Of a stretch of 64,000 nt of DNA, positions 1 to 64,000 are shown piece by piece (position 1 is the stretch's first letter; each line of letters opens with the position of its first letter). Made by a program: the position numbers and the translations under genes. The notes beneath the pieces are model-generated. The model made no database searches and was not told the origin of the DNA. It saw only the letters and a list, made by a program, of their open reading frames with translations. The stretch is from Klebsiella pneumoniae. GTDB taxonomy: Bacteria > Pseudomonadota > Gammaproteobacteria > Burkholderiales > UBA3065. The stretch spans positions 54,866 to 118,865 of the forward strand of contig CAMDGF010000001.1 of the NCBI GenBank assembly GCA_945897555.1, in the 5' to 3' direction.

Positions 1-68
1 CAGAACCGACTGTACGACCTGCGACATGCTCCGCCCGAGCGTAAAATCCAGATTTTACAGGGTACCCC

Positions 69-527
69 GTGAGCATCGTAGACAACCGCAAAGCTTGGCA
101 CGACTACTTCATCGAAGAGAAGTACGAGGCCGGGCTCGCCCTCGAGGGCTGGGAGGCCAAGGCCATCCGTGCCGGGCGGGTGCAGCTCAAGGAGGCCTAC
201 GTGGTGCTGAAGAGCGAAGAGGTCTGGCTCATCGGGTGTCATATCACGCCGCTCGTCACCGCCTCCACGCACATCCGCCCCGACCCTACACGCAGCCGCA
301 AGTGCCTGATGCACGGCGCCGAGATCGCCAAGCTGATCGGCCAGGTGGAGCGCGCTGGCTACACACTGGTGCCGCTCGACCTGCACTACAGCCGTGGCCG
401 CATCAAACTCGAGGTCGGCTTGGCGCGCGGCAAGAAGCAGCACGACAAGCGCGAGGCCGAGAAGGACCGCGAATGGGCGCGAGAGAAGCAGCGCCTGATG
501 CGGCATGACCAGAAGCGCGGCAGTTGA
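69..527 (+). CDS. smpB: SsrA(tmRNA)-binding protein SmpB
   Basis: 152-aa ORF with GTG start. N-terminus [17 protein letters not shown] and a basic C-terminal tail are typical of SmpB. Confidence 0.9.
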
Positions 528-540
528 GAGCGAGCGAGAG

Positions 541-1641
<1,101 letters not shown>

Positions 1642-1649
1642 GGAGCCCC

Positions 1650-2321
1650 ATGAAAGCCTCGCAACACGCCTCAGACAAGCCCGCGAACACCCCTCACCAG
1701 CGGCTTATCGGCCTGATGCAGCGCCTGGTGGCGCACGGCGTGAACCGTGGTGCCAGCGGCAACAGCAGCGTGCGCCACGGCCGCGGCATGCTGATCACAC
1801 CGTCGGCCCTGCTGCCCGACGCGCTGACACCCGAGACGCTGGTCGAGGTCGACATGGAGGGCCGCTACGACAACCCGCTCAAGCCCTCCAGCGAGTGGCG
1901 CATCCACCGCGACATCTATGCCGCGCGGCCCGACATCAACGCCATCGTCCACACCCACTCGACGCACGCGGTGACGCTCGCCTGCCTGCGCCGCGACCTG
2001 CCGCCGTTCCACTACATGATCGCAATGGCAGGTGGGCGCGACATCCGCTGCTCGGGCTACGCCACCTTTGGCACCGAAGCCCTCAGCCAGACAGCGCTGC
2101 TCGCGCTCGAGGGCCGAATGGCCTGCCTGCTGGCCAACCACGGCCTGCTCGCTTGCGGCACCGATCTGGGTCAGGCCGAGACGCTGGCAGTGGAGATCGA
2201 ACACCTGTGCGAGGCCTACCTCAAGGCCTGCAACGCCGGCGCGCCGGTGCTGCTCTCGGATGCGGATATCGACGAGGTGCTGGCACGCTTCGACGCGTAC
2301 CGCCGGGGTGAACTCGACTGA
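1650..2321 (+). CDS. class II aldolase/adducin-family protein (MtnB-type dehydratase or Ald2-type 5-methylthioribulose-1-P aldolase)
   Basis: SGNSSVR...PSSEW.IH..IY....INAIVHTHS motifs of the FucA/MtnB fold. AGGAG lies 5 nt upstream of the ATG at 1650. An alternative ATG at 1638 overlaps the mtnA stop (ATGA). Confidence 0.75.
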   Translation: MKASQHASDKPANTPHQRLIGLMQRLVAHGVNRGASGNSSVRHGRGMLITPSALLPDALTPETLVEVDMEGRYDNPLKPSSEWRIHRDIYAARPDINAIVHTHSTHAVTLACLRRDLPPFHYMIAMAGGRDIRCSGYATFGTEALSQTALLALEGRMACLLANHGLLACGTDLGQAETLAVEIEHLCEAYLKACNAGAPVLLSDADIDEVLARFDAYRRGELD

Positions 2322-2403
2322 CCCCGATCAGCCGCTGTCGAAGTCTCCTTGCGCCGGCGCAAGGGCGGCGTAGAATCAGGGTACGTCTATCCAAGGATCT
2401 GTA

Positions 2404-3576
2404 ATGCTTCTGCACGGCCTGGTCGAGCTCCCCTGGTGGGGCTATATCGTTGTAGCGCTCGTTTTCACACACATCACCATTGCCGCGGTCACCATCTACC
2501 TGCACCGGCACTCGGCGCACCGCGCGCTCGACCTGCATCCGCTGCCCGCGCACTTCTTCCGCTTCTGGCTGTGGCTCACCACCTCCATGGGTACGCAACA
2601 GTGGACCGCCGTGCACCGCAAGCACCACGCCCGCTGCGAGACCGAAGAGGACCCGCACAGCCCGCAAGTGCTCGGCATCAGAAAGGTGCTGTGGGAGGGT
2701 GCGGAGCTCTACTCGGCGGCCAAGAACAATGCCGAGATGCTCGACACCTTCGGCCGCGGCTGCCCCGATGACTGGATCGAGAACAAGCTCTATCTGCCGC
2801 ACCAGAACCTCGGCATCATCCTCATGCTGGCGCTCGACCTCATCCTGTTCGGCCCCATCGGCGCCACCATCTGGGCGGTGCAGATGATCTGGATCCCGTT
2901 CTTCGCCGCTGGCGTGGTCAATGGCATCGGCCACTACTGGGGTTATCGCAATTTCCAGTGCGACGATGCCAGCACCAACATCGTGCCGTGGGGCATCCTC
3001 ATCGGCGGCGAGGAGCTGCACAACAACCACCACGCTCACCCGAGCTCGGCGCGTCTGTCCAACAAGTGGTACGAGTTCGACATCGGCTGGCTCTACATCC
3101 GCATCCTCGAGACGCTCGGCCTTGCCAAGGTCAAGAAGACGGCACCGCAACTGGTCACCGGTGCTGCACGCAGCGAGTGCGACCGGGCGATGCTGAACGC
3201 CGTCATCACCCACCGCTGGGTCGTGCTGGAGCAGTTCATGCGCGACATCCGTGGCACCTGCGCTGCCGAACTGGAGACGCTCAGCCGCTCCTCGCGTCAT
3301 GGCATCAACTGGACCACAGCGCGCCGCTGGCTGCATCTGGACAAATCCGCTCTGCCTGAGGCCGAGCAGGCGCGCGTCGGCAAGGTGCTGGAGAAGAGCG
3401 CTGTGCTGTCCACCCTGCATCGCATGCGGCAAGACCTTGGCGCGCTGTGGAGCCGGTCGAACGCGACCACAGAGCAGCTGGTGCAGCAACTTGACGACTG
3501 GTGCGATCGCGCCGAACGCAGTGGCATCGAAGCGCTGGTCACTTTCTCGCGGCGCCTGCGCACCTTCCAAGCCTGA
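2404..3576 (+). CDS. membrane fatty-acid (acyl-CoA/acyl-lipid delta-9 type) desaturase
   Basis: 390 aa with N-terminal TM segments and three His boxes (HRHSAH, HRKHH, HNNHHAH). Confidence 0.85.
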   Translation: MLLHGLVELPWWGYIVVALVFTHITIAAVTIYLHRHSAHRALDLHPLPAHFFRFWLWLTTSMGTQQWTAVHRKHHARCETEEDPHSPQVLGIRKVLWEGAELYSAAKNNAEMLDTFGRGCPDDWIENKLYLPHQNLGIILMLALDLILFGPIGATIWAVQMIWIPFFAAGVVNGIGHYWGYRNFQCDDASTNIVPWGILIGGEELHNNHHAHPSSARLSNKWYEFDIGWLYIRILETLGLAKVKKTAPQLVTGAARSECDRAMLNAVITHRWVVLEQFMRDIRGTCAAELETLSRSSRHGINWTTARRWLHLDKSALPEAEQARVGKVLEKSAVLSTLHRMRQDLGALWSRSNATTEQLVQQLDDWCDRAERSGIEALVTFSRRLRTFQA

Positions 3577-3588
3577 AGCCCGCCCCAC

Positions 3589-3613
3589 CGAAGGCCCGCT
3601 GCGTGCGGGCCTT
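3589..3613. terminator. stem-loop between convergent genes (GAAGGCCCGC-TGCGT-GCGGGCCTTC)
   Basis: Perfect 10-bp GC-rich stem read directly, sitting between the desaturase stop and the regulator stop. No clear U-tract. Confidence 0.45.
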
Positions 3614-3654
3614 CTGCGCTCTGCCGGCTTGCTTCAGACGTGCATGCAGGCCAC

Positions 3655-4743
3655 TCAGCTCACCGTGTCAGGGGCTCCGGTCGCAACCTCATCGAGATCG
3701 ATCGGCAAGCCGGGCGACACCACCCGGTAGCCTGAAAGCTCCCCGACGCTCGCCGCGAAACGATGCCCGGCGAGGATGGCCATGAGCCGTTGAGCCGGCT
3801 TCTGCTGCGCCGTCTCGCGGGTCATCGCCAACACGTAACGCTCGGTCGCCAGCGGAATGAACTCGAGGCCGAATCTGGCCGCAGACGCCGCCACCCCGAA
3901 ACCGGCGTCGACCTGCCCACTCGCCACATGGGCAGCGACTGCAGCGTGGGTGAATTCGATGTCCCCATAGCCGCGGATGAGCGATGCATCGACCCCGACC
4001 GACTCCAGCATGGCATCGAGCAGCACGCGGGTGCCGGCGCCCTCCTGGCGGTTGATGAAGCGCACACCAGGCCGGGCGAGGTCAGCGACGCCGGCGATGC
4101 CGAGCGGGTTGCCGGGCGCGAGCATCAAACCCTGCTGACGGGTGACAAGGCGCACCAGCTCGTGCGTGCGAGGCTTGAGTAGACGCGCATAGCGCGCGAA
4201 CAGAGGCGCCGCAAGGGGACCGATGGGCACGTGGAAGCCGGCCACATCGGCCTGCCCGCGCACCATCGTGGCGACAGAATCCAGCGAGTTGAGATAGTTG
4301 AGCTCGAGGCGCAGCCCACCCTCGGCGGCAACGAGTTCGGGCAAGAGCGCGACGGCGTAGCCATGACTCGCTGCGACCCGTACGGTGGGGCCTGTGTCGA
4401 GCACCGCGCGGTTGATCTCACGGTCGATCTCCTGCGCGAGGTTGTGGAGCTGAGGGCCGAGGCGCGCCTGGACCCGCTCCACCGCCCACGCCAGTGCCTC
4501 GCCGAGCGGCGCCAGGCGAGCGCCGCGCCCCCGCGTGAGATCGACAAGCGGTGCACCGAAGAAGTCCGACCACTGCTTGATCATGTTCCAGCAATGTCGG
4601 TAGCTGTAACCCACCTCACGGCTGGCGGCGGTGAGACGCCCATGCTCGCGGATGGCGGCGAGCAGACGGAACAGCACCGGGTCGATGTCATCGCCAGACT
4701 GATCGCGGAAACTGAGCGCGGGCTCGATGCTGATGCGGGTCAA
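3655..4743 (-). CDS. transcriptional regulator, ModE-type N-terminal HTH fused to a periplasmic-binding-protein-like domain
   Basis: N-terminus LLAAIREHGRLTAASREVGYSYRHCWNMIKQW...LVDLTRGRGARLAPLG resembles the ModE HTH. The rest looks like a PBP type-2 fold. Divergent from the fds operon. Confidence 0.75.
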   Translation of the reverse strand: MTRISIEPALSFRDQSGDDIDPVLFRLLAAIREHGRLTAASREVGYSYRHCWNMIKQWSDFFGAPLVDLTRGRGARLAPLGEALAWAVERVQARLGPQLHNLAQEIDREINRAVLDTGPTVRVAASHGYAVALLPELVAAEGGLRLELNYLNSLDSVATMVRGQADVAGFHVPIGPLAAPLFARYARLLKPRTHELVRLVTRQQGLMLAPGNPLGIAGVADLARPGVRFINRQEGAGTRVLLDAMLESVGVDASLIRGYGDIEFTHAAVAAHVASGQVDAGFGVAASAARFGLEFIPLATERYVLAMTRETAQQKPAQRLMAILAGHRFAASVGELSGYRVVSPGLPIDLDEVATGAPDTVS

Positions 4744-4920
4744 AGATGAGCCCCCAAGTTATAACTAAATTTTCATATAGCCAATAGTCTAGCAGATGAT
4801 TAATCTTCTTGACATCAAGGGTATGCACGTCAACAAAAAACACAATCTGGTGCATATCTAGAAACGCCACGACACGGCTCGACACGGCCATCTGGGCGGT
4901 CATCTCTGGAGGAGACCCGA

Positions 4921-5406
4921 TTGAAAGCTGAAGTTCCGCCCATCGTGCGGCAGATCGAGGCCGCGATCGACCCGCTGGTCGGCTTGCCCGGCGCCACGCT
5001 GCCCATGCTCCACGCCATCCAAGACGACATCGGTTATGTGCCCGACGAGGCCGTGCCCTTGATCGCCGAGCGTCTCAATCTGTCGCGCGCCGAGGTGCAC
5101 GGCGTGGTCACCTTCTACCACCACTACCGCCGCCATGCGCCGGGCAAGCACGTGGTGCAGATCTGCCGCGCCGAAGCCTGTCAATCGATGGGCGCACGTG
5201 CGCTCGAGGCCCACGCCATGCGGACGCTCGGCTGCGGCTACCACGAGACCACCGCCGATGGCGCAGTCACCCTCGAGGCGGTGTACTGCCTGGGCAACTG
5301 CGCCTGCGCGCCGGCCATCCGTGTCGGCGATGAGATCGTCGGCCGCGTCACCTCGGAGCGCTTCGACGAGGTGATCGCAGAGCTACGCCAGGAGGCCCAG
5401 GCATGA
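4921..5406 (+). CDS. fdsG: NAD-dependent formate dehydrogenase gamma subunit (NuoE-like 2Fe-2S)
   Basis: TTG start 6 nt after GGAGGAG. NuoE-like Cys pattern (CRAEAC...CLGNCACAP). First gene of the fds operon. Confidence 0.85.
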   Translation: MKAEVPPIVRQIEAAIDPLVGLPGATLPMLHAIQDDIGYVPDEAVPLIAERLNLSRAEVHGVVTFYHHYRRHAPGKHVVQICRAEACQSMGARALEAHAMRTLGCGYHETTADGAVTLEAVYCLGNCACAPAIRVGDEIVGRVTSERFDEVIAELRQEAQA

Positions 5407-6956
5407 GCATCACCGTCTACGTCCCCTGCGACTCGAGCGCACTTTCGCTCGGCGCCGAGAAAACAGCCACCGCCATCGCTGCCGAAGCCGCCCGTCGCGG
5501 TGCCGACATCCGCATCGTGCGCAATGGCTCGCGCGGCCTGTTCTGGCTCGAGCCGATGGTCGAGGTCGAGACCCCGGCCGGCCGCGTCGCCTACGGCCCG
5601 GTACAGCCCAAAGACGTGTCGGGCCTCTTCGAAGCCGGCTTCCTCACCGGCGGCAAGCACGCCCTATCGCTGGGCTTGACCGAAGGCATCGCCTACCTGA
5701 AGAACCAAGAGCGTCTCACCGCCGCTCGCGTCGGTTTGGGCGACCCGCTCTGCCTCGACACCTACGCCGCGCACGGCGGCTGGCAGGGCCTCAAGAACGC
5801 AGTGGCCATGTCCGGCGCCGACGTCGTCAAGGAAGTCACCGAATCCGGCCTGCGCGGCCGCGGCGGCGCGGCCTTCCCCACCGGCATCAAGTGGAACACC
5901 GTGCTCAACACCCCGGGCACGCAGAAGTACGTGGTCTGCAACGCCGACGAGGGTGACTCGGGCACCTTCTCCGACCGCATGCTGATGGAAGGCGACCCTT
6001 ACACCCTGGTCGAAGGCATGACCATCGCCGGTGTGGCGGTAGGTGCCACTCAGGGTTACATCTACCTGCGCTCGGAATACCCTCACGCCTTCAAGACGCT
6101 GCAAGAAGCCATCCGCCGCGCCCGCGAGGCCGGCTGGCTGGGCACTGATGTGGCCGGCTCGGGCAAGACCTTCGAGCTCGAGGTGCGGCTGGGTGCCGGC
6201 GCCTACATCTGCGGTGAAGAGACCAGCCTGCTGGAGAGCCTCGAGGGCAAACGCGGCATCGTCCGCTTCAAGCCGCCGCTGCCGGCCATCGAGGGCCTGT
6301 TCGGCAAGCCCACCGTCATCAACAACGTCATCTCCCTGTGCTCGGTGCCGGTGATCCTGGCCAAGGGCGGCAAGCACTATCAGGACTTCGGCATGGGCCG
6401 TTCGCGCGGCACCCTGCCCTTCCAGCTCACCGGCAACATCAAGCATGGCGGCTTGGTCGAGAAAGCGTTCGGCCTCACGCTCAACCAGCTGCTTTACGAC
6501 TACGGCGGCGGTTCTGCCACCGGTCGGCCGATCCGCGCCGTGCAAGTGGGTGGCCCGCTGGGCGCTTACGTCCCCGAGTCGCAGTTCGACCTGCCGCTCG
6601 ACTACGAAGCTTTCAGCAAGGTCAACGCGATGATCGGCCACGGCGGCGTGGTGGTGTTCGACGACGCCGTCGATATGGCGGCGCAGGCGCGTTACGCCAT
6701 GGAGTTCTGCGCCATCGAATCGTGCGGCAAGTGCACGCCTTGCCGCATCGGCTCGACGCGCGGCACCGAGGTGATGGACAAGATCATCCAAGGTATCGAT
6801 GTCGAGGCCAATATCGCGCTGATGCGCTCGCTGTGCGACACCATGCTCAATGGCTCGCTGTGCGCGCTCGGCGGCATGGCGCCCTACCCCGTCCTGTCTG
6901 CGCTCAACCATTTCCCCGAGGACTTCGTGCGTGTGCACGAGGCCGCGGCTGCCTGA
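5403..6956 (+). CDS. fdsB: NAD-dependent formate dehydrogenase beta subunit (NuoF-like, FMN/NAD/4Fe-4S)
   Basis: 517 aa. GLRGRGGAAFPTG and ESCGKCTPCR motifs. ATGA overlap with fdsG. Confidence 0.9.
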   Translation: MSITVYVPCDSSALSLGAEKTATAIAAEAARRGADIRIVRNGSRGLFWLEPMVEVETPAGRVAYGPVQPKDVSGLFEAGFLTGGKHALSLGLTEGIAYLKNQERLTAARVGLGDPLCLDTYAAHGGWQGLKNAVAMSGADVVKEVTESGLRGRGGAAFPTGIKWNTVLNTPGTQKYVVCNADEGDSGTFSDRMLMEGDPYTLVEGMTIAGVAVGATQGYIYLRSEYPHAFKTLQEAIRRAREAGWLGTDVAGSGKTFELEVRLGAGAYICGEETSLLESLEGKRGIVRFKPPLPAIEGLFGKPTVINNVISLCSVPVILAKGGKHYQDFGMGRSRGTLPFQLTGNIKHGGLVEKAFGLTLNQLLYDYGGGSATGRPIRAVQVGGPLGAYVPESQFDLPLDYEAFSKVNAMIGHGGVVVFDDAVDMAAQARYAMEFCAIESCGKCTPCRIGSTRGTEVMDKIIQGIDVEANIALMRSLCDTMLNGSLCALGGMAPYPVLSALNHFPEDFVRVHEAAAA

Positions 6957-6966
6957 GGAGGCTCCC

Positions 6967-9828
6967 ATGTCACTGCCCCGCGATGTCGATCACGGCACCC
7001 CCGCCCGCGAATCCGAAAAACTGGTCACCCTGAGCATCGATGGCGTCGAGGTCTCGGTCCCCGCCGGCACCTCGGTGATGCGTGCCGCGCAGGATGCCGG
7101 CAACGCCATCCCCAAGCTGTGCGCCACCGACAGCCTCGAGCCTTTCGGCTCCTGCCGCCTGTGCCTCGTCGAGATCGAGGGCCGCCGCGGCTACCCCGCC
7201 TCTTGCACCACGCTGGTCGAGCCCGGCATGCAAGTGACCACGCAGTCGCCCAAGCTCGCCGAGATCCGCAAGGGCGTGATGGAGCTCTACATCTCCGACC
7301 ACCCGTTGGACTGCCTGACCTGCTCGGCCAATGGCAACTGCGAGCTGCAGGACATGACCGGCGTGGTCGGCCTGCGCGAGGTGCGCTACGGCTACGAGGG
7401 CAAGAACCACTTCGACGTCCGCTCCGGCACGGTCAAGGATTTCTCCAACCCCTACTTCGCCTATGACCCGAGCAAGTGCATCGTTTGCAACCGCTGCGTG
7501 CGTGCCTGCGAAGAGACCCAAGGCACCTTCGCGCTGACCATCTCCGGCCGCGGCTTCGAGTCGCGCGTGTCGCCGGGCATGGATCAGCCGTTCATGGATT
7601 CCGAGTGCGTAAGCTGCGGCGCCTGCGTGCAGGCCTGCCCGACCGCCACCCTGATGGAGAAGTCGGTGATCGAACACGGTCAAGCCGAGAAAAGCACCAT
7701 CACCACCTGCGCCTACTGCGGTGTGGGGTGCTCGTTCAAGGCCGAGACCAAGGGCAACCAGGTGGTGCGCCTGGTGCCCAACAAGAACGGCCACGCCAAC
7801 CACGGGCACTCGTGCGTCAAGGGCCGCTTCGCTTTCGGCTACGCCACCCACAAGGACCGCATCACCACACCAATGATCCGCCAGAGCATCGACGATCCGT
7901 GGCAGGAGGTGAGCTGGGAGGTGGCGATCAATCACGCTGCCAGTGAGATCAAGCGTATCCAGGGCAAGTATGGCAAGCACTCGGTCGGCGGGATCGTCTC
8001 CAGCCGCTGCACCAACGAGGAAGGCTATCTGGTGCAAAAGCTGGTCCGCGCTGCCTTTGGCAACAACAATGTCGACACCTGCGCGCGCGTCTGCCATTCG
8101 CCGACCGGTTATGGGCTGAAGCAGACCCTCGGCGAGTCGGCTGGCACCCAGACCTTCGATTCGGTGCGGAAGTCCGACGTCATCATGATCATCGGCGCCA
8201 ACCCGTCGGCCGGCCACCCGGTGTTCGCCTCGCAGATGAAGCGCCGCCTGCGCGAGGGGGCCAAGCTGATCGTCATCGACCCGCGCGTCACCGAAAGTGT
8301 CTCCGGCCCGCACTACAAGGCCGACTACCACTTGCAGCTCAAGCCCAGCACCAACGTCGCCATCATCAACTCGCTGGCGCACGTGGTGGCCACCGAAGGC
8401 CTGATCAAGGAAGCCTTCGTCGCCGAGCGTTGCGAGGCCGACTCGTTCCAGGTGTGGCTCGACTTCATCCGCAAGCCCGAAAACTCACCGGAGGCAATGG
8501 AAGCCATCACCGGCGTGCCGGCCGAGCAGGTGCGCGGCGCCGCGCGCCTCTACGCCACCGGCGGTAATGCCGCCATCTATTACGGCCTGGGCGTGACCGA
8601 ACACAGCCAAGGTTCGACCATGGTCATCGGTATCGCCAACCTCGCCATGGCCACCGGCAACATCGGCCGCGAGGGCGTGGGCGTGAACCCGCTGCGCGGC
8701 CAAAACAATGTTCAAGGCTCGTGCGACATGGGCTCGTTCCCGCACGAGCTGCCGGGCTACCGCCACGTGTCGGATGCCGCCACCCGTGCGCTGTTCGGCA
8801 AGGAATGGGGCGTCACCCTGCACGACGAGCCGGGCCTGCGCATCCCGAACATGTTCGAGTCGGCGATGGACGGCACCTTCAAGGCCCTCTACTGCGAAGG
8901 CGAGGACATCGTCCAGTCCGACCCCAACACCCAGCACGTGGAAGCCGCCTTGCGTGCCATGGAGTGCGTCATCGTCCAGGACCTGTTCCTCAACGAGACC
9001 GCCAAGTTCGCGCACGTCTTCCTGCCGGGTTCGAGCTTCCTTGAGAAGAACGGCACGTTCACCAACGCCGAACGCCGCATCTCGCCGGTGCGCAAGGTCA
9101 TGAAGGCACTCGCCGGCTATGAGGACTGGCAGGTCACCCAGATGTTGTCGAACGCGCTGGGCTACCCGATGCACTACAAGCACCCTTCGGAGATCATGGA
9201 CGAGATCGCGCGCCTGACGCCGACCTTCCACGGCGTGAGCTACGCCAAGATCGACCGGCTGGGCAGTATCCAGTGGCCGTGCAACGACGCGCATCCGGAA
9301 GGTACGCCGATCATGCACATCGACGCCTTTGTGCGCGGCAAGGGCCGCTTCATGCCGACCGCCTATGTGCCCACCGACGAGCGCACCAACCGCGATTTCC
9401 CGCTGGTGCTCACCACCGGCCGCATCCTGTCGCAGTACAACGTCGGTGCGCAGACCCGTCGCACCGAGAACTCGCGCTGGCACGAGGAAGACATCCTCGA
9501 CCTGCACCCGGCAGATGCCGAGGAGCGTGGCATCAAGGACGGTGACTGGGTCGGCATCGCCAGCCGTGCCGGCACCACCGTGTTGCGCGCCAACATCAGC
9601 GACCGCCTGCAACCGGGCGTGGTCTACACCACGTTCCACCATCCGTTCTCTGGCGCCAACGTGATCACCACCGAGAACTCGGACTGGGCCACCAATTGCC
9701 CCGAGTACAAGGTCACGGCGGTGCAGGTGACCAAGGTGACCCAGCCCTCCGACTGGCAAGAGCGCTACCGCAAGTTCAGCGAGCAGCAACTCAGCAAGCT
9801 GCCCAAGCGTCAGAAGGAGACCGTGTGA
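6967..9828 (+). CDS. fdsA: NAD-dependent formate dehydrogenase alpha subunit (Mo-bisPGD, Fe-S)
   Basis: The track ORF opens at 6850, but the ATG at 6967 (MSLPRDVDHG..TLSIDGVEV) follows the fdsB stop. It has a 2Fe-2S/4Fe-4S N-terminus plus a molybdopterin oxidoreductase body. Confidence 0.9.
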   Translation: MSLPRDVDHGTPARESEKLVTLSIDGVEVSVPAGTSVMRAAQDAGNAIPKLCATDSLEPFGSCRLCLVEIEGRRGYPASCTTLVEPGMQVTTQSPKLAEIRKGVMELYISDHPLDCLTCSANGNCELQDMTGVVGLREVRYGYEGKNHFDVRSGTVKDFSNPYFAYDPSKCIVCNRCVRACEETQGTFALTISGRGFESRVSPGMDQPFMDSECVSCGACVQACPTATLMEKSVIEHGQAEKSTITTCAYCGVGCSFKAETKGNQVVRLVPNKNGHANHGHSCVKGRFAFGYATHKDRITTPMIRQSIDDPWQEVSWEVAINHAASEIKRIQGKYGKHSVGGIVSSRCTNEEGYLVQKLVRAAFGNNNVDTCARVCHSPTGYGLKQTLGESAGTQTFDSVRKSDVIMIIGANPSAGHPVFASQMKRRLREGAKLIVIDPRVTESVSGPHYKADYHLQLKPSTNVAIINSLAHVVATEGLIKEAFVAERCEADSFQVWLDFIRKPENSPEAMEAITGVPAEQVRGAARLYATGGNAAIYYGLGVTEHSQGSTMVIGIANLAMATGNIGREGVGVNPLRGQNNVQGSCDMGSFPHELPGYRHVSDAATRALFGKEWGVTLHDEPGLRIPNMFESAMDGTFKALYCEGEDIVQSDPNTQHVEAALRAMECVIVQDLFLNETAKFAHVFLPGSSFLEKNGTFTNAERRISPVRKVMKALAGYEDWQVTQMLSNALGYPMHYKHPSEIMDEIARLTPTFHGVSYAKIDRLGSIQWPCNDAHPEGTPIMHIDAFVRGKGRFMPTAYVPTDERTNRDFPLVLTTGRILSQYNVGAQTRRTENSRWHEEDILDLHPADAEERGIKDGDWVGIASRAGTTVLRANISDRLQPGVVYTTFHHPFSGANVITTENSDWATNCPEYKVTAVQVTKVTQPSDWQERYRKFSEQQLSKLPKRQKETV

Positions 9829-10679
9829 CGGACGACCACCCAGCCTCCGCCGTGCTGAACGACGGCAACGGGGCGGGTGGTGGGTTTGCCGTCACCGCCA
9901 TGCGGCCGGTGTGGCGCATGGCCACGGATGGCATTGCGCAAGCCTCTGAATGGCTGGCCGAAGAAGTGCCGGTGGCGCTTGTCTACAACGGCGTCTCGCA
10001 TGTCGTGATGCTTGCAACACCCTGCGACCTCGAGGATTTTGCGATCGGCTTCTCGCTCACCGAAGGGGTGGTGGACGATGTCGCCGAGATCCGCGCCTGC
10101 GAGGTGGTGGAGAGCGGCGCCGGCATCGAACTGCAAGTCGCCTTGTCGAGCCGGGCGTTCGCGGGACTCAAGGGGCAGCGCCGGCAGCTGGCTGGGCGCA
10201 CCGGTTGTGGCATCTGTGGCGCCGAGAGCATCGAGCGAGCGATCCGGCCGGTGCCAACGGTGCAGGCTCGGCCGCGACTCGACCTGGCGCGTGTCAACAC
10301 CGCGCTGCAGGCGCTGGATGCGGCGCAGCACATCCGCAACGACACCGGCGCCACACATGCTGCGGGCTGGGTCGATGCCTCCGGGCAGTTGCAGCTGTGC
10401 CGCGAGGACGTCGGTCGCCACAACGCGCTCGACAAGCTCATCGGCGCCATGCAGCGCCAGCACCTGAAGGCCGCGGACGGCTTTGCGCTGGTTTCGAGCC
10501 GCGCCAGCTACGAGATGGTGCAGAAGGCGGCGCGTGCCGGCATCGGTGCGCTGGTCGCAGTCTCCGCACCCACCGCCTTGGCGGTGCGGGTGGCCGAGCA
10601 CGCAGGCGTGGCACTGGCCTGCTGGGCTCGCGGCGACCGACTCACCGCTTATACCTTCCCCGAGGTGTTCGCCGCCTGA
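9825..10679 (+). CDS. fdhD: formate dehydrogenase accessory sulfurtransferase FdhD (FdsC)
   Basis: GTG at 9825 overlaps the fdsA stop (GTGA). GRTGCGICG and GRHNALDK motifs. Exact start uncertain. Confidence 0.8.
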   Translation: MTDDHPASAVLNDGNGAGGGFAVTAMRPVWRMATDGIAQASEWLAEEVPVALVYNGVSHVVMLATPCDLEDFAIGFSLTEGVVDDVAEIRACEVVESGAGIELQVALSSRAFAGLKGQRRQLAGRTGCGICGAESIERAIRPVPTVQARPRLDLARVNTALQALDAAQHIRNDTGATHAAGWVDASGQLQLCREDVGRHNALDKLIGAMQRQHLKAADGFALVSSRASYEMVQKAARAGIGALVAVSAPTALAVRVAEHAGVALACWARGDRLTAYTFPEVFAA

Positions 10680-10714
10680 GCGCGGCACCCCCAACCCGAC
10701 GACAGGAGCGACCC

Positions 10715-10942
10715 ATGGACGTCCACCATCTGGCCAAGATGGCCAACCAGATCGGCAGTTTCTTTGAGGCCTACCCCGACCGCGAATTCGCCGTCAACGA
10801 GATCGCAGCACACCTGCGCAAGTTCTGGGAACCGCGTATGCGGGAGACCCTGTTCAAGGGCCTCGATGCGGTCAAGACAGACTTGCACCCGACGGTGTAT
10901 CAAGCCTGCCTGCGACTGCAGGCCAGCGAAGCCGAAGTCTGA
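10715..10942 (+). CDS. fdsD: formate dehydrogenase delta subunit
   Basis: 75 aa (MDVHHLAKMANQIGSFFEAYPD...), last gene of the fds operon. It lies in frame inside a longer spurious ORF in the track. Confidence 0.75.
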   Translation: MDVHHLAKMANQIGSFFEAYPDREFAVNEIAAHLRKFWEPRMRETLFKGLDAVKTDLHPTVYQACLRLQASEAEV

Positions 10943-10960
10943 CGCTCGTTTAGCGGCTGC

Positions 10961-11712
10961 TCAGGCGCGGCGCAGACGGGCCACACGGTCTGCTGCTCCG
11001 CCGAGACCGGCGGCCCGCAGCGCTGCCTCGGGGCCATCGCAAGCCACCACCCGGCCATCCGCCAGAACCACGGCCCGGTCGGCCAGCCGAGCCAACTCCT
11101 CGAGCGAGTGCGTGACGTAGAGCATGGGCGTGGCCGTGTGCTCGCGCAATCGCAGCAGCCAGTCCATGATCTCGTCGCGACGCGCAAAGTCGAGCGCCGA
11201 CAGCGGCTCGTCCAGCAACAGCAATGCCGGCCGTACTGCCAGCGCCCGAGCGATCGCCACGCGCTGACGCTCGCCACCGGAAAGCGTGTCAACGCGCCTT
11301 CGCAGCAGGCCGCCGATGCCCAGCAAGCCGACCAGAGCGTCGACGCCCACCCGGCCTTCGTCGCGGCTGTCGGCGGCACCGTCGTCGCGCTGCCAGCGCA
11401 GGCCGTAGGCGATGTTACCGGCCACGTCCAGGTGCTCGAACAAGCTCGCCTCCTGGAACACGTAACCGATGCGGCGGCGCCAAGCCGGCACACGAACGCC
11501 AGCCGCGTCGTCCTGCCACACGCGAGGACCCAGCGCCACGCGACCGGCCGCCGATGGCTCGAGGCCGGCGATGGCGCGCAGCAGCGTGGTCTTGCCCGAC
11601 CCCGAGGCGCCGAACAGAACGCTGATGCCGCTGGCGGGGAGCTGAAAGTCAGCCTCCAGCACGAAGGCGGGCCCGTGACTGAGTCGCAACGACACCGACA
11701 ACAGTTCGCCGG

Positions 11713-11716
<4 letters not shown>
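10961..11716 (-). CDS. modC: molybdate ABC transporter ATP-binding protein (short form, no C-terminal TOBE/Mop domain)
   Basis: Walker [10 protein letters not shown], signature LSGGERQR, Walker B LLLLDEP. ATG at 11716 overlaps the modB stop. Confidence 0.85.
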
Positions 11717-13151
<1,435 letters not shown>

Positions 13152-13417
13152 CTATAACGTCCGACAGATAGGGACTGGCATTCTAGGACGGGGCGGCACC
13201 GCGCGGGTCTGGCAGCGCGGCCGCCAAGCATCGACGCAGGGGTGCCGCAGCACGTCGAATCGGTGTAATCTTCCTTAGGTATCAAGATACAGAGCAGCAC
13301 GTCGGCCCGGGCACAGCCCCGACCCGCAAGAGGGCGCAAAGCCCCGAACAGATGCTGCACGGAGAAAGGCTGTTGCTGCCGGTCATCGCGGACTTGCGTC
13401 GGGACCCACAGGTTGGT

Positions 13418-13433
13418 GGTCCGGGCGTTGCTA
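13418..13433 (+). promoter_or_regulatory. candidate sigma-54 (-24/-12) promoter TGGTCCG-N4-TTGCT
   Basis: Same spacing as the consensus TGGCACG-N4-TTGCW, 32 nt upstream of the ATG at 13465. GGAGGA lies between them. Confidence 0.45.
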
Positions 13434-13464
13434 TCGTGAAAACCAGCCTGCAATGGAGGAATGC

Positions 13465-14985
<1,521 letters not shown>

Positions 14986-15013
14986 GCCGCAGTGCATGGC
15001 AGTACCACGCGAT

Positions 15014-15073
15014 GGGGGCCGGCAACGGCCCCCGTTGTTCTTGGCGGCCGGCAACGGCCCCCGTTGTCATTGG
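15014..15073 (+). repeat. tandem 29-nt direct repeat, each copy holding a GC hairpin with a GCAA loop
   Basis: GGCCGGCAACGGCCCCCGTTGT occurs at 15017-15038 and again at 15046-15067. The first copy forms an 8-bp stem GGGGGCCG/CGGCCCCC. Confidence 0.8.
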
Positions 15074-15088
15074 CTAGGAGATGACCCC

Positions 15089-15469
15089 ATGGTAGACAAG
15101 GTTGTTGCAACCCCCGCCGCACTCGCCTTCATCGAGACGCTCAAGGCCAAGCACGGGCCCAACATGATCTTCCACCAGTCGGGGGGCTGCTGCGACAACA
15201 GCGCAGCCAACCTCTACATGGAGGGCGAAGTGATGGTGTTCAACGACGTCAAGCTCGGCGAGCTCGGCGGCCTACCCTTCTACATCAGCGCATCACAGTA
15301 CGAGTACTGGAAGCGCACGCAGATCATCATCGACGTGGTTGAAGGCGGCCATGGTGGCACCTTCAGCATCGAGGCGTCGGAGGGAAAGGCCTTCATGGCC
15401 GACTCGCGACTGTTCACCGACGAGGAGTGGGCCGACCTGGTCAAGGCCGAGCCTGCACTGGCAGATTGA
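15089..15469 (+). CDS. DUF779 family protein (usual partner of AcoD-type aldehyde dehydrogenases)
   Basis: 126 aa from the internal ATG (MVDKVVATPAAL..FHQSGGCCDNS). Family assignment is from memory. Confidence 0.8.
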   Translation: MVDKVVATPAALAFIETLKAKHGPNMIFHQSGGCCDNSAANLYMEGEVMVFNDVKLGELGGLPFYISASQYEYWKRTQIIIDVVEGGHGGTFSIEASEGKAFMADSRLFTDEEWADLVKAEPALAD

Positions 15470-15478
15470 CCCCAGCCC

Positions 15479-15520
15479 GGCGCCGGTAGTTGCAAGGCGC
15501 ATGCGCCTTCGACCGGCGCC
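15479..15520. terminator. nested GC-rich hairpin between convergent genes
   Basis: GGCGCCGGT...AAGGCGCATGCGCCTT...ACCGGCGCC read directly. Confidence 0.4.
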
Positions 15521-15928
15521 CTACTCGACCCGCACGCGGATCTGCCGCGATGCCACCGGTGGGTCGTGCGGCACGTGGGTGTGGTCGCCGAGGATCAGTT
15601 GCAGGGTGTGGTCACCCGGCGGCAGGCTGATCTCGGCCTCGGTCTGGCCCTTGCCAAAGTGCTTGTGCTGATCGTCGAACGGCACCGGTTGGCCAGCCGG
15701 CGGCAGCGGCGCATCGATGATCAGATGGTGGTGACCGGTGCCCGGCATCTCGATCCCGGCCGGTGCCACGCCCATGCCCTTGAGGCCAAAGCGCACCACG
15801 AAGGGCGACCTCACGGTCTCGCCATCCTGCGGGCTGATGATGTAAGCCTCAGCCGCGGCCAGCGCGCTGGCTGGCGGCATTGCGAGGGCGACGAGAATGG
15901 CGCATGGGGCCAGCATGGAACGGGGCAT
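15521..15928 (-). CDS. secreted DUF4399-like protein
   Basis: Start chosen at MPRSMLAPCAILVALAMPPASALAAAEA (signal peptide). GTGHHHLIID motif. Family recalled from memory. Confidence 0.7.
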   Translation of the reverse strand: MPRSMLAPCAILVALAMPPASALAAAEAYIISPQDGETVRSPFVVRFGLKGMGVAPAGIEMPGTGHHHLIIDAPLPPAGQPVPFDDQHKHFGKGQTEAEISLPPGDHTLQLILGDHTHVPHDPPVASRQIRVRVE

Positions 15929-16013
15929 GGATCGACTCCTCGAAGTGGGCGATGTGTGTTCTTGAGACCGCGCGACACCGCGGTCGCGTTCCCGGCGACT
16001 CAAGGATCAGGCC

Positions 16014-16874
16014 TCAGCGGATGAAGGACCAGTTCTTGTAGAAGATGTGGTTGGTGCGAAGCAGCACCACGCCCAGCTTGTCAACCAGCCGCGCCATCAG
16101 GCCGGTGAACAATCCCGGCCGCACGACATCGATGAATGCGCAATAGCGCGGCGCTTCGGTCTCGTTGAAGGATTGGTGCATGAGGGTGTCGTCAAAGATG
16201 AACATCTTCTCCTCGCGCCACACATTGACGTGCTTGCCGACCTCGATCCAGGCGTCATCGCTCTGCACGTCATTGAGGTTGTAGAGCACACGGATGGTCA
16301 AGCGCAGCGGGCCGAAATGCCGGTTGGTCGACTTTCTGCGGTTGAACACCGACACGCCGATGGTACGAACGAGCGGGTAGCTGCGGCGAAACTCGGGGAT
16401 GTCGATGGGGCCATCGATGTTCTGACCGTACCACTTGAAGAAAAGCATCTCGCGGTCGCCGTCGGTGAGGCGGGTCTGGATCTTTCCCACCAGATCCTCC
16501 CGCTTCATGCTCTCGATGAGGTCACGGATCTCTTGCTGGTGAGCACTGGGCAGGTCCTCCAACCGATACACACCGCGGTTCAGGAACGGCAGATGGAGGA
16601 TGTCGATGAGGATATTGAATGGCGACAGGACCCAAGTGCCCAGACCACGTCCAAAGAAGTACTGGTAGATGGTGTAGCCATCGAGTTGGCTGTTGCGCGC
16701 CACGTCGTAGAGCCCACACAGCAGATAGAACAAAGCGAGCCCCGGTGCCACCCAAACGATGGCAGCGTAGACGGCCAAGCGGATCAAGACGGCTTTGAAC
16801 GTCTTCGCATTCAACCTGACGCGTGGCGAAGGGGTGGCGGATCGCATGTGGCGTAACCCTGTGACTTTGCGCAC
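16014..16874 (-). CDS. aspartyl/asparaginyl beta-hydroxylase family dioxygenase, LpxO-like (lipid A hydroxylase type)
   Basis: 286 aa with an N-terminal TM helix and a C-terminal Fe/2-OG dioxygenase-like region. Start could instead be the ATG at 16847. Confidence 0.7.
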   Translation of the reverse strand: MRKVTGLRHMRSATPSPRVRLNAKTFKAVLIRLAVYAAIVWVAPGLALFYLLCGLYDVARNSQLDGYTIYQYFFGRGLGTWVLSPFNILIDILHLPFLNRGVYRLEDLPSAHQQEIRDLIESMKREDLVGKIQTRLTDGDREMLFFKWYGQNIDGPIDIPEFRRSYPLVRTIGVSVFNRRKSTNRHFGPLRLTIRVLYNLNDVQSDDAWIEVGKHVNVWREEKMFIFDDTLMHQSFNETEAPRYCAFIDVVRPGLFTGLMARLVDKLGVVLLRTNHIFYKNWSFIR

Positions 16875-16897
16875 CGCGCACTATACTCCGCAGCCTG

Positions 16898-18025
16898 ATG
16901 CCATACGCCCTTTCAACTCTGGCGCTGGTCATTCTCATGCTGTGGCATGGGCTGGCTGCAGCGGCCCCGCCGGTGCAGGTCGCGGCACGCAGCTGGCTGC
17001 TCTACGACGCTTCGGCGCGGCAGACTCTGGCAGCCAAGGATGCGGAGCGGCGCTTTGAGCCGGCCTCGCTCACCAAGCTGATGACTGCCTATCTGACTCT
17101 GCAGGCGATCGAGCGCGGCCAGCTCCAGCGCGGTCAGGCCATCACGCCGTCGGCAGTGGCGGCCAAGGCTGCCGGCGCGCGGATGTACGTCGACGAGAGG
17201 CATCCGGCTACGGTGCAGCAGCTGTTGCAAGGGCTGGTCACGGTCAACGCCAACGATGCGGCGCTGGCGCTGGCTGAGGCGGTCGCTGGTAGCGAGGCGC
17301 AGTTCGTCGAACGCATGAATCGGCAGGCTCGGGCGTTGGGCATGGGCAGCACCCGCTTTGCAAACGCCAGCGGGCAGCCGGAGTTGCAGCACTACACCAC
17401 GGCCCTCGACCTGCTGCGCCTGACCGAAGCGCTGCTGCGCGATTTTCCGGATGAATACCGCCTTTTTGCTGCCCGGCAACTGACCTTCAACGGCCTCACC
17501 CAAGCCACCCGCAACCCACTTCTGCTGCGCGACCCGGCGGTGGATGGGCTGATGGCCGGGCAGACCGCCGACTCCGGCTACAGCCTGGTGGCATCCTCGC
17601 AGCGAAGTGGGCGGCGCATCATCGCCATCGTGGTGGGGGCCGATTCCGATCGCATGCGGACCAGCGAAGCGCAGCGCCTGCTCAACCTTGGCTTCACCCG
17701 CTGGGAGGTGATGCGGGTCGGTGGCGTCGAACGCGAACTGGCCAATGTCCGGGTTTGGAAGGGCGATGCCCGCGCGGTGGGCCTGGCCCTCGCCGGCGAG
17801 ACCCTGCTGGCGGTGCCACGCGAGCGCAGCGGCACCATCCGACCCACCATCGAAGTGCGGCAGCTGGTCGAGGCGCCGGTGGCCGCCGGTCAGGCCCTCG
17901 GGCGGCTACGCCTCCTGTCTGGCGAACAGGTGCTGGCGGAATATCCACTCGTCGCGCGACAATCCGTGCCGGTGGGCGGATTCGTGCGCCGCATGATCGA
18001 CACTGCGCTGCTATGGTTGGAGTGA
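16898..18025 (+). CDS. dacC: D-alanyl-D-alanine carboxypeptidase (S11, PBP5/6 type)
   Basis: Signal peptide and the SLTK (SxxK) active-site motif. 375 aa. Confidence 0.85.
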   Translation: MPYALSTLALVILMLWHGLAAAAPPVQVAARSWLLYDASARQTLAAKDAERRFEPASLTKLMTAYLTLQAIERGQLQRGQAITPSAVAAKAAGARMYVDERHPATVQQLLQGLVTVNANDAALALAEAVAGSEAQFVERMNRQARALGMGSTRFANASGQPELQHYTTALDLLRLTEALLRDFPDEYRLFAARQLTFNGLTQATRNPLLLRDPAVDGLMAGQTADSGYSLVASSQRSGRRIIAIVVGADSDRMRTSEAQRLLNLGFTRWEVMRVGGVERELANVRVWKGDARAVGLALAGETLLAVPRERSGTIRPTIEVRQLVEAPVAAGQALGRLRLLSGEQVLAEYPLVARQSVPVGGFVRRMIDTALLWLE

Positions 18026-18026
18026 G

Positions 18027-18869
18027 ATGACGGTCTACCTCAATGGCGATTACATGCCCATCGGCGAGGCGCGAGTGCCTGTGCTCGACCGCGGCTTCCT
18101 GCTGGGTGACGGCGTCTATGAGGTGATACCGGTCTACGGCGGTCGCCCGTTCCGGCTGGCACAGCACCTGGCGCGCCTGCAGAACAGTTGCAACGGCATC
18201 CGCCTGCGCAACCCGCACACGGAGGCGGAGTGGGCTGGACTGATCACGCGCCTCATCGAGCAACAGCCGTTCGCCGACCAGAACCTTTACCTGCAGGTCA
18301 CGCGCGGCGTCGCCAAGCGCGACCATGCCTTCCCGCAGGGCGCCACGCCGACCGTGTTCATGATGTCCAATCCGCTGGTCACGCCAACGCCTGAGCAATT
18401 CGAAGCCGGGGTGTCGGCAGTCTGCGCCACCGACAACCGCTGGCAGCGCTGCGATATCAAATCGATCGCCCTGCTCGCCAACGTGCTGCTGCGGCAGATC
18501 GCGGTAGATGCCGGTGCCACCGAATCGATCCTGTTCCGCGATGGCTACATGACTGAAGGCGCGGCCAGCAACATCTTCGCGGTCAAGCAGGGCGTCATTC
18601 TGGCGCCGCCGCGCAATCACCTCATGCTGCCGGGCATCACCTACGACACCGTCATCGAGCTGGCGCGCGCCCACGACGTCCCCCTCGAGGTGCGCGAGAT
18701 CAGCGAAGCCGAGGTGCGCGCTGCCGACGAACTCTGGCTGACCTCATCGACCAAGGAGATCCTGCCGATCACGCGCCTCGACGGCCGCGTGGTGGGCTCG
18801 GGGGTCGCCGGCCCGCTGGCCCGCCGGATACTGGCGCTGTACCAAGCGCTCAAGCGCTCGGATGGATGA
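18027..18869 (+). CDS. dat: D-amino-acid aminotransferase (class IV PLP aminotransferase)
   Basis: 280 aa (VLDRGFLLGDGVYEVIPVYGG). Sits in the conserved dac-dat-ybeD-lipB-lipA arrangement. Confidence 0.8.
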   Translation: MTVYLNGDYMPIGEARVPVLDRGFLLGDGVYEVIPVYGGRPFRLAQHLARLQNSCNGIRLRNPHTEAEWAGLITRLIEQQPFADQNLYLQVTRGVAKRDHAFPQGATPTVFMMSNPLVTPTPEQFEAGVSAVCATDNRWQRCDIKSIALLANVLLRQIAVDAGATESILFRDGYMTEGAASNIFAVKQGVILAPPRNHLMLPGITYDTVIELARAHDVPLEVREISEAEVRAADELWLTSSTKEILPITRLDGRVVGSGVAGPLARRILALYQALKRSDG

Positions 18870-18939
18870 CATCGGTGGGCGCAGGCTGCGCCCAGACAAC
18901 GGTCGAAGCAAGGTCAAGGCAGTGGAAGGAAGGCGTGCA

Positions 18940-19209
18940 ATGAGCAGCGGGCAGGACAGTCTGATCGAATATCCCTGCGACTTTCCGATCAAGGTCATGG
19001 GTGTGGCAAGCGAGGACTTTGCCAGCATCGTCTGCCACGTGGTGCGCGCACACGCGCCCGACTTTGATGCGACATTGATGAGCACGCGCGCTTCGGCGGG
19101 CGGAAAGTACCTGTCGGTCACCTGCACGGTGCGCGTGGTCTCGCGCGAACAGCTCGACGATCTCTACCGCGACCTCAGCACCCACCCGGCGGTCGCCATG
19201 GTCCTTTGA
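18940..19209 (+). CDS. ybeD: YbeD/DUF493 family protein
   Basis: 89 aa from the internal ATG (MSSGQDSLIEYPCDFPIKVMG), immediately upstream of lipB. Confidence 0.8.
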   Translation: MSSGQDSLIEYPCDFPIKVMGVASEDFASIVCHVVRAHAPDFDATLMSTRASAGGKYLSVTCTVRVVSREQLDDLYRDLSTHPAVAMVL

Positions 19210-19210
19210 C

Positions 19211-19861
19211 GTGCCCATGCGATGTCCCACCCCCACAGTGCGCGCGCTGGGCTGCCAAGCCTACGAGCCGGTCTGGCACGCCATGCGTGAGTTCAGCGCC
19301 AGCCGCTCCGCCACCACCCCCGACGAGCTCTGGTGGCTGGAACACGAGCCGGTGTATACCCTCGGCAAAGCGGGCCGAGCAGAGCACCTGCATGACCCTG
19401 GTGACACCCGGGTGGTGCGCAGCGACCGCGGCGGCCAAGTGACCTGGCACGGCCCAGGCCAATTGGTGGTGTACACACTGCTCGATCTGCACCGGCTCGG
19501 CCTCACCGCACGCGGTGCGGTGAGCCTGCTGGAGGCGGCCGTCGCGGCGGCGCTGGCAGCGGCGGGAATCGCTGCGCTGCCACGCGCCGATGCGCCAGGC
19601 CTCTACACAGGGGGTGCCAAGATCGCGTCGCTCGGCCTGCGTGTGAGCCGAGGTTGCTGCTACCACGGCGTGGCGCTGAACGTCGATTGCGACCTTACGC
19701 CGTTCACCCGCATCGACCCCTGTGGCATGACGGGGCTGGCCATGACGCGAACGATCGACCATGGCTGCAAGAGCGACGTGGACGCTTGGGCGCCGCGGGT
19801 GGTGGAGGCACTGACCTCACGCATCGCCACGCTCGCAGAGCCGGCGGCGACAGCGGCATGA
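19211..19861 (+). CDS. lipB: octanoyltransferase
   Basis: [12 protein letters not shown] and [12 protein letters not shown] motifs. GTG at 19211 (ATG alternative at 19217). Confidence 0.9.
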
Positions 19862-20793
19862 GCCTCGACGCTGGCGCCAAGCAGCGCGGCCGCAGCAAGA
19901 CGGCGCGCAACCCGATCCCGATCGTCGCCGTGGACGCGCCACTGGCCAAGCCGGACTGGATCCGCACCCGGGCACCCGGCGGCGAACGCTTCGAACAGGT
20001 TCGTCGCACGCTGCGCGAGCGCGGTCTGCACTCGGTGTGCGAAGAGGCCAGCTGCCCCAACATCGGTGAATGCTTTGGCGGCGGCACTGCCACCTTCATG
20101 ATCCTCGGCGACATCTGCACGCGACGCTGCCCGTTTTGCGACGTCGCGCACGGCCGGCCGCTGCCACCCGACCCAGCCGAACCCGAGCAACTGGCAGCAG
20201 CGATCGGCGCACTCGGGCTGCGCTACGTGGTCATCACCAGTGTCGACCGCGACGACCTGCGCGACGGCGGCGCACAGCATTTCGCCGACTGCATCGCTGC
20301 CATCCGCGCCGCCTCGCCAGCCACACGGATCGAAGTTCTGGTGCCGGATTTCCGCGGTCGCGCCGAGCGCGCGCTCGACATCCTCGCCGCCACCCCACCC
20401 GATGTGCTCAATCACAATCTGGAGACGGTCCCGCGCCTCTACCGCGAGGCCCGCCCTGGCGCCGATTACGCCGGCTCGCTGGCGCTGCTGCGCGACTTTG
20501 CCGCGCGCCACCCCGGCATCCCTACCAAATCAGGCCTGATGCTCGGGCTCGGCGAGACCGACGACGAGGTGGACGCAGTGCTGCATGACCTGCGCGCCCA
20601 TGGTGTGACCATGCTCACCCTCGGCCAATACCTGCGGCCTGGCGCAGGCCACTTGCCGGTACGGCGCTACGTGACGCCCCAGCGTTTTGAAGATTGGCAC
20701 TCCCAGGCTCTGGCGCTAGGGTTCGAGCGCGCAGCCTGCGGCCCTCTGGTGCGGTCGAGCTATCACGCCGAGACACAGGCCGAGGACACTTAG
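19858..20793 (+). CDS. lipA: lipoyl synthase (radical SAM)
   Basis: ATG at 19858 overlaps the lipB stop (ATGA). [12 protein letters not shown] and CTRRCPFC clusters. Confidence 0.9.
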
Positions 20794-20860
20794 CAAGAGC
20801 CCGATAAATTAAGTAGACTAAGAAACCTATGCATTAAACAAACGTGCCAGAGGCGAGCCG

Positions 20861-22900
20861 ATGTCCAGCCCGAGTCCGATGTTGCTCATCACCGTGCTCG
20901 TGGCCGCCATGGTAGCGCTCGTCGTCTTTGTGCTGGCGCAGGGTCGCGGCCGTCGCAAGCGGGCGCGGCAGATCGACGAACTGCGCAGCGCCAATCAACG
21001 GCTGGAAGCACGCGCCCACGAGCTGGCCGAACAGATGACACGGGAGCTGAAAGCGGGCGAGGCTCGCCACCGTCTGATCATGCAAGGCTCCGGGGTGTGC
21101 TTCTGGGACTGGGATGTGAGCCGCGATGAGGTGCACTTCGAGGGTAGCCTCGGCGAAGGCGGCGACCTCGGTTTCGGCAGCGACCGTCTGCCCTCGAACG
21201 TCTGGTTCCGCGCCGTCCACAGCGAGGATCAGGCGCAGATGTGGACGCTGCTCGATGCCCACATGCGCGGCACGACCGCCAGCTTCGAAGCGGAGTACCG
21301 CATCGTCGGCCGTGACCTGCGGCCGCGCTGGGTCATGGCCCGGGCCGTCGTGGTCGATCGCCACGCCGACGGTGCGCCGAGCCGCCTGAGCGGCACCCTG
21401 GTCGACATCGACAAGCGCAAACGGGTCGAGATGGCCCTGGAACAGGAGCGCAGGCTGTTCAACAGCGGCCCGGTCATCGTCATCCGCATCCGGCTCGATG
21501 ACGACCCGGTCTACACCTATTTTTCCAGCAATGTGTACGAGCTCTGGGGTTACCCCCCTGGGTCGCTCGATCACGGCTGCAAGCGCGCCGAGCTGGTCCA
21601 TCCTGACGACCTTGCCCGCACCATGGCGATCTACCGTGAAGTCATCTCCGGTGGTGGCAAGCATCTGCAGACCGAGCTGCGCTACCGGATGCAGGATCAC
21701 AGCTACCGTTGGCATTCGCTGTACGGCAAGGTAATGCGCAGCACCGACCCCACTGAACTGGTCGGCTATCTGATCGACATCGAAGACCGCAAGCAGGTCG
21801 ACCAGGAGATCTCGCAGCAAAAGGCGATGCTCGAGGAACTGGTGGTCAACCTGCGTGACTCCGAGCATGAGCGCACCTTGCTGCACCAGACCGGCGACAT
21901 GCTCAACTCGGCCAAGAACATCGACGAGGCCTGCGCCATCGTGCAGCGCACCGCGCAGGTCATGTTCCCCGGCTGGAGCGGTGCCATCAGCACCAGCGAT
22001 GCCGCCGGCAATCTGACCGTACGCGACCGCTGGGGCGGCCACATGGTCGAACGCATGCTGCCCACCTTCGGCAATGAACAATGCTGGGCTCTGCGTCGCG
22101 GCCGCAGCCACACCTTCCTCGATGCGCGTCGGAGCGTGCCCTGCCAACACCTCGAGTGCGCCGATCACCCACACCCCACGCTGTGTGTGCCCATGGTCGC
22201 CGACGGCAAGGTGGTGGGCGCGCTGCACCTGATGGCCGATGCGCATGCAGTGGACGGCGAGGTGATGCGCACCATGGAGCGCGCCGAGCGACTGGGTGAG
22301 ACGCTTAAGCTGTCACTCTCCAACCTCGGGCTGCGCGCCACCCTGCAGGAACAAGCGGTGCGCGACGGCCTCACCGGCCTCTACAACCGCCGCCTGCTGG
22401 CCGAGCGCCTGCCGGCCGAGATACAGCGTTGCCTGCGCACCGACCAGATGTTGGTGCTGGCGATGATGGACATCGACCACTTCAAGCGCTTCAACGACCA
22501 GTTCGGCCATGAGGCTGGCGACCTGGTGCTGCACGCTGTGGCGCGCTGCATCGGCGAGAGTGTGCGCGGCTACGACCTCGCCTGTCGCTACGGCGGCGAG
22601 GAATTCTGCGTGGTGCTGCCAGGTTGCTCCGTCGACGCGGCCATGGCGCGACTGCAATCCATGCGCCAGATGTCGAGTTCGCTGACGCTGCGACACGGCG
22701 GCCAGCCGCTGCCGCGCGTCACGCTATCGGGCGGCCTGGCGCTGGCACGCGAAGAATCGCCCGAGCAGCTGATCGCCCGCGCCGATGCCGCGCTCTATGC
22801 AGCCAAGGCAGCTGGGCGCGACCGCGTCATCGTCGCCGACGGCGACCGCGCCAGCAGCCCAGCGTCGCTGCGGCTGGTCAACGAGGTTGCCGCCCGCTAG
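20861..22900 (+). CDS. membrane-anchored PAS/GAF sensor diguanylate cyclase
   Basis: 679 aa with an N-terminal TM helix and PAS-like and GAF-like regions. The C-terminal GGDEF domain has RGYD (I-site) followed by GGEEF. Confidence 0.85.
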   Translation: MSSPSPMLLITVLVAAMVALVVFVLAQGRGRRKRARQIDELRSANQRLEARAHELAEQMTRELKAGEARHRLIMQGSGVCFWDWDVSRDEVHFEGSLGEGGDLGFGSDRLPSNVWFRAVHSEDQAQMWTLLDAHMRGTTASFEAEYRIVGRDLRPRWVMARAVVVDRHADGAPSRLSGTLVDIDKRKRVEMALEQERRLFNSGPVIVIRIRLDDDPVYTYFSSNVYELWGYPPGSLDHGCKRAELVHPDDLARTMAIYREVISGGGKHLQTELRYRMQDHSYRWHSLYGKVMRSTDPTELVGYLIDIEDRKQVDQEISQQKAMLEELVVNLRDSEHERTLLHQTGDMLNSAKNIDEACAIVQRTAQVMFPGWSGAISTSDAAGNLTVRDRWGGHMVERMLPTFGNEQCWALRRGRSHTFLDARRSVPCQHLECADHPHPTLCVPMVADGKVVGALHLMADAHAVDGEVMRTMERAERLGETLKLSLSNLGLRATLQEQAVRDGLTGLYNRRLLAERLPAEIQRCLRTDQMLVLAMMDIDHFKRFNDQFGHEAGDLVLHAVARCIGESVRGYDLACRYGGEEFCVVLPGCSVDAAMARLQSMRQMSSSLTLRHGGQPLPRVTLSGGLALAREESPEQLIARADAALYAAKAAGRDRVIVADGDRASSPASLRLVNEVAAR

Positions 22901-22906
22901 AGCGGG

Positions 22907-23230
22907 TCAGTCGGCGCCGAAGCGGTGCCGCACCCGCAGGCGCGCGCCGCTGTCGATCAGCGCAAACAGGCGGTCGATGTTCGGATGCTTGCCCGGATTG
23001 GAGCGCGCATCCTCGGTATGTTCGGCATACAGATCGAGCCCGGTCTGTGCCGCCAAAGGCGTGATGGCGCCGAAGTGCTGGCCCAGAAAGTTGTAGACCG
23101 CGAGTGAGCCGGCCTGACCGGGCTTGTTGTCGATGGTCGCGACGACCACGCCATCTCCGTCAAGCAGGTCCAGGCCCTCGAGGTGCGAGACCGGAGGCAG
23201 TTGCTTGAGGTTATCGGCAAAAGGCATCAC
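22907..23230 (-). CDS. conserved hypothetical protein (possibly DUF2322)
   Basis: 107-aa ORF filling the gap between the DGC and mfd. The PGKHPNIDRL motif is recalled as DUF2322-like; unverified. Confidence 0.5.
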   Translation of the reverse strand: MMPFADNLKQLPPVSHLEGLDLLDGDGVVVATIDNKPGQAGSLAVYNFLGQHFGAITPLAAQTGLDLYAEHTEDARSNPGKHPNIDRLFALIDSGARLRVRHRFGAD

Positions 23231-23274
23231 AAGACTCCTGTAGCAAGTGGACGTTGGACGGGCTCAGGCCGGAA

Positions 23275-26200
23275 TCAGGCCGCCAGCGCCCGGCACAGAT
23301 CGCGCACCAAGCGCGCGCGCTCAGCCATCGGCACCACCGGGATCGGCAGGCGGACGCGGTCGGCGCCCATGAAGCGCGCGCCGCGATGCTTCTGCACCAG
23401 TTCCATCAGCCGCGCCGGGTCGACTGCGGTATCGGCGCGGAACTGCAAGGACAATGCCTCCTCGGAGGCATCGAGCTTGAGGATGCCGAGCCCGCTGCAG
23501 GCCAGCCGCAGGCGGTGGCACTCGAGCAGTGCCTGCGCCGGCTCGGGCAGCTGCCCGAAACGGTCCACCAGCTCCTCGTGCAGCTGCTCCAGCGCATCCT
23601 CCGACTCACAGTTGGCCAAGCGCTTGTAGAGGATCAGGCGCTGGTGGGTGTCGCCGCAGTAGTCCTCGGGCAGCAGTGCCGGCACGTGCAGGCGGATCTC
23701 GGTGGTGACTGCCAGCGGCGCCTCGAGGTCGGGCTCGCGACCGGCCTTGAGCGAGCGCACCGCGGCGTTGAGCATCTCGATGTACATGCCAAAGCCCACT
23801 TCCTGCATCTGCCCGGACTGGTTGTCACCCAGCACCTCACCCGCACCGCGGATCTCGAGGTCGTGCATGGCCAGGTAGAAGCCCGAGCCGAGCTCTTCCA
23901 TGGCTTGGATCGCCTCGAGACGCTTCTTCGCCGCGGCCGACAGACTCTCGTCGCCGGCGGTGAGCAGGTAGGCATAGGCCTGATGGTGGCTGCGCCCCAC
24001 TCTCCCGCGCAACTGGTGCAGCTGGGCCAGGCCAAAGCGGTCCGCCCGGTTGATGAGGATGGTGTTGGCGGTCGGCACGTCGATGCCGGTCTCGATGATG
24101 GTGGTGCACAGCAGCAGGTTGTGGCGCTGGTGGTAGAAATCGCGCATCACCTGCTCGAGTTCACGCTCCGCCATCTGCCCGTGCGCCACGCCGATGCGCG
24201 CCTCGGGCAGCATCTGCACGAGCTTGTCGCGCATGTGCTGGATGGTGTCGACCTCGTTGTGCAGGACGTATACCTGCCCGCCGCGCTTGAGCTCGCGCAG
24301 CACTGCCTCGCGGATGTGGCCCTCGCTGTAGGGCACCACCAGCGTCTTGATAGCGAGCCGCCGCTGCGGCGCGGTGGCGATGACCGAGAAGTCGCGCAGG
24401 CCCTCCAGGCTCATCGCCAGCGTGCGCGGGATGGGCGTGGCGGTGAGGGTGAGGACGTCGACCTCGGCGCGCAGGCTCTTGAGCGCCTCCTTCTGCCGCA
24501 CGCCGAAGCGGTGCTCCTCGTCGATGATGACGAGGCCCAGATTCTTGAACTTGACGTCCTTCTGCACCAGCCGGTGGGTGCCGATGATGAGGTCGATGCT
24601 GCCCTCGGCCAAGCCTTTGAGCGCTGCGGCCTGCTCTTTGGCGGTGCGGAAGCGCGACAGCTCGGCGACGCGGATCGGCCACTCGGCCAAGCGGTCGGAG
24701 AAGTTCTGGAAGTGCTGCTCGGCCAGCAAGGTGGTGGGCACCAGCACCGCCACCTGGTAGCCGGCCATGAGCGCGATGAAGGCCGCGCGCATGGCGACCT
24801 CGGTCTTGCCAAAGCCCACATCACCGCAGACCAGCCGGTCCATCGGCCGGCCGCTGGTGAGGTCCTGCAGCACGGCACCGATGGCGGCAGCCTGATCGGG
24901 CGTCTCCTCGAAGCCGAAGCCCTCGGCAAACACGGCGTAGTCGTGTGCGGCCAAGGGGAAGGCGCGGCCCTCGCGGGCGGCGCGCTGGGCATACAAGTTG
25001 AGCAGCTCGGCAGCAGTGTCGCGCACGTTCTTGGCGGCGCGGCGTTTGGCCTTCTCCCACTGGCCGGAGCCGAGCTTGTGCCACGGTGCCGATTCGGGCG
25101 GCCCGCCGGTGTAGCGCGACACCACGTGCAGTTGCGATACGGGCACATAGAGCGTGTCGCCGCCGGCGTATTCGATGTGCAGGAACTCGGCCGGGCCCTC
25201 ACCCACATCCGCGCTGACCAGACCGCGGTAGCGCCCCACCCCGTGCGACTCGTGCACCACAGGGTCGCCGGTGCGCAACTCGCTCAGGTCGCGCAGCATA
25301 CCCTCGGCGTTGCGACGGGCGTCGTCGCGGCGGCGCGTCTGCCGCACCTGCGCGGCGTAGAGCTCGGCCTCGGTGACGATGGCGATGCCGGCATCGGCAT
25401 CCAGCCAGCCCTGCGCCAGGGGGCCGGCGGTGATGCAGAGCGCCGGCGCACGGTGTGCCGCATCGCCCATCACCTCGGCAAAGGCCGCCCAGCCGTCGAC
25501 CGGCGTTGCGCGCAGACCATGCTCGGCCATCAGCTGCGACAGCGTCTCGCGGCGGCCAGCCGATTCGGCCACCACCAGCACGCGGCCACCAAAGCCTGCG
25601 ACGAAGCGCTTGAGCGCGCCGAGCGGGTCGTCGGCGCGACGGTCGATGACCAGGCTCGGGAGCGTCGGTAGCACATCGGCAGCCGCAGGCTCGGGTGCTG
25701 TGCCGCCCGATGCACCCGCCGCAGACGGCGCCGGTATGCGCACCTGCGGCCGCTTGCCGAGCCCGGCGAACAGCGCCTCGGCGGTGAGGAAGATCTCGCC
25801 CGGCGGCAACAGGGGCCGCTCGGCATCGCCGCGAAAGAGGTCATGGCGCGACCGGGTATCACGCCAGAACGCCTCGGCAGCGGCGTGCACGTCATGGTGC
25901 AGCACCACGGTGGCATCGGCCGGCAGGTAGTCCGCCAGCGTGGCGAGCTCGTCGAAGAACAGCGGCAGGTAGTACTCGATGCCGGGGGGCGCCACGCCGT
26001 TGCTCACATCCTTGTAGATGCGCGAGCGGCTCGGATCGCCCTCCATGCGCTCGCGATAGCGGCTACGGAAGGCGGTGCGGGCGGCATCGTCAAGCGGGAA
26101 CTCGCGTGCCGGCAGAAGTCGGACCTCAGGCACCGGATAGATGGTGCGCTGCGTCTCCGGGTCGAAGGTGCGGATCGACTCGATCTCGTCGTCGAACAGG

Positions 26201-26733
26201 TCGATGCGGTAGGGCACCGCACTGCCCATCGGGAACAGGTCGATGAGATTGCCGCGCAAGCAGAACTCGCCGGGTGAGAGCACCTGGCTCATGTGCGTGT
26301 AGCCCGCCACGGTGAGTTGCTCGCGCAGCTTCTGCTCGTCCAGGCGGCCGCCTTTCTTGAGGAAGAAGGTGCGCGCGGCCACATAGCTGACCGGCGAGAG
26401 ACGGACCATGGCGGTGGTCACCGGCACGATCAACACATCACACTGACCTTGGCTGCTCTGGTAGAGCGCCGCCAGCCGGTCGGAGACGAGGTCGGGGTGC
26501 GGCGACAGGGTGTCGTAAGGCAAGGTCTCCCAATCCGCCAGGAGGTTCACGCGCAAGCCTGCGTCGAACCAGTGCACCTCATCGCAGAGCCGTTGCGCGT
26601 CGAGGCCGGTCGCGGTCAACACCATCAGGCGGCGCGCGCGCGCCAGCCGCGCGATGGCCAGCGCATCGGCGGAGCCGGGCAGCGCCGGCCAGCCGGCGCT
26701 GCGGCCGGCTTGAGGGGTGGGGAGGTCGCGCAT
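23275..26733 (-). CDS. mfd: transcription-repair coupling factor
   Basis: 1152 aa. UvrB-homology N-terminus and superfamily-2 helicase motifs (GDVGFGKTE, DEEHRFGV, QLHQLRGRVGR). Confidence 0.95.
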   Translation of the reverse strand: MRDLPTPQAGRSAGWPALPGSADALAIARLARARRLMVLTATGLDAQRLCDEVHWFDAGLRVNLLADWETLPYDTLSPHPDLVSDRLAALYQSSQGQCDVLIVPVTTAMVRLSPVSYVAARTFFLKKGGRLDEQKLREQLTVAGYTHMSQVLSPGEFCLRGNLIDLFPMGSAVPYRIDLFDDEIESIRTFDPETQRTIYPVPEVRLLPAREFPLDDAARTAFRSRYRERMEGDPSRSRIYKDVSNGVAPPGIEYYLPLFFDELATLADYLPADATVVLHHDVHAAAEAFWRDTRSRHDLFRGDAERPLLPPGEIFLTAEALFAGLGKRPQVRIPAPSAAGASGGTAPEPAAADVLPTLPSLVIDRRADDPLGALKRFVAGFGGRVLVVAESAGRRETLSQLMAEHGLRATPVDGWAAFAEVMGDAAHRAPALCITAGPLAQGWLDADAGIAIVTEAELYAAQVRQTRRRDDARRNAEGMLRDLSELRTGDPVVHESHGVGRYRGLVSADVGEGPAEFLHIEYAGGDTLYVPVSQLHVVSRYTGGPPESAPWHKLGSGQWEKAKRRAAKNVRDTAAELLNLYAQRAAREGRAFPLAAHDYAVFAEGFGFEETPDQAAAIGAVLQDLTSGRPMDRLVCGDVGFGKTEVAMRAAFIALMAGYQVAVLVPTTLLAEQHFQNFSDRLAEWPIRVAELSRFRTAKEQAAALKGLAEGSIDLIIGTHRLVQKDVKFKNLGLVIIDEEHRFGVRQKEALKSLRAEVDVLTLTATPIPRTLAMSLEGLRDFSVIATAPQRRLAIKTLVVPYSEGHIREAVLRELKRGGQVYVLHNEVDTIQHMRDKLVQMLPEARIGVAHGQMAERELEQVMRDFYHQRHNLLLCTTIIETGIDVPTANTILINRADRFGLAQLHQLRGRVGRSHHQAYAYLLTAGDESLSAAAKKRLEAIQAMEELGSGFYLAMHDLEIRGAGEVLGDNQSGQMQEVGFGMYIEMLNAAVRSLKAGREPDLEAPLAVTTEIRLHVPALLPEDYCGDTHQRLILYKRLANCESEDALEQLHEELVDRFGQLPEPAQALLECHRLRLACSGLGILKLDASEEALSLQFRADTAVDPARLMELVQKHRGARFMGADRVRLPIPVVPMAERARLVRDLCRALAA

Positions 26734-26792
26734 GCGGCGCGGATTATAGTCCGCGCCCCCTGCAGAGATGGGTGTTGCGGAGCCCGCGGGGC

Positions 26793-27356
26793 TCAGTGCT
26801 CCGGCCCCTCGGCGTGGGACCCCGGCAGCGACTCACCGATGGCATCGTGCAAAGCCTGATTGCGCGCGATCACCTCCTTGCGCAGCTCGCGACGCATCTG
26901 CGCAGCCTTGAACAGACGTCGCTCGGCCTCGGTCTCGAGGATGAGGGGAGGCGCCGCCCTCGGCTTGCCGTCGTCACCCATGCACACCATGGTGAAGTAG
27001 CAGCTGTTGGTGTGTCGCTTGATCTGCGTCTTGAGGTTCTCGGCGACCACTTTCACGCCGATCTCGAGCGAAGAGCTGCCGACGTAGTTGACGTGGGCGA
27101 GAACGGTCATCAGCTCACCGACATGGATCGGCTCCTTGAAGAAGACATGGTCGAGCGACACCGTCACGCAGTAGCTCTTGCAGTAGCGGGCCGCGCAAGC
27201 GTATGCCACCTGATCGAGCAGCTTGAGCAGAGACCCTCCATGCACGCGCCCGGAAAAATTGGCCATATCGGGTGTGGCCAATTGCGTCATGTGCAGGGTC
27301 TTCTCCTGCGCCGATGTATTCACCGGCTCCAGCGGCGGGGTCTGATGGCTGCTCAT
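26793..27356 (-). CDS. acyl-CoA thioesterase (hotdog fold, YciA-like)
   Basis: Start at MSSHQ. GRVHGGSLLKLLDQVAYACA motif. Confidence 0.8.
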   Translation of the reverse strand: MSSHQTPPLEPVNTSAQEKTLHMTQLATPDMANFSGRVHGGSLLKLLDQVAYACAARYCKSYCVTVSLDHVFFKEPIHVGELMTVLAHVNYVGSSSLEIGVKVVAENLKTQIKRHTNSCYFTMVCMGDDGKPRAAPPLILETEAERRLFKAAQMRRELRKEVIARNQALHDAIGESLPGSHAEGPEH

Positions 27357-27446
27357 GCGGATCCTCGGGGTGGTGGCGCGCGCACGCGAGTCTGTCAATG
27401 TAGCCAGCCGGCACTGCGGCTGCAATCGCGATGCGACCCTGTGGCC

Positions 27447-28073
27447 TCAGCGACGATCTGCGCAATCGATGGCTTGGCCCTTGGCCGGTCGATGGGTGCG
27501 ACGCCACTCCCACGGCGGCTGCGGCTCGCCTGCCCATATCCCGACCCGGCCGTCCCGGGCCTCCCGCCAAGCCACCTCGTAGGCCTCACGCAGGTCCGCG
27601 GGAGCGCTCTCGAGATAGCGCTTAAGGCGCCACCCCAGGCCATGACGAACCAGCAGCACGCCCAGATCCTGCCCCGCCACCTCGATACTGGCGACCGTAC
27701 GGCCATAGCGGTCCTCGCCGTGTGTCCGCATGATGACCTCGACACCGCAGACCCGCGCCGCGACGAACTCACGCGCCTCCGCCCCACCGTCCTGACCCGA
27801 CTCCGGGGTATCGACACCCAGCAAGCGCAACGTCAGCGGGCCACCGTCCTCATGAACAAAGCGCAGCGTATCGCCATCGACCACGCGCTCGACCCGCCCT
27901 GCCGTGCCCGCCGCAGAGGGGCCTGCGTGCGTTTCGGTGCCGGAGGTGGCCTCGAGCCACCACAACCCCGCCAGCAGCAGCAGGCTCCACCGGGACAGCC
28001 GCCCCGGCCAGCGCGCAAACCCTGCAAAGTCAGCTTCTACAGGCCTATTCGATTTCAACTTGATCTGGAACAA
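27447..28073 (-). CDS. secreted thermonuclease (SNase) family protein
   Basis: VVDGDTL..LRLLGVDTPE and DRYGR..A..V motifs. Hydrophobic N-terminal segment. The start is uncertain because it lies in a low-GC patch. Confidence 0.7.
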   Translation of the reverse strand: MFQIKLKSNRPVEADFAGFARWPGRLSRWSLLLLAGLWWLEATSGTETHAGPSAAGTAGRVERVVDGDTLRFVHEDGGPLTLRLLGVDTPESGQDGGAEAREFVAARVCGVEVIMRTHGEDRYGRTVASIEVAGQDLGVLLVRHGLGWRLKRYLESAPADLREAYEVAWREARDGRVGIWAGEPQPPWEWRRTHRPAKGQAIDCADRR

Positions 28074-28215
28074 ATCTTATTCTCAGTTTTTTGTCATACA
28101 GCCTATTTTTGAACTGGCGCTGGTGGTAAACTAGGCCAAATTAATTTGTCAACGTGTTTTTTACATACGCTCTAGATGTCATTCCAAAGATTCCTATAAA
28201 GGGGCAAACCACGCC

Positions 28216-28578
28216 ATGAAAAATACATTTGTCCGTTTCACCAACCTGGTCCAAAAGCTGTACGCCGAACAGCCGGCAGCGTCGGCCGAAGTCGACTCCC
28301 TGCTCGCCCACATCTATGAGCAGAACGACGCTCGCGTGCCAGTCTGCATCACCGATCTGGTTCGCGCCGAACGCTTCGGCACCCTGCCAACGCTGAGCAA
28401 GCGCCTGCAAGACATGGAGAAACGCGGCCTGATCAAGGTGGCTACCGGCGCCGACCGTCGCACCCGGCTGGTCGAAGTGGCCAGTGGCGGTGTGGAGGTT
28501 TTGGAGAACCGCGCCAAGTTGCTGAGCGAGGCGGCAGCAGCAGCCGACCGCCAACGCAAGCCAGCCAAGGCGGCCTGA
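28216..28578 (+). CDS. small winged-helix (MarR-like) transcriptional regulator
   Basis: 120 aa. ITDLVRAERFGTLPTLSKRLQDMEKRGLI resembles an HTH plus wing. Confidence 0.6.
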   Translation: MKNTFVRFTNLVQKLYAEQPAASAEVDSLLAHIYEQNDARVPVCITDLVRAERFGTLPTLSKRLQDMEKRGLIKVATGADRRTRLVEVASGGVEVLENRAKLLSEAAAAADRQRKPAKAA

Positions 28579-28582
28579 GCCC

Positions 28583-29869
28583 CTAGATGGCGCGCCCTGC
28601 TTCGAGCAGGGCATCGACCCACGCGACCTGACGCGGCAGACAGACCGTACTCAGGTCGTAGTGGGACACCGCGAAATCCCGCGCGGTGGCCCCCAGCCTG
28701 GCGCGCTGAGGAGCGTCGGCGCAAAGCTCGGCGACTGTCCCGGCCAATGCAGCCGCATCGAAGAAATCCACCAGCCGGCCCGTCTGCCCATCGACGATCG
28801 CCTCGCGCAAGGGTGCTGTGTCGCTTGCCACGATGGCACAACCGACGCTCATCGACTCCAGCAACGACCAACTCAGCACGAACGGATACGTGAGGTAGAC
28901 GTGTACCGTGCTCACCTGCAAGAGACGGATGAAGTCGGGGTAGGCCAGCTGCCCGGCAAAGTGGATGCGCGCACGCTGGCTCAGCGTCATGCGGCTGCGC
29001 ACCTCATCGATGAAAGTGGCTTTCCAGGTACCCTTGGCCGGGCGCGCGCCATAACTCACATCGTCACCCCCAACGATCACCACCTGCGCCCGCGGCCTTG
29101 ACTCGAGCAGCGCCGGCAGTGCGCGCATGAAGATGTGGTAGCCACGGTAGGGCTCGAGGTTGCGGTTGACGAAGGTGATGACCTCGTCGGTGCGCGTCAG
29201 CGACAAGGGCCGCGATGGGGCCACACCACTCGCCTCGGCGATGCCGTGCACGGTGATGGCCACGCTGGCCGCAGCATGCGGCGCAAGGTTGGCAGTGTCG
29301 ATGCCGTCATGGACGACGCTGATGCGGGAGCGGAACGGTTCGGGAAAGGTGCTGGCTTGCCACTCGGTGGGCGACAAGCCGGCATCAGCTTGGCCAAAGT
29401 GCAGCAGGTTGTTGAGGTTCTTCAGGCGCAGGCGACAGATATCCCCCGGATCGTGGCTGGGAAACTCAGGATAAAAGCCGGTATCTGCTCCGCTGGGTTG
29501 GTAATAGAACTCGCAGTACACACCCAGCCGCGTAGTCGGCCAGACATCCTTGAGAAACAGCGTCTCGCCCCAGCCATGATGGGCGATCACGGCATCCGGC
29601 GTGTAACCCTGCTCGCGCAGTTGCAGTGCCCGGCGAAAAAAAGCCTCGCCGCGGATCACCTTGGTCTCGAAGTCCGACACCCACGGGTGGATGCCCTGAG
29701 TGCTGCCACGACTGATCGGGTATGGCACGAGGCGCACGCCGTTCCACTCCGGCGGTGGCGACTTTTGCAGAGTCGTGGCGGTCACACGGTGCCCACGCCG
29801 AACCAGCGCCGGCGCGAGGTGCTTGAACTGTCCGGGAAAGTTCTGGTGGACGAGGAGGATGTTGGCCAT
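28583..29869 (-). CDS. glycosyltransferase, GT4/group-1 family
   Basis: Start at MANILLVHQNFPGQFKH. The C-terminal region has the E-x7-E-like GT-B signature (LLESMSVGCAIVASD). Confidence 0.8.
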   Translation of the reverse strand: MANILLVHQNFPGQFKHLAPALVRRGHRVTATTLQKSPPPEWNGVRLVPYPISRGSTQGIHPWVSDFETKVIRGEAFFRRALQLREQGYTPDAVIAHHGWGETLFLKDVWPTTRLGVYCEFYYQPSGADTGFYPEFPSHDPGDICRLRLKNLNNLLHFGQADAGLSPTEWQASTFPEPFRSRISVVHDGIDTANLAPHAAASVAITVHGIAEASGVAPSRPLSLTRTDEVITFVNRNLEPYRGYHIFMRALPALLESRPRAQVVIVGGDDVSYGARPAKGTWKATFIDEVRSRMTLSQRARIHFAGQLAYPDFIRLLQVSTVHVYLTYPFVLSWSLLESMSVGCAIVASDTAPLREAIVDGQTGRLVDFFDAAALAGTVAELCADAPQRARLGATARDFAVSHYDLSTVCLPRQVAWVDALLEAGRAI

Positions 29870-30093
29870 CTGCAGCGATCTGGTACGGGGCGGACACCCC
29901 AAGTTGCGACGAGTCTATAGCGTTGCGCGCCGGCCGTTGAAGTACGGGCGCGACTCGCCAGTCCATGCGCTGCAGCGGGCAGTCGCCTGCCAGGTGCACG
30001 GTTCGGGCGCGTCTGGACCATTGATCGAGCTCAACGCTCACCAGCCGCGGAGTTCGTAGATTAGGCGTACCCGCCAGCCAGGAGACCCTACCG

Positions 30094-30507
30094 ATGGACC
30101 GACTGACCCGTTTCGACCCGTTTGCCGACCTGGATGACATGTTCCGTGGCCTGATGCTGCGGCCTATCCGTCTTGAGGCCCCCTCACCGCAGATCCGCAT
30201 CGACGTCACCGAGAACGATGGCGCCTACACCGTGCATGCGGAGATACCCGGCGTAAAGAGGGACGAGATCCGCGTCGATGTCGATGGCAACACCATCTCG
30301 ATCGCCGCTGAGGTCCACCGCGAGAAGGACGAGAAGGGCGACCGCATGATCCGCTGCGAGCGCTCGTGCGGTTCGATGACGCGCACCTTCACACTGCCGC
30401 ACGAAGTCGATCAGGTGGGTGCCAAGGCGCACTACAGTGACGGCGTACTCGAACTCACCCTGCCCAAGCGGTCGCGCTCACGGCCGAGCGCCATCGCCAT
30501 CCAGTGA
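30094..30507 (+). CDS. small heat-shock protein, Hsp20/alpha-crystallin family
   Basis: 137 aa with an alpha-crystallin domain (AYTVHAEIPGVKRDEIRVDVDGNTISI...GVLELTLPK). Confidence 0.9.
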   Translation: MDRLTRFDPFADLDDMFRGLMLRPIRLEAPSPQIRIDVTENDGAYTVHAEIPGVKRDEIRVDVDGNTISIAAEVHREKDEKGDRMIRCERSCGSMTRTFTLPHEVDQVGAKAHYSDGVLELTLPKRSRSRPSAIAIQ

Positions 30508-30511
30508 GCGC

Positions 30512-32095
30512 TCAGTTGCCGTAGCGAGCGGCGATGGGGTAGCGCCAGTCTTTGCCGAATCCCCTCGGCGTGACACGGGGCCCCACCGCCGCCTGTCGGC
30601 GCTTGTACTCATTGATTCGGATCAGCCTGACCACGCGCTCGACATCCGCCAAGGCATATCCAGCCGCCACGATGGCGTCCGGCGATCGGTCCTGCTCGAC
30701 ATAGAGCGCCATGATCGCGTCCAGAACGTCGTAGGGCGGAAGGCTGTCCTGATCGGTCTGGCCCGGCTTGAGCTCGGCACTCGGCGGCCGCGTGATGATG
30801 CGCCGCGGGATCACATCCGACTGTGTGTTGCGCCACTCGGCCAGCCGGTAGACGAGCGTCTTGGCGACATCCCGCAGCACCGCGTAACCGCCTGCCATGT
30901 CGCCATAGAGCGTGGCGTAGCCCACCGCCATCTCGCTCTTGTTACCGGTGGTGAGCACCAGCCGTCCTGACTTGTTGGAGAGCGCCATCAGCAACGTGCC
31001 GCGGCTGCGTGCCTGCAGGTTCTCCTCGGTGGTGTCGGCCGCCGAGCCAGCGAAGGCGGGCTCCAACGCACGCTCGAACTGCGCCGTGATGTCGCCGATG
31101 GCGATCTCGCGGTAGGCCACGCCAAGCCGCGCCACCATGTCGCGCGAATCGATCACAGAGATGTCGGCGGTGTAGCGCGACGGCATCATCACCGCCCCGA
31201 CCCGCTCCGGCCCGAGCGCGTCCACAGCGATGGCCAATGTCACCGCCGAATCGATGCCGCCACTCAAGCCGAGCAACACACCAGGGAAACCGCACTTGCG
31301 CACGTAGTCGCGCACCGCCAGCACGAGGACCTGCCACACCTGTTCCTCGAGGCTCGCGATGTCGGGCGCATCACCCGGACGGTCGGGGTCGATCACCGCG
31401 ACCGACTCGGTACAGGCTGGGAGGCGGTGCATGACGCGGCCATCGGCCGCCATCGTCAGACTGCCGCCATCGAACACCAACTCGTCCTGACCACCCACTG
31501 CGTTGAGATAGACCAGCGGCAGACCGTTCTCGGCAACGCGCTGACGCAGCACCTCGACACGTTGATGCGGCTTGTCGAGGTGGTAGGGAGAGGCATTGAG
31601 CACAACGATGCGCCGCGCCCCGGCCAGCCGCAGGTCGGCCGCTACATCCGGCTGCCAGATGTCTTCGCAGATGGCGATGCCGATGCGCTCGCCAGCCACC
31701 TCGATCACTGTTGCTGCACGCCCGGGCGCAAAATACCGCTTCTCGTCGAACACCTCGGCGTTGGGCAGATGTCGCTTGTGTGCGGTCGCCTGCACCCGCC
31801 CCCCGTCGAGCAGCGACGCTGCATTGAACAGCAAGCCCCCTTGCCGCTGAGGATGGCCGACCACCAGTGGCAGTGGCGCTTCGCCTGCCAGCTGTGCAAG
31901 CCGCAAGTCGCAAGCGTCGAGAAAATGGCCGCGCAACAGCAGGTCCTCTGGCGGATAGCCGGTGAGCGCCAGCTCCGGGGTGAGCAGCAGGTCGGCACCG
32001 CGCGCTGCGGCATCCTGTGCCGCAGCAAGGATGCGGGCGCTGTTGCCGGCGAGGTCGCCGATGGTGGGGTTGATCTGGGCGAGGCCGATGCGCAT
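30512..32095 (-). CDS. nadE: glutamine-dependent NAD+ synthetase
   Basis: Start at MRIGLAQINPTIGD (the track ORF extends 432 nt further upstream). N-terminal nitrilase domain plus SGGIDS ATP-pyrophosphatase motif. Confidence 0.9.
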   Translation of the reverse strand: MRIGLAQINPTIGDLAGNSARILAAAQDAAARGADLLLTPELALTGYPPEDLLLRGHFLDACDLRLAQLAGEAPLPLVVGHPQRQGGLLFNAASLLDGGRVQATAHKRHLPNAEVFDEKRYFAPGRAATVIEVAGERIGIAICEDIWQPDVAADLRLAGARRIVVLNASPYHLDKPHQRVEVLRQRVAENGLPLVYLNAVGGQDELVFDGGSLTMAADGRVMHRLPACTESVAVIDPDRPGDAPDIASLEEQVWQVLVLAVRDYVRKCGFPGVLLGLSGGIDSAVTLAIAVDALGPERVGAVMMPSRYTADISVIDSRDMVARLGVAYREIAIGDITAQFERALEPAFAGSAADTTEENLQARSRGTLLMALSNKSGRLVLTTGNKSEMAVGYATLYGDMAGGYAVLRDVAKTLVYRLAEWRNTQSDVIPRRIITRPPSAELKPGQTDQDSLPPYDVLDAIMALYVEQDRSPDAIVAAGYALADVERVVRLIRINEYKRRQAAVGPRVTPRGFGKDWRYPIAARYGN

Positions 32096-32245
32096 GTCCG
32101 CCAGTGTAGCGAACCCGAGCCCCGCCGCACCCCGATCACCACGCACCACCCCGCGGGCCGACGCCGCCGCTGCGCGCACCGACGCGCGACCCGCTGGACG
32201 CGTTCTTTGCCCACAATGAAGCCCTGATACGTCAAGAAGACCCCC

Positions 32246-33439
32246 GTGACCCAGCCAGCTGCCATGGCCCCGAGCGCGCCCGCCGATGCGGACGCCGATG
32301 GTGACAACAGCCCGCGCCTGCGGCTTGAGGTGCTCGACCGTCTGGCTGCCCTGCCACCGGCTTGGGACACGCTCGCCGGTCCCAACATCTGGCTGTCGCG
32401 CGGCTTCCTGCTGGCGCTCGAGGGGAGTGGCTGCGTCGGCCCCGGCACCGGCTGGGAACCACGCTTCCTGCTGGCATGGCGGGGCGCCGCACTGGCCGGT
32501 GCGCTGCCGCTCTGGCTCAAGACGCACTCCTATGGCGAGTACGTGTTCGATGGGTCGTGGGCCCGTGCCTACCAGCAGAACGGCCTGCCCTACTACCCCA
32601 AACTCGTCTCTGCCATTCCGTTCACACCGGCCACCGGCCCACGCCTGCTCGCCACCACGCCAGAGGCCGCCGCCTTTTTGCTAGCCGCCGTCGAGGCCTG
32701 GCTCGAAGCCGGCGCGGTGTCCTCGGCGCACATCCTGTTTCCAGCGGCTGCTGAGCAACCGGCTTGGCTGGGCGCGGGCTATCTGCTGCGCGAGGGCATC
32801 CAGTTCCACTGGCAACACCGAGGCGAGGCCGACTTCGAGGCGCTGCTGATGAACCTCACGCGCGACAAGCGCAAGCACATCCGCCAAGAGCGCCGCCGTG
32901 TACAAGAGGCCGGCGTGCACTTTCGCATCGAGACCGGCGCCACCGCCAATACCAGCGATTGGCATCTGTTCGCTGCCTGCTACGCCCGCACCTACGCCGA
33001 GCATCACTCCGCTCCCTATCTCAACGCAGATTTCTTCTGCCGCTGGGCAGCGGCCTGCCCGGAGGCAGCGGTGCTGTTCATCGCCGAGATCGATGGCCAA
33101 GCCATCGCCGCCAGCCTGTGCGCACGTCAGGGTGATGTGTTGTACGGCCGTTACTGGGGTGCGCTCGCTCACCTGCCCTGCCTGCACTTCGAGGCTTGCT
33201 ATTACCAGCCACTGGAGTGGGCGATCACCCACGGCATCCGCCGCTTTGAAGGTGGCGCACAGGGCGAGCACAAACAGTCGCGCGGCCTCGAGCCGGTGGT
33301 CACGCGCTCCTTCCATCGCATCGCCGACCCCCGATTCGGTCGCGCCATCGAGGACTTTCTGCGTCGCGAACGCGCAGGGGTGGCCGACTACGCCGAAGAA
33401 CTGCTCTCCCACTCAGCCTACCGCGTGCAATCCCTTTGA
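32246..33439 (+). CDS. DUF482 / FemAB-like GNAT-fold acyltransferase family protein
   Basis: 397 aa. KTHSYGEYVFD and NLTRDKRKHIRQERR motifs are recalled as DUF482. GTG start uncertain. Confidence 0.7.
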   Translation: MTQPAAMAPSAPADADADGDNSPRLRLEVLDRLAALPPAWDTLAGPNIWLSRGFLLALEGSGCVGPGTGWEPRFLLAWRGAALAGALPLWLKTHSYGEYVFDGSWARAYQQNGLPYYPKLVSAIPFTPATGPRLLATTPEAAAFLLAAVEAWLEAGAVSSAHILFPAAAEQPAWLGAGYLLREGIQFHWQHRGEADFEALLMNLTRDKRKHIRQERRRVQEAGVHFRIETGATANTSDWHLFAACYARTYAEHHSAPYLNADFFCRWAAACPEAAVLFIAEIDGQAIAASLCARQGDVLYGRYWGALAHLPCLHFEACYYQPLEWAITHGIRRFEGGAQGEHKQSRGLEPVVTRSFHRIADPRFGRAIEDFLRRERAGVADYAEELLSHSAYRVQSL

Positions 33440-33519
33440 TCTGGCGCAAACCCAAAGCGTCCGTGTGGCCGGAGACTACACAGACTATCGATAAGAAGAC
33501 AGCTGACGGAGAACAAACC

Positions 33520-34332
33520 ATGACCAGCCCGCCGATCGACCGTCGACACCCGCAAGCCGACCGCCGCCGCCGCGGTCGCCGCGCCAGCGACCAGCGCACG
33601 CTGCTTGCCAGATTGCCCCATTCAAGGTCGCTCGGACAACTCAAGGCAGCCTGCTCGCAATGCTCCTTGCAAGAACTTTGCCTGCCGGCTGGCGTCGACA
33701 TGCTCGACCTGGCGCGCATCGACCAACTCACGCAGAAACGACAACGCATCCTGCGTCACCAAGCGTTGTACAAGGCTGGCGACCCGTTCCACTCGATCTA
33801 TGCCGTACGTGCCGGCTTCTTCAAGACCGAGGGCGGCATCGGCGATGGCCGCGATCAGATCACCGGCTTCCAGATGGCTGGCGAACTCATCGGGCTGGAT
33901 GGCATCAGCAGCGGCCGCCATGCATGCTCGGCGGTGGCGCTGGAGGATAGCGAGGTCTGCATCATCCCGTTCAGCGAGATGGAGACGCTGGCACGTGCCG
34001 TGCCAGCGCTGCAACGCAGCCTGCACCGGTTGATGAGCCGGGAGATGGTGCAAGATCACAGACTGCTTGCCCTGCTCGGCACCGGCACCGCGGAACAGCG
34101 CATCACCGCCTTCCTGGCCGACCTTTCGGCGCGTCTCGCCCTGCGTGGCTATGCGGCATCCGAGTTCGTACTGCGCATGACCCGCGAGGAGATCGGCCGG
34201 CATCTGGGCCTTACCCTGGAGACCGTGAGCCGCACCCTGTCACGCCTACAGCGGCGGGGCACCATCCGCGTACAACAACGGCTGGTGCGCATCATCGACC
34301 CGGAGGCGCTGGCGGGACGCGTGCCGGTTTGA
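33520..34332 (+). CDS. fnr: FNR/CRP-family oxygen-responsive regulator (FnrL type)
   Basis: N-terminal C-x2-C-x5-C (CSQCSLQELC) plus a central Cys (GRHACS), as in 4Fe-4S FNR. C-terminal HTH (REEIGRHLGLTLETVSRTL). Confidence 0.85.
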   Translation: MTSPPIDRRHPQADRRRRGRRASDQRTLLARLPHSRSLGQLKAACSQCSLQELCLPAGVDMLDLARIDQLTQKRQRILRHQALYKAGDPFHSIYAVRAGFFKTEGGIGDGRDQITGFQMAGELIGLDGISSGRHACSAVALEDSEVCIIPFSEMETLARAVPALQRSLHRLMSREMVQDHRLLALLGTGTAEQRITAFLADLSARLALRGYAASEFVLRMTREEIGRHLGLTLETVSRTLSRLQRRGTIRVQQRLVRIIDPEALAGRVPV

Positions 34333-34386
34333 GTGCTTGCGGAACAGCCGTCGGCTGGCCGCCACGCAAAGGTCGACGCTCTAGGC

Positions 34387-34415
34387 TTGAAATTCGCCGC
34401 CCTCATCCTTACTAT
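34387..34415 (+). promoter_or_regulatory. sigma-70-type promoter TTGAAA-N17-TACTAT for groESL
   Basis: Hexamers read at 34387-34392 and 34410-34415, immediately abutting the CIRCE element. Confidence 0.55.
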
Positions 34416-34441
34416 TAGCACTCGCTGACGCTGAGTGCTAA
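34415..34441 (+). promoter_or_regulatory. CIRCE operator (HrcA binding site) TTAGCACTC-N9-GAGTGCTAA
   Basis: Perfect match to the CIRCE consensus, 54 nt upstream of the groES ATG. Confidence 0.9.
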
Positions 34442-34494
34442 CACCCGGCGCCAGATCCCTTTTTTCCCACCCTCAATCACACACGGAGAAGACC

Positions 34495-34785
34495 ATGAAG
34501 ATCCGTCCCCTGCACGATCGCGTCATCGTCAAGCGCCTCGAGGAAGAGCGCAAGTCGGCTGGCGGCATCGTCATCCCGGACAGTGCCACCGAGAAGCCGG
34601 TGCGCGGCAAGATCATCGCTGCTGGCAACGGCAAGATCCTCGAGAACGGCGATGTCCGCCCGCTCGCGGTCAAGGTCGGCGATGAAGTGCTGTTCGGCAA
34701 GTACAGCGGCACCGAGGTCAAGATCGACGGCGAAGAGCTGCTGGTGATGCGCGAAGAGGACATCGTCGGCGTCATCGAGGGCTGA
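34495..34785 (+). CDS. groES: co-chaperonin GroES
   Basis: 96 aa ([14 protein letters not shown]...). Confidence 0.95.
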
Positions 34786-34827
34786 GCCCTTCACGCGATC
34801 CGGCCGGCATCGTCGGGCCGCTGATGA

Positions 34828-36522
<1,695 letters not shown>

Positions 36523-36563
36523 ATCCCGCTGGCGGTGGCCATGGCCGCCGTCGAGCCGTCCGG

Positions 36564-36601
36564 CAAACAAAAGACCCCGCCATGGCGGGGTCTTTTGTTT
36601 G
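36564..36601. terminator. bidirectional rho-independent terminator
   Basis: CAAACAAAAGACCCCGCC-AT-GGCGGGGTCTTTTGTTTG has A- and T-tracts on both sides. It lies between groEL and the convergent beta-propeller gene. Confidence 0.85.
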
Positions 36602-36613
36602 GGCAAGAGATCC

Positions 36614-37672
36614 CTACGGCTGGTCCAGTGAACCCATCGACCGAGGATAAGTGACGATGCCCCACGGCATATCAAAGCCATCAAGCCGCTGCGTCACCTC
36701 CAGGGAAGCCACGTCGATCGTCAGCACCTCGTTGGACTTGCCGCAAGCAAGAAGGATCTGCCGGTCATCAGGGGTAAAGGTGAAGTGCCAGCAGCGGCCA
36801 CCGGTGGCCACTTCGCCGAGCTTGTCGAAGGTGCTGGCATCGAATACCTCGAGCTTCTTGTCCTGACTGGCGGCCACGTAGAGCCGTTCGCCCTTGCGAT
36901 CGAAGGCGACGCCATAGGGCGCCTTGCCTGTTTCCACAACCTTGACCACCTTGAATTCGCTGTCCATGACCATGAACTTGTTGCCGACCTCCAGCGTGGC
37001 CACGTAGGTCTTGCCGTCGGGTGATGCCTTGATGCCGCGCGGACGGTTGCCATACTCGGAGGTCTTGATGGTTTTGAGCAGCTTGCGACTGGCGATATCG
37101 TGCACCGTCACCGTGTTGTCGGCCTCGTTGGTGACGATGAGTCGTTTGCCATCCTTGCTGAACTCGATGCCCTCGGTCTCCGGGCCACCCACGATGTCTC
37201 CGACTTTCTTGTTCTTTTTGAGGTCGAGCACAGCGATCCGCGCTGGCTCCTCATCACCGTCGTCATCGCCCTTGGCAGGCGCCTCGCCCGGCTTGGGTGG
37301 AGGCCCGGCCTTGGCACTCGGCTCATAGGACACGAAGGCTCGGTCACCGCGGATGCGCACGAACTCGGGGTTCTTGCCGACCTTGATGTGGCCCACCTCG
37401 GCGCCGGTCACCGCGTCGAGGAGGGTCACGCCGCCGGTCTCGCGAGTGGCCACCACCAGTCGCTTGCCGTCCCGCGTCACGCCGATGCCGCGAGGCCCTT
37501 TGCCGGCCAGATCGAAGCTGCCGGTGGTCTGCAAAGTCGCCAGATCGAGCACGCTGACACCCGTGTTCTGGCTGGTGACGTACGCCTGGTCTGCGCCCAC
37601 TGGGGTCGCAGCGAAGGCAGCCAGCAGAGCGGCGGCGATGACAGCAGGGCGGGATGCACGGGTGTGGAACAT
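36614..37672 (-). CDS. secreted YVTN-type beta-propeller repeat protein
   Basis: 352 aa with a signal peptide. Repeated units of the form G..P.GI..s.DGk.lyVa. Confidence 0.75.
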   Translation of the reverse strand: MFHTRASRPAVIAAALLAAFAATPVGADQAYVTSQNTGVSVLDLATLQTTGSFDLAGKGPRGIGVTRDGKRLVVATRETGGVTLLDAVTGAEVGHIKVGKNPEFVRIRGDRAFVSYEPSAKAGPPPKPGEAPAKGDDDGDEEPARIAVLDLKKNKKVGDIVGGPETEGIEFSKDGKRLIVTNEADNTVTVHDIASRKLLKTIKTSEYGNRPRGIKASPDGKTYVATLEVGNKFMVMDSEFKVVKVVETGKAPYGVAFDRKGERLYVAASQDKKLEVFDASTFDKLGEVATGGRCWHFTFTPDDRQILLACGKSNEVLTIDVASLEVTQRLDGFDMPWGIVTYPRSMGSLDQP

Positions 37673-37784
37673 GCTGGGTCTCCGTAGGTAGCGTTCGGCT
37701 GCACAAGAGCAGAAACGTGTCGGGGCCGGGCGGTCGCCGACAGCGTCAGGCGCGGCAGTATAGAGTCAGGTCACGATGCGCGGC

Positions 37785-38852
37785 TCATCGTTGCATGCTG
37801 CTGGCCGCACGGTCGGGAATATCACCCGCTGCCAGCAACCCTGCTTCGACCTTGCGCTCGATACTCTGGGCAAAGGTCTGCATGCCCCACGCCTGACCCG
37901 TCTGCATGGCACTCTCGAGTTGGTTCAGGCGCGACTCGCGGATCAAGTTGCGCAAAGCGGGGGTGGCCACACCGACCTCATGGACAGCGATGCGACCACC
38001 ACCGATGCGTGGCAACAAGCGCTGACAGACCACAGCGGCCAGACTGGCCGCCAGCGAGTTGCGCACCAGATCGCGCTCGCCCGACGGGAACACCCCGACC
38101 AAGCGGTCGAGTGCCGAGGCCACGTCGCGCGAGTGCAGAGTGGCAAGCACCAGATGGCCGGTCTCGGCAGCGGCGAGTGCCAGCCGCATGCTCTCAAGGT
38201 CGCGCAATTCTCCAACCAGGATCACATCCGGGTCCTCGCGCAGGGCCGCACGCAGGGCACTGGCAAAATCGGTCGAGTCAGCGCCGACCTCGCGCTGGCT
38301 CACCAGCGCGCGCCGCGACGCATGCACGAACTCCACCGGATCCTCGACTGTGATGATGTGCGCCGGGCGTTTCTGGTTGATCGCATCGACGAGTGCTGCG
38401 AGCGTGGTCGACTTGCCGCTGCCGGTGGCCCCACACACCAACATCAGGCCTTCGTCCAAGCCAGACAAGCGCTCGAACACCGCCGGCGCACCCAGTTCCT
38501 CGAGACTCGGGACTGCCAAGGGGATGCGCCGTAGCACCAGCGCCGACCCGCGCCGCTGACGAAAGGCGTTGACACGGAAACGTGCACAGCCAAGGCCCGG
38601 CAGGTCCCCGCACCAGACGCCATCGGCATCGCCCCGCCGAGCGAGTCGGCTCACGAGCTGCGGCGTCAGCAAATCGACCAGTGCTGCCTCCACGGCGGCG
38701 GCCTCGAACCGCTCGGCACCGGGGAGCGGCTCAAGAGCCCCGTCGATGCGCATGCGCGGCACTTCGCCGGCCGACAGATGCAGATCGGAAGCACCGGCGC
38801 GGACAGCCGTCGCGAGCAGTCGTGGGACATCCCAAGTACACTCGACCATCAT
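37785..38852 (-). CDS. pilT: type IV pilus twitching-motility ATPase
   Basis: Start at MMVECTWDVPRLLATAVRAGASDLHLSAG. Walker A GATGSGKST. The track ORF extends 111 nt further upstream. Confidence 0.85.
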   Translation of the reverse strand: MMVECTWDVPRLLATAVRAGASDLHLSAGEVPRMRIDGALEPLPGAERFEAAAVEAALVDLLTPQLVSRLARRGDADGVWCGDLPGLGCARFRVNAFRQRRGSALVLRRIPLAVPSLEELGAPAVFERLSGLDEGLMLVCGATGSGKSTTLAALVDAINQKRPAHIITVEDPVEFVHASRRALVSQREVGADSTDFASALRAALREDPDVILVGELRDLESMRLALAAAETGHLVLATLHSRDVASALDRLVGVFPSGERDLVRNSLAASLAAVVCQRLLPRIGGGRIAVHEVGVATPALRNLIRESRLNQLESAMQTGQAWGMQTFAQSIERKVEAGLLAAGDIPDRAASSMQR

Positions 38853-39582
38853 GTCGGACACTGTTGCTCCCCACCCTGTCGTGGCTGTGCGCGCCGCGCT
38901 GGATGCCGCCACCCGCGCAGCCGGTCGCGACCCGGCTGCGGTCACGCTGGTGGCCGTTGCCAAGACCTTTCCGCCCGATGCCGTGCGCGCCGCCCATGCT
39001 GCGGGACAGCGCCACTTTGGCGAGAATTACGTGCAGGAAGGCTGCGCCAAGATCGATGCACTGGGCGACCTCGAAGAGGTAGTCTGGCATTTCATCGGAC
39101 CGCTGCAATCCAACAAATCACGGATGGTCGCCGAGCGCTTCGACTGGGTGCACAGCATCGACCGTGAGAGCATCGCCCGTCGCCTGTCTGAGCAGCGGCC
39201 GGTGGGCCGAGCACCGCTTCGGGTCTGCCTGCAGGTCAACGTGAGCGGCGAGGAAAGCAAGAGCGGCATCGAGCCGGGTGATGTGCGTCCGCTGGCGCGC
39301 GCGGTCGCTGCCATGCCCCACCTCGAACTGCGCGGCCTGATGGCCATCCCTGCGCCCAGCGACGACCCGGCCAAGCAACGTGCGCCCTTCGCGGCACTGC
39401 GCCTGCTCCGTGATGAACTCGCGCGCGATGGCATCGACCTGCCCGACCTTTCCATCGGCATGTCAGCCGACTACCCTGCCGCAGTGCAGGAGGGTGCCAC
39501 GCTGGTACGTATCGGTTCTGCTATCTTCGGTGCGCGTCAGCCGCGCCCCGCGGCGCCCGGCAGCGACGAGGCAGCCGCATGA
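38851..39582 (+). CDS. yggS: YggS-family pyridoxal-phosphate homeostasis protein
   Basis: Start at MSDTVAPHP. VAVAKT (PLP lysine) and HFGENYVQE motifs. Confidence 0.85.
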   Translation: MSDTVAPHPVVAVRAALDAATRAAGRDPAAVTLVAVAKTFPPDAVRAAHAAGQRHFGENYVQEGCAKIDALGDLEEVVWHFIGPLQSNKSRMVAERFDWVHSIDRESIARRLSEQRPVGRAPLRVCLQVNVSGEESKSGIEPGDVRPLARAVAAMPHLELRGLMAIPAPSDDPAKQRAPFAALRLLRDELARDGIDLPDLSIGMSADYPAAVQEGATLVRIGSAIFGARQPRPAAPGSDEAAA

Positions 39583-40406
39583 GCAACCGCGGTATCGTCC
39601 GTTTCATCGGTGGCGGCAATATGGCGTCGGCCCTCATCGGCGGCCTGCTGCGCACCGGGCATCCGGCGACGGCTGTCCAAGTGGTCGAACCGGATGCCGC
39701 TGCGCGCGACCGCCTCACGCGGGAGTTCAAGATCGACGCGCACGCCGACAGCGCCGGAATGTCCCCCTGCGCAGTCGCCGTGATGGCCGTCAAACCTCAA
39801 GTGCTGCGCGACGTCGCTCAAGCCCATGCCACCACGCTAGCCGATGCGCTGGTGATCTCGGTGGCGGCCGGCATCCGCCTGACCGACCTCGCGCGATGGC
39901 TCGGCGGCCACACCCGCATCGTGCGCGCCATGCCCAACACTCCGGCACTGGTTGGCGAAGGTGTCACCGGTCTGGCTGCCTGCCCGGGCCTCGCCGACAT
40001 CGACCGCACCGCGGCTCAGGCCTTGTTCGACGCGGTCGGAAGCACGCTCTGGGTGGACGACGACGCTGGCATCGACCTCGTCACTGCCATCAGCGGGAGC
40101 GGGCCTGCCTACATGATGCTCATGGCCGAATCGCTCACCGCAGCGGGCGTGGACGAGGGTCTCGACCCCGCCCAAGCCCAAGCACTGGCACTCGACACCA
40201 TGGCAGGCGCCGTGGCGCTCATGCGCGCCTCCACCGACACCCCCGCCACGCTGCGCGCGCGCGTCACCTCGCCCGGCGGCACCACTGAGCGCGGCATCGC
40301 CGCGTTGCAGGGTGGCAACTTCGCAACGCTCGTCGCGGCAGCCGTGAGAGCTGCCCGCATGCGCGCAGCAGAACTGGGCGACTCCCTCGGCAAGGACCCG
40401 GCATGA
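39579..40406 (+). CDS. proC: pyrroline-5-carboxylate reductase
   Basis: 275 aa. FIGGGNMA and VTSPGGTTE motifs. ATGA overlap with yggS. Confidence 0.9.
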   Translation: MSNRGIVRFIGGGNMASALIGGLLRTGHPATAVQVVEPDAAARDRLTREFKIDAHADSAGMSPCAVAVMAVKPQVLRDVAQAHATTLADALVISVAAGIRLTDLARWLGGHTRIVRAMPNTPALVGEGVTGLAACPGLADIDRTAAQALFDAVGSTLWVDDDAGIDLVTAISGSGPAYMMLMAESLTAAGVDEGLDPAQAQALALDTMAGAVALMRASTDTPATLRARVTSPGGTTERGIAALQGGNFATLVAAAVRAARMRAAELGDSLGKDPA

Positions 40407-40960
40407 CCACGCAACTGCTGCTCTTCCTCGTCAACAACCTCATCGCCCTGTTTGCCACGGCACTCATGCTGCGTTTCATGCTGCATTGGGTGCAGGCGCC
40501 GCTGAGCAACCCGGTCGGGCATCTGCTGCGCACGCTCACTGATTGGCTGGTGCGGCCATTGCGAAGGGTGTCTGGCGCCCAGCGCAGCGACCTCGGCATG
40601 CTGCTCGTCGTCTGGCTGTTGCTGGTGCTCAAGGTGTGGGTCACTGGCGTCCTGACCATACCGGTCTACACGCCACTGGCGATGGCGGCAATGGGCGTCT
40701 CGGGCGTCCTCAAACTCTGGGTCCAGGTGCTCTGGGTGGCCATCATCGCCATGGCCATCCTGAGCTGGTTCGCGCCGCGCAACGACATCATGCCGATGCT
40801 GCACCTGCTCTGTGAGCCGGTGCTGGCGCCTATCCGGCGCATCCTGCCGGCCACCGGCGGCCTCGACCTGTCACCCTTGGTGGCGCTGCTGCTCGGCCAG
40901 GCACTGCTCACCATCGTGTTGCCCACGCTCGAACACAACCTGCTCCGAACGCTGCTCTAA
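40403..40960 (+). CDS. yggT: YggT family membrane protein
   Basis: 185-aa multi-TM protein. ATGA overlap with proC. Part of the conserved yggS-proC-yggT order. Confidence 0.8.
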   Translation: MTTQLLLFLVNNLIALFATALMLRFMLHWVQAPLSNPVGHLLRTLTDWLVRPLRRVSGAQRSDLGMLLVVWLLLVLKVWVTGVLTIPVYTPLAMAAMGVSGVLKLWVQVLWVAIIAMAILSWFAPRNDIMPMLHLLCEPVLAPIRRILPATGGLDLSPLVALLLGQALLTIVLPTLEHNLLRTLL

Positions 40961-40973
40961 GCGCTGTGGGTGC

Positions 40974-43310
40974 TTACTTGTCGGTCATCACCCAGACACC
41001 GTCCCACTCACCCTCCGGCGGGGTGGCTTTAAGCAGCTCGCAGCGCTCGATGTAGGTCTTGCTGAGCTTGTCCTTGGGGTTGTACGAAAGCGCTTTCTCG
41101 AAAGCGGCAACGGCATCGTCCCAACGGCCTGCCCGGTAGCGCGCAAGGCCTTCGGTGAAGTTGCCGAGCACGTCCATCATGTTGGGGAAGCTGTCGGGTG
41201 TGTGGTAGTCCAGCACCTCGTAGATGCTCACCGGCTGGGTCTTGCCCTTCACCACCACCAGATCGACCTCGCGCATGCGGTAGATGCCGCGCAGCTTGGC
41301 CTGCGTGAACTCGGAGATGAGGATCTTGGCCGAATACTGCTTGCAAGCGGATTCGAGACGAGCCGCAAGGTTGACGCCATCCCCGATGACGGTGAAGTCC
41401 ATGCGCTTCTTGGAGCCGATGTTGCCGCTCACCACCACATCGGTGTTGAGGCCGATGCCGATGTGGACGGGCAGCTTGCCCTCGGACTCGCGCACGACGT
41501 TCCACTCGTTGAGCTCACGGATCATCCACACCGAGGCGCGCACGGCCCGATCCTCGTCGTCGTCGTGCGCCAGCGGGATGCCAAAGCCCGCCATGATGGC
41601 GTCGCCGATGAACTTGTCGAGCATGCCACCCTCGCGGGTGATGCAGTCGACCATGATCTCAAAGTACTCGTTGAGCAGCGTCACCGTGGCCTGCGGCCCG
41701 AGCGCCTCGGTGAGCGTGGTGAAGCCGCGGATGTCGGAGAAGAGCAAGGTGGCGACCACGCTCTGCCCGCCCATCGCCTCGCCACCCTTGGCCATCAGCT
41801 GATCGGCGATGGCCGGGTCGACGTAGCGCGACATGGTCGACTTCATCCGCTTCTCGGACGAGATGTCTTCAAACATGACCATGGTGCCGAGGTGCCCGCC
41901 TTCGACGTTGGTCAGAGGCAGGATCGTTGTGTTCACCGAGACGTGCTCACCCTCGATGGTCATTTCAGCGTCCATGGTGATGTCTGGCTCGGATTCCGCG
42001 GTGAGCTTGCGCGCCTTCTCCATCACCCACGCATTGGCCTCGGTAAAGATCTCCTCGGCCTTGCGGCCGATGATGTCTTCGACACGCTGCTTGAGGATCT
42101 TCGATCCGGCGCTGTTGCAGGTGACCACCTTCTCGGTCTCATCCAGCGTGATCACGCCGTTGCTCATCGACTCGAGCATCGACTCGTTGTAGTTCTTCAT
42201 GTTCTGCACGTCGGCGAACAAGCTGGCGTTCTCCAGCGAGATCGCGATCTGCGCAGTGAATGCCTTGAGTCGGGATTCATCTTCGCCAGTGAAGACACCG
42301 TTCTTCTTGTTCAGCACCTGGGTGACGCCGATCACCTTGCCCTTCTGGTTGATGATCGGCACACAGAGGATGCTGCGGGTGAAGAACCCCGACTTCTTGT
42401 CGAATGCCGGGTTGAAGCGCAGGTCGGCGTAGGCGTGCGGGATGTTGATGGTCTTGCCGCTGCTGAACACCGCTCCGGCGATGCCCGCGGTGTTGGGCAG
42501 GCGGATCTGCATCGAGCCGAGCCCCTGCCCGACCTGCGACCACAAGGTCTGCGTCTTTTCGTCGTTGAGGAACAGCGTGCTGCGCTCGGCGTTGAGCATG
42601 CGCGTCGCCTCGGTCATCACCTTGTTGAGCAGCGAGTCGATCTTGATGTCGGAGGTGAGGTCGCTCACCACCTCGAGGAACTCGAGTTCCTGCTCACGGA
42701 TGCGTTTCATCCGCTCGACCAGCGCCATGCTCTCGAGGCCGAGCGCGCCCTGCGTGGTGATGGCCGCGAACAGTTCCTGATCCTGCTTGGTGAACTTGCC
42801 GATCTTCTTGTTCAGCGCCTGCGCAACACCGATGAGCTCGCCCTTGGCGTTGCGGATGGGCACACAGAGGATGCTTTGCGTCTTGTAGCCGGTGCGCTGA
42901 TCGACCGAGCTGTCAAAGCGCTTGTCCTTGTAGGCGTCGTGGATGATCGCCGGCTCGCCGTTATGGTAGACCCAGCCGGCGACACCACGGTCGTTCATCA
43001 GGCGGATCTCCTGCGTCAGGTTGCCCTGCGCGACCCGGCTGTAAAGCTCGTTGGTGGCCGGGTCGTTGAGGAACAGCGTGCTGCGATCGGCCTCCAGCTG
43101 TTCGGTGCTGACCTCGACCAGCAAGTGCAGGATCTGGTCGAGCGAGTCCATCGCCGCGACCTTCTCGGAGATCGACAGCAGCAGCCGCAGCAGGCTCTCC
43201 TGCCAGGTCTTGCCAACCATCGCCACCGAATAGGCGGACGAGTGTGCCGACTTGGCGGCAGGGGTCCGACTACGCGTCTTGGGGGTGCTTGGGGGCTTGG
43301 TCGTGGTCAT
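40974..43310 (-). CDS. GAF-GAF-PAS class III adenylate/guanylate cyclase with a C-terminal TPR-like tail
   Basis: 778 aa. Cyclase core FSDIRGFTTLTE...DKFIGDAIMAGFG...GDGVNLAARLES. Confidence 0.85.
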   Translation of the reverse strand: MTTTKPPSTPKTRSRTPAAKSAHSSAYSVAMVGKTWQESLLRLLLSISEKVAAMDSLDQILHLLVEVSTEQLEADRSTLFLNDPATNELYSRVAQGNLTQEIRLMNDRGVAGWVYHNGEPAIIHDAYKDKRFDSSVDQRTGYKTQSILCVPIRNAKGELIGVAQALNKKIGKFTKQDQELFAAITTQGALGLESMALVERMKRIREQELEFLEVVSDLTSDIKIDSLLNKVMTEATRMLNAERSTLFLNDEKTQTLWSQVGQGLGSMQIRLPNTAGIAGAVFSSGKTINIPHAYADLRFNPAFDKKSGFFTRSILCVPIINQKGKVIGVTQVLNKKNGVFTGEDESRLKAFTAQIAISLENASLFADVQNMKNYNESMLESMSNGVITLDETEKVVTCNSAGSKILKQRVEDIIGRKAEEIFTEANAWVMEKARKLTAESEPDITMDAEMTIEGEHVSVNTTILPLTNVEGGHLGTMVMFEDISSEKRMKSTMSRYVDPAIADQLMAKGGEAMGGQSVVATLLFSDIRGFTTLTEALGPQATVTLLNEYFEIMVDCITREGGMLDKFIGDAIMAGFGIPLAHDDDEDRAVRASVWMIRELNEWNVVRESEGKLPVHIGIGLNTDVVVSGNIGSKKRMDFTVIGDGVNLAARLESACKQYSAKILISEFTQAKLRGIYRMREVDLVVVKGKTQPVSIYEVLDYHTPDSFPNMMDVLGNFTEGLARYRAGRWDDAVAAFEKALSYNPKDKLSKTYIERCELLKATPPEGEWDGVWVMTDK

Positions 43311-43849
43311 TTGCGCATCTGTTCAATGGAGTCGCGCATCGCCTGCACGGTGTTCTTGAGTTGAAGATTCTCGGCCTCGATGCGCTGAATGGCTGATTGC
43401 ACCGTCTGGTCGCGCTCGGCGCGCTCGGCGTCGAGCCGGTCGCGCATCGACTGGGCCAGTTCGCGCATCTGCTTGAGTTCGGCAGCATACCGTTGCGTGG
43501 TGGACTGTATCGCCTCTTCGGTGGCGCGGTGTGCCGCCTCGAGCGCGTCGCGCATGGTCTGCACCGTCTCGCGCAGTTGCCGCATCTCGTCGGCTTGCGC
43601 TGCGACGGCAGCCTGCACATGACTCTCCTCCTGCCGTCGCTGCGCCTCCAGCGAGTCACGCATGGCCGCAATGGTCGCCTTGAGTTGGGCGACCTCGCGA
43701 TCGTGGCGCAACTGCAGATCTTCGAAAGACACCGTTGTGTCCGGCGCTACGCTAGTAGACACTGTTGCCCTGATGGAGGCGTGAGGATTCCTAAGATATC
43801 CGGTCGTTGCTTGATTTAGCAAGGCTCGTCCCGATCTGTCATCGGTCAC
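43307..43849 (-). CDS. coiled-coil protein with four internal (V/A)Q(A/T/S)MRD-x-(L/I)(E/D) repeats, function unknown
   Basis: The ORF stop overlaps the cyclase ATG (ATGA) and the repeat part has high GC3. The start is uncertain: GTG at 43849, with alternative GTGs at 43762 and 43732. Confidence 0.55.
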   Translation of the reverse strand: MTDDRSGRALLNQATTGYLRNPHASIRATVSTSVAPDTTVSFEDLQLRHDREVAQLKATIAAMRDSLEAQRRQEESHVQAAVAAQADEMRQLRETVQTMRDALEAAHRATEEAIQSTTQRYAAELKQMRELAQSMRDRLDAERAERDQTVQSAIQRIEAENLQLKNTVQAMRDSIEQMRK

Positions 43850-43886
43850 TGATCGATCTTGTTAAAAGCCGTTCACGGGAGTCGCC

Positions 43887-44981
43887 ATGCACAAATCCGA
43901 TCCGACGCTATTTGAGCCGCTGCGCCTCGGCACCCTGTGCCTGCCCAACCGCATCGTCATGGCTCCGCTCACACGCTGCCGGGCCGCCAAGGGCGGCATC
44001 CCGGGGCCACTCGCCTCGCTTTATTATGCGCAGCGTGCCAGCGCCGGGCTGATCATCTCTGAAGCCACCCAGATCGTCCCCGCGGGCCAGGGCTACCCTG
44101 CCACGCCCGGCATCCACAGTGATGAGCAGGTGGCTGGCTGGCGCACCGTGACTGAAGCCGTGCACGCTGCCGGCGGACGCATCTTCCTGCAGCTATGGCA
44201 TGTCGGCCGCATCTCGCACGAGGATTTCCAGCCGGAAGGTGGCCTGCCGGTCGCTCCCTCGGCGATCGCTGCGGCGGGTCAGGCGATGACACGCTTTGGC
44301 ATGCAGGATCACCCGGTGCCACGTGCGTTGGCGCTCGAGGAACTGCCAGGTGTTGTCGAGTCCTACGGCATCGCCGCTCGGCGGGCGCTCGACGCCGGTT
44401 TCGATGGCGTCGAGATCCACGCGGCCAATGGCTACCTTCTCGACCAGTTCTTGCGTGACCGGACCAATCATCGCAGCGACGCCTACGGCGGCAGCATCGC
44501 CAACCGCATCCGCCTGCTCGACGAGGTGGTCACGACGGTCACCGCGGTCGCCGGCGAGGGTCAGGTGGGCGTGCGCATCTCGCCGGAGAACACCTTCAAC
44601 GACATCGACGACAGCGACCCGCAGGCGCTGTTCCACGCCGTGGCCACGATGCTGCGCGGCCGCGTGGCCTATCTGCACGTGGTCGAGGGCGAAGACCGCA
44701 AAGACACGGAGACGCCGCGCGTCGACTACCGCTCGCTGCGGGCGGCCTTTGGAGGCACCTACATGGCGTGTTGCAAATACACGCCAGAACGCGCCGCCGC
44801 TGCGATCGCTGCCGGCGAGGCCGACCTGGTAGCCTTTGGCAAGGCTTACATCGGCAATCCGGACCTGGTCACCCGCATCCGCTTGGGCATCCCGCTGGTG
44901 CGCAGCGATGCCAAGACCTGGTACGGCGGCGCGGCAAAGGGCTACACCGACTACGCTGCCGCCGCCGGGCTGGACGGCTGA
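43887..44981 (+). CDS. Old Yellow Enzyme family NADH:flavin oxidoreductase (NemA-like alkene reductase)
   Basis: 364 aa. NRIVMAPLTRCRA and HAANGYLLDQFL motifs. Confidence 0.85.
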   Translation: MHKSDPTLFEPLRLGTLCLPNRIVMAPLTRCRAAKGGIPGPLASLYYAQRASAGLIISEATQIVPAGQGYPATPGIHSDEQVAGWRTVTEAVHAAGGRIFLQLWHVGRISHEDFQPEGGLPVAPSAIAAAGQAMTRFGMQDHPVPRALALEELPGVVESYGIAARRALDAGFDGVEIHAANGYLLDQFLRDRTNHRSDAYGGSIANRIRLLDEVVTTVTAVAGEGQVGVRISPENTFNDIDDSDPQALFHAVATMLRGRVAYLHVVEGEDRKDTETPRVDYRSLRAAFGGTYMACCKYTPERAAAAIAAGEADLVAFGKAYIGNPDLVTRIRLGIPLVRSDAKTWYGGAAKGYTDYAAAAGLDG

Positions 44982-44987
44982 ACCGGG

Positions 44988-46133
44988 CTACTCCTCTTCG
45001 GCGACCGGTGCTGGCGCATAGCCGGTCTCCCAGTCTGGTAGACCGACCTTCACCAGCGCCGGATCGGGTCGAGGATGGTTCGATGGGAGCGTGCGAACCT
45101 CGCCACTGGTATCGACACCGCCGCGCCGCCAGAACTCCGGCCAGTCGCTTTTCATGGTCACGCCATAAAGTGGCTTGTAGGTCCCTTTGTGGCAGGTGGC
45201 GCATGCCACCTTTGGGCCATCACCCTCGGCGCTGAGGCGGTAGTCGGGAAACAAGCCCTGCAGCGGCATGAGGTAATTGACGTTGAGGCTGCGCACCATG
45301 CGGATGCCATACCAAGCGGTGATGCGCTGTGGCGAACTCTGTTCCCACCGCGCCAGCGCGCGGGTGTTGTGGCAATAGTCGCAGTTCACCCCGAGCGACT
45401 TGGCCATGTAGATCATCAGCCCGTAGGTGTGCTCGGCCTTCTTCACCGACGTCGGGTTCGACCCGGCCAGCGGTTGCGTACCCTGCACGCGGATACTGCC
45501 CGGATCGGCCGACATGAGAAAGGTGGTGAGCGGATCGTTGGGCAAGGATGAGTTGCCGACCGTCGCCACGCCGGGTTCGTCTTGGCCATCGCGGTTGCCG
45601 AGCATACGCACCTGCTGCACTGGCCGCGAGAACCAATCGCCGCTGGGCACTGCCTGGCCGCGGTGGCAGGTCCAGCAGGTGACGCCCGTCGACCCGACGT
45701 GCTGGGTCCACTCATTGTTGATCGTGCGCGTCATCTGCAGCATTCGCCGTGCCACGACCTTGGTGTATTTCTCATCGGAGGCCATGTTCTTGGTGTTATG
45801 GCAGTAGACACAGCCTTCTTCGGGCGCCACCCAAGTGACGAACGCGGCCATCACTCGTGACAACTCGTTGACGCTGAGGTCCTGGAGAACCTGGATGTTC
45901 TTGTAGCGCTCGGTGATGGTGGGTTGGCCGATGATCGGCGGGTCTGCCGGATCCTCGGGCTCAGGGATGGCGTTGACTGGCCTGAGCGCATCGACCGCAG
46001 CGGGCTTGTACATCTGCACCAACCCGGTGCCGCGAAAGCCACTCTGCACCGGTTGTGTGGATTCGGTGAGCAGGTAGGCGAAGAACAGCACGCCGACAAA
46101 GGCAGCTGCGATTGCGGCAAAGACGCGGACCAT
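44988..46133 (-). CDS. pufC: photosynthetic reaction-centre tetraheme cytochrome c subunit family protein (PufC-like), N-terminal membrane anchor
   Basis: Start at MVRVFAAIAAAFVGVLFF, preceded by AAGGAGGAGA. Four CxxCH motifs (CVYCH, CWTCH, CDYCH, CATCH) with RC-cytochrome-type spacing and the FVTWVAPEEGCVYCHN motif. Confidence 0.85.
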   Translation of the reverse strand: MVRVFAAIAAAFVGVLFFAYLLTESTQPVQSGFRGTGLVQMYKPAAVDALRPVNAIPEPEDPADPPIIGQPTITERYKNIQVLQDLSVNELSRVMAAFVTWVAPEEGCVYCHNTKNMASDEKYTKVVARRMLQMTRTINNEWTQHVGSTGVTCWTCHRGQAVPSGDWFSRPVQQVRMLGNRDGQDEPGVATVGNSSLPNDPLTTFLMSADPGSIRVQGTQPLAGSNPTSVKKAEHTYGLMIYMAKSLGVNCDYCHNTRALARWEQSSPQRITAWYGIRMVRSLNVNYLMPLQGLFPDYRLSAEGDGPKVACATCHKGTYKPLYGVTMKSDWPEFWRRGGVDTSGEVRTLPSNHPRPDPALVKVGLPDWETGYAPAPVAEEE

Positions 46134-46191
46134 CTCTCCTCCTTGCCCGCCCGGATGCACGGCGGATCTGATCGGGCCTGAGTGGCCTCTA

Positions 46192-46235
46192 TGTATAGCT
46201 ATTGTGACGATTTATGCTGTCACGTCAACATGACA
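46192..46235. promoter_or_regulatory. two PpsR/CrtJ-type palindromes 8 bp apart overlapping a candidate promoter of the pufC-like gene
   Basis: 46218-46235 is TGTCACGTCAACATGACA (perfect TGT-N12-ACA) and 46192-46209 is TGTATAGCTATTGTGACG (TGT-N12-ACG). On the minus strand, TTGACG-N17-ACAATA falls inside the two sites. Confidence 0.5.
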
Positions 46236-46243
46236 GTCAGGGC

Positions 46244-46271
46244 AAAAAGAAGGGCCTCATGCCGAGGCCCC
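46244..46271 (-). terminator. rho-independent terminator after the HiPIP gene
   Basis: The minus strand reads GGGGCCTCGGCATGAGGCCC followed by TTCTTTTT. Confidence 0.7.
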
Positions 46272-46298
46272 GGAGAGAGACGGGAATCGATGAGCCGC

Positions 46299-46616
46299 TC
46301 AGGCGTTCTTGACGGCCTTGAAGTTCTTGCACCAGCCGCCGGCCGGGGTGTGACGCTCAAAGAACGAGCATTCGGCGTACTCATCGCCCGCCTTGCCCGC
46401 CCACAACTGGCACTTGCTGCATTGCTGTTCAGCGGTCCAGCGCTTGTACTTGGCCTTGTCGACCTCCTCGGTCTTGAGCTTGAAACCCATCGATTTGGCG
46501 TACGGGTCGGCTTCGGACAGCTTCTCGCTGGCGGCCTGGGCGACCTGCGGCAGCAGGCTCGCAGCAGCCACGCCGGCCACTGCCTTGATCATGAAGGTTC
46601 TGCGGGACTGCTTCAT
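46299..46616 (-). CDS. high-potential iron-sulfur protein (HiPIP), Tat signal
   Basis: 105 aa. Twin-arginine SRRTFM. Four Cys in HiPIP spacing (CSKC...C...GGWC). Confidence 0.9.
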   Translation of the reverse strand: MKQSRRTFMIKAVAGVAAASLLPQVAQAASEKLSEADPYAKSMGFKLKTEEVDKAKYKRWTAEQQCSKCQLWAGKAGDEYAECSFFERHTPAGGWCKNFKAVKNA

Positions 46617-46664
46617 CTGGATACTCCTGACAGGTGATTAGAAAGATCGATGCGGGTGAAGCGC

Positions 46665-47273
46665 TCAGGGCCGCGGCGCGCGCACCAGCGACACACCCTC
46701 GGCACGACGGACCAGTCGCACATGAAGACGCTCGCCAGGCCTGCCGATGCGCACGCCGTCGCCACCGAAACTGAGTGCAAAGGCCGCCAGCTCGGGGCCC
46801 TCCACCAGCCTGCGCGAAGCGCTCCAGTAAAAACCCTCTGCGGTCGCCGGGAACGCATCGAGGTTGATCCGCGGGTCGCGGCAATTCACCTCGCTGATGC
46901 TCGCCAGCTCGCGCAGATTGGGAAGGCGCCAATCGGCATAGAAGAGATCGCCACGGTCGTTGACGTCGCGCACCCAAGCCTCTGCCGCAGCCCAGTCGAG
47001 GTCGGCTGGCAGGCCTCGGCAAACAGAATCACGCCACATCTGTCCGGCTGAACACCTCGCCCAGTGAAGCCCGGTGCGCCGGTCAGTCAGAGTGCCGTCG
47101 CCATGGTCCTCGAAATCGGCCAAAGTCGAACTAGGAATGAACTGTTCGCTGCAGGTTTGCGCTGCAACACCGGCCGGGTGCAAACACCCGGCCAGGCACA
47201 GCCACACAACGCCAAACCAGCTACTTGGTGTCAAAACCGATGCCCGACGGCTTGGACGGGAAGCCCTTGCCAT
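46665..47273 (-). CDS. DUF1566 (Lcl C-terminal domain) lipoprotein
   Basis: Lipobox LAGC after a hydrophobic stretch. DWRLPNLRELASI motif typical of DUF1566. The 5' end overlaps the cytochrome gene by up to 53 nt, so the start is uncertain. Confidence 0.65.
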   Translation of the reverse strand: MARASRPSRRASVLTPSSWFGVVWLCLAGCLHPAGVAAQTCSEQFIPSSTLADFEDHGDGTLTDRRTGLHWARCSAGQMWRDSVCRGLPADLDWAAAEAWVRDVNDRGDLFYADWRLPNLRELASISEVNCRDPRINLDAFPATAEGFYWSASRRLVEGPELAAFALSFGGDGVRIGRPGERLHVRLVRRAEGVSLVRAPRP

Positions 47274-47730
47274 ACTTGACCGGGATCGGTTTGGTCTGCT
47301 GAGCAGCCAAGCCCGGCTGGATCGGCAGGCCTCGATGCAGGTTCATAGCGTAGGCGTACATCGCCGTCATGTCCTTGCTCTCAAGCCCCAAGGCCTTACC
47401 TGCCTGCGGGTTCTGGATGCACCAGTTCACCATCTCGCCCCATTGCACCACCCGGTTCATGTTCTGGATGTACTTCGGGAAGGTCTGCGGGTTGGAAGCG
47501 CCCGCATCGGGATGGCAGTTGCCGCAAGCCAGACCGTTGCTGGTCATGTCAGGGTTGGACCCGTGCCAGAGGTTGTAGCCCAACTCGACCAACTCCAGCA
47601 GCTTGGCGTTCTGCTCGTCCAACTCCGCCTTGCCGAAAGGCTCACGGGCCTGGGCAGCACCGGAGGCCAACGCTGCCATCACGGCAGCGGGAATGGCGAG
47701 GGCAAGTGTTCTTTTGAATGTCGCTCTCAT
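47221..47730 (-). CDS. periplasmic monoheme c-type cytochrome
   Basis: 169 aa. Sec signal ending AAQA, a single CGNCH, then FPKY...VNWCIQNP. Confidence 0.8.
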   Translation of the reverse strand: MRATFKRTLALAIPAAVMAALASGAAQAREPFGKAELDEQNAKLLELVELGYNLWHGSNPDMTSNGLACGNCHPDAGASNPQTFPKYIQNMNRVVQWGEMVNWCIQNPQAGKALGLESKDMTAMYAYAMNLHRGLPIQPGLAAQQTKPIPVKYGKGFPSKPSGIGFDTK

Positions 47731-47747
47731 GTCGGTGTGCTCCGTGA

Positions 47748-48758
47748 TCAGGCCTTGAGGCCCTTCTTGAGGAAGGGGGTCAGAGAGTCGGCGAAGGGCT
47801 GGTACTCGACCAGCTTGCTACCGCCGGCCTTGACGTTCACCGCCAGCGTGCCCATGCCATCGACCTCGTTCCCTGGGTCGGCGCGGTTCATCTGCGAACC
47901 GGGATAGGCCAACTTGACCGGCGGATAAGGCCAAGGCCACGAGGTGCTCATGGCGCCGATCGAGGTCATGTTGCCGATCTTGTTGTAGAGCGTCTGGTGC
48001 ACATGGCCGTGGATCGAGGTGAAGTTCTCGAAGCGCGACAGGATCTCGCGGATCTGCGGACCGTCCACGGTCTGGAAATTCCAGCGCGGGTAGTAGTCCC
48101 ACAGGGGCGAGTGGGTAAAGGTGACGATGGGCGTGTCCGAGGAAAGCTTGGCGACGTCTTTCTTCAGCCAGTCCAGTTGCTCGGCACCCACCCCCCACAA
48201 GCCGCCGATCGGGCCTTCGAGCATCTCCATGGCTTCCATACGCTGGCGCGGGGACATCTGCTTGGCGGTCCAGAAATCCGGCACCAGGATGGAGTTCATG
48301 CCGATAAAGTGCACGCCCTTGTGGTCGAACGACCAGTAATCACGGCCGAACATGCCCTTCCACGCATCGCCCATGTCGACGTACCAGTCGTGTTCACCGG
48401 GGATGACCACCAGCTTGGTGTCGAGAGCAGCCAGCAGCTTCTTGCCCTTGGCGAGCTGATCCTCGGTACCGTTCTGGGCGATGTCGCCACCGTAAAGCAC
48501 GAAGTCTGGCTTGATCGCCATGTTGTTGACCTGCTCGACGGCATCCTCGAGCTGGCGATCGAACTTGTGGTCCTCGCCGCTGTAGAGGTGCGAATCGGTG
48601 ATCATTGCGAAACGGAACGGCGAGACCTTCTTGCCCGGCTGGGCGTGGGCCAGGTCGAATACGCCGAGGTTGATGCCCGCAGCGCTGCCGACGATGGTCG
48701 ACAGCCCGGCCTTGCCGGTGAGCTGCAGGAATTCGCGTCTGTCCTTCTTGTGATCCAT
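47748..48758 (-). CDS. Tat-exported calcineurin-type metallophosphoesterase
   Basis: Start at MDHKKDRREFLQ (twin-arginine motif), preceded by AAGGAGA. Motifs DSH, GGD, GEHD, THSP and HGHVH. Confidence 0.8.
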   Translation of the reverse strand: MDHKKDRREFLQLTGKAGLSTIVGSAAGINLGVFDLAHAQPGKKVSPFRFAMITDSHLYSGEDHKFDRQLEDAVEQVNNMAIKPDFVLYGGDIAQNGTEDQLAKGKKLLAALDTKLVVIPGEHDWYVDMGDAWKGMFGRDYWSFDHKGVHFIGMNSILVPDFWTAKQMSPRQRMEAMEMLEGPIGGLWGVGAEQLDWLKKDVAKLSSDTPIVTFTHSPLWDYYPRWNFQTVDGPQIREILSRFENFTSIHGHVHQTLYNKIGNMTSIGAMSTSWPWPYPPVKLAYPGSQMNRADPGNEVDGMGTLAVNVKAGGSKLVEYQPFADSLTPFLKKGLKA

Positions 48759-48865
48759 AACCTTCTCTCCTTGATTCCTCACGTCGTTCTTTTAAAAAAA
48801 CCATGCCCCGGTGGACGAAAAGGCCTGTTGTTATGGTTTTGAAGGGGGTGTGTACCCTAAGGGTC

Positions 48866-48941
48866 GTTCCGTGGCCTATGGAACATAGGTTAGCAATTTC
48901 ATATTGTCCATAAGAGATTGATTCCAATGCGATTCTGGAAT
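48866..48941. promoter_or_regulatory. two dyad-symmetric elements in the divergent soxY / metallophosphoesterase control region
   Basis: GTTCC-N9-GGAAC at 48866-48884 and ATTCCA-N9-TGGAAT at 48921-48941, inside an AT-richer 297-bp intergenic region. Confidence 0.25.
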
Positions 48942-49055
48942 GCGTCTAGACACAAGGGCCGAGCGACTCCCCGTCAAGCGGGCTCGACGACTGGTCTGGG
49001 AACGGCAACCGCAGGAACTGCCTCCAACCCTGACACGACAAAGGCTTGCCAGACG

Positions 49056-49529
49056 ATGTCTGCCCTCTCTTCTGCCGCAACGAGCGCCTCCCGCCGCCGC
49101 GCGCTGCAAATCCTCGCCACGCTGGCGGGTGCCATCGGTGCCGCTTGGGCATCCGCCGCTCTGGCCGGACTGCCTCGGCGCAGCTTTGAGCCCGAACCGT
49201 TCGACGTGGCTCTGCGCAAGCTGGGCGTCACCGCGGCCGAGCCCTCTTCGGCGATCGAGTTGCTGCTGCCCGACGTCGCTGAGGACGGCGCCGCTGTGCA
49301 GATGAGCCTGAGCACCACGTTGGCGGCCCGCCGCGCCCTTTTGCTGGTGCGGCGTAACCGCATACCCCTGGTGGCTGAATTCGCGTTCCCGCCCGGCGCG
49401 CTGCCATTCGTCGCCACGCGCATCAAGTTGGCCGAAGATTCCGAGGTGCTGGCCTTGGTCGAAGCCGACGGACGTTGGTATTCAGCCAGCCGCCAGGTCA
49501 AAGTGACGCTGGGGGGTTGCGGTGGTTAG
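49056..49529 (+). CDS. soxY: sulfur carrier protein SoxY (Tat signal, C-terminal GGCGG)
   Basis: Start at MSALSSAATSASRRRALQ. PDVAEDGAAV motif. The protein ends ...VKVTLGGCGG. Confidence 0.85.
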   Translation: MSALSSAATSASRRRALQILATLAGAIGAAWASAALAGLPRRSFEPEPFDVALRKLGVTAAEPSSAIELLLPDVAEDGAAVQMSLSTTLAARRALLLVRRNRIPLVAEFAFPPGALPFVATRIKLAEDSEVLALVEADGRWYSASRQVKVTLGGCGG

Positions 49530-49537
49530 GGGGCGAT

Positions 49538-49849
49538 ATGCCTGAAGCGATGCGCATCCGCGCGGTGGAAAAAGACGGGCTGGTGGATGCTCGGGTGCAG
49601 ATCCGTCACGACATGGAGTCGGGCTCGCGCCGAAACGAGTCTGGCGAGGTGGTGCCAGCCTGGTACATCACCGGATTCACGGTGGAGGTGGACGGGCGCG
49701 AGGTGTTCGCCGCGCAACTCGGTCCCGGTGTGTCGCGCAATCCGCTGCTGCACTTTCGCTTCAGGGACGCCCGCAAGGGCCAGATGTTGGTGGCGCGCTG
49801 GCAGGACAGCCGTGGCGAGACGCGCGAAGACCGGGGGGTTATCGATTGA
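49538..49849 (+). CDS. soxZ: SoxZ, partner of SoxY
   Basis: 103 aa starting 8 nt after soxY. IRHDMESGSRRNESGEVVPAWYI matches the SoxZ signature H-x-M-E-(S/T)-G. Confidence 0.85.
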   Translation: MPEAMRIRAVEKDGLVDARVQIRHDMESGSRRNESGEVVPAWYITGFTVEVDGREVFAAQLGPGVSRNPLLHFRFRDARKGQMLVARWQDSRGETREDRGVID

Positions 49850-50591
49850 CCGGCTCGAAGCGCGCGCCGACCACGATGCCAAGCTCGTAAAGGATCCACA
49901 GAGGGATGGCCATCATCAGCTGCGAGATGACATCCGGCGGAGTAAAGATGGCGCCGATGACAAAGGCACCGACGATGACGTAAGGCCGCCACTCGCGCAG
50001 CTTGGCCGGTGTGACGATGCCAGCCGCGATGAGCACCACCACCAGCACCGGCACCTCGAAAGTCACGCCAAAAGCGATGAACAATCCCAGCACGAAGTCG
50101 AAGTAAGCGGCGATGTCGGTCATCACCGCCACGCCCTCGGGCGCAAAGCCGGTGATGAAGCCGAACACCATGGGCAACACGGCGTAATAGGCGAACGCCA
50201 TGCCGACGAAGAACAGCAGCGTACTGGCCACCACCAGTGGCCCCACCCAGCGCTTCTCGTGGGCATACAAGCCTGGCGCCACGAACGCCCAGACCTGGTA
50301 GAGCACCCAGGGCAAGGCGACCAGCAGAGCCGCCAGCCCGGTGACCTTCACCGGCACAAAGAATGGAGTGACCACACCGGTGGCGATCATGCTGGTGCCT
50401 GCCGGCATCTTGGCCAGCAAGGGTTGCGCCAGCCAGGTGTAGAGATCCTGCGCGAAAGGGAACAGGCAAACGAACACCACCAACAGGCCCACCACGCCAC
50501 GCAGCAGTCGGCTGCGCAACTCGATGAGGTGCTCCACCAGCGACATCTCCTGCGGGACGGCATCCGCCCCCGATGGCAGCGGATCGGTCAT
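49839..50591 (-). CDS. tatC: twin-arginine translocase subunit TatC
   Basis: 250-aa, six-TM protein (SLVEHLIELRSRLL). The 3' end overlaps the soxZ 3' end by 11 nt. Confidence 0.9.
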   Translation of the reverse strand: MTDPLPSGADAVPQEMSLVEHLIELRSRLLRGVVGLLVVFVCLFPFAQDLYTWLAQPLLAKMPAGTSMIATGVVTPFFVPVKVTGLAALLVALPWVLYQVWAFVAPGLYAHEKRWVGPLVVASTLLFFVGMAFAYYAVLPMVFGFITGFAPEGVAVMTDIAAYFDFVLGLFIAFGVTFEVPVLVVVLIAAGIVTPAKLREWRPYVIVGAFVIGAIFTPPDVISQLMMAIPLWILYELGIVVGARFEPVNR

Positions 50592-51067
50592 GTCGAGGTC
50601 GTCACGGTGCGCTTGCGGCCGCGCGGGGCGCCCGTCTTGGAGGACGCAGTGGCCGCCTCGGGGGCCGCGCCGGCGTCCGGTGTCGCCAGCGGAGCAGCCT
50701 CCTTGCGCGGTGCGCGCCGTTTGGGTTTGACCGGCGCATCGACCGGGGCCGGTGGAACAGAGGCTCCGGGCAAGGGCAAGGCGACGTCATCGAGTGTCGA
50801 GCGGACAGCGTCCTCGGCGGACGCGACGATGCTATCGGCCTCACCCGACACCTCGCGCGCCCGCGCCTCGATCTCGTCGCGCAAACGCCGCAACTCGGAC
50901 AGCTCGACCTCGCGGTCGATCTCGTCGCGCACGTGGTCGATAAAGCGCCGCGCCCGGCCGACCCAACGGCCGACGTCGCGCGCCAGTTTGGGCAGACGTT
51001 CAGGGCCGAGCACCAACAGCGCAGCCACGCCGATGACGAGCAGCTCGCTGAAGCCGATGTCGAACAT
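50588..51067 (-). CDS. tatB: twin-arginine translocase subunit TatB
   Basis: MFDIGFSELLVIGVAALLVLGPERLP. ATGA overlap with tatC. Confidence 0.9.
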   Translation of the reverse strand: MFDIGFSELLVIGVAALLVLGPERLPKLARDVGRWVGRARRFIDHVRDEIDREVELSELRRLRDEIEARAREVSGEADSIVASAEDAVRSTLDDVALPLPGASVPPAPVDAPVKPKRRAPRKEAAPLATPDAGAAPEAATASSKTGAPRGRKRTVTTST

Positions 51068-51081
51068 GCCGCGGCGCGCGG

Positions 51082-51300
51082 CTAGTGCTGGCCGGGCCTG
51101 CCGTCGGTGCGGCGCGACTCCCCTTCGAGGGTGCGCTCGGCCGGCGGGGCATCAGGCGGATCGCCCTCACTTACGCCTTTCTTGAAGCCCTTCACCGCCT
51201 CGCCGAGGTCGGTGCCGACGCCCCGCAGCTTCTTGGTGCCGAACACCAGCACGATGACCAGCAGGACGATAAGCCAATGCCAGATGCTGAAAGAACCCAT
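51082..51300 (-). CDS. tatA: twin-arginine translocase subunit TatA
   Basis: 72 aa ([25 protein letters not shown]). Confidence 0.9.
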
Positions 51301-51477
51301 CGATCGCCTCCCCGGGAAACGTAGTTTTACGCTCGCCCGACACGGCAGGCAAGTGCCGCAGAGCGACCGTCAGGTGCCTACAGTACCAGTAGAAACGGTC
51401 TTTTCGCGGACTGCCTCGCGGCAATAAAAACCTGTTGCGCCGCGGATCGGTGATCCTGGCATCAACGGGCGGTGTCT

Positions 51478-51553
51478 GGTTGCGGGGGCAGGACTTGAAC
51501 CTGCGACCTTCGGGTTATGAGCCCGACGAGCTGCCAACTGCTCCACCCCGCGT
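51478..51553 (-). tRNA. initiator tRNA-fMet (anticodon CAU)
   Basis: The reverse complement reads CGCGGGGTGGAGCAGTTGGCAGCTCGTCGGGCTCATAACCCGAAGGTCGCAGGTTCAAGTCCTGCCCCCGCAACCA. It shows the C1-A72 mismatch, three G-C pairs in the anticodon stem and an encoded CCA. Confidence 0.92.
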
Positions 51554-51712
51554 CTGAGAAAGAGAAGTATACAGCACAAACACGCCAAGCCAGCCGGCAC
51601 CAAGCCCATCGCCAAACAAGTCCCTTGCGGCGCGTGGCGTCCACGCGTGGACAAGTCTTTGCCGGATGACTATCGTAATGTCACCTGATCAACCCAGCCG
51701 GGGCCTCAAGAC

Positions 51713-51835
51713 ATGAGCCAACTCGATTTCCTTCTCATCATCGGCACCATCACCGTGTTCACCGTCGGCATCTTCTGGAGCCACTTTGAAGCTGAGGCCG
51801 AACAGATTCGCCGCAAGCACGAAAAGAAGCAGTAA
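51713..51835 (+). CDS. possible 40-aa single-TM small protein
   Basis: ATG...TAA ORF below the track cutoff (MSQLDFLLIIGTITVFTVGIFWSHFEAEAEQIRRKHEKKQ). A hydrophobic helix is followed by a basic tail. No clear SD. Confidence 0.3.
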   Translation: MSQLDFLLIIGTITVFTVGIFWSHFEAEAEQIRRKHEKKQ

Positions 51836-51841
51836 GCCGCC

Positions 51842-52462
51842 TCAGCCGTCGATCCAGGCGGTCAGCGGCGCCCAGTTGGCCAACTCGCGCCGGGCACGGC
51901 TGGGTGCGATGTCGAACAGTGAGCGCCCTTCGGCAGCGGCGCTCGGATAGACCTGGGTGTCGCGCAAGTAAGTGAGTACGGGCAACTCGAAGTGCGTCAA
52001 AAAGCGCTCAAGCATGGCCGCAGTGCGCGTCCGCGGGTCGACGCGCATGGCCACCAGCGCCACAAAGGTCTTCTGCTTGCGCACCGACTTCTCCTCGGCC
52101 ACCAGACGCAGGAATTCTTCGGTCGCTGCCATATCGAACAAGGACGGCTGAACCGGCACCAATACTTTGTCGGCGGCTTTGAGGCTGTCACTCAGTTTGC
52201 TGCCATGGATGCCGGCCGGTGCGTCGACCACCAGCACCGAAGTGCCTTTGGGCTTCTTCTCCCAACCGTCACGCGCATCGAAGCCCTGGATGCGAGGCAG
52301 CGCCTCCTCGCGAAAACTCAGCCACGCCATGGCCGACTGCTGACGGTCGAGGTCGCCGATCGTGACCCGCTCGCCCTTGCGCGCGAGGTAGGACGCCACG
52401 TTCGTCGACAGCGTCGTCTTGCCGGCTCCGCCTTTGGGGTTGACCACCAGAATGCTGCGCAT
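51842..52462 (-). CDS. ParA/MinD-superfamily P-loop ATPase (orphan)
   Basis: Start at MRSILVVNPKGGAGKTT (deviant Walker A). The track ORF is an upstream extension. Confidence 0.75.
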   Translation of the reverse strand: MRSILVVNPKGGAGKTTLSTNVASYLARKGERVTIGDLDRQQSAMAWLSFREEALPRIQGFDARDGWEKKPKGTSVLVVDAPAGIHGSKLSDSLKAADKVLVPVQPSLFDMAATEEFLRLVAEEKSVRKQKTFVALVAMRVDPRTRTAAMLERFLTHFELPVLTYLRDTQVYPSAAAEGRSLFDIAPSRARRELANWAPLTAWIDG

Positions 52463-52571
52463 CCTTGCTGCTCCTTGTTTGACTGCCATTCGATCGCCGT
52501 TGAGGATGCCCCAAGCGGCTGCGACTTTCCACCTTGCACCGGGCCGCATCCACGGACGCGCGCCCGGCACT

Positions 52572-53177
52572 TCACGCCGAGCCCACCGCCCGACGGTCCA
52601 TGAGGGCCTGCGCCAGCGTTCCGCTGTCGACGAACTCGAGTTCCCCACCCACCGGCAACCCACGTGCGATGCGTGTGACACGGATGTCGCATTCGGCCAG
52701 CCAAGCGGCCAGATACTGCGCCGTCGCCTCCCCCTCCACCGAGAAGCCCGTGGCGAGGATCACCTCGCGCACCTCACTGCCCACGATGCGCTGGCTGAGC
52801 GGATCGAGAGCGAGTTGACGCGGCCCCACTCCATCCAGCGGCGAAAGCTTGCCGAGCAAGACAAAATAAAGCCCGCGAAAGGTGTGCGTCTGCTCGATGC
52901 GCAACAGGTCAGCGGGTGTCTCGACCACCGCCAGCAGGCTGCGGTCGCGGTCGGCGCTGCAACAGAGCGCACAGACCTCTTGTTCGGTAAAGGTGTTGCA
53001 CAGACGGCAGTGGCCGATACTGGAGCGGGCATGGCTGATCGCCGCTGCCAACCGGTCGGCACCCGCCGGGTCGCGCTGCAGCAGGTGGTAGGCCATGCGT
53101 TGTGCCGACCGCGGGCCGACCCCCGGCAGCACCCGCAGGGCCTCGATCAACGCGCCGAGGGCCGAAGGCGATTCCAA
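52572..53177 (-). CDS. recR: recombination protein RecR
   Basis: 201 aa. [13 protein letters not shown] HhH motif, a C4 zinc finger (CRLC...CALC) and a Toprim region. Confidence 0.92.
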
Positions 53178-53190
53178 TGTCCTGCCGCGC

Positions 53191-53523
53191 CTAGAACGGC
53201 AGCTTCATGCCCGGCGGCAGCGGCAGGCCGGCGGTGAGCCCCGACATCTTGGCCTGCGTGGTCGCTTCCACCTGCCGCACCGCATCGTTGAGCGCGGTGG
53301 CAAGCAGATCTTCGAGCATCTCGCGGTCGTCGGCATCGGCCACCAGCGAGGGGTCGATGCGCACCCGGCGTGTCTCGTGGCGACACGTCATAAGTACGCT
53401 CACCGCGCCGTTACCGGCTTTACCCTCGACCTCGAGCGCGCCAAGTTCCTCCTGCGCGCGGTTCATCTTCTCCTGCATCTGCTGGGCCTGCTTCATCAGG
53501 CCGGCGAGTCCGCCCTTCATCAC
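53191..53523 (-). CDS. ybaB: YbaB/EbfC nucleoid-associated protein
   Basis: 110 aa ([20 protein letters not shown]). Confidence 0.9.
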
Positions 53524-55202
53524 GGTGACACCTCTCCCGGGTTGGTGATCTGGTTGTGCAACGGCCGGATGCTGCTATCGAGCAACACGCCGCCCATCTC
53601 GTCGATCAAGCCGCGCACGAACGGGTCGCTGCGGATCGATTCCACGGCCTGCGCCTGCTGCGCAGCACGCGCCGATTCACGGCGGGCGATCGGCGTCTCC
53701 ATGCCGCTGGCTGCCGCCTGCTCGACCACAACGATGTCGACGCGGACGCTGCGGCCCAAGGCCGCAACCACCGCTTCGGCGAGCTTGTCCCGCACAGCGA
53801 GGTCGAGCATGCGCCGGAAAGCATCGCCCAGTTCGAGCCGCAGGGTGGTGGCGTCGTGCGCAGCCAATACGCAGCGATCCGCCAGCATGCGGGTCTTGCC
53901 GCCCAGACCCATGCGCTGGACCAGCGCCGGCCAATCACCATCAAAAGGCGCGGCATCGGCCGCTCGGGTTTCGGCTGCAGTTGGCTTGGCCTCTGAGACC
54001 GCCAAGGCAAGGGCCGGCAGTGGCTGCGCGGGCGCAGCGGCGGGCGCCGCCAGCGTGTCTGGGCGCGACACAGGCGCTGCTGCCACCCCACCTTCAGCCG
54101 GCGCCAACACCGCCGGCTCGGCACCCGGGCCCAGCAGCGCGATCATGCGCAACACCGCCATGACAAAACCGGACTCTGCATCCGGCGCCCAATCGAGTTC
54201 AGAGCGCGCGTGCACGGCGATCTGATACAGCACCTGCAGGTCGGTGGCAGACAGCCGTGCCGCGAGCGCTGCCACGCCATCCGGCGTGTCTGGCACGGCC
54301 GCAGGGAGCGCCTTGCAGAGCGCTGCCTGGCGGATCAGTCGCGCCAACTCCTGCAAGGCACCGTCCAAGGCCACGCCACGGCCGGCGAGCGCGTCGGCAG
54401 CAGCCAGCGCTGCCTCGGCATCGCCTTGGCTCACCGCTTGCAGGATGGCGAGCAGCGCATCGAGGTCGGCCACGCCGAGCATCTCTGCCACCGGCGCCGC
54501 GAGCACGCGTCCACCGCCAAAAGCGATCGCTTGATCGAGCAGCGACAGCGCGTCGCGCAGACTGCCTTGCGCCGCACGCGCGAGCAGATCGAGCGCCGCT
54601 GGTTCCGCCTCGACACCCTCTTCGGCGAGGATGTGTGTCATGCGCGCAGCGATGACCGCGGCGGCGATGGGCTTGAGGCCGAACTGCATGCAGCGGCTCA
54701 AGACCGTCACCGGGATCTTTTGCGGATCGGTGGTGGCAAGCACGAATTTGACGTGATCAGGCGGCTCCTCGAGGGTCTTGAGCATGGCGTTGAACGCCGA
54801 GCCCGAGAGCTGGTGCACCTCGTCGATCACATACACCTTGAAGCGCCCAGCGGTCGGTGCGTAAGTGGCGTTCTCAAGCAACTCGCGCATGCGATCGACC
54901 TGGGTGTTGGAAGCCGCATCCAGCTCGATGAGGTCGACGAAGCGCCCCTCCTCGATACCGCGACAGGCTGCACATACGCCGCAGGGGTCGGGTGTGACGC
55001 CGGTCTCACAGTTGAGTGAGCGCGCCAGCACGCGCGCCAGCGTGGTCTTTCCCACCCCGCGGGTGCCAGTGAAGAGATAGGCGTGATGCAAGCGGCCGCT
55101 CGACAAGGCATGCCGCAAGGCCTGCAGCACATGTGGCTGGCCGACCACATCGGCGAAGGAGTTCGGCCGCCACTTTCGGGCGAGGACGCGATGCGCTTGC
55201 AT
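53520..55202 (-). CDS. dnaX: DNA polymerase III subunits gamma/tau
   Basis: 560 aa. GTRGVGKTT Walker A, DEVHQLS, and a Zn module CGVCAAC. Confidence 0.92.
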
Positions 55203-55267
55203 GGCCTCGATTATGCACCCGCGGGGTGGGCCGGACGATGTCCCGGATGGCCGCAGCCAGATGACCG

Positions 55268-55297
55268 AAAAAACAAAAGGGGCGCCACAGCGCCCCT
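55268..55297 (-). terminator. rho-independent terminator after the PagL-like gene
   Basis: The minus strand reads AGGGGCGCTGTGGCGCCCCT followed by TTTGTTTTTT. Confidence 0.7.
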
Positions 55298-55316
55298 CAG
55301 ACGGAACCCGATGGCC

Positions 55317-55859
55317 CTAAAAACCGTACTTGAGCCGTAACTGGTGGAAGTTCACGCCACCGTTGTTCTCCGAGATACCGGCGTTGGAGTAGTGCTGGAA
55401 ACGGTAGCCGAGGTCGTACTTGAGTCCCTCGCCAAAACGAAAGCCAAAGCCGACGTGGTCGCCGAACTCAAAGGCAGTGCCCATCTTCTTGGTGTCGTTA
55501 AGGCGCACGCTGGAGAACAGATGCACGCCGATGCCGGCTTCGACATAAGGCGCCACGCTGCCGGTGTCCGCGCCAAAGCGAAATACGGGTGTCAAGCCGA
55601 CACCACCGATGCTGTTACCCCCCGGATCGTCGCCCTTCCAGTAAGAGACATCCGCCTCCCAATAGCCGCCAAGCGACCAATCACCCGTCTTGAACCACTG
55701 CTTGTCCCAATTCCAGACGAGGCCGATGGCGCCCATCCGGGCATCGTCGCCGGTGCCACCGATGAAGGAGATGCCATCGACGGCTGCTGCGGGGCCAGCG
55801 GCGAGTGCCGCAACAAGAGCAAGGGCGGCCGACCGGCTGCGCTCGACGTTCTTCATCAT
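55317..55859 (-). CDS. outer-membrane acyloxyacyl hydrolase, PagL-like lipid A deacylase family
   Basis: Start at MMKNVERSRSAALALVAALAAGPAAA (signal peptide). Beta-barrel-like alternating pattern. H-x-S in FQHYSNAG and a C-terminal aromatic residue (F). Confidence 0.7.
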   Translation of the reverse strand: MMKNVERSRSAALALVAALAAGPAAAVDGISFIGGTGDDARMGAIGLVWNWDKQWFKTGDWSLGGYWEADVSYWKGDDPGGNSIGGVGLTPVFRFGADTGSVAPYVEAGIGVHLFSSVRLNDTKKMGTAFEFGDHVGFGFRFGEGLKYDLGYRFQHYSNAGISENNGGVNFHQLRLKYGF

Positions 55860-56169
55860 CTTGGGACCTTTCCTCTCGACGACAGGGGACTGCATCCAGA
55901 CTGCATGGGGTGGCGAGCCTTGCCCCCGGCACTTGCAACGAGCGGCTGTGGCTGCTGCCTTCCGGCCCTGACCAGATTCACCGCCGTGCAATGCGGGGAG
56001 GCCCGCCATGAATAGCCTGCCGGCTCGCCACGAAGGGCGTTCCGGCAATCGGGCAGCCGCAGCTGCTACCCCCTGAATGTAGCTTCGACAAGGGTGGAAT
56101 GTCCAGCGAGCGCAAGCTTTGGCGAGTTTCTTCGCGCATGAGCGGTGACACCGACGCCACAATCCCGGG

Positions 56170-57021
56170 GTGAACATCACGTTGCCACCCTCGTCGCCCG
56201 AGGGCCCTCCAACCCGACCCAGCGCCGATGTCGAGGGCCAAAGCCTCGGCGCGGCCGAGGAAGACGATCTCTTCACTGCAAAAGCACTCGACAAAGCCTT
56301 GCATGAGGGCCAACTGAGCCTGCTCTATCAGCCGATTTTTCGCCTGCAAGACCGCCGGCCGGTGAGCGTAGAGGCCCTGCTGCGCTGGCGTAGCCCCAGG
56401 GGCGCAGACCGCCTTCCAGACACCTTCATCCCCTGCGCAGAACGCGGCGGCTTGATCGACGCCATCGGCCTCTTCGTGCTGAAAAGCGCCTGCGACCAGA
56501 TCGTCGTATGGCGGCAACAGCAGTCGCGCGTGCTGCCGGTCTCGATCAATGTGTCTGCACACCAGTTCCGTACACCCGACTTTGCCAGCGACTTTGCCAG
56601 CATCATCGCGACGTCGGGCGTCGACCCGCACGCGCTGCAGCTCGAGATCACCGAATCGGCGCTGGTCGATGACCCGGTGACCGCCTCGGCGCGGCTCGAC
56701 GGACTGCGGGCACTGGGCGTGGGCATCGCGATCGACGACTTTGGCGTAGGTTACTCATCGCTCTCGCGGCTGCGGCACTACCACATCGACACACTCAAAC
56801 TCGATCACAGCTTTGTGCATGACGTGGCCGATGACTTTGTGGCCAACGAAGTGGCCGCCACCATCATCCGCCTTGCGCACCGGCTCGGCGTATCAGTGGT
56901 GGCCGAAGGTGTAGAGACCGAGGCGCAATACACCGCTCTGCTTGCGATGGGCTGCGACGCCGGCCAAGGGTTCCTGCTGTCGCGGCCGCTCGCTGCCGAC
57001 GACATCCCGGGTCTGGCCTGA
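56170..57021 (+). CDS. stand-alone EAL-domain c-di-GMP phosphodiesterase
   Basis: YQPIF, EALLRW, QLEITES, DDFGVGYSS, KLDHSF, EGVET and QGFLLSRP motifs are all present. The GTG start is uncertain. Confidence 0.75.
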   Translation: MNITLPPSSPEGPPTRPSADVEGQSLGAAEEDDLFTAKALDKALHEGQLSLLYQPIFRLQDRRPVSVEALLRWRSPRGADRLPDTFIPCAERGGLIDAIGLFVLKSACDQIVVWRQQQSRVLPVSINVSAHQFRTPDFASDFASIIATSGVDPHALQLEITESALVDDPVTASARLDGLRALGVGIAIDDFGVGYSSLSRLRHYHIDTLKLDHSFVHDVADDFVANEVAATIIRLAHRLGVSVVAEGVETEAQYTALLAMGCDAGQGFLLSRPLAADDIPGLA

Positions 57022-57035
57022 CCGCGCTCGGTCGG

Positions 57036-59006
57036 TCAGGCCGTGGCCGGCACAGCCTCCTGCAGGCGACGCACGCTGGCCTCGATACCGGGGGCATCGA
57101 GGCCCTCCATGGCCAGCAAGGTGGCGTGGTCGCCATGATCGATGAAACGGTCGGGCAGGCCAAGGTGGTGGATCGGCACCATGGGGATGCGGCTGCCGAG
57201 CGCCACCAGACCTTCGGCGCAGGCCGAGCCAGCCCCGCCCTGCACCACATGCTCCTCGACCGTGACCAGCAGGTCGTGGTGATGGGCCGCCCACGCCAGG
57301 GTGTCGAGGTCAAGCGGCTTGACGAAGCGCATGTTGATCACCGTGGCGTCGAGCGCCTCAGCCGCCTTGAGCGCTGGCGAGACCATCGACCCGAAGGCGA
57401 GGATGGCGACACGGGCGCCTGCTGCCGCGACGCCTGTGCGCAACACCTCCGCCTTGCCGACCGGGAGCGGCTCGAGCGTGTCGGTGGCGTCGATGCCGGC
57501 GCCCGCGCCACGTGGATAGCGCACTGCGCTCGGCCCGTCGTAGGCGAGCCCTGTACTGAGCATGCGCCGGCACTCGAGCTCGTCCTTGGGCGCCATCACC
57601 AACATGTGCGGGATGCAACGCAGGAAGCTGTAGTCGTAGATGCCGGCATGGGTGGCGCCATCGGCGCCGACCAACCCGGCACGATCGAGCGCGAACATCA
57701 CCGGCAGCTTCTGCAAAGCGACATCGTGGATGAGCTGGTCGTAGGCGCGCTGCAGGAAGGTGCTGTAGATCGCAACCACGGGCTTCAGGCCTTCGCAGGC
57801 GATGCCAGCGGCAAACGTCACCGCGTGCTGCTCGGCGATGCCAACGTCGTAGTAGCGATCAGGGAAGCGCTCGGCGTACTCGACCATGCCGGAGCCCTCG
57901 CGCATGGCTGGCGTGATGGCCACCACGCGCGGATCGGCACTCGCAGCGTCGCACAACCAACGGCCGAACACCTGCGAATAGGTCGCCTTGGCCGGCGCGG
58001 CGGGCTTGATGCCAGCCGCCGGATCGAACTTGCCAGGGCCGTGGTAGAGGATGGGATCGGCCTCGGCACGGTCGTAGCCAGCCCCCTTGCGCGTCACCAC
58101 ATGGAGGAACTGCGGGCCCTTGAGCCGGCGCAGGTTGATCAGCGTCGGCACCAGTGCATCGAGGTCGTGTCCGTCGATCGGGCCGACATAGTTGAAACCG
58201 AACTCCTCGAACAGGGTGCCGGGGGTGACAAAACCCTTGGCAGTCTCTTCGACGCGGTGCGCGAGTTCGCGCATCGATGGCAGGCCGCTGAGCAGTTGTT
58301 TGCCGAGCTCCTTGGTGCTGGTGTAGAGCCGGCTCGAGAGCAGCCGGGTGAGGTACTTGGAGAGCGCACCCACCGGCGGACTGATCGACATCTCGTTGTC
58401 GTTGAGGATCACCAGCAGGTCGATGTCGCGCTCGATGCCGGCATTGTTGAGCGCCTCGAAAGCCAGCCCGGCACTCATGGCGCCATCGCCGATCACGGCG
58501 ACGTGCCGACGCCGCCCCGAGCCCTCATGCTCACCCTTCTGCCGCGAAGCGATGGCCATGCCCAATGCAGCCGAGATGCTGGTCGATGAGTGGGCGGTGC
58601 CAAAGTGGTCGTACTCACTCTCACAACGCCGCGGAAAGCCCGACAGCCCTTTGAGCTGACGCAGGCTGCCCATGCGCTCGCGGCGACCGGTGAGGATCTT
58701 GTGCGGGTAGCTCTGATGCCCGACATCCCAGATCAGGCGGTCATACGGCAGGTTGAAGACGTGGTGGATGGCCACCGTGAGTTCCACAGTGCCCAGATTC
58801 GATGACAGATGCCCCCCGGTGCTCGCCACCGAGCGCAGCAGGAACTCGCGCAGTTCGGCAGACAGCTGCTTGAGCTGCGCACGACTCAGCGCGCGCACCT
58901 GCGCCGGCGCGTTGACCTTGTCCAGGACCGATTCCAGATCATCCATGGGCCCGAATTGTGCGCCATCCAGGCGAGTGAATGTTGCGGCGCGATCCATCGT
59001 GTTCAT
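57036..59006 (-). CDS. dxs: 1-deoxy-D-xylulose-5-phosphate synthase
   Basis: 656 aa. [12 protein letters not shown] and IGDGAMSAG (ThDP) motifs. The start overlaps the puhE stop (ATGA). Confidence 0.92.
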
Positions 59007-59803
59007 GTCACCTCCATACCCAGGCGATCGCGCTCACGACGGTCACGCCGCGAGCCCATGCCCCAATGCCAAAGCCGCTCGAAGGGAATCGGCAGCACCA
59101 TGAACCAATGCTCGAGAATGGCAAGGCTCAGCAACATGGCTGCCAGCGATGCGGCTACCGGCTGAAAGTCGCCGGCACGCTGGTTCCAGGCGAACTCCCA
59201 GCCTGCCATCGCGGCCGCCGTGGCAAGCGTCACCACCACCGGGAACAGCGGGTTGATCGGCTTGCGCTGAAAGTAGGTGGGCAGGTAGCGCAGATGCAGC
59301 GGCAAGAAGGTCTCCGAAAGATTGCGCACGCCGAGGAAGACATTGAGCTTGGCGCTCTGGCGCATCACCCAGAAGATCAGGTAGGTGCACAGACCGACAC
59401 GGTTACTGCCGCCGGCTGTGGCGAGGAATACACCCAGGCCGAGCACCAGCAGGGCGATCTCGTGGTGCAGCACCACCTGCAGGGCAAAGCCCGCCCGCTG
59501 CCAGCCGCGCGAGCCGATCGGCAGGTCGATGCGCCGCGGCCCGGTGACATACCCGAGCAGAAAAGCGATCTCCTGCCATGCCCAGATGAGGAGAGCGCAG
59601 CTGAACGCACAATAGGCACCGGCCTCGGTGGCCATATCGCGCGATGCAGCCAAGCCCCAGAAGGCAGCCACCGCGAGCCAGCTGGCGAGCGTGAACGTGA
59701 GGCGGTAGGTGCTGCGTGGCAAACGGTTGAGCCAGATGATGACGCCGGTGCCGATCCACCATGCGAACAGGGTGAACACGGCGGGAAGCAAGAGGGTGCT
59801 CAT
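59003..59803 (-). CDS. puhE: putative photosynthetic complex assembly protein PuhE
   Basis: Start at [21 protein letters not shown] 266-aa multi-TM protein located after acsF, as in other photosynthesis gene clusters. Confidence 0.8.
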
Positions 59804-59846
59804 CGCCCGGGTATCCTCGCCGTCGGTGCGGCCACGCGACAGACCG

Positions 59847-60932
59847 TCACCACACCGGCTCGAGGCGCGGGTCGGCGGGCAGCTCGCGCGAGCGCACCGG
59901 AAGGAAGTACATGCGGACGAAGGTCGCGGCGGCACCCAGCGCAAGACCGGCGCGGCGCACTTGGTTCCACGGTCCACCCACCCTGCGCGCCTCGTCCATC
60001 GCCTCGGCGATCAGGCGCATCTTCTCCAGCCCGGCGCGGAAGCGTGCGTCTTCGAAGTTGAGCGTATCCGGGAACACCTGTTGTGAGATCTCCCGGGTGA
60101 CGCGGAACACCTCCATGTCGTATTCGGTCGGATCGAGCCCGAGCGACTTGTGGAACACCGGCCGCGCGTGGTCACGCACATACATGGTGGCGAACACCGC
60201 CAGGGTAAAGAAGCGGATCCAGAGGCGGTTGAGGCCACGGGTCAGGCTCGGGTCCGCGCGCATCAGCAGGGCGAACGCCTCGCCATGCCGGAACTCATCG
60301 TTGCACCACTCGCGGAACCACCGGAAGATCGGGTGGAAGCACAGCTCAGGGTGCCGTTCGATCTTTCGGTAGATGGTGATGTAACGCGCGTAGCCGATCT
60401 TCTCCGAAAGGTAGGTCGCGTAGAAGATGTACTTGGGCTTGAAGTAGGTGTACTTCTTGGCCTTGACCAGAAAGCCCAGATCGACCCCGATACCGAAATC
60501 CTTGAGCCACTGGTTGATGAAACCGGCGTGGCGCGATTCGTCGCGCGCCATGTAACCGAACAGGTCCTTCATGTCGGGGTTCTTGACCCGCCGACGGATC
60601 TCGGCGTAGAGCACACAGCCAGAGAACTCCGCCGTGACCGAACTGATCATGAAATCAACGAATTCCTGATAGAGCTCGTCGGGCAAGTGCGAGTAGTCCT
60701 GCCCGAGCATGTCGACCGGCCGCTCGAAGTGGCCGTTGTTGGGGTCGTCCCTGAACTCGGCCATCAGCGCATCCCACTGCTCGCGGATCGAACCGATGTC
60801 GATGCGGTCCATGGCGTCGAAATCGGTGGTGTAGAAACGCGGATCGAGGATGGTGTTCTTCTGCGCCTGGCGCGTCGAATCGTTGATGCTCTCAGGCGTC
60901 TCGAGCTGGCGGGTCTCGGTCATGGCGTTCAT
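59847..60932 (-). CDS. acsF: aerobic Mg-protoporphyrin IX monomethyl ester oxidative cyclase
   Basis: Start at MNAMTETRQ (361 aa). Two di-iron E..E/D-x-x-H motifs (DESRH, DEFRH). Confidence 0.92.
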
Positions 60933-61303
60933 GGCTGCTGGCCTCCGTTGGGCACGCTGGACACGGCGTTGGATGGTCGTGCGGCCTTGGGCCGCGGATA
61001 GTTGCGTGAGGTTGAGAAGCGGCGCTCGGAGAAGCTCACCTCGTAGAGCAGGTCGAGTTCGAAACGGGCGAGGGCAAAGGTCTTGAGGCGCTGCCACCAC
61101 GATGCACGCGAAACCGTGGCACGACGTTCAACCGCGTAACGCTCACCCCAGTTGATGCGGGTGGGCGGGTTATGCACCAGCACCTCGTCGCCAGGGCCGA
61201 TCTCGACCCCTTTGAGGATGACGTGCGCGTAGCAGTCGTCGGCGGTATGCGCCAACTCGACACGACATGGCACTGTGGATACGCGAGGGTCACGGTCGCT
61301 CAT
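60929..61303 (-). CDS. small conserved-position ORF between puhC and acsF (124 aa), function unknown
   Basis: ATGA overlaps at both ends (with the puhC stop and the acsF start). GC-rich third codon positions. Confidence 0.65.
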
Positions 61304-61869
61304 CGCGCGGCCTTTGCAACGTGCGCCCCAGGCTGCGGCTCGACCAGCATCCGCGCGAACGCGCCGGCATTGGTGTGGCCGAAGGCTGTGAGTTCGACGC
61401 GCTGCCCGGTGGCCAGGTCGGTGAGCACGAGCAGACCGGCGTCGAGCGAGAGCTGGAAGGGCTCGGCCACACCCTTGCCAAGCCGCCGACGCTCACGCGC
61501 CATGCCACGCAGGATGCCGCGGATGAAACCGGCCTCACCGACCACGCGATACACCTCGATGCCGCTGTCGGCATCGAGCACACGGACCGATTTGTCCCCG
61601 GCGTCGAGAAAGCGCAACTTGCGCTGGCCGACGGTCTTGAGCACCGGTGGATCTACGGTGGCGACGGTCATCGGCACGCTTGCAGAAGCCAGCGTCGCCC
61701 CCCCAGCACTGTGAAGCTGCAGACCCAGCCAGAAACCGAGCGCGGGAAGGACGACGACCGCTGCCACCAGCCAGAGTGGCATCACCCTGACGATCGGATA
61801 GCGCGCGGCGAGGCGCGAACGCCAGCCACCGTTCGCGTCCACGCCCGCAGCAGCGGCCAGGCGCGTCAT
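61300..61869 (-). CDS. puhC: photosynthetic complex assembly protein PuhC
   Basis: ATG at 61869 overlaps the puhB stop. One TM helix, then LRFLDAGDKSVRVLDADSG..GFIRGILRGMARERR, typical of PuhC. An alternative ATG lies at 61782. Confidence 0.7.
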   Translation of the reverse strand: MTRLAAAAGVDANGGWRSRLAARYPIVRVMPLWLVAAVVVLPALGFWLGLQLHSAGGATLASASVPMTVATVDPPVLKTVGQRKLRFLDAGDKSVRVLDADSGIEVYRVVGEAGFIRGILRGMARERRRLGKGVAEPFQLSLDAGLLVLTDLATGQRVELTAFGHTNAGAFARMLVEPQPGAHVAKAAR

Positions 61870-62564
61870 GCCGGTTCTGCCCCGGCCAGAGCGTCGCCGG
61901 TGCCGCGCTTTGGCCTGACCGTCGCGGCCGCTCGGGCCGGCGCGGCTGCTGAGCGTTGCTGCACGACCGACCACGCTTGCCCGAGCAGCGTCGCCACCCG
62001 GCTGGCGTCTGGCAGACAGCGCAGCGCCGGCTCGGGTTGGGTGATGCGCCACGGGCGCGCATGTGGCCACAGGTGCGGGTAGGCGATGCGCTGGCCATCG
62101 GTCAGACGCAGACAGATGTCCCCGGCACCCTGCGCCTGCTGGCGCAGATCGGCTGCGGCCACCTGGCGCAAAGGGATGTTGTAAGTGATACCCAGCACCA
62201 TGCCGATGCGCATCACCACTCGCTTGTCAGTGAGCGTGTACAGCGTGGTGCGCGAGACCGCGACGGCCAGCCCGAAGAGCATGGCCAGCCCGATCAGCGG
62301 CAAGGGCGCGATCTTGAGTGTGGCGATGAGTGCCTCTATCGGGGTCGCGCCATCATGCCAATCCGCGATCAGCTTCCATGCCAGCAGAAGGCCGAAGTAG
62401 GCTGCAACGGCACGGACATGGAAGACTTCGCGCGCCACCAGCCCGATGTCGGGCGCACCCTGCCACAACAGGGTCTCACCGGCCGGAAGTCGCTCTGGCA
62501 GCCCGGGCTCGGGCTCCCAGCCATGCTCGGGGCCGGAGAAATGCTTGTGGTCGAGCCCGCTCAA
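61866..62564 (-). CDS. puhB: photosynthetic complex assembly protein PuhB
   Basis: LPAGETLLWQGAPD motif and two TM helices. The proposed TTG start at 62564 overlaps the puhA stop (TTGA). Start uncertain. Confidence 0.7.
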   Translation of the reverse strand: MSGLDHKHFSGPEHGWEPEPGLPERLPAGETLLWQGAPDIGLVAREVFHVRAVAAYFGLLLAWKLIADWHDGATPIEALIATLKIAPLPLIGLAMLFGLAVAVSRTTLYTLTDKRVVMRIGMVLGITYNIPLRQVAAADLRQQAQGAGDICLRLTDGQRIAYPHLWPHARPWRITQPEPALRCLPDASRVATLLGQAWSVVQQRSAAAPARAAATVRPKRGTGDALAGAEPA

Positions 62565-63328
62565 ATCAGCGGCTCCGCACGGCCCGGCTCGGCGTAGAGC
62601 AGACCACCGCCGAGGTAACCGAAGATCTTTTCCTCTTCGAGCCAAGTGACCTGATCCGGGCTGGCAGTGCGGGGGATGCCGGCGATCTGGCCGCCGAGCA
62701 CAGCACGCACCGTGACACGGTCGCGCTCGACCCGGCACAGGGTCATCGGCACCAGCACGCGATGGCCACCGGCATCGATCTCGACGTAGCGGAACAGGTG
62801 CTCCGAGCGATCGACCCAGAGGTCGGTCACCTTGCCACCCACCACGCCGTCGGCGCCCACCACGTCAAAGCCACGCGGGTCGGTCTCGCCATGATCGATG
62901 GCAAAGCCCTCTGGCTCGGCGACGCGCAAGGGCACGATGCGGACCGCGCCCTCGTAGGTGGTGTCAGGGCGATCGGCACGGGCTGTCCAGGCGCCAGGGC
63001 CGATACCGTCGTACATCGGGTTACCGGTCGGCTCGATCGGTGCGCCGGCAAAGCCTGCGATCGGCTCTGCTGCCGGTGCCGGCTGCTCCCAGTCACGCAT
63101 GTGCGGCGCGAGGTACTCGCTGCCATCCTGCATGACATAGCGCTTGGGCTTGGGCATGGCGATGATGCCGGGGTCTCGGCGACCATTGCGCAGGCCCGAA
63201 TCGAGGGGAAAGCCTTCGCGCTTGCTCTCGTAGATCAGGTAATAGCAGAGGCCAAAAAAGAACACCCAGAACATGTAGATGGCCAGTTGGGCCACATCGA
63301 AGTAGCCGAGGATCGCTCCGTTTCCCAT
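62561..63328 (-). CDS. puhA: photosynthetic reaction centre H subunit
   Basis: 255 aa (FDVAQLAIYMFWVFFFGLCYYLIYESKREGFPL). Confidence 0.92.
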   Translation of the reverse strand: MGNGAILGYFDVAQLAIYMFWVFFFGLCYYLIYESKREGFPLDSGLRNGRRDPGIIAMPKPKRYVMQDGSEYLAPHMRDWEQPAPAAEPIAGFAGAPIEPTGNPMYDGIGPGAWTARADRPDTTYEGAVRIVPLRVAEPEGFAIDHGETDPRGFDVVGADGVVGGKVTDLWVDRSEHLFRYVEIDAGGHRVLVPMTLCRVERDRVTVRAVLGGQIAGIPRTASPDQVTWLEEEKIFGYLGGGLLYAEPGRAEPLI

Positions 63329-63350
63329 TTGTCTTCTCCTTGTCTGCCGG

Positions 63351-64000
63351 TCAGCCGGGGAATTCAGCCAGACCGAACTTGCCTACTGCGGGGGCCCCCT
63401 CCGCCCGGCGACTCCGCACCAGGGGACCGATGACGATCAAACCGCCGAACAAAAGCAACAACTCGAGGCCGTAGACCGTGCCATAGCCGGTCGACGGGTG
63501 ATCCATGGCCTCGCCCAGCACACCCGTGGTGGCGACCGCCGAGACCCAGTCGCGCAGGGCGCCACCGATGGCGATGGCAAGCCCCATGCAGGTCGCTTGC
63601 ACTGCGCCCCAGGCACCCAGAGCCATGCCGGTCAGGCCGTTCTCCTCAAGGCCCATCGCCGCGGTGAGTGTGCCGACCGAGAACAGCCCACCACCGAAGC
63701 CGATGAGCACCACACCCAGCCGGAACAAGGCCGGCGAGTCGAGCGGATCGGCAAAGATGACCGCGGCGAACGCCCACAGGCCACACACCAGGCCGAGGGC
63801 GGCGATGCGATGCGCGTTCACCGAAGCGGCAAGCATGCGCGCAGCCGCCATGAACGCCACCAATGCGCCACCAGCCATGAGCGCCGTGAGCGCCGATGTG
63901 GCCCCGACCGAAAGGCCGAGGACCTCCGCGCCATAGGGCTCAAGCACGATGTCCTGCATATTGAAAGCAGCGGTGCCAAGGCCCAGGGCGACGAGGAAAC
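63351..64000 (-). CDS. lhaA: LhaA/PucC-family MFS protein (LH1 assembly), C-terminal part; runs off the window
   Basis: Multi-TM C-terminal half directly upstream of puhA. The reading frame stays open to the window edge. Confidence 0.8.
   Translation of the reverse strand, partial: FLVALGLGTAAFNMQDIVLEPYGAEVLGLSVGATSALTALMAGGALVAFMAAARMLAASVNAHRIAALGLVCGLWAFAAVIFADPLDSPALFRLGVVLIGFGGGLFSVGTLTAAMGLEENGLTGMALGAWGAVQATCMGLAIAIGGALRDWVSAVATTGVLGEAMDHPSTGYGTVYGLELLLLFGGLIVIGPLVRSRRAEGAPAVGKFGLAEFPG

Follow-up and report, generated by a model that had tools for sequence, protein, structure and literature searches.

The locus at positions 44,988 to 51,300 of the window, as the whole analysed stretch of 64,000 nucleotides is called here, raises the question of whether its periplasmic redox genes belong together and, if so, what they oxidise and where the electrons go. 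The initial annotation had proposed a route from a reduced sulfur substrate through a c-type haem and HiPIP to the photosynthetic reaction centre (RC), and profile searches confirmed the identity and position of all ten genes on which it drew. Of that route, a conserved unit, a link to sulfur and a host with an RC have stood; an RC-bound PufC, a role for the tat genes and a lipoprotein have not. On balance, and with somewhat better than even confidence, the locus is read here as a self-contained periplasmic Sox/Tsd-like module that takes electrons from a reduced sulfur compound, with its own branch of HiPIP and a PufC paralogue leading to the photosynthetic membrane.

Five co-directional genes encode a metallophosphoesterase (MPE), a monohaem cytochrome c, a DUF1566 protein, a HiPIP and a PufC-like tetrahaem cytochrome, and their proposed unity was borne out by a census of 52 species-level loci with sufficient flank. 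The full five-gene set is present together in 43 of these, and the HiPIP and PufC-like genes are likewise adjacent in 43/52. The seven-gene combination that includes soxYZ, whose neighbourhood conservation was checked across the same loci, is complete in 22, mostly with soxYZ inside the operon, which supports the earlier grouping of soxYZ with the other five; a further 21 hold the five genes without soxYZ. In the remaining nine, from Gallionellaceae and Steroidobacteraceae (lineages without known phototrophy), the trio of MPE, single-domain cytochrome and DUF1566 stands alone, and these three constitute a core that always co-occurs. The recurring order in Beta- and Gammaproteobacteria is MPE, cytochrome, DUF1566, SoxY and SoxZ where present, HiPIP and PufC-like, and is identical across Burkholderiales, Chromatiaceae and Sedimenticolaceae: the five-gene operon is a conserved unit, not a chance neighbourhood. 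No description of the operon or its members was found in the searchable literature, and to that extent it is previously undescribed.

The operon opens with the MPE gene (47,748..48,758, minus strand), encoding a binuclear metallophosphoesterase of 336 residues (PF00149) that is exported by the Tat pathway, its twin-arginine motif DRREFL being read directly. It is the most conserved component: 491 of 185,579 species genomes, from lineages that are mostly sulfur oxidisers, encode a relative, and the best 120 database matches share at least 62% identity. No variation is seen in the metal-binding motifs DxH, GD, H and GHxH; motif III is GEHD in place of the GNHD of GpdQ, an unusual form that puts an extra carboxylate at the second metal site. 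A structure search with a predicted model of moderate confidence (pLDDT 66) returned GpdQ, Rv0805 and purple acid phosphatases as the nearest folds. Identification of the MPE as SoxB, with which it has a Tat signal in common, was rejected: the likeness is at superfamily level only, and the top 50 structural matches are led by phosphodiesterases and include no entry for SoxB.

Next lies the gene for a Sec-exported cytochrome c (47,221..47,730, minus strand), a protein of 169 residues with one CXXCH motif and a signal ending in AQA. Annotated as a plain monohaem cytochrome, it is, judged by sequence and fold, homologous to the domain of TsdA and SoxA that holds their catalytic His/Cys haem, and consists of that one domain: it matches the SoxA/TsdA cytochrome domain PF21342 at 44.4 bits (cut-off 27), aligns with domain 1 of both Rhodovulum SoxA and TsdA, and has TsdA, TsdBA and SoxA chains as its only Foldseek matches at E <2. 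Cys104 (NWCIQNP) is aligned with the active-site cysteine of TsdA (...gdCfers...), and both it and the haem site C69-x-x-C72-H73 are invariant in two sets of homologues (n=76 and n=26). The label for this family in IMG is "thiosulfate dehydrogenase".

The DUF1566/Lcl_C periplasmic protein (46,665..47,273, minus strand; PF07603, 86 bits) has 202 residues as the longest open reading frame, or 180 from the start at 47,207 preferred by gene callers, and its gene follows that of the cytochrome in 75/81 loci. A cysteine pair, a DWRLP...EL motif and an EF-hand-like DGDGT(V/L)TD loop are conserved. The sequence LAGC in the window protein had suggested a lipoprotein, which it probably is not: a lipobox pattern was found in just seven of 74 homologues; in most of the homologues a regular Sec signal closes with AxA, and (E/Q)Q-x-C comes next. 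Because the lipobox is not conserved and the homologues carry Sec signals, cleavage between VAA and QTC appears more likely than lipidation.

The two remaining genes encode the putative electron-carrying branch. The HiPIP (46,299..46,616, minus strand; 105 residues; PF01355) has a Tat motif, SRRTFM, again read directly, and four conserved cluster cysteines; among solved structures, 1HLQ (E 3e-10), which we take to be the HiPIP of Rhodoferax fermentans, is the closest to it. A terminator-like hairpin lies 3' of its stop codon (46,271-46,251). The PufC-family tetrahaem cytochrome (44,988..46,133, minus strand; 381 residues) matches PF02276 (E 3e-120) and NF040706 (415 bits; cut-off 150), as well as the full length of the RC cytochrome subunits of solved RC-LH1 complexes (best 7xxf_C, E 5e-96). 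It has four CXXCH motifs, a hydrophobic N-terminal anchor without cysteine, and candidate axial ligands M94, M131, H145 and M240, the spacings of which presumably match those of Blastochloris viridis PufC. The protein is nonetheless best described, from sequence comparison, as a paralogue of the RC subunit. In a tree with four puf-operon PufC proteins, the operon-linked copies form a clade of their own (bootstrap 100/100), with 50% identity between the two groups and 61% within the linked group, and a true puf-operon pufC accompanies the paralogue in all four loci where both are visible (L028, L031, L037 and L051). Thiocapsa bogorovii has a second "RC cytochrome c subunit" listed outside its puf operon; in Chromatiaceae the paralogue is a fusion protein of 800-1400 residues that includes an OmpA domain and a long coiled coil; and it also occurs in metagenome-assembled genomes (MAGs) labelled Sedimenticolaceae. 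The earlier view of this protein as the RC-bound subunit was not supported, since a separate paralogue with such fusions and such occurrence does not establish RC binding.

On the plus strand, soxYZ diverges from the MPE operon, an arrangement shared with loci L011-L013 and L098. The sulfur carrier SoxY (49,056..49,529, plus strand; PF13501; TIGR04488 at 118 bits, slightly short of its cut-off, 125) has a directly read Tat motif, SRRRAL, and ends in GGCGG; its partner SoxZ (49,538..49,849, plus strand; PF08770; TIGR04490 at 93 bits against a cut-off of 76) has no signal peptide. The claim that every product is exported or anchored thus applies to the MPE, HiPIP and SoxY through Tat, to the cytochrome through Sec and to the PufC-like protein through its anchor, but is not literally true, because SoxZ lacks a signal of its own. 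In other lineages soxYZ lies inside the operon, and there the SoxY arm is altered, ending in GGC plus one residue rather than GGCGG, which suggests dedicated partner enzymes; the GGCGG-type SoxYZ of the window could be either the operon's own carrier or a general Sox carrier. As soxYZ is absent from the neighbourhood of 30/52 loci, the core may act on a free substrate. The AT-rich intergenic region of 297 bp between MPE and soxY (48,759..49,055) is presumed to be a shared control region; it contains a promoter-like site on the minus strand (48,910-48,882), and in ~38/81 other loci a divergent LysR regulator occupies this position. Convergent with soxZ are the housekeeping Tat translocase genes tatC, tatB and tatA (49,839..51,300, minus strand; TIGR00945, TIGR01410 and NF002813). 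These adjoin the operon only in its closest relatives (L011-L014 and L098), and what had been taken as a flank belonging to the locus is an incidental, lineage-specific neighbour and not a member of the system.

A phototrophic host was correctly predicted. The edge of a photosynthesis cluster (59,003..63,959 as limits of open reading frames, minus strand) is ~10.2 kb away from the start codon of the MPE gene; in it, puhE (TIGR03055, 259 bits), acsF (TIGR02029, 466), puhC (TIGR03054, 102), puhB (NF040894, 213), puhA (TIGR01150, 309) and lhaA (PUCC; PF03209) are recognised, and the presence of puhA, puhB, puhC, acsF and puhE shows that there is a type II RC. The puf operon of this genome lies outside the 64-kb window. 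The host is a phototroph of the Burkholderiales that probably lives aerobically in fresh water. Six other species have puf (pufLM) or puh genes within 10 kb of the operon (L014, L028, L031, L032, L037 and L051), and which end of the photosynthesis cluster adjoins it varies between lineages.

The sulfur link emerged stronger than first proposed, resting now on a TsdA/SoxA-type cytochrome with an invariant cysteine and on fcc neighbours: fccAB lies directly upstream of the operon in L094, and an FccB homologue is found on the upstream side in L086. In Thiocapsa bogorovii, which has no tsdA, the operon (presumably locus tags LT988_21265-21295) shares the genome with a canonical system of SoxXAB plus SoxYZ; it is thus an addition to Sox and not a replacement, and thiosulfate may not be its substrate. 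Against the observed background of gene content, operon conservation, protein families, haem-ligand cysteine, PufC-like paralogy and a host RC, we infer a substrate, catalytic roles for the MPE and DUF1566 protein, a direction and order of electron transfer, and a final acceptor. If the cytochrome works as TsdA and SoxAX do, it would couple a sulfur anion through an S-S bond in a two-electron oxidation, with the cysteine of an associated SoxYZ carrier as the likely acceptor. The MPE, an unrelated member of the same superfamily acting in the role of SoxB, might then cleave off the oxidised end group by hydrolysis, whether this sits on the carrier or on a free polythionate. The two electrons would pass to the operon's HiPIP and on to the membrane-anchored tetrahaem PufC paralogue, which could either dock on the RC or serve as a membrane-bound relay; the most likely sink in the window phototroph would be the photo-oxidised RC, with a high-potential oxidase as the alternative.

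Two competing explanations concern the end of this chain. The PufC-like protein could be an RC-bound subunit after all, either as the sole pufC of the genome or as an alternative subunit swapped in under sulfur-oxidising conditions, and its ~50% full-length homology to RC-bound PufC, four CXXCH motifs, similar N-terminal anchor and score well above the cut-off of the NCBI PufC model are as expected of one. puhA and other photosynthesis genes lie ~10 kb away in the host, the operon adjoins pufLM in five other species, and transfer from HiPIP to an RC-bound tetrahaem cytochrome is an established donor route in Rubrivivax and Rhodoferax. Such a subunit is nevertheless unlikely given the separate, fully supported clade, the four loci in which the paralogue is additional to the puf-operon gene, the second subunit listed for T. 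bogorovii, the coiled-coil and OmpA fusions, and the Sedimenticolaceae-labelled MAGs. Alternatively, the same module may feed its HiPIP and PufC-paralogue branch to a respiratory terminal oxidase of the cbb3 or aa3 type, its linkage to photosynthesis genes reflecting shared ecology or co-transfer. HiPIP is a donor to oxidases in some bacteria; a Sedimenticolaceae MAG carries the full five-gene operon 7 kb from petABC and beside an SCO1/SenC gene, photosynthesis genes being absent over 20 kb; in Chromatiaceae the operon is flanked by housekeeping genes; and oxidases would be the main sink if the host is indeed an aerobic freshwater phototroph. We regard this as a real possibility, if still an improbable one: the operon has come to lie beside the puf or the puh end of the photosynthesis cluster independently in several lineages, the HiPIP/PufC-like extension is lacking in just the lineages without known phototrophy, and none of the loci with annotated flanks has an oxidase gene linked to the operon.

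The remaining explanations concern the substrate. A minimal thiosulfate dehydrogenase/polythionate pathway might operate free of SoxYZ, the half-TsdA making tetrathionate with HiPIP as acceptor, the MPE hydrolysing tetrathionate or another polythionate, and soxYZ being a mere neighbour. TsdA chains are the best structural matches of the cytochrome, the IMG label agrees, the chemistry of TsdA and its natural partnership with HiPIP in Allochromatium vinosum have been described (PMC6879331), tsdA is missing from T. bogorovii, and more than half of the loci have no soxYZ nearby. The cytochrome, however, lacks the second haem domain that is the electron exit of TsdA, and an in-operon soxYZ with a modified carrier arm, in many genomes across both classes, is hard to explain if it is uninvolved, so that this pathway too is doubtful. 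More remote still is a core trio acting on a non-sulfur substrate, be it Fe(II), Mn(II), an arsenic or phosphorus oxyanion, peroxide or another stress species, with the dimetal site of the MPE either redox-active or hydrolysing phosphoesters. The core-only version is common in iron-oxidising Gallionellaceae, where in Gallionella it adjoins doxX and katG under a LysR regulator, a context that a stress or detoxification role would also fit, and both the added GEHD carboxylate and the nearest folds of the MPE (phosphodiesterases and purple acid phosphatases) suit such chemistry. Yet sulfur enzymes are the only ones known to date with a PF21342-type His/Cys haem (PMC6879331), the operon has links to SoxYZ and FccAB, and in loci with annotated flanks it has neither a porin gene beside it nor one for a multihaem outer-membrane cytochrome or of the Cyc2 type.

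The reading of a sulfur-oxidising donor module places the operon among four known systems. Like Sox (SoxXA, SoxB and SoxYZ), it has a carrier, SoxYZ, whose C-terminal arm bears a cysteine; its cytochrome contains the His/Cys haem domain known from SoxA and TsdA; its hydrolase is exported by Tat and belongs to the superfamily of binuclear metallophosphoesterases; and its setting is periplasmic, with electrons exiting to a soluble high-potential carrier. It differs in having neither SoxX nor SoxCD, in a single-domain cytochrome of 169 residues (TIGR04484 at 41 bits against a cut-off of 110), in a GpdQ/Rv0805-like hydrolase with no match to the 5'-nucleotidase C-terminal domain, in invariant or frequent extra partners (DUF1566, HiPIP and the PufC paralogue), in the in-operon SoxY arm of GGC plus one residue, and in coexisting with canonical Sox in Thiocapsa. 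TsdA, which acts with TsdB or, in Allochromatium vinosum, with HiPIP as acceptor, offers in its catalytic domain the closest fold and sequence match, ligand cysteine included, and HiPIP is likewise the probable acceptor of the operon cytochrome; TsdA, however, is a dihaem protein of ~250 residues, whereas the operon cytochrome corresponds to its first domain only and always accompanies the MPE and DUF1566. The HiPIP-to-PufC chain of Rubrivivax gelatinosus and Rhodoferax fermentans similarly combines HiPIP with an N-anchored PufC-family cytochrome of four CXXCH motifs in a host with a type II RC. There the operon departs in that its cytochrome, a paralogue, is encoded outside the puf operon and in addition to pufC, is fused to coiled coil and OmpA in Chromatiaceae, is found also in lineages without known phototrophy, and is, by operon layout, co-transcribed with candidate substrate-oxidising enzymes. 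PioABC, the photoferrotrophy operon of Rhodopseudomonas palustris TIE-1, is the parallel for a lithotrophic donor operon with its own HiPIP (PioC) directed towards the RC; in contrast to it, the window operon lacks both an outer-membrane porin and a decahaem cytochrome, is of sulfur-type chemistry and brings a PufC paralogue of its own.

Every gene named in the initial annotation was recovered by the ORF list and family scans. The operon comprises five minus-strand genes, running from a metallophosphoesterase (MPE) with a Tat signal (47748-48758; PF00149) through a monohaem cytochrome c with a Sec signal (47221-47730; PF21342), a DUF1566/Lcl_C protein (46665-47273; PF07603) and a HiPIP with a Tat signal (46299-46616; PF01355) to a tetrahaem cytochrome of the PufC family that has a hydrophobic anchor at its N-terminus (44988-46133; PF02276 and NF040706). 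Diverging from the MPE gene on the plus strand are soxY (49056-49529), whose product ends in GGCGG, and soxZ (49538-49849; TIGR04490), while tatC, tatB and tatA (49839-51300, minus strand), identified from the ORF list and family scans, are convergent with soxZ. The claim that all of these products carry an export or anchor signal needs amending in two respects: SoxZ is without a signal peptide, and the lipobox of the DUF1566 protein is not a feature of its family. Export of SoxZ is assumed to occur jointly with that of SoxY, as it does elsewhere among Sox systems. Intergenic gaps, in operon order, are 17 nt, 13 nt or an overlap, 48 nt and 165 nt. The last of these, between the HiPIP and PufC-like genes, holds a GC-rich hairpin followed by a T-run directly 3' of the HiPIP stop (46251-46271, minus strand) and, between the hairpin and the PufC-like gene, a promoter-like site (46201-46228, minus strand), both of them consensus matches; together they may provide for attenuated read-through into the PufC paralogue or for its separate transcription. 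Public assemblies assigned to an uncultured Burkholderiales bacterium, including a 597-kb contig, contain an identical locus.

To examine conservation of the gene neighbourhood, each species was represented by a single genome, and scanning these found MPE relatives in 491 species; the best 80 loci (homologous loci from other species genomes, bearing handles such as L014) were fetched, window proteins were mapped onto them by tblastn, and the 52 with enough flanking sequence were classified. All seven genes occurred in 22 of these 52 loci, the five operon genes with soxYZ not nearby in 21, and the core trio of MPE, cytochrome and DUF1566 protein only in the other 9. Among Burkholderiales, the seven- and five-gene forms were seen in Polynucleobacter, Limnohabitans, Hydrogenophaga, Rhizobacter and Rubrivivax, and they are also present in Chromatiaceae (Thiocapsa, Thiohalocapsa, Halochromatium) and Sedimenticolaceae; the core-only form is found in Gallionellaceae, Steroidobacteraceae and some Burkholderiaceae. 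As gene order is kept across two classes, chance co-localisation can be ruled out. In most seven-gene loci soxYZ sits within the operon, between the DUF1566 and HiPIP genes, and approximately 38 of 81 loci have a divergently transcribed LysR gene ahead of the MPE gene. Membership of the flanking tatABC genes in the system is rejected: apart from the window, they adjoin the operon in L011-L014 and L098 alone, and the linkage is incidental. In the close relative L014, the MPE gene has tatA and tatB immediately upstream, at ~0.7-0.9 kb, and soxYZ and tatC were undetected by tblastn.

Other neighbours vary between lineages. In Gallionella the context reads LysR, MPE, cytochrome, DUF1566, doxX and katG; in locus L094, fccA-like and fccB genes lie immediately upstream of MPE, cytochrome, DUF1566, soxY and soxZ, and an FccB homologue is encoded upstream of the operon in L086; one Sedimenticolaceae MAG carries the five-gene form 7 kb from petABC. 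Small conserved ORFs beside the Gallionellaceae core and upstream of the MPE gene were treated as spurious antisense ORFs, since they have no Pfam match, contain no CXXCH and lie opposite a helicase or LysR gene. Downstream of the operon, a 151-180 aa MRDSLEA-repeat protein is followed by a 778-aa GAF-GAF-PAS adenylate/guanylate cyclase (window 40974-43849, minus strand), a pair kept in the closest relatives only.

Two components invite comparison with canonical sulfur-oxidation enzymes, and in each case the obvious assignments had to be weighed. The 169-aa cytochrome scores 44.4 bits on the SoxA/TsdA cytochrome c domain PF21342 (cut-off 27) and aligns to domain 1 of both Rhodovulum SoxA (E 1.6e-6) and Allochromatium vinosum TsdA (E 8.7e-6); its AlphaFold model (pLDDT 74) matched only TsdA, TsdBA and SoxA chains among PDB entries at E < 2 in a Foldseek search. 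A full-length SoxA working with SoxX is rejected by a sub-cut-off score on the SoxA equivalog model TIGR04484 (40.9 bits against 110, covering model positions 6-105 of 212) and by the lack of any SoxX-like gene in or beside the operon. A dihaem TsdA is likewise rejected: there is one CXXCH in the 169 residues, and the second, electron-exit haem domain is missing. What remains resembles half of a TsdA. Cys104 (NWCIQNP) pairs in the alignment with the cysteine of the TsdA motif gdCfers, making it a candidate distal haem ligand; the cysteine so aligned in TsdA is a haem ligand needed for catalysis (PMC6879331). The haem-binding C69-x-x-C72-H73 and C104 are invariant across 76 locus-derived and 26 database homologues. 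The best 120 of the 676 family members detected all consist of a single domain, with lengths of 149-182 aa (165-176 for nearly all of them), and are labelled "thiosulfate dehydrogenase" in IMG and "hypothetical" at NCBI.

The MPE poses a similar question with respect to SoxB. It belongs to a strongly conserved family, its best 120 database matches being at least 62% identical, and to the binuclear metallophosphoesterase superfamily as defined by five metal-binding motifs (DxH, GD, GNH(D/E), H and GHxH), with D55, H57, D92, H123, H216, H252 and H254 invariant. Motif III (residues 121-124) reads GEHD, against GNHD in GpdQ, and is invariant in a 23-sequence alignment. PF00149 is the sole Pfam match, with no 5'-nucleotidase C-terminal domain, and NCBIfam matches are weak and to cAMP phosphodiesterases only. 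The AlphaFold model is of moderate quality (pLDDT 66, pTM 0.70), a conserved C-terminal stretch of 60 residues (WPWPYPP...) being poorly modelled; it comes closest in fold to GpdQ, Rv0805 and purple acid phosphatases, members of the 5'-nucleotidase family rank 22nd or lower, and the top 50 matches include no SoxB. Pfam and NCBIfam scores and the fold search therefore rule out a SoxB orthologue: superfamily and Tat signal are common to the MPE and SoxB, yet the MPE is not SoxB.

The DUF1566 protein had been described as a lipoprotein. The window sequence does contain LAGC, but a lipobox pattern occurs in only 7 of 74 homologues and is missing from the closest relatives (L012-L014), and the description does not hold for the family. 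In most homologues the signal peptide is an ordinary one that ends in AxA, with (E/Q)Q-x-C-D coming next; the counterpart of this site in the window is VAA|QTC. Ahead of the Lcl_C domain, at residues ~55-65, a conserved (D/N)GDGT(V/L)TD loop resembles an EF-hand calcium-binding loop and gives a weak calmodulin match. The HiPIP scores 49.4 bits on PF01355 (cut-off 22), has four cluster cysteines that are conserved in 56 homologues and matches structure 1HLQ at E 3e-10.

The SoxYZ carrier comes in more than one version. In the window, SoxY has the GGCGG arm and a Tat motif (SRRRAL) and scores 118 bits on TIGR04488, slightly short of the cut-off of 125, while SoxZ passes TIGR04490 (93 bits against 76). 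Homologues of this pair were found by word-indexed search in its own lineage only, at 61-99% identity, the next match (40% identity) lying in a cluster with SoxX-like, SoxA-like, soxY and soxZ genes. SoxY homologues encoded within the operon (L038-L059 and others) end in GGCA, GGCV, GGCS or GGCR, not GGCGG, with GGCGA in two loci; they score 86-136 bits on the same "true SoxY" model (cut-off 125), and their SoxZ partners pass theirs. The genome of Thiocapsa bogorovii BBS contains three SoxYZ pairs, one of which is LT988_21280 and LT988_21285, the former being the in-operon SoxY, annotated "hypothetical" by PGAP; canonical SoxB and two SoxXA pairs are also present (PMC10892978). With three carrier pairs beside canonical SoxB and SoxXA, the operon in Thiocapsa is an addition to the canonical Sox system, equipped with a carrier of its own.

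The initial annotation classed the PufC-like protein as a tetrahaem cytochrome of the reaction-centre (RC) type. It is a full member of the PufC family: it scores 415 bits on NF040706 (cut-off 150) and E 3e-120 on PF02276, matches the cytochrome subunits of solved RC-LH1 complexes over its full length (7xxf_C, E 5e-96) and carries the four CXXCH motifs of the PufC-family tetrahaem fold. We take M94, M131, H145 and M240 to be candidate sixth ligands, on spacings presumed to be those of Blastochloris viridis PufC. An RC-bound role is conjectural. The gene lies outside a puf operon, following HiPIP rather than pufM, and its product falls in a separate clade. A neighbour-joining tree split 49 operon-linked copies, drawn from both classes, from four puf-operon PufC sequences (bootstrap 100/100); the two groups share 50% identity, against 61% inside the linked group. 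In L028, L031, L037 and L051 both are present, a puf-operon pufC by pufLM plus the operon-linked copy, and the puf operon of the window genome lies beyond the window. All the linked proteins are annotated publicly as PufC or as the RC cytochrome subunit. Chromatiaceae versions (L044 at ~14032-17030, L050, L047, L054 and others) reach 800-1400 aa and combine the tetrahaem domain with a lipobox, an extended repetitive coiled coil (RLDQERTALQQQLAVVRxQRDA repeats) and, at the C-terminus, an OmpA domain that binds peptidoglycan (PF00691, E 1e-20); no account of such wall-tethering in a cytochrome of the RC type was found. In L098, a metagenome contig of the same lineage as the window, the PufC-like gene (3975-5122) is divided by the gene call into ORFs of 151 and 220 aa, for which a frameshift, pseudogene formation or misassembly could account.

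The phototrophic nature of the host was upheld. The edge of a photosynthesis cluster occupies 59003-63959 on the minus strand. It comprises puhE, acsF, puhC, puhB, puhA and, reaching as far as the window does, a PUCC/lhaA gene; dxs (57036-59006) abuts this block directly downstream. Judged by these puh and acsF genes, the host is an anoxygenic phototroph with a type II RC. The cluster edge is ~10 kb from the operon, and comparable distances recur elsewhere: acsF and puhE are less than 10 kb from the operon in L014, as are pufLM in L028, L031, L032, L037 and L051. In L028 and L032 the operon is not embedded inside the photosynthesis cluster but stands at its border, with unrelated genes on the far side. 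Which end of the cluster faces the operon varies by lineage, puh in some and puf in others, and this points to repeated juxtaposition of the two. The HiPIP and PufC-like extension is absent from lineages not known as phototrophs, phototrophy here being judged by organism names only; Sedimenticolaceae-labelled MAGs are a possible exception to that pattern.

Further from the operon, the window also encodes an NAD-linked formate dehydrogenase operon (fdsB-like, an fdsA-like molybdopterin subunit and fdsD; 5403-10942, plus strand), adjoined by a LysR/ModE-like regulator with a PBP_like domain (3655-4743, minus strand). A single ORF at 2404-3576 (plus strand) joins a fatty-acid desaturase domain to a fragment of an ISL3-family DDE transposase, and may be an insertion remnant or an artefact of ORF calling.

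It had been proposed that the locus could form a route from a reduced sulfur substrate through a c-type haem and HiPIP to the RC. A conserved, sulfur-linked operon in a phototrophic host is supported from that proposal; an RC-bound PufC-like protein is conjectural, and the tat linkage is incidental. The boldest reading, which we offer tentatively and with more doubt than conviction, is an unrecognised lithotrophic donor pathway for anoxygenic photosynthesis, leading from a new enzyme and a private SoxYZ to HiPIP, a second PufC and the RC. The periplasmic enzyme would consist of the GEHD-site metallophosphoesterase, the half-TsdA cytochrome with His/Cys ligation and the DUF1566 protein; with its own SoxYZ it would oxidise a sulfur species that canonical Sox does not handle; and the dedicated HiPIP and second PufC would wire the electrons to the RC, the latter replacing or supplementing the standard cytochrome subunit. 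The operon, the association of DUF1566 with HiPIP and the second PufC clade are undescribed in the full-text literature searched, which leaves out most subscription journals, so that absence there is no proof; the sole trace of the operon is a line, passed over without comment, in a table of the paper on the T. bogorovii genome (PMC10892978). Cultured strains carry it (Thiocapsa roseopersicina/T. bogorovii, T. marina and Thiohalocapsa halophila), and the hypothesis is therefore directly testable.

Were it true, periplasmic sulfur oxidation would gain a new enzyme set, built on a single-domain, Cys-ligated cytochrome and a non-SoxB metallohydrolase, and a function would be found both for the DUF1566 protein and for an orphan family of metallophosphoesterases whose conservation is very high. 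A widespread PufC paralogue, at present annotated as an RC subunit, would also change how "pufC" matches in genomes and metagenomes are read. Such a pathway could explain the inorganic electron supply to HiPIP and the RC in purple sulfur bacteria and in abundant freshwater phototrophic Burkholderiales (Limnohabitans, Polynucleobacter and Rubrivivax relatives). The role proposed for the hydrolase follows the analogy with SoxB. The chemical roles suggested here would be those expected by analogy with TsdA and SoxAX (PMC6879331). Each component comes from a family already known, and the logic proposed for the whole resembles that of Sox and Tsd.

Follow-up and report, generated by a model that had tools for sequence, protein, structure and literature searches.

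The tetrahaem cytochrome of the purple-bacterial reaction center (RC) is part of the first membrane-protein complex with a solved crystal structure, and its gene, pufC, is regarded as a puf-operon gene present in one copy. PpsR/CrtJ is a repressor of photosynthesis, and its operator typically consists of two TGT-N12-ACA palindromes 8 bp apart. In PioABC of Rhodopseudomonas palustris TIE-1, a dedicated HiPIP, PioC, takes electrons from an oxidizing module toward the RC. Donor pairs of a HiPIP and an RC cytochrome have been described in Rubrivivax gelatinosus, Rhodoferax fermentans, and Thermochromatium tepidum, and a co-crystal structure is available (PMC7889895). TsdA of Allochromatium vinosum uses TsdB or HiPIP as acceptor (PMC3368242).

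We analyzed a 64-kb stretch of DNA (the window) that encodes a PufC-type tetrahaem cytochrome, here PufC-H, beside a HiPIP gene (Table 1). The best overall explanation, which we consider probable, is that PufC-H represents a clade co-regulated with the photosystem and would serve as a haem wire together with its cognate HiPIP, a function proposed from sequence. This explanation draws on the fold, haem ligands, and membrane anchor of the protein, its clade split and synteny, its coexistence with pufLMC where this could be checked, and the operator motif with its specificity.

Table 1. Features of the PufC-H locus, in window coordinates
Feature	Coordinates	Strand	Evidence and remarks
PufC-H, PufC-fold tetrahaem c-type cytochrome, 381 aa	44988..46133	-	Pfam/NCBIfam scores, haem motifs, clade
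Tandem PpsR/CrtJ-type palindromes, TGT-N12-ACA	46192..46235	.	8 bp spacer; overlap the promoter candidate
Candidate sigma-70-like promoter of PufC-H	46201..46228	-	TTGACG, 16 nt spacer, CACAAT; consensus scan only
Intrinsic-terminator-like hairpin (9 bp, GC-rich) and T-tract after the HiPIP gene	46241..46271	-	Scan
HiPIP, Tat-exported, 105 aa	46299..46616	-	Pfam HIPIP (PF01355) 5.8e-13, SRRTF Tat motif, four Cys
DUF1566/Lcl_C-domain protein, 180 aa, lipobox-like N-terminus (LAGC)	46665..47207	-	Pfam Lcl_C 2.7e-24
Monohaem c-type cytochrome, 169 aa	47221..47730	-	Pfam SoxA-TsdA_cyt-c
Metallophos binuclear metallohydrolase, Tat-exported, 336 aa	47748..48758	-	Pfam; motif III = GEHD
SoxY, Tat signal, C-terminal GGCGG	49056..49529	+	Pfam SoxY; divergent from the Metallophos gene
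SoxZ	49538..49849	+	Pfam SoxZ

The open reading frame of PufC-H starts at a GTG (44988..46160, minus strand, 390 aa). The ATG version is the choice of public gene callers, is identical on 23 contigs, and is preceded by GGAGGAG. The protein matches Pfam CytoC_RC (PF02276) with an E value of 2.9e-120 and 401.8 bits (cut-off 22.4) over profile positions 5-308 of 310, and the NCBIfam PufC equivalog (NF040706) with 415.4 bits (cut-off 150). It has four CxxCH motifs (C108VYCH, C153WTCH, C251DYCH, and C311ATCH). The axial ligands M95, M131, H145, and M240, at positions that we take to correspond to the ligands in Blastochloris viridis numbering, are all present and 100% conserved within the clade, and none of the 16 positions that bind haem or supply a ligand varies among 81 sequences. 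The N-terminus (MVRVFAAIAAAFVGVLFFAYLL) contains no Cys. Its residues 2-22 form a hydrophobic helix that is confident in AlphaFold (pLDDT 82) and aligns to the transmembrane helix region of the Rhodopila globiformis PufC (7XXF_C); in the single-chain model, built from 15 sequences (pLDDT 41), this helix alone is usable. An uncleaved helix is predicted to hold PufC-H in the inner membrane, and the protein matches the full-length type with a Cys-less N-terminal helix seen in 7XXF (PMC9640540).

Mean column conservation in PufC-H is 0.70, the same as in operon PufC, and D61, Y242, and K316 are diagnostic of PufC-H versus the operon type. Positions that are constrained in operon-type PufC alone and relaxed in PufC-H lie in the N-terminal arm (positions 25, 43, 45, 70, and 73 of the window protein), a slight hint that PufC-H could contact the RC differently or not at all. 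In Chromatiaceae, PufC-H has an OmpA domain and a long coiled coil as fusion partners, an unusual architecture for an RC subunit.

The nearest solved relative of the window HiPIP is that of Rhodoferax fermentans (1HLQ). The same holds for the copy from the Thiocapsa cluster, which scores 64 bits to 1HLQ versus 25-28 bits to classical Chromatiaceae HiPIPs. Judged by these matches, the cluster HiPIP is a distinct, cluster-specific subfamily and therefore not simply "the" photosynthetic HiPIP. The hairpin with its T-tract 3' of this gene, at 46271-46251, has been kept through compensatory changes in four related species (L011-L014). A first-pass annotation, made from the letters alone, had described a 381-aa PufC-family protein with four CxxCH motifs and an uncleaved-looking N-terminal anchor, directly downstream of a gene for a Tat-HiPIP that has a terminator of its own, and all of this agrees with the profile matches, the helix alignment, and the conserved hairpin and T-tract. 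It had also inferred that donor and acceptor are encoded side by side; the adjacency holds, with the qualification that this HiPIP belongs to a subfamily of its own and that the pair forms the tail of a cluster of five to seven genes with sulfur-type members.

The photosynthesis genes in the window are dxs (57036-59006), followed by puhE, acsF, puhCBA, and lhaA. The end of dxs is 10.9 kb from the start of PufC-H, and soxYZ, tatABC, parA, recR, ybaB, dnaX, pagL, and an EAL gene lie between PufC-H and the photosynthesis cluster, much as the first-pass annotation had put it (about 11 kb, with housekeeping genes between). It had likewise seen no pufB, pufA, pufL, or pufM in the window, and tblastn with PufL and PufM gave no match in these 64 kb. 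No photosynthesis genes were detected on the left flank of the window, and pufL and pufM are absent from all retrieved flanks. Look-ups with PuhA and BchN yielded a map of the lineage with crtC-crtD-orf244-ppsR-ppaA and bchFNBHLM-lhaA-puhABC-acsF-puhE-dxs; the cluster ends at rlmL and a hybrid kinase, and is split and rearranged. Among the matches listed for BchN of this lineage (the best 120), those to outgroups begin at 78% identity.

The relatives of PufC-H share 83-91% identity in four sister species and at most 66% beyond these. In a neighbor-joining tree of 152 sequences, picked by similarity to two different queries, 81 HiPIP-linked sequences were split from 71 pufM-linked sequences in 200/200 bootstraps. 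Adding four solved RC-bound PufC and the Blastochloris viridis sequence left the split at 100%, and none of these joined the PufC-H clade. The best match of PufC-H to solved structures is 325 bits, and its identity to operon-type RC-bound PufC is about 49-50%. Orthology with the operon PufC, for which the first-pass annotation had proposed a phylogeny as a check, is contradicted by this separation. Reciprocal monophyly of beta- and gammaproteobacterial PufC-H was unsupported in the neighbor-joining tree (bootstrap 0.12-0.15).

Among pufM-anchored metagenome loci with room downstream, operon-type PufC follows pufM in 71/72, and for all 71 of these proteins the operon-type queries give higher scores than the window protein does. 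PufC-H was found beside pufM solely where a second, operon-type copy is also present. Both PufC-H and an ordinary pufLMC occur in three loci (L039, L042, and L060). The operon PufC of L060 reaches 476-558 bits to the Chromatiaceae RC cytochromes of solved structures, compared with 337-365 bits for its HiPIP-linked copy. The complete genome of Thiocapsa bogorovii encodes an operon PufC (LT988_08865) and a second copy (LT988_21295), the latter directly after SoxY and SoxZ (LT988_21280/21285) (PMC10892978). Every genome in which both places are visible, namely those of the three loci and T. bogorovii, carries both copies. There are also puf operons without pufC (for example L154); L052 was dropped as such an example, as its pufM has no pufL upstream and is therefore an orphan gene or part of a chimeric contig. 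Up to 341 species-level genomes match motifs derived from the PufC-H clade, and in full-text literature searches we found no published analysis of a pufC paralogue or of this clade, only unremarked annotation lines (PMC10892978, PMC8767323).

Extrapolating from these other lineages, the puf operon of the present genome likely has its canonical pufC, with PufC-H as a second paralogue. As one component of the probable overall explanation, PufC-H appears to be an old, separate paralogous clade conserved across orders, not a displaced puf-operon gene. Between the two options that had been named at the outset, a relocated sole pufC and a second paralogue, the clade split and the coexistence with pufLMC favor the latter, and local relocation loses ground as the family is conserved across orders.

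The tandem palindromes in front of PufC-H comprise one that is perfect (TGTCACGTCAACATGACA at 46218-46235) and one with a single mismatch (TGTATAGCTATTGTGACG at 46192-46209). They form the sole such pair in the 64-kb window, and the pair is conserved upstream of PufC-H in the four related species mentioned above. Across 80 loci, the density of TGT-N12-ACA upstream of PufC-H is 1.7-2.0 per kb versus a background of 0.14 per kb (12-fold), and 0-0.26 per kb upstream of the remaining cluster genes. Perfect pairs with the 8-bp spacing number 24 in the 2.49 Mb of fetched loci: 13 are upstream of PufC-H and 11 inside photosynthesis clusters, where 4 of the 11 have a matched crtD-like or bchG gene next to them. 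The bchZ-pufL spacer, used as a positive control, gave no TGT-N12-ACA enrichment; the placement of the perfect pairs was the control that succeeded. The lineage encodes ppsR (PAS and HTH_8 domains, 478 aa) and ppaA beside bchF. The motif identifies the palindromes at the candidate PufC-H promoter as a putative PpsR/CrtJ operator.

Upstream of the HiPIP gene lies a sulfur-type module. The monohaem cytochrome aligns with the His/Cys-ligated haem domains of SoxA/TsdA (1H31 and 4V2K), including the ligand Cys, and C69GNCH and Cys104 are invariant in the family alignment. It has a single domain and scores 40.9 bits with the SoxA model TIGR04484, below the cut-off of 110. The sequence relatives of the metallohydrolase are GpdQ and Rv0805, its metallophos motifs are invariant, and its AF2 model (pLDDT 73) has GpdQ and Rv0805, not SoxB, as best structural matches. 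We considered this enzyme as a SoxB analogue and ruled this out, since both sequence and fold lead to GpdQ/Rv0805 and no SoxB model matched. No SoxX was detected in this cluster.

The conserved order is Tat-metallohydrolase, SoxA/TsdA-like His/Cys monohaem cytochrome, DUF1566 lipoprotein, (SoxYZ), HiPIP, and PufC-H, with PufC-H as the last gene or, in some cases, the first. Such a cluster of five to seven genes accompanies PufC-H in 77/80 of the closest genomes; the gene immediately upstream of PufC-H encodes HiPIP in 64/80 of the closest loci, and SoxYZ is within the cluster in 46/80. The clusters occur in Burkholderiales and Chromatiaceae, with Thiocapsa roseopersicina, T. bogorovii, T. marina, Thiohalocapsa halophila, and Polynucleobacter sp. 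CS-Odin-A6 as cultured carriers. Rhodoferax-type loci have an fccAB insertion. Photosynthesis genes are within 10 kb of the cluster in at least 10/80 loci, in addition to the present lineage, and in some genomes the cluster is instead near petABC or ccm. A Gallionella MAG encodes the first three genes without HiPIP and PufC-H.

We propose that PufC-H would be produced together with the photosystem, through its own promoter and the putative PpsR/CrtJ operator. In this lineage, transcription of the HiPIP gene would end at the terminator, and PufC-H would be read from its own promoter. PufC-H and its cognate HiPIP would then act together on the RC donor side, with PufC-H as a membrane-anchored haem wire. 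It would either dock to the RC as another form of the cytochrome subunit or precede the RC by one step, and the electrons may come from the neighboring sulfur-type oxidation module, the bc1 complex, or both. A further step, which we offer only tentatively and hold to be doubtful, is that PufC-H and its HiPIP give the purple-bacterial RC a second port for electron entry, under separate regulation, which hard-wires the oxidation module to photochemistry.

Some of the same observations can be read with PufC-H away from the RC. It would then be the membrane electron hub of the periplasmic module, in the order His/Cys haem enzyme, PufC-H, HiPIP, and the HiPIP would feed any available acceptor, such as a cbb3-type oxidase or, by way of canonical PufC, the RC. 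The tight synteny with the module, the OmpA fusion in Chromatiaceae, the relaxed N-terminal arm, and the genomes with petABC or ccm as neighbors are all compatible with such a hub. We nevertheless find it rather unlikely, because the PpsR-type operator is on PufC-H alone and absent from the module genes and HiPIP, the Gallionella module exists without PufC-H or HiPIP, photosynthesis genes are recurrent neighbors of the cluster, and in the window the terminator separates PufC-H transcriptionally from the module.

That operator would also suit a sole, relocated pufC, in a lineage whose puf operon stops at pufM and whose RC-bound cytochrome subunit is the window protein. The photosynthesis cluster of the lineage is indeed split and rearranged, all PufC features are present, including the uncleaved membrane helix as in 7XXF, and operons lacking pufC are known (L154). 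This possibility is nonetheless quite unlikely in view of the operon-type pufC in nearly all pufM-anchored loci with room downstream (71/72) and of the two copies in every genome where both places can be seen; moreover, the window protein falls among the HiPIP-linked sequences as an ordinary member and shows no reversion to operon-type residues at D61, Y242, and K316. For a decaying or functionless duplicate beside HiPIP by chance, we found no supporting point, and the intact reading frame, the 16 haem-binding and ligand positions invariant over 81 sequences, a column conservation (0.70) that matches operon PufC, and the synteny retained across two orders make it extremely improbable.

A second conserved PufC copy with its own HiPIP and PpsR-type operator would mean that a part of the purple-bacterial donor side has gone undescribed. 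If the port exists, its module would consist of the GpdQ-like metallohydrolase, the half-TsdA haem protein, the DUF1566 protein, and SoxYZ, a previously unrecognized set; it would span hundreds of freshwater aerobic phototrophs as well as purple sulfur bacteria, and the OmpA domain would tie it to peptidoglycan in Chromatiaceae. The NCBIfam equivalog labels both copies PufC, and a "pufC" match in a MAG is therefore uninformative on the presence of the RC cytochrome; two such matches in one MAG do not imply two RCs.

Compared with known systems, PufC-H belongs to the same Pfam/NCBIfam family as the operon PufC of Rhodopila globiformis (7XXF C), Thermochromatium tepidum (3WMM C), and Blastochloris viridis (1PRC C). 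Both types have four CxxCH motifs, a membrane anchor that carries the periplasmic domain, and haems of which three are Met/His and one is His/His. Unlike operon PufC, PufC-H forms a separate clade (100% bootstrap), has its own predicted PpsR-type promoter, is not immediately downstream of pufM, which holds for the whole clade, and is only a putative RC partner. As in the HiPIP/RC-cytochrome pairs, a Tat-exported HiPIP is encoded beside a PufC-type cytochrome, but the HiPIP is of its own subfamily and the presumed partner is a paralogue and not the structurally characterized PufC.

The module resembles Sox/TsdA systems in its SoxY with GGCGG, its SoxZ, its c-type haem domain with a conserved Cys ligand, and its periplasmic binuclear metallohydrolase, with HiPIP as a plausible acceptor. 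Unlike SoxA or TsdA, the cluster cytochrome consists of one domain, equivalent to half of either protein, falls below the SoxA cut-off, and comes without SoxX; unlike in SoxB systems, the hydrolase is of the GpdQ/Rv0805 type and a DUF1566 protein is always present. In T. bogorovii, regular soxBXA and soxYZ are found elsewhere in the genome, apart from the PufC-H cluster. With PioABC, the locus shares a substrate-oxidizing periplasmic module encoded with its own HiPIP in a phototroph; it differs in the absence of a decahaem/porin pair, in the additional PufC-type tetrahaem cytochrome, and in its substrate, which is probably a sulfur compound and not Fe(II).

The window gene encodes a cytochrome of the PufC fold with a full set of haem sites, from a distinct and conserved clade of HiPIP-linked paralogs, which we call PufC-H. 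CytoC_RC (Pfam) covers the protein end to end (E=2.9e-120), and the NCBIfam PufC equivalog gives 415 bits (cut-off 150). Its 381-aa form is the version in public gene calls, with an exact match on 23 contigs. CxxCH motifs lie at residues 108, 153, 251 and 311, and the residues serving as sixth haem ligands in Blastochloris viridis PufC map by alignment to M95, M131, H145 and M240. The N-terminus is devoid of cysteine, and the AlphaFold model is confident only there, with a helix at residues 2-22 (pLDDT 82). The best solved relative is Rhodopila globiformis PufC (7XXF_C, 325 bits), whose N-terminal helix is an uncleaved transmembrane anchor (PMC9640540) and aligns in this region with the N-terminus of the window protein.

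The first-pass annotation had described a tetrahaem protein with an uncleaved anchor, directly downstream of a Tat-HiPIP gene with a terminator, about 11 kb from photosynthesis genes and in a window lacking pufL and pufM. This observation is correct throughout. No pufL or pufM was detected across the 64 kb, and dxs-puhE-acsF-puhCBA-lhaA begin 10.9 kb away, beyond soxYZ, tatABC, parA, recR, ybaB, dnaX, pagL and an EAL gene.

Features of the window around the PufC-H gene, with two further ORFs
Feature	Position	Strand	Length	Remarks
PufC-H, GTG start	44988-46160	-	390 aa	
PufC-H, ATG form	44988-46133	-	381 aa	ribosome-binding site GGAGGAG
HiPIP/PufC-H spacer			165 bp	terminator-like hairpin, promoter-like site, two TGT-N12-ACA palindromes
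Tat-HiPIP	46299-46616			gene upstream of PufC-H
Tat-exported metallohydrolase/metallophosphoesterase (Metallophos)	47748-48758			all metal motifs present
Desaturase/transposase ORF	2404-3576	+	390 aa	N-terminal fatty-acid desaturase, C-terminal DDE_Tnp_ISL3 transposase fragment; identical in public gene calls
Cyclase-domain protein	40974-43310	-	778 aa	GAF-GAF-PAS, adenylate/guanylate cyclase domain, TPR; preceded by a coiled-coil ORF; position beside the PufC/OYE pair conserved within this lineage only

A one-genome-per-species scan with motifs from the window-protein alignment identified 341 relatives, of which the best 80 were taken with 10-kb flanks and read by tblastn with the window's neighbouring proteins. 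PufC-H shares a conserved neighbourhood with its own HiPIP and with genes for a periplasmic module of sulfur type, in the recurring order Metallophos, SoxA-like cytochrome, Lcl_C/DUF1566, (SoxY-SoxZ), HiPIP, PufC. Among these best 80 of 341 loci, HiPIP is immediately upstream of PufC in 64, PufC precedes the same block in 12, the block is divergent in one, and PufC stands alone on short contigs in three; SoxYZ lies within the block in 46. The hosts include Rhodoferax, Limnohabitans, Polynucleobacter, Rubrivivax, Methylibium, Rhizobacter and Hydrogenophaga and, within the Chromatiaceae, Thiocapsa roseopersicina DSM 217, T. marina, Thiohalocapsa halophila and Halochromatium. No further widely conserved neighbours were found among the fetched loci.

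Variants of the cluster were also detected. Rhodoferax-type loci carry inserted fccAB and LysR genes; in one of them (L015 11100-12720) a monohaem cytochrome, an fccAB-like flavocytochrome c sulfide dehydrogenase flavoprotein and LysR lie between PufC-H and Metallophos, and the same insert is present in L022, L038, L041, L043, L044 and L046. In the Gallionella MAG GCA_039923775.1 (L175 10001-12216), Metallophos, SoxA-like and Lcl_C are accompanied by DoxX, KatG and a divergent LysR gene, and neither HiPIP nor PufC-H is present at this locus; thus the trio is a separable unit to which HiPIP and PufC-H are an addition. A divergent LysR gene also lies ahead of the cluster in another fetched locus (L179). 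Two MAGs labelled Sedimenticolaceae, a family that is not known to be phototrophic, have a five-gene cluster 7 kb downstream of petABC with a 431-aa PufC paralog (L177/L178 1-2609, 10001-14278) and a palindrome upstream of PufC-H.

The window HiPIP is nearest to Rhodoferax fermentans HiPIP (1HLQ), which is also closest to the Thiocapsa cluster HiPIP (64 bits, and just 25-28 bits to those of T. tepidum and A. vinosum); HiPIPs of the cluster therefore form their own subfamily. The 169-aa SoxA-like cytochrome can be aligned both with SoxA (1H31), over the N-terminal His/Cys haem domain, and with TsdA (4V2K), over the catalytic one; it has an invariant CGNCH and ligand Cys104 in the homolog alignment, and scores far below the cut-off of the SoxA model. 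In the Tat-metallohydrolase, motif III is GEHD in place of the usual GNHD/GNHE, invariant in 60 homologs (alignment A4). A SoxB type was considered for this protein and rejected, since GpdQ and Rv0805 are closest in sequence and, together with purple acid phosphatase, also closest to its AF2 model (pLDDT 73).

Where visible, PufC-H coexists with an ordinary pufLMC. Three loci have two PufC genes. Two (L042 and L039) share the order bchG-pucC-bchP, PufC-H, Metallophos, SoxA-like, Lcl_C, HiPIP, convergent with bchZ...pufL-pufM-pufC; their PufC-H copy is 58% identical to the window protein and the pufM-linked copy, which has a lipobox, 50%. In the third (L060, Thiohalocapsa), the cluster and a second PufC come after pufL-pufM-pufC; against the RC cytochromes known from Chromatiaceae structures (7C9R, 7VRJ, 8WDU, 3WMM), the operon copy reaches 476-558 bits and the HiPIP-linked copy just 337-365 bits. 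A metagenome scan anchored on PufM gave 80 loci, 72 with room downstream; in 71 of the 72, a PufC closer to operon-type queries than to the window protein follows pufM, and none of the pufM-anchored loci contains the HiPIP cluster. The exception, on a low-GC contig (L154), has an azurin-type blue copper gene and a TspO-like gene (2956-3396, 3470-3943) in place of pufC. Separately, one cluster locus (L052 13879-14862) has a complete pufM tail-to-tail with the cluster HiPIP, with wrbA and marR upstream instead of pufL; either this pufM is an orphan or the MAG contig is chimeric.

The first-pass annotation had left the gene as a relocated sole pufC or a second paralog and proposed a phylogeny against operon PufC. 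In a neighbour-joining tree of 152 sequences, 81 HiPIP-linked proteins, the window protein among them, separate from 71 pufM-linked ones in 200/200 bootstraps, with 50% identity across the groups and 60-62% inside each. Support stays at 100% after addition of four RC-bound PufC of solved structure and B. viridis PufC, none of which joins the clade; the Chromatiaceae structures fall together with the operon copy of L060 (98.5%). Three alignment columns are diagnostic (PufC-H/operon PufC: D61/G, Y242/H, K316/Q). Operon PufC almost always has the lipobox GCERPP, and PufC-H has a GCERT-type lipobox or a Cys-less helix. Chromatiaceae versions of PufC-H are fusion proteins of 900-1400 aa, built from a lipobox, CytoC_RC, a long repetitive coiled coil and a C-terminal OmpA peptidoglycan-binding domain, as in T. 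roseopersicina DSM 217 (L087 9797-12649) and also in L060, L064, L065, L067-L070, L076, L081, L082, L085, L089 and L090. Published Thiocapsa annotations agree with this paralogy, without comment there: the complete T. bogorovii genome lists operon PufC (LT988_08865) and a second "RC cytochrome c subunit" (LT988_21295) directly after SoxY (LT988_21280) and SoxZ (LT988_21285) (PMC10892978), and several pufC genes, along with two genes for HiPIP, are mentioned for Thiocapsa sp. LSW (PMC8767323).

In the HiPIP/PufC-H spacer, compensatory changes maintain the hairpin in four sister species. One palindrome is perfect and the other, 8 bp away, has a single mismatch; the pair is the only one of its kind in the window and is kept in four fetched loci (L011-L014) although the rest of the spacer diverged. 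Such pairs are the established CrtJ/PpsR operator (Rhodobacter and Rubrivivax work), and the lineage carries ppsR and ppaA. Across the 80 loci, the 350-400 bp ahead of PufC-H contain perfect palindromes at 1.7-2.0 per kb, against a background of 0.14 and 0-0.26 ahead of Metallophos, SoxA-like, Lcl_C, SoxY and HiPIP; a site precedes PufC-H in 41/80 and a perfect 8-bp-spaced pair in 13/80. All fetched loci (2.49 Mb) contain 24 perfect pairs (for example L107 1163, L116 547, L138 994, L154 7418, L158 3237, L162 3269), these 13 and 11 more inside photosynthesis clusters: three just upstream of a crtD-like gene, one between bchG and a crtD-like gene, and seven without a matched adjacent gene, at distances upstream of pufM that agree with the customary sites of the crtE and bchC promoters. 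The motif is not enriched in the bchZ-pufL spacer of the fetched loci. Judged by its motif, PufC-H bears a photosynthesis-type operator and would be turned on and off together with the photosystem, independently of its upstream genes.

PufC-H and its cognate HiPIP may act on the donor side of the RC, with PufC-H as an alternative docked RC subunit or one step ahead of the RC, and electrons would arrive from the module, the bc1 complex or both. Docking on the RC fits poorly with the OmpA fusions in Chromatiaceae and with the N-terminal arm of PufC-H, where operon-specific constraints are relaxed. A role confined to the module is in turn at odds with an operator that, among the cluster genes, lies on PufC-H alone, with a cluster repeatedly beside photosynthesis genes (at least 10 of the best 80 of 341 loci, plus this lineage) and with the Gallionella module, which lacks both partners.

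MAGs that match the window carry the labels Betaproteobacteria, Burkholderiales or Rhodocyclaceae bacterium (GCA_040399105.1, GCA_021738325.1 and four sister species, PufC identity 83-91% in the latter). PuhA- and BchN-anchored look-ups gave crtC-crtD-orf244-ppsR-ppaA divergent from bchFNBHLM-lhaA-puhABC-orf-acsF-puhE-dxs, flanked by rlmL and a hybrid histidine kinase. With the mapped piece so bounded, bchCXYZ, pufBALM, bchGP, bchIDO and crtEF/IB lie elsewhere; they are also missing from the left flank of the window. To the right of the window, the same-lineage locus L091 (1-9162) shows the split cluster ending in crtD-crtC, then rlmL and a 1009-aa hybrid histidine kinase, and its ppaA/bchF spacer has only near-matches to TGT-N12-ACA. 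In this organism PufC-H is quite likely a second paralog, and that it is the sole pufC seems improbable.

Our literature search found no paper analysing the PufC-H clade. The PufC family, its fold and the partnership with HiPIP are already known; the combination of a conserved paralogous clade, a fixed gene cluster, an own operator and an OmpA-fused form appears to be undescribed so far.

Follow-up and report, generated by a model that had tools for sequence, protein, structure and literature searches.

Gene content of the locus

The window (the whole stretch of DNA analysed here, 64,000 nucleotides long) carries on its minus strand a gene that we refer to as pufC2. It lies close to a HiPIP gene and a Sox-like gene cluster and at some distance from the photosynthesis genes:

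44988..46133, minus strand: pufC2, encoding a stand-alone reaction-centre-type tetrahaem cytochrome of 381 aa; convergent with an OYE-family gene
46299..46616, minus strand: HiPIP gene (PF01355), immediately upstream of pufC2; its product has a twin-arginine signal peptide
46665..48782, minus strand: context genes upstream of the HiPIP gene, for a periplasmic metallophosphoesterase, a SoxA/TsdA-type cytochrome c and an Lcl_C-domain protein (Pfam)
48918..49849, plus strand: soxY and soxZ (Pfam), divergent from the context genes
57036..64000, minus strand: edge of the photosynthesis gene cluster, with dxs, puhE, acsF, an unnamed ORF, puhC, puhB, puhA and lhaA (cut by the window end)

Because the next gene downstream is convergent, pufC2 is monocistronic. 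Its product matches the Pfam family PF02276 with an E-value of 3e-120 and the PufC equivalog model NF040706 with 415 bits (cutoff 150), and its closest solved structure is 7xxf_C. The protein has four CxxCH motifs, at residues 108, 153, 251 and 311, and a predicted uncleaved membrane helix at the N-terminus, which contains no lipobox cysteine. The initial annotation had regarded the gene as pufC-like and as a genuine photosynthesis gene outside the photosynthesis gene cluster. The position outside the cluster is borne out by the distance of about 11 kb to its edge, which in this phototroph starts at about 57 kb. No other photosynthesis gene was found at positions 1-56 kb of the window, and the window contains no ppsR gene.

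A search for relatives of the PufC2 protein, with one genome scanned per species, found 532, and the loci of the best 80 of these 532 were kept for comparison (L001-L080). The four closest orthologs are 83-91% identical and come from freshwater betaproteobacterial genomes assembled from metagenomes. In the window and in L001-L027 (28 sequences), no pufM lies directly upstream of pufC2; most of L028-L079 have pufM. In a neighbour-joining tree, the 28 HiPIP-linked PufC sequences are monophyletic, with a mean identity of 64% within each PufC clade and 53% between them. Furthermore, the three closest genomes with data contain both copies of pufC (L001 and L056, L002 and L045, L003 and L029), L056 being a normal bchZ-pufLM-pufC locus. 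The missing pufM, the separate clade and the presence of both copies in the closest genomes show that pufC2 is a paralog and not the copy of the puf operon. In the sister genome, the puf operon is located about 42 kb from pufC2 (L056 versus L001), so that the photosynthesis gene cluster looks split.

The surroundings of pufC2 are conserved as well. The cluster at 46299-49849 of the window, which comprises the twin-arginine-exported metallophosphoesterase, the SoxA/TsdA-type monohaem cytochrome c, the Lcl_C-domain protein, SoxYZ, HiPIP and PufC2, is syntenic in most of L001-L027 (about 27 species representatives), with SoxYZ either inside the cluster or divergent from it. Of L001-L027, 24 have the HiPIP gene in the locus, in most cases immediately upstream of pufC2. 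Comparison of the metallophosphoesterase with solved structures was uninformative, since cyclic-nucleotide phosphodiesterases alone were matched, and weakly (E about 6e-5).

Downstream of pufC2, past the OYE-family gene, two further genes keep their place in L001-L004. In the window they lie at 40974-43849 (minus strand) and encode a 778-aa GAF-GAF-PAS adenylate/guanylate cyclase with TPR repeats and a 180-aa protein without a significant Pfam match. At 2404-3576 (plus strand), an ORF joins an N-terminal match to fatty-acid desaturases to part of an ISL3-family transposase at its C-terminus, which suggests an insertion-disrupted or fused gene.

Two palindromes in the pufC2 upstream region

The intergenic region between the HiPIP gene and pufC2 is 165 bp long and contains, on the minus strand, an element of 44 bp (46192-46235) with the following parts:

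46218..46235, minus strand: box 1, the distal PpsR-type box, TGTCATGTTGACGTGACA; both a perfect TGT-N12-ACA site and a dyad of the form TGTCA-N8-TGACA, overlapping the predicted -35 region
46210..46217, minus strand: 8-bp spacer between the boxes, GCATAAAT on the gene strand; its length is kept across orthologs, its sequence is not
46192..46209, minus strand: box 2, the proximal PpsR-type box, CGTCACAATAGCTATACA; a cGT-N12-ACA with five of the six defining bases, overlapping the predicted -10 region

Read on the plus strand, positions 46192-46209 are TGTATAGCTATTGTGACG, followed by the 8 bp ATTTATGC and by TGTCACGTCAACATGACA at 46218-46235; in the order of the gene strand, 46235-46192 is TGTCATGTTGACGTGACA-GCATAAAT-CGTCACAATAGCTATACA. 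The element consists of four half-sites (TGTCA, TGACA, cGTCA, aTACA), which follow each other at 13-bp intervals. They constitute a regular array with a period of 13 bp and alternating orientation, giving two 18-bp palindromes 8 bp apart. The binding site of PpsR/CrtJ is TGT-N12-ACA (PMC4452267), with TGTcaN8tgACA as its extended consensus (PMC2654016). Box 1 fits the extended consensus, and box 2 has five of the six defining bases, the mismatch being that of the cGT; the gap of 8 bp between them lies within the 8-9 bp of a compact PpsR promoter. The description of the two boxes and of their spacing in the initial annotation proved exact to the base.

Frequency of single and paired boxes

We ran the background scan that had been suggested together with that description on the window and on 689 kb of sequence (the window plus 80 related loci). 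Single perfect TGT-N12-ACA sites are uninformative as evidence, as the window contains 8 of them against 7.64 expected, which is chance level. Pairs with the 8-bp gap are rare: allowing at most one mismatch in total at a start-to-start offset of 26 bp, we found one in the window, where a first-order Markov model predicts 0.05 per 64 kb and, for 165 bp of intergenic sequence of the same composition, about 1e-4. In the 689 kb, 17 pairs have this offset, compared to 0-4 for every other offset between 18 and 60, and 15 of the 17 are located upstream of a pufC-like gene.

The chance frequency of single sites, and the probability of about 0.05 for one such pair in the window alone, would be compatible with a fortuitous origin of the pair in a relatively AT-rich intergenic stretch. 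Taken from the window alone, its rarity is thus only suggestive, and the comparative data have to decide.

Conservation of the element in orthologs

In an alignment of the upstream regions with those of the four closest orthologs, both boxes and the 8-bp gap are kept amid diverged flanking sequence. All four align with box 1 through a perfect TGT-N12-ACA, which recurs in more distant orthologs. The complete arrangement, two boxes with a gap of 8 bp, precedes the orthologous gene in 16 other species (L001-5, L016-21, L023-27), whose proteins are 57-91% identical to that of the window; no such pair was found upstream of pufC in L028-L080. Within the element, the columns TGT (1-3), GACA (15-18), G (28) and AC (42-43) are invariant across orthologs and TCA (29-31) and A (44) nearly so, which includes the GTCA and ACA ends of box 2. 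The spacer (columns 19-26) has no conserved base.

Because both boxes and their gap recur while spacer and flanks diverge, we judge the box pair to be real, and the arrangement, as read from these genomes, is common to many freshwater Burkholderiales. Coincidence would have to have placed the same pair at the same site with the same spacing in 16 other species with diverged flanks, and to have left no second such pair in the window; we consider this extremely improbable and, on the strength of the comparative sequence data, a chance origin of the pair appears effectively refuted.

About a quarter of the HiPIP-linked clade has no box (L006, L007, L008, L010, L013, L022). In four of these (L006, L007, L010, L013), pufC2 starts at most about 60 bp after the HiPIP gene and is probably co-transcribed with it. 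L009, L011, L012 and L015 have only the proximal box in perfect form, together with a distal site whose inner spacing is 9 bp.

One locus, L021, contains an additional pufM-like gene (7879-8957, minus strand), which is convergent to the PufC2 cluster and whose product is 76% identical to the PufM of L056. This orphan gene comes with a Shine-Dalgarno sequence and a double box of its own, TGTCAATTTACATTGACA-N7-TGTAAGAAAAGTATGACA, and no pufL was found in the 185 bp upstream of it before the end of the locus. Located beside the cluster and equipped with a double box, it would suggest a matched alternative pair of M and C subunits.

The predicted pufC2 promoter

Signals for transcription and translation predicted in the intergenic region are:

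46241..46271, minus strand: intrinsic terminator of the upstream HiPIP gene, GGGGCCTCGGCATGAGGCCC (46271..46251) and then a T run; also kept in the aligned orthologs
46201..46228, minus strand: predicted sigma-70 promoter, TTGACG (46228..46223), 16 nt, CACAAT (46206..46201)
46196..46223, minus strand: comparative alternative promoter from ortholog-conserved bases, -35 GTGACA (46223..46218) and -10 TAGCTA (46201..46196)
46136..46142, minus strand: Shine-Dalgarno sequence GGAGGAG, preceding the ATG at 46133; this purine-rich block is conserved in the alignment

The terminator of the HiPIP gene stands between this gene and pufC2, which implies that pufC2 has a promoter of its own. A consensus scan found TTGACG-16-CACAAT, with 9 of 12 consensus matches, as the sole site in the region (0.2 expected). 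The orthologs, in turn, keep promoter-like bases at a slightly different location, TTGACA at positions 13-18 of box 1 and TAnnnT at positions 9-14 of box 2, 16 nt apart, whose equivalents in the window are GTGACA and TAGCTA. On either reading of the predicted promoter, box 1 would cover the -35 and box 2 the -10 region. The initial annotation had likewise placed the boxes over -35 and -10, based on a TTGACG (46228..46223) and an ACAATA (46205..46200) 17 nt apart. Both hexamers are present as described and the predicted promoter does lie inside the boxes, but ACAATA is a poor -10 element, which matches TATAAT in one position and is one base off CACAAT. When the geometry of bchC's promoter in Rhodobacter capsulatus is superimposed on the element, the -10 comes to lie no more than 1 nt from the conserved TAnnnT, and transcription is predicted to start near 46188. 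For translation, the ATG at 46133 is the most likely start, and not the GTG at 46160, judging from the GGAGG ahead of it and from its alignment with the starts of the orthologs.

Part of the conservation is promoter signal, because TTGACA and TAnnnT are kept among orthologs. This raises the question of whether the conserved bases represent only a strong sigma-70 promoter (TTGACA, TAnnnT) with AT-rich sequence upstream, the TGT and ACA being incidental and no repressor being involved. The right half of box 1 is indeed TTGACA in many orthologs, with the TAnnnT of box 2 16 nt away. Several conserved columns, however, fall outside the -35 and -10 hexamers: the invariant TGT (columns 1-3) precedes the -35 hexamer by 10-12 nt, the conserved GTCA (28-31) is part of the spacer between the two hexamers and the ACA (42-44) follows the -10 hexamer. 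A promoter by itself would also leave the dyad symmetry and the regular 13-bp spacing of the half-sites unexplained, and the same flanking TGT and ACA are found at the bchF promoter described below. We therefore regard a promoter without an operator as very unlikely.

PpsR in the same species and its presumed boxes at bchF

We followed the photosynthesis gene cluster outward from the window, from PuhA to contig L081 (99.97% identical) and from there via BchN (100% identical) to contig L085, which belongs to the same species (99.1% identical to the window over 2.1 kb). The cluster continues in these contigs with bchMLHBNF, followed by ppaA and ppsR. On L085, divergent from bchF, a PpaA/AerR-type gene at 9162..8260, whose B12-binding product has 300 aa, adjoins the ppsR gene at 8263..6827. 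The ppsR product has 478 aa and the domain order PAS-PAS-PAS-HTH_8; it matches the PpsR equivalog model TIGR02040 with 466 bits (cutoff 275) and keeps the cysteine in the region of the DNA-binding helix (KLCIEAAL). A single 55.7-kb contig of the sister genome LLD_020 carries ppsR (L088) together with a boxed pufC2 (L003). On the ppsR side of L085 (1-9162), the last genes of the cluster are ppaA, ppsR, a 244-aa ORF that matches no Pfam family, crtD and crtC; beyond crtC follow genes for an RlmL-type methyltransferase and a hybrid histidine kinase.

To score potential boxes, we trained a weight matrix on the boxes of the orthologs only, leaving out the window. In the 64 kb of the window it ranked box 1 first (20.8 bits) and box 2 second (14.7 bits), with the next match at 9.7 bits, and in L085 its top two matches (22.4 and 17.5 bits) were boxes in the intergenic region between ppaA and bchF; these scores have to be read with the caveat that the matrix also rewards AT-rich, promoter-like sequence, which inflates the scores at any promoter in a GC-rich genome. 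The bchF boxes (L085 9381-9414) are fused with a 2-bp overlap, TGT-N12-A[CG]T-N12-ACA, and the second of them covers the -35 of a TTGACA-N17-TAGATT promoter. Boxes and promoter are conserved in four species (L085, L087, L088, L089), and the cGT variant of box 2 is also present in a bchF box. The centre-to-centre distance is 16 bp at bchF and 26 bp at pufC2, corresponding to roughly 1.5 and 2.5 helical turns. In R. capsulatus, bchF is a known target of CrtJ (PMC5362033). Upstream of the Sox-like/HiPIP operon of the window (48783-48917), no box match exceeded 6.3 bits, and upstream of pufB in the puf locus of the sister genome (L056) there was no box at 14 bits or more.

We conclude that 46192-46235 is probably a PpsR (CrtJ) double operator over the promoter of pufC2. 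The proposal of PpsR made in the initial annotation thus gains support at the sequence level: the same species has ppsR and ppaA, the motif recurs at bchF and the element is conserved in 16 other species.

Other regulators

A different regulator of similar specificity, either a second PpsR/CrtJ paralog or an unrelated helix-turn-helix protein, could bind to an operator of this kind. Paralogs are conceivable in this order: Roseateles has been reported to carry both ppsR and a crtJ homologue (PMC10037100), and in L052 and L076 the canonical pufC has a PpsR-like gene directly behind it. Nevertheless, in the contigs that we reached, the same species shows no PpsR-family gene other than the TIGR02040 equivalog beside bchF, the puf region of the sister genome (L056) contains no second copy and the same motif recurs at the promoter beside this very ppsR gene. 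A paralog would, moreover, still be a regulator of the PpsR type. We consider the involvement of another regulator unlikely.

A tblastn search of the 80 loci with a PpsR helix-turn-helix peptide had matches only in the distant L052, L069 and L048, and then L076; it found no PpsR-like gene in the puf regions of the sister genomes. In some Burkholderiales, a PpsR-like gene follows the canonical pufC directly (L052 5178-6605, L076 5209-6363, L069 8268-8891), and in L069 (Methylibium sp. Root1272) the next gene after it is a 726-aa ORF which, by eye, resembles a bacteriophytochrome.

FNR boxes (TTGAT-N4-ATCAA) are 14 bp long and LexA boxes (CTGT-N8-ACAG) 16 bp. A site of the FNR/CRP family or of the LexA type, which would place pufC2 under oxygen or SOS control without PpsR, might be suspected because the window encodes an Fnr-like regulator at 33436-34332 and because CTGTCA...TGACAG superficially resembles CTGT...ACAG. 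The half-sites at pufC2 are, however, 8 bp apart in an 18-bp palindrome, compared to 4 bp in FNR boxes, and on this spacing we reject the LexA type as well; no FNR box with up to two mismatches was found at the pufC2 promoter (46134-46298). We give this reading almost no credence.

The Fnr-like regulator itself (plus strand) scores 218 bits on the Fnr subfamily model, just under the cutoff of 228, and a TTGAT-N4-ATCAA-like sequence with two mismatches is located at 33436-33449, the start of its listed ORF. The whole window contains 16 such sequences with up to two mismatches where 7.7 are expected, a number reached in 1 of 100 shuffles. Most of them lie inside genes, and the excess may stem from codon composition.

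Proposed regulation of pufC2

Control of pufC2 by PpsR is well supported by these sequence comparisons, from which we also infer the binding, the sign of the regulation, its signal and the start of transcription. Under repressing conditions, PpsR dimers would bind both palindromes cooperatively and thereby shut out RNA polymerase. The B12-binding PpaA/AerR protein encoded beside ppsR might then lift the repression, in the way described for CrtJ and its partner AerR (PMC5362033), and pufC2 would thus be expressed together with the photosynthetic apparatus.

The initial annotation had envisaged oxygen or redox repression by PpsR. Control by PpsR agrees with our results, but an oxygen or redox signal is not established. 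PpsR of Rubrivivax gelatinosus bound boxes 8 bp apart equally well in oxidised and reduced form, and only a spacing of 9 bp gave redox dependence (PMC4452267); in addition, PpsR has been described as a repressor as well as an activator (PMC4452267, PMC5362033). For these reasons the signal and even the sign of the regulation are uncertain, and redox control of pufC2 via PpsR alone is doubtful, as all species seen keep the gap of the pufC2 boxes at 8 bp. This strict spacing would make pufC2 a natural test case for the reported difference between 8 and 9 bp.

A possible electron-input branch

The operator as such is of a textbook type; its value is that of a marker, which assigns to the PpsR regulon a gene that lies outside the photosynthesis gene cluster. 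Through its conservation, it would mark the whole clade of the second PufC, always linked to HiPIP and usually to the Sox-like cluster, as part of this regulon. In L016-18 and L021, pufC2 leads the cluster and the double box consequently heads all of it, which suggests a PpsR-controlled branch on the donor side of the photosystem. HiPIP is counted in the photosynthesis cluster of Roseateles and regarded as the main donor to the reaction centre in Rubrivivax (PMC10037100).

Given these connections, PufC2 might be the acceptor end of an undescribed electron-input branch under PpsR control, and not a spare copy. In this branch, a Sox-like periplasmic module, made up of the metallophosphoesterase, the SoxA/TsdA-type cytochrome, the Lcl_C-domain protein and SoxYZ, would feed HiPIP, and HiPIP would feed PufC2, which would serve the reaction centre as its alternative cytochrome subunit and allow light-driven oxidation of a sulfur compound in freshwater Burkholderiales. 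We put this forward tentatively, as a possibility that we lean somewhat against. It offers a lead on the electron supply to the reaction centre in aerobic or facultative phototrophic Burkholderiales and on alternative cytochrome subunits. In the searchable literature, we found no description of a second pufC, nor of PpsR control of HiPIP. Hence the regulation is familiar in kind, and what appears to be new is the controlled gene.

Comparison with known systems

PufC2 shares with the canonical PufC of pufBALMC operons its Pfam and NCBIfam family, the four haem-binding motifs and 50-55% sequence identity. It differs in having no preceding pufM, in its constant linkage to HiPIP and in forming a separate monophyletic clade. 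The anchor also differs, as the subclade of the window's PufC2 has a membrane helix whereas the canonical copy of the sister genomes has a lipobox cysteine.

The precedents from Rhodobacter and Rubrivivax to which the initial annotation referred agree with the published descriptions (PMC5362033, PMC4452267). At the bchC promoter of R. capsulatus, two TGT-N12-ACA palindromes with an 8-bp gap, located at -4..-21 and -30..-47 (PMC5362033), have the layout that the element and its predicted promoter show at pufC2, the upstream one covering -35 and the downstream one -10. In contrast to bchC, the operator predicted here belongs to a betaproteobacterium, and its target is a stand-alone cytochrome gene outside the cluster and not a bch operon.

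Rvi. gelatinosus also belongs to the Burkholderiales. Its pucB gene has paired boxes with a 9-bp gap over -35 and -10, which were footprinted by PpsR (PMC4452267). This species differs from the pufC2 loci in that redox-dependent binding is tied to the 9-bp spacing, as opposed to their uniform 8 bp. Its crtI operator, (TGa-N12-ACA)-N8-(cGT-N12-ACA), likewise footprinted by PpsR (PMC4452267), has both the 8-bp gap and the cGT variant that we observe in box 2 of pufC2.

Follow-up and report, generated by a model that had tools for sequence, protein, structure and literature searches.

The presence of soxY and soxZ beside a small Tat-exported metallophosphoesterase (MPE) and a monohaem cytochrome raises the question of whether these genes carry out the work of SoxXA and SoxB with different enzymes. 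The original suggestion was that the MPE could be an analogue of SoxB and the cytochrome an analogue of SoxXA, together forming a minimal two-enzyme cycle. The genes of the window, that is, the whole 64-kb stretch of DNA analysed, were checked by ORF listing and by Pfam and NCBIfam scans; soxY, soxZ, the MPE (Tat-exported, with GEHD in the place of GNHD) and the cytochrome were found where they had been placed (Table 1), and the spacings of 17 nt between the MPE and cytochrome genes and of 297 bp between soxY and the MPE gene were confirmed. When canonical SoxA, SoxX, SoxB, SoxC and SoxD were searched for in the window by tblastn with two independent protein sets, no match was obtained except a weak one of SoxA on the cytochrome gene itself, in agreement with the earlier claim that soxB, soxX, soxA and soxCD are absent from the 64 kb. 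The genes had thus been located correctly, but the unit was incomplete, since the Lcl_C, HiPIP and PufC genes, downstream of the cytochrome gene and on the same strand, also belong to the one conserved cluster. Alternative starts are available for the MPE (in-frame GTG at 48782, giving 344 aa) and for PufC (at 46160), and the public gene call for the Lcl_C protein is 180 aa. The DNA comes from a phototroph: the genes puhA, lhaA and acsF are found 11–15 kb away.

Table 1. Features of the cluster and its surroundings, in window coordinates.
Feature	Coordinates	Strand	Evidence and remarks
PufC-type tetrahaem cytochrome, N-terminal membrane anchor	44988-46133	-	PF02276, E 3e-120; NF040706
Promoter-like site upstream of PufC gene	46228-46201		Consensus match
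Terminator-like hairpin in HiPIP/PufC gap	46251-46271	-	9-bp stem and T run; consensus match; such sites no more numerous than in shuffled sequence
HiPIP with Tat signal	46299-46616	-	PF01355
DUF1566/Lcl_C-domain protein, secreted, ~180 aa, conserved cysteines	46665-47207	-	PF07603, E 2.7e-24
Monohaem cytochrome, 169 aa	47221-47730	-	Single CxxCH (CGNCH); PF21342
MPE, 336 aa from ATG	47748-48758	-	PF00149, E 3.8e-11
Divergent MPE/soxY intergenic region, 297 bp	48759-49055	.	ORF listing
Sigma-70-like site in MPE/soxY spacer	48910-48882	-	Consensus match only
soxY, divergent from MPE gene; Tat-type RRR signal, C-terminus GGCGG	49056-49529	+	PF13501
soxZ	49538-49849	+	PF08770; TIGR04490

The conservation of the cluster was evaluated in a synteny survey of 80 species-level genomes, with counts restricted to loci with room. 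In other species, the cytochrome gene came after the MPE gene at every one of the 75 informative loci, the two being separated by between a few nt and a few tens of nt, and the Lcl_C gene came after the cytochrome gene in 71 of the 71 loci with room. In hundreds of species the MPE and cytochrome genes occur obligately as a pair, far more consistently than chance would allow. The core has a third invariant gene, that of Lcl_C, for which the PDB offered no informative relative. The null hypothesis, a phosphoesterase unrelated to its neighbours and adjacent by accident, is effectively excluded. The two-enzyme cycle is unproven. The unit consists of at least three invariant genes. Among the 60 loci with at least 4 kb of room, HiPIP was found in 49 and PufC in 48 (~80%). 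The window PufC scored 415 bits with NF040706 (cut-off 150) and contains four CxxCH motifs; it is a putative reaction-centre cytochrome. In Thiocapsa, the cluster copy of PufC is fused to an OmpA-like domain. The order MPE, cytochrome, Lcl_C spans Burkholderiales, Chromatiaceae, Gallionellaceae, Sedimenticolaceae and Steroidobacteraceae, and the cluster was found in 467 of 185,579 species-level genomes, including Limnohabitans and Polynucleobacter (abundant lake bacterioplankton), purple sulfur bacteria and Gallionellaceae, the last with the three core genes only, lacking soxYZ, HiPIP and PufC. Even where MPE relatives share 30–40% identity, a SoxA/TsdA-type cytochrome gene is still next (four of four informative distant relatives), and in one case a GEHD-type MPE at 30% identity carries a c-haem domain within the same polypeptide. 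The distant pairs adjoin genes for CCP/MauG/RoxA-like dihaem proteins, which hints at a different chemistry in that part of the family.

Besides its Tat motif, DRREFLQ, the MPE displays DSH, GGD, GEHD, H216 and HGHVH, and all seven canonical metal-ligand positions are occupied (D55, H57, D92, E122 replacing Asn, H216, H250 and H252). In the profile alignment with GpdQ, the Asn of IPGNHD is matched by the Glu of GEHD, which is invariant in the core MPE family and at least 90% conserved down to ~30% identity. The catalytic His is intact and the family is under strong constraint. The homologue search gave 3959 proteins, 62–95% identical among the matches listed. The RR motif of the Tat signal does not vary, in keeping with export after assembly of the metal site, as for SoxB. 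The best Foldseek matches of the AF2 model (pLDDT 84) were GpdQ (TM 0.75) and Rv0805 (TM 0.81), GpdQ being also the best sequence match (E 4e-15), with identity to GpdQ/Rv0805/CpdA-type enzymes of only ~17%, whereas 5'-nucleotidases ranked just 45–46. The MPE therefore shares fold and metal-ligand arrangement with the class III phosphodiesterases (GpdQ of Enterobacter aerogenes, Rv0805, CpdA/Icc), but differs from them in being Tat-exported and paired with a cytochrome, in GEHD and in a C-terminal region, peculiar to this family, that contains STSWPWPYPP. Scores of 46 bits with the NCBIfam CpdA model NF008359 (cut-off 225) and 29.8 bits with NF050112 (cut-off 400) were obtained, and the protein falls far short of equivalog level for both CpdA and SpdA. 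The proposed comparison with SoxB and the phosphodiesterases thus placed GpdQ and Rv0805 nearest, yet with a missed CpdA cut-off and an invariant GEHD.

A SoxB-type enzyme by sequence or profile was ruled out. The alignment of two SoxB sequences with the MPE family profile (hhalign) was limited to the Tat signal, with a probability of 2%; no SoxB match was found among PDB sequences at E≤1; and Pfam matched the 336-aa MPE to PF00149 only, the C-terminal 5'-nucleotidase domain PF02872 being absent. SoxB proteins are ~560–580 aa, and the canonical ones at loci L091 and L094 (576–583 aa) contain PF02872. What survives of the suggested kinship is Tat export, an intact binuclear metal site and membership of the calcineurin-like superfamily of metallohydrolases; since the MPE resembles GpdQ and Rv0805 and not SoxB, a SoxB-like role would be by analogy.

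The cytochrome was matched by PF21342 (E 1.6e-11, 44.4 bits, cut-off 27), and its score with the SoxA model TIGR04484 (40.9 bits) was below the cut-off of 110. In profile matches its closest solved relatives were the N-domain of SoxA (1h31, 2c1d) and the catalytic domain of TsdA (4wq7), with which it aligns equally well, and these two families provided the only significant matches (E≤0.01) among solved structures. Only the N-terminal TsdA domain (chain residues 40–134) aligns, and Cys104 of the cytochrome falls on the haem-ligating, catalytic Cys96 of TsdA. The CxxCH motif and Cys104 are invariant, the Cys being kept even in the distant MPE-cytochrome pairs, and Cys104 is the predicted distal haem ligand. 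Cys-ligated c-haems of the SoxA/TsdA type are best known from sulfur enzymes, and JGI pipelines label the cytochrome "thiosulfate dehydrogenase". The protein resembles Sox in being a SoxA-family c-haem protein with a predicted Cys ligand, but it is a single 169-aa domain without a SoxX; with TsdA it shares the catalytic-domain fold, the His/Cys haem-ligand position and a co-encoded HiPIP, TsdA using HiPIP or TsdB as acceptor. In contrast to the one haem found here, TsdA (~250 aa) is a dihaem protein, with a catalytic His/Cys haem and an electron-transfer haem, and it has no metallohydrolase partner, Lcl_C or SoxYZ. Its family and Cys104 support the comparison with SoxXA; its SoxA score is below threshold, and no SoxX was found in the window. 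According to PMC6879331, conjugation of thiosulfate to the haem-ligand cysteinate is the proposed common first step of SoxAX and TsdA, and TsdA of A. vinosum has HiPIP as its natural partner. The HiPIP of the cluster is accordingly the predicted electron acceptor of the cytochrome.

The association with SoxYZ proved looser. The window SoxY matched PF13501 and ends in GGCGG, with 118.9 bits on TIGR04488 ("true GGCGG", cut-off 125), and SoxZ scored 94 bits with TIGR04490, above the cut-off of 76. Co-occurrence with soxYZ was observed in 24 of the 60 loci, and more than half of the clusters (36 of 60) have none nearby. In 23 loci of Gamma- and Betaproteobacteria a dedicated SoxYZ paralogue lies inside the cluster; its SoxY (97–119 bits with TIGR04488 in other taxa) forms a clade of its own with a mostly shortened arm, ending in GGC and one residue instead of GGCGG, and in GGCGA in two loci. 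In the SoxY tree the window SoxY belongs to a separate clade, and its close relatives are confined to the same lineage and synteny. A distinct SoxYZ clade beside the operon in this lineage indicates a second, independent recruitment. No soxYZ was found within 8 kb at locus L010, the MPE of which is 91% identical to that of the window. Thiocapsa bogorovii possesses canonical soxBXAK in addition to the cluster, as well as two more soxYZ pairs; with a full SoxBXAK and three SoxYZ pairs in total, thiosulfate use there can be explained without the module. The claim that these genes stand "instead of" soxB/soxXA is thus unproven, given the T. bogorovii genome and a window that covers only 64 kb of its own; the module adds to canonical Sox, and a replacement of Sox is not implied.

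Most likely, the cluster encodes a periplasmic sulfur-compound:HiPIP oxidoreductase, so far uncharacterised, that includes its own hydrolytic step. The chances are about even that the MPE, the cytochrome and Lcl_C are the invariant core of a periplasmic enzyme that oxidises an inorganic sulfur anion and delivers the electrons to a high-potential chain. The families of the partner proteins, the sole guide to the substrate, make thiosulfate most likely and sulfite possible. By homology with SoxAX and TsdA, the substrate would be conjugated oxidatively at the Cys104-ligated haem, yielding a cysteinyl -S-SO3(-) or -S-S-SO3(-) adduct and two electrons. As judged from the operon content and the known TsdA-HiPIP and HiPIP-PufC partnerships, these electrons would pass through HiPIP and PufC to the photosynthetic reaction centre, or, where HiPIP and PufC are absent, to another small cytochrome acting as carrier. 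The binuclear centre of the MPE might then, by analogy with SoxB, hydrolyse the sulfonate to sulfate, either still on the cytochrome cysteine or after its transfer to the SoxY-arm cysteine. SoxYZ would carry or accept the bound sulfur; where it is not nearby, a SoxYZ encoded at another genomic locus could serve, or no carrier may be required. Such a pathway would resemble Sox (SoxXA, SoxYZ and SoxB) in having all its components in the periplasm, in passing electrons to high-potential carriers and in the SoxY/SoxZ beside or inside the operon, although these are absent from most clusters; Lcl_C as invariant third partner sets it apart.

An unlikely alternative in terms of the same sulfur chemistry is a TsdA-like thiosulfate dehydrogenase that joins two thiosulfates to tetrathionate and passes the electrons to HiPIP, with the MPE as a tetrathionate or trithionate hydrolase; SoxYZ would then be no obligatory carrier, and its adjacency in the window a lineage-specific accident or a loose association. 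The equal resemblance of the cytochrome to the TsdA catalytic domain and SoxA, the JGI label, HiPIP as a known TsdA partner, the majority of clusters without soxYZ, the different clade of the window SoxY and the L010 locus are all consistent with this reading. TsdA, however, requires a second haem domain, whereas the cytochrome has one CxxCH in 169 aa, and the operons of 23 loci in two proteobacterial classes contain their own SoxYZ clade, its arm altered, which is hard to explain without a carrier; moreover, no MPE-type polythionate hydrolase is known.

It appears quite improbable that the binuclear site oxidises something other than a sulfur compound, for instance phosphite, arsenite or a similar phosphate-like oxyanion, or Fe(II)/Mn(II), while the cytochrome serves as electron outlet only. 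An MPE active site is suited to tetrahedral oxyanions, an unusual metal centre is suggested by the invariant replacement of Asn by Glu, the bare core occurs in iron-oxidising Gallionellaceae and dihaem proteins of the CCP/MauG type accompany the distant pairs; set against this are the significant solved matches of the cytochrome, which are to sulfur enzymes only, the Cys that is invariant even in the distant pairs and the recurrent SoxYZ linkage, and no MPE is known to act as an oxidoreductase. The slightest probability is assigned to the MPE being a conventional CpdA/GpdQ-like phosphodiesterase or phosphatase of the periplasm, or else just an accessory or maturation protein, whose redox linkage has no catalytic meaning: the nearest characterised relatives are indeed the phosphodiesterases GpdQ and Rv0805 and the public annotation is CpdA, but the CpdA score is far below its cut-off, GNHD is replaced by GEHD family-wide, and the synteny with a SoxA/TsdA-type cytochrome is 100% and persists to 30% identity.

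No description of the MPE-cytochrome-Lcl_C cluster was found in the searchable literature. On the preferred reading, a sulfur-oxidising core, a fuller statement can be made that is tenable but somewhat short of even probability: the core would conjugate thiosulfate or sulfite oxidatively and also carry out the hydrolysis that releases sulfate, with no need of SoxX, SoxB or a full-length SoxA. It would pass electrons straight to HiPIP and the reaction-centre cytochrome, and would represent a second, independently evolved solution to the SoxXA and SoxB steps, with a wide distribution among freshwater Burkholderiales, purple sulfur bacteria and Gallionellaceae. Current annotations of the cluster genes ("CpdA", "thiosulfate dehydrogenase", "hypothetical" and "reaction centre cytochrome") mean that sulfur-cycling potential deduced from metagenomes misses or misreads the cluster. 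External sulfite oxidation in purple sulfur bacteria needs SoxYZ but is not known to need SoxXA or SoxB, and the cluster might bear on this process. Should the module function in the proposed way, SoxXA would be replaceable by a single-domain Cys-ligated cytochrome, and the sulfate-releasing step of periplasmic sulfur oxidation would have evolved twice within the metallophosphoesterase superfamily.

The genes named in the original prediction (soxY, soxZ, a 336-aa Tat-exported metallophosphoesterase, MPE, and a 169-aa monohaem cytochrome) were found where it had placed them, with a 297-bp spacer between the divergent soxY and MPE genes and with MPE 17 nt upstream of the cytochrome gene. The predicted Asn to Glu replacement in the GNHD motif was borne out by a profile alignment with the glycerophosphodiesterase GpdQ, in which the Glu of GEHD stands opposite the Asn of GNHD. 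Two features had been missed, namely the affiliation of the cytochrome with the SoxA/TsdA family and the extension of the operon to a secreted DUF1566/Lcl_C-domain protein (Lcl_C), a HiPIP and a PufC-type cytochrome.

Features of the window, with coordinates on its forward strand
Feature	Position	Strand	Remarks
Molybdopterin oxidoreductase ORF	6850-9828	+	992 aa
GAF-GAF-PAS protein	40974-43310	-	778 aa; guanylate/adenylate cyclase domain
PufC-type cytochrome	44988-46133	-	tetrahaem; same operon as MPE
HiPIP	46299-46616	-	Tat signal; same operon
Lcl_C	46665-47207	-	secreted, DUF1566; operon continuation, same strand as MPE
Cytochrome	47221-47730	-	169 aa, single CxxCH
MPE	47748-48758	-	336 aa; twin-arginine signal DRREFLQ; motifs DSH, GGD, GEHD, H216, HGHVH
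soxY	49056-49529	+	C-terminus GGCGG
soxZ	49538-49849	+	
tatC, tatB, tatA	49839-51300	-	adjoin soxZ
acsF-like gene	59847-61100	-	rubrerythrin domain; edge of photosynthesis gene cluster (59847-63959)
puhA	62561-63328	-	edge of photosynthesis gene cluster
pucC/lhaA, truncated	63351-63959	-	edge of photosynthesis gene cluster

The position of the tat genes is specific to the window's lineage; three Tat substrates (SoxY, MPE and HiPIP) have their genes no more than 5 kb away. The gene for the GAF-GAF-PAS protein lies just past those for PufC and the adjacent OYE-type flavoprotein, a position kept throughout the lineage. The molybdopterin oxidoreductase ORF is unrelated to the MPE-cytochrome finding; molybdopterin, NADH-G 4Fe-4S and 2Fe-2S Pfam domains, detected in its part of the window by a batch scan that was not ORF-resolved, suggest a formate-dehydrogenase-like enzyme. 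In two loci of the same species from other metagenomes (L002 and L003, 3465-5239), a 376-aa opposite-strand ORF lacking a Pfam match takes the place of the N-terminal two thirds of dnaX; an insertion or an assembly error may account for this.

Homologues of the MPE were numerous (3959 detectable; 62-95% identity over full length among the matches listed), and a motif scan located the enzyme in 467 of 185,579 species-representative genomes, including Limnohabitans, Polynucleobacter, Hydrogenophaga, Rhizobacter, Rubrivivax, Thiocapsa, Thiohalocapsa, Halochromatium, Gallionella, Sedimenticolaceae and Steroidobacteraceae. Within the best 80 loci, the cytochrome gene directly followed that of the MPE in all 75 with enough sequence, and Lcl_C came next in order in 71 of 71. 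HiPIP, PufC and SoxYZ were encoded in 49, 48 and 24, respectively, of the 60 loci that extend at least 4 kb downstream, the commonest full order being MPE-cytochrome-Lcl_C-SoxY-SoxZ-HiPIP-PufC, which Thiocapsa marina displays as a clean seven-gene unit with unrelated flanks. Gallionellaceae clusters consist of the three core genes only, and in one locus (L084) a class I cytochrome c gene occupies the place of HiPIP. Upstream, 37 of the 80 loci have a divergent LysR gene, a candidate regulator. A PDB sequence search with Lcl_C returned no informative match.

The pair is older than the core MPE family and extends to MPE relatives at 30-40% identity, all of which have a Tat signal and nearly all GEHD. 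A cytochrome of Pfam family PF21342 immediately followed these distant enzymes in all four cases with enough contig, and CxxCHP, PxTFPK and the WC motif were retained. Given this pairing and the synteny in all 75 informative loci, the null hypothesis, chance proximity of an unrelated esterase, was set aside. Upstream of some distant pairs stand CCP_MauG- or RoxA-like dihaem genes instead of HiPIP and PufC (L096, 4667-7832; L100, 1-2138), and in this branch the reaction may have another electron partner or even run in another direction. Three apparent fusions were also encountered. Two MPE-cytochrome proteins (P0235 and P0286) were excluded as probable products of frameshifted gene calls in metagenomes; the only plausible one, P0234 (metagenomic, 399 aa, 30% identity), combines a GEHD-type MPE with a C-terminal CxxCH domain and may be a natural hydrolase/c-haem fusion with a haem domain of a different type.

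The nearest solved relatives of the MPE by sequence were GpdQ and Rv0805. An AF2 model built from 14 close homologues was unusable (pLDDT 59), and one including distant representatives was adequate (pLDDT 84); a fold search with the latter returned the same top relatives (GpdQ, E 4e-15; Rv0805, TM 0.81), followed by purple acid phosphatases, with 5'-nucleotidases at rank 45-46. Since hhalign against SoxB aligned nothing except the Tat signal and the C-terminal domain of SoxB is missing, the MPE cannot usefully be called a SoxB homologue, and any SoxB-like role would be one of analogy. Identity as a normal CpdA was likewise rejected, as the protein is exported, widely misses the equivalog cut-offs and has an invariant Glu for the metal-ligand Asn. 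With the catalytic His and all seven metal-ligand positions intact, a hydrolytic binuclear centre is the most economical reading of the sequence.

The cytochrome matches the Pfam SoxA/TsdA cytochrome domain PF21342, and the best solved relatives of a 14-orthologue profile were the SoxA N-terminal domain (1h31, 2c1d) and the TsdA catalytic domain (4wq7). Its invariant Cys104 aligned with Cys96 of TsdA, the distal ligand of the catalytic haem, whose thiosulfonation is the proposed common first step in SoxAX and TsdA (PMC6879331). In core-family cytochromes, the haem domain is followed by some 30 conserved C-terminal residues (Q-T-x-P..V..G.GF..PSGIG.D; alignments A3 and A6), a tail that the distant pairs lack and that may serve for docking to Lcl_C, HiPIP or MPE.

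The MPE proved syntenic with soxYZ elsewhere. The SoxY of the window belongs to a different clade from those encoded in these other clusters. SoxY proteins encoded inside the clusters form one clade in the SoxY tree, score 97-119 bits against the cut-off of 125 of the 'true SoxY' model and end mostly in GGC plus one residue (A, V, S, G or R), or in GGCGA in two loci, compared with the canonical GGCGG. In the MPE tree, in-cluster SoxYZ is scattered over several clades and missing in such close relatives as Thiocapsa sp. KS1, Halochromatium and Rubrivivax, a distribution that suggests ancestral presence followed by repeated loss. Membership of this clade was rejected for the window's SoxY, which forms its own clade and ends in GGCGG. 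Its close relatives all occur in one lineage-specific synteny beside tatABC, with identical flanking genes, and thus provide no independent synteny evidence; the next relative (50% identity) sits in a canonical soxYZAXB cluster. A locus with a 91% identical MPE (L010) has no soxYZ within 8 kb. The adjacency in the window is therefore a separate, recent event that counts as a second recruitment of SoxYZ beside the operon; taken alone, it carries less weight than the in-cluster cases.

No soxA, soxX, soxB, soxC or soxD was found within the 64-kb window by tblastn with two independent canonical query sets (proteins from loci L091 and L094). The idea that the MPE and cytochrome stand instead of soxB and soxXA is nevertheless unsupported, since absence from 64 kb says little and the cluster coexists with canonical sox genes in Thiocapsa bogorovii. 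In this organism, which has the cluster in the LT988_21265-21295 region, SoxY (LT988_21280) is annotated as hypothetical, SoxZ is 21285, and 21295 carries the label 'reaction centre cytochrome c subunit'. Its genome also encodes soxBXAK, two more soxYZ pairs and a second soxAX; these genes are listed in the genome paper, which does not recognize the cluster as such (PMC10892978).

The presence of puhA, the pucC/lhaA fragment and the acsF-like gene indicates that the source organism, represented by a betaproteobacterial MAG (GCA_040399105.1), is an anoxygenic phototroph. No pufM lies in the 64-kb window, and the cluster PufC may be the organism's real reaction-centre cytochrome. Its interpretation as a mere marker of the puf operon was rejected, since only 5 of 80 loci have a pufM within 8 kb. 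In Thiocapsa marina (L040, 11852-14863), the PufC-type cytochrome is part of a 1003-aa protein with an OmpA-like peptidoglycan-binding domain at its C-terminus, the two being joined by a linker of about 450 aa, and similar long ORFs occur in other Thiocapsa and in Thiohalocapsa loci; such a fusion would be a cell-wall-anchored paralogue and not a reaction-centre-bound subunit.

From the family assignments, conserved residues and gene linkage observed, we infer each chemical step of a proposed pathway. As in SoxAX and TsdA, the Cys-ligated haem would be the site at which thiosulfate, possibly sulfite, is oxidatively conjugated, with electrons leaving through HiPIP, the known partner of TsdA (PMC6879331), to PufC and the reaction centre. 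The MPE would then hydrolyse the sulfonate off a cysteinyl adduct, which may still sit on the cytochrome or may first have been passed on to the SoxY arm. A TsdA-like thiosulfate dehydrogenase working with a polythionate hydrolase, for which SoxYZ is not obligatory, is an unlikely alternative reading of the same genes. Oxidation of a non-sulfur substrate at the binuclear site of the MPE is suggested by the core-only form in Gallionellaceae and by the CCP/MauG/RoxA-like genes adjoining distant pairs, and is considered improbable. That the MPE is an ordinary phosphoesterase or an accessory factor appears very improbable.

No account of an MPE with a SoxA/TsdA-type cytochrome as its partner turned up in full-text searches of the literature, and public annotations of the cluster genes read 'CpdA', 'thiosulfate dehydrogenase', 'cytochrome C' or 'hypothetical'. 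The cluster is well supported as a genomic entity, and its putative chemistry would be a form of Sox/TsdA-like sulfur oxidation in which both the hydrolase partner and the invariant third subunit are new.
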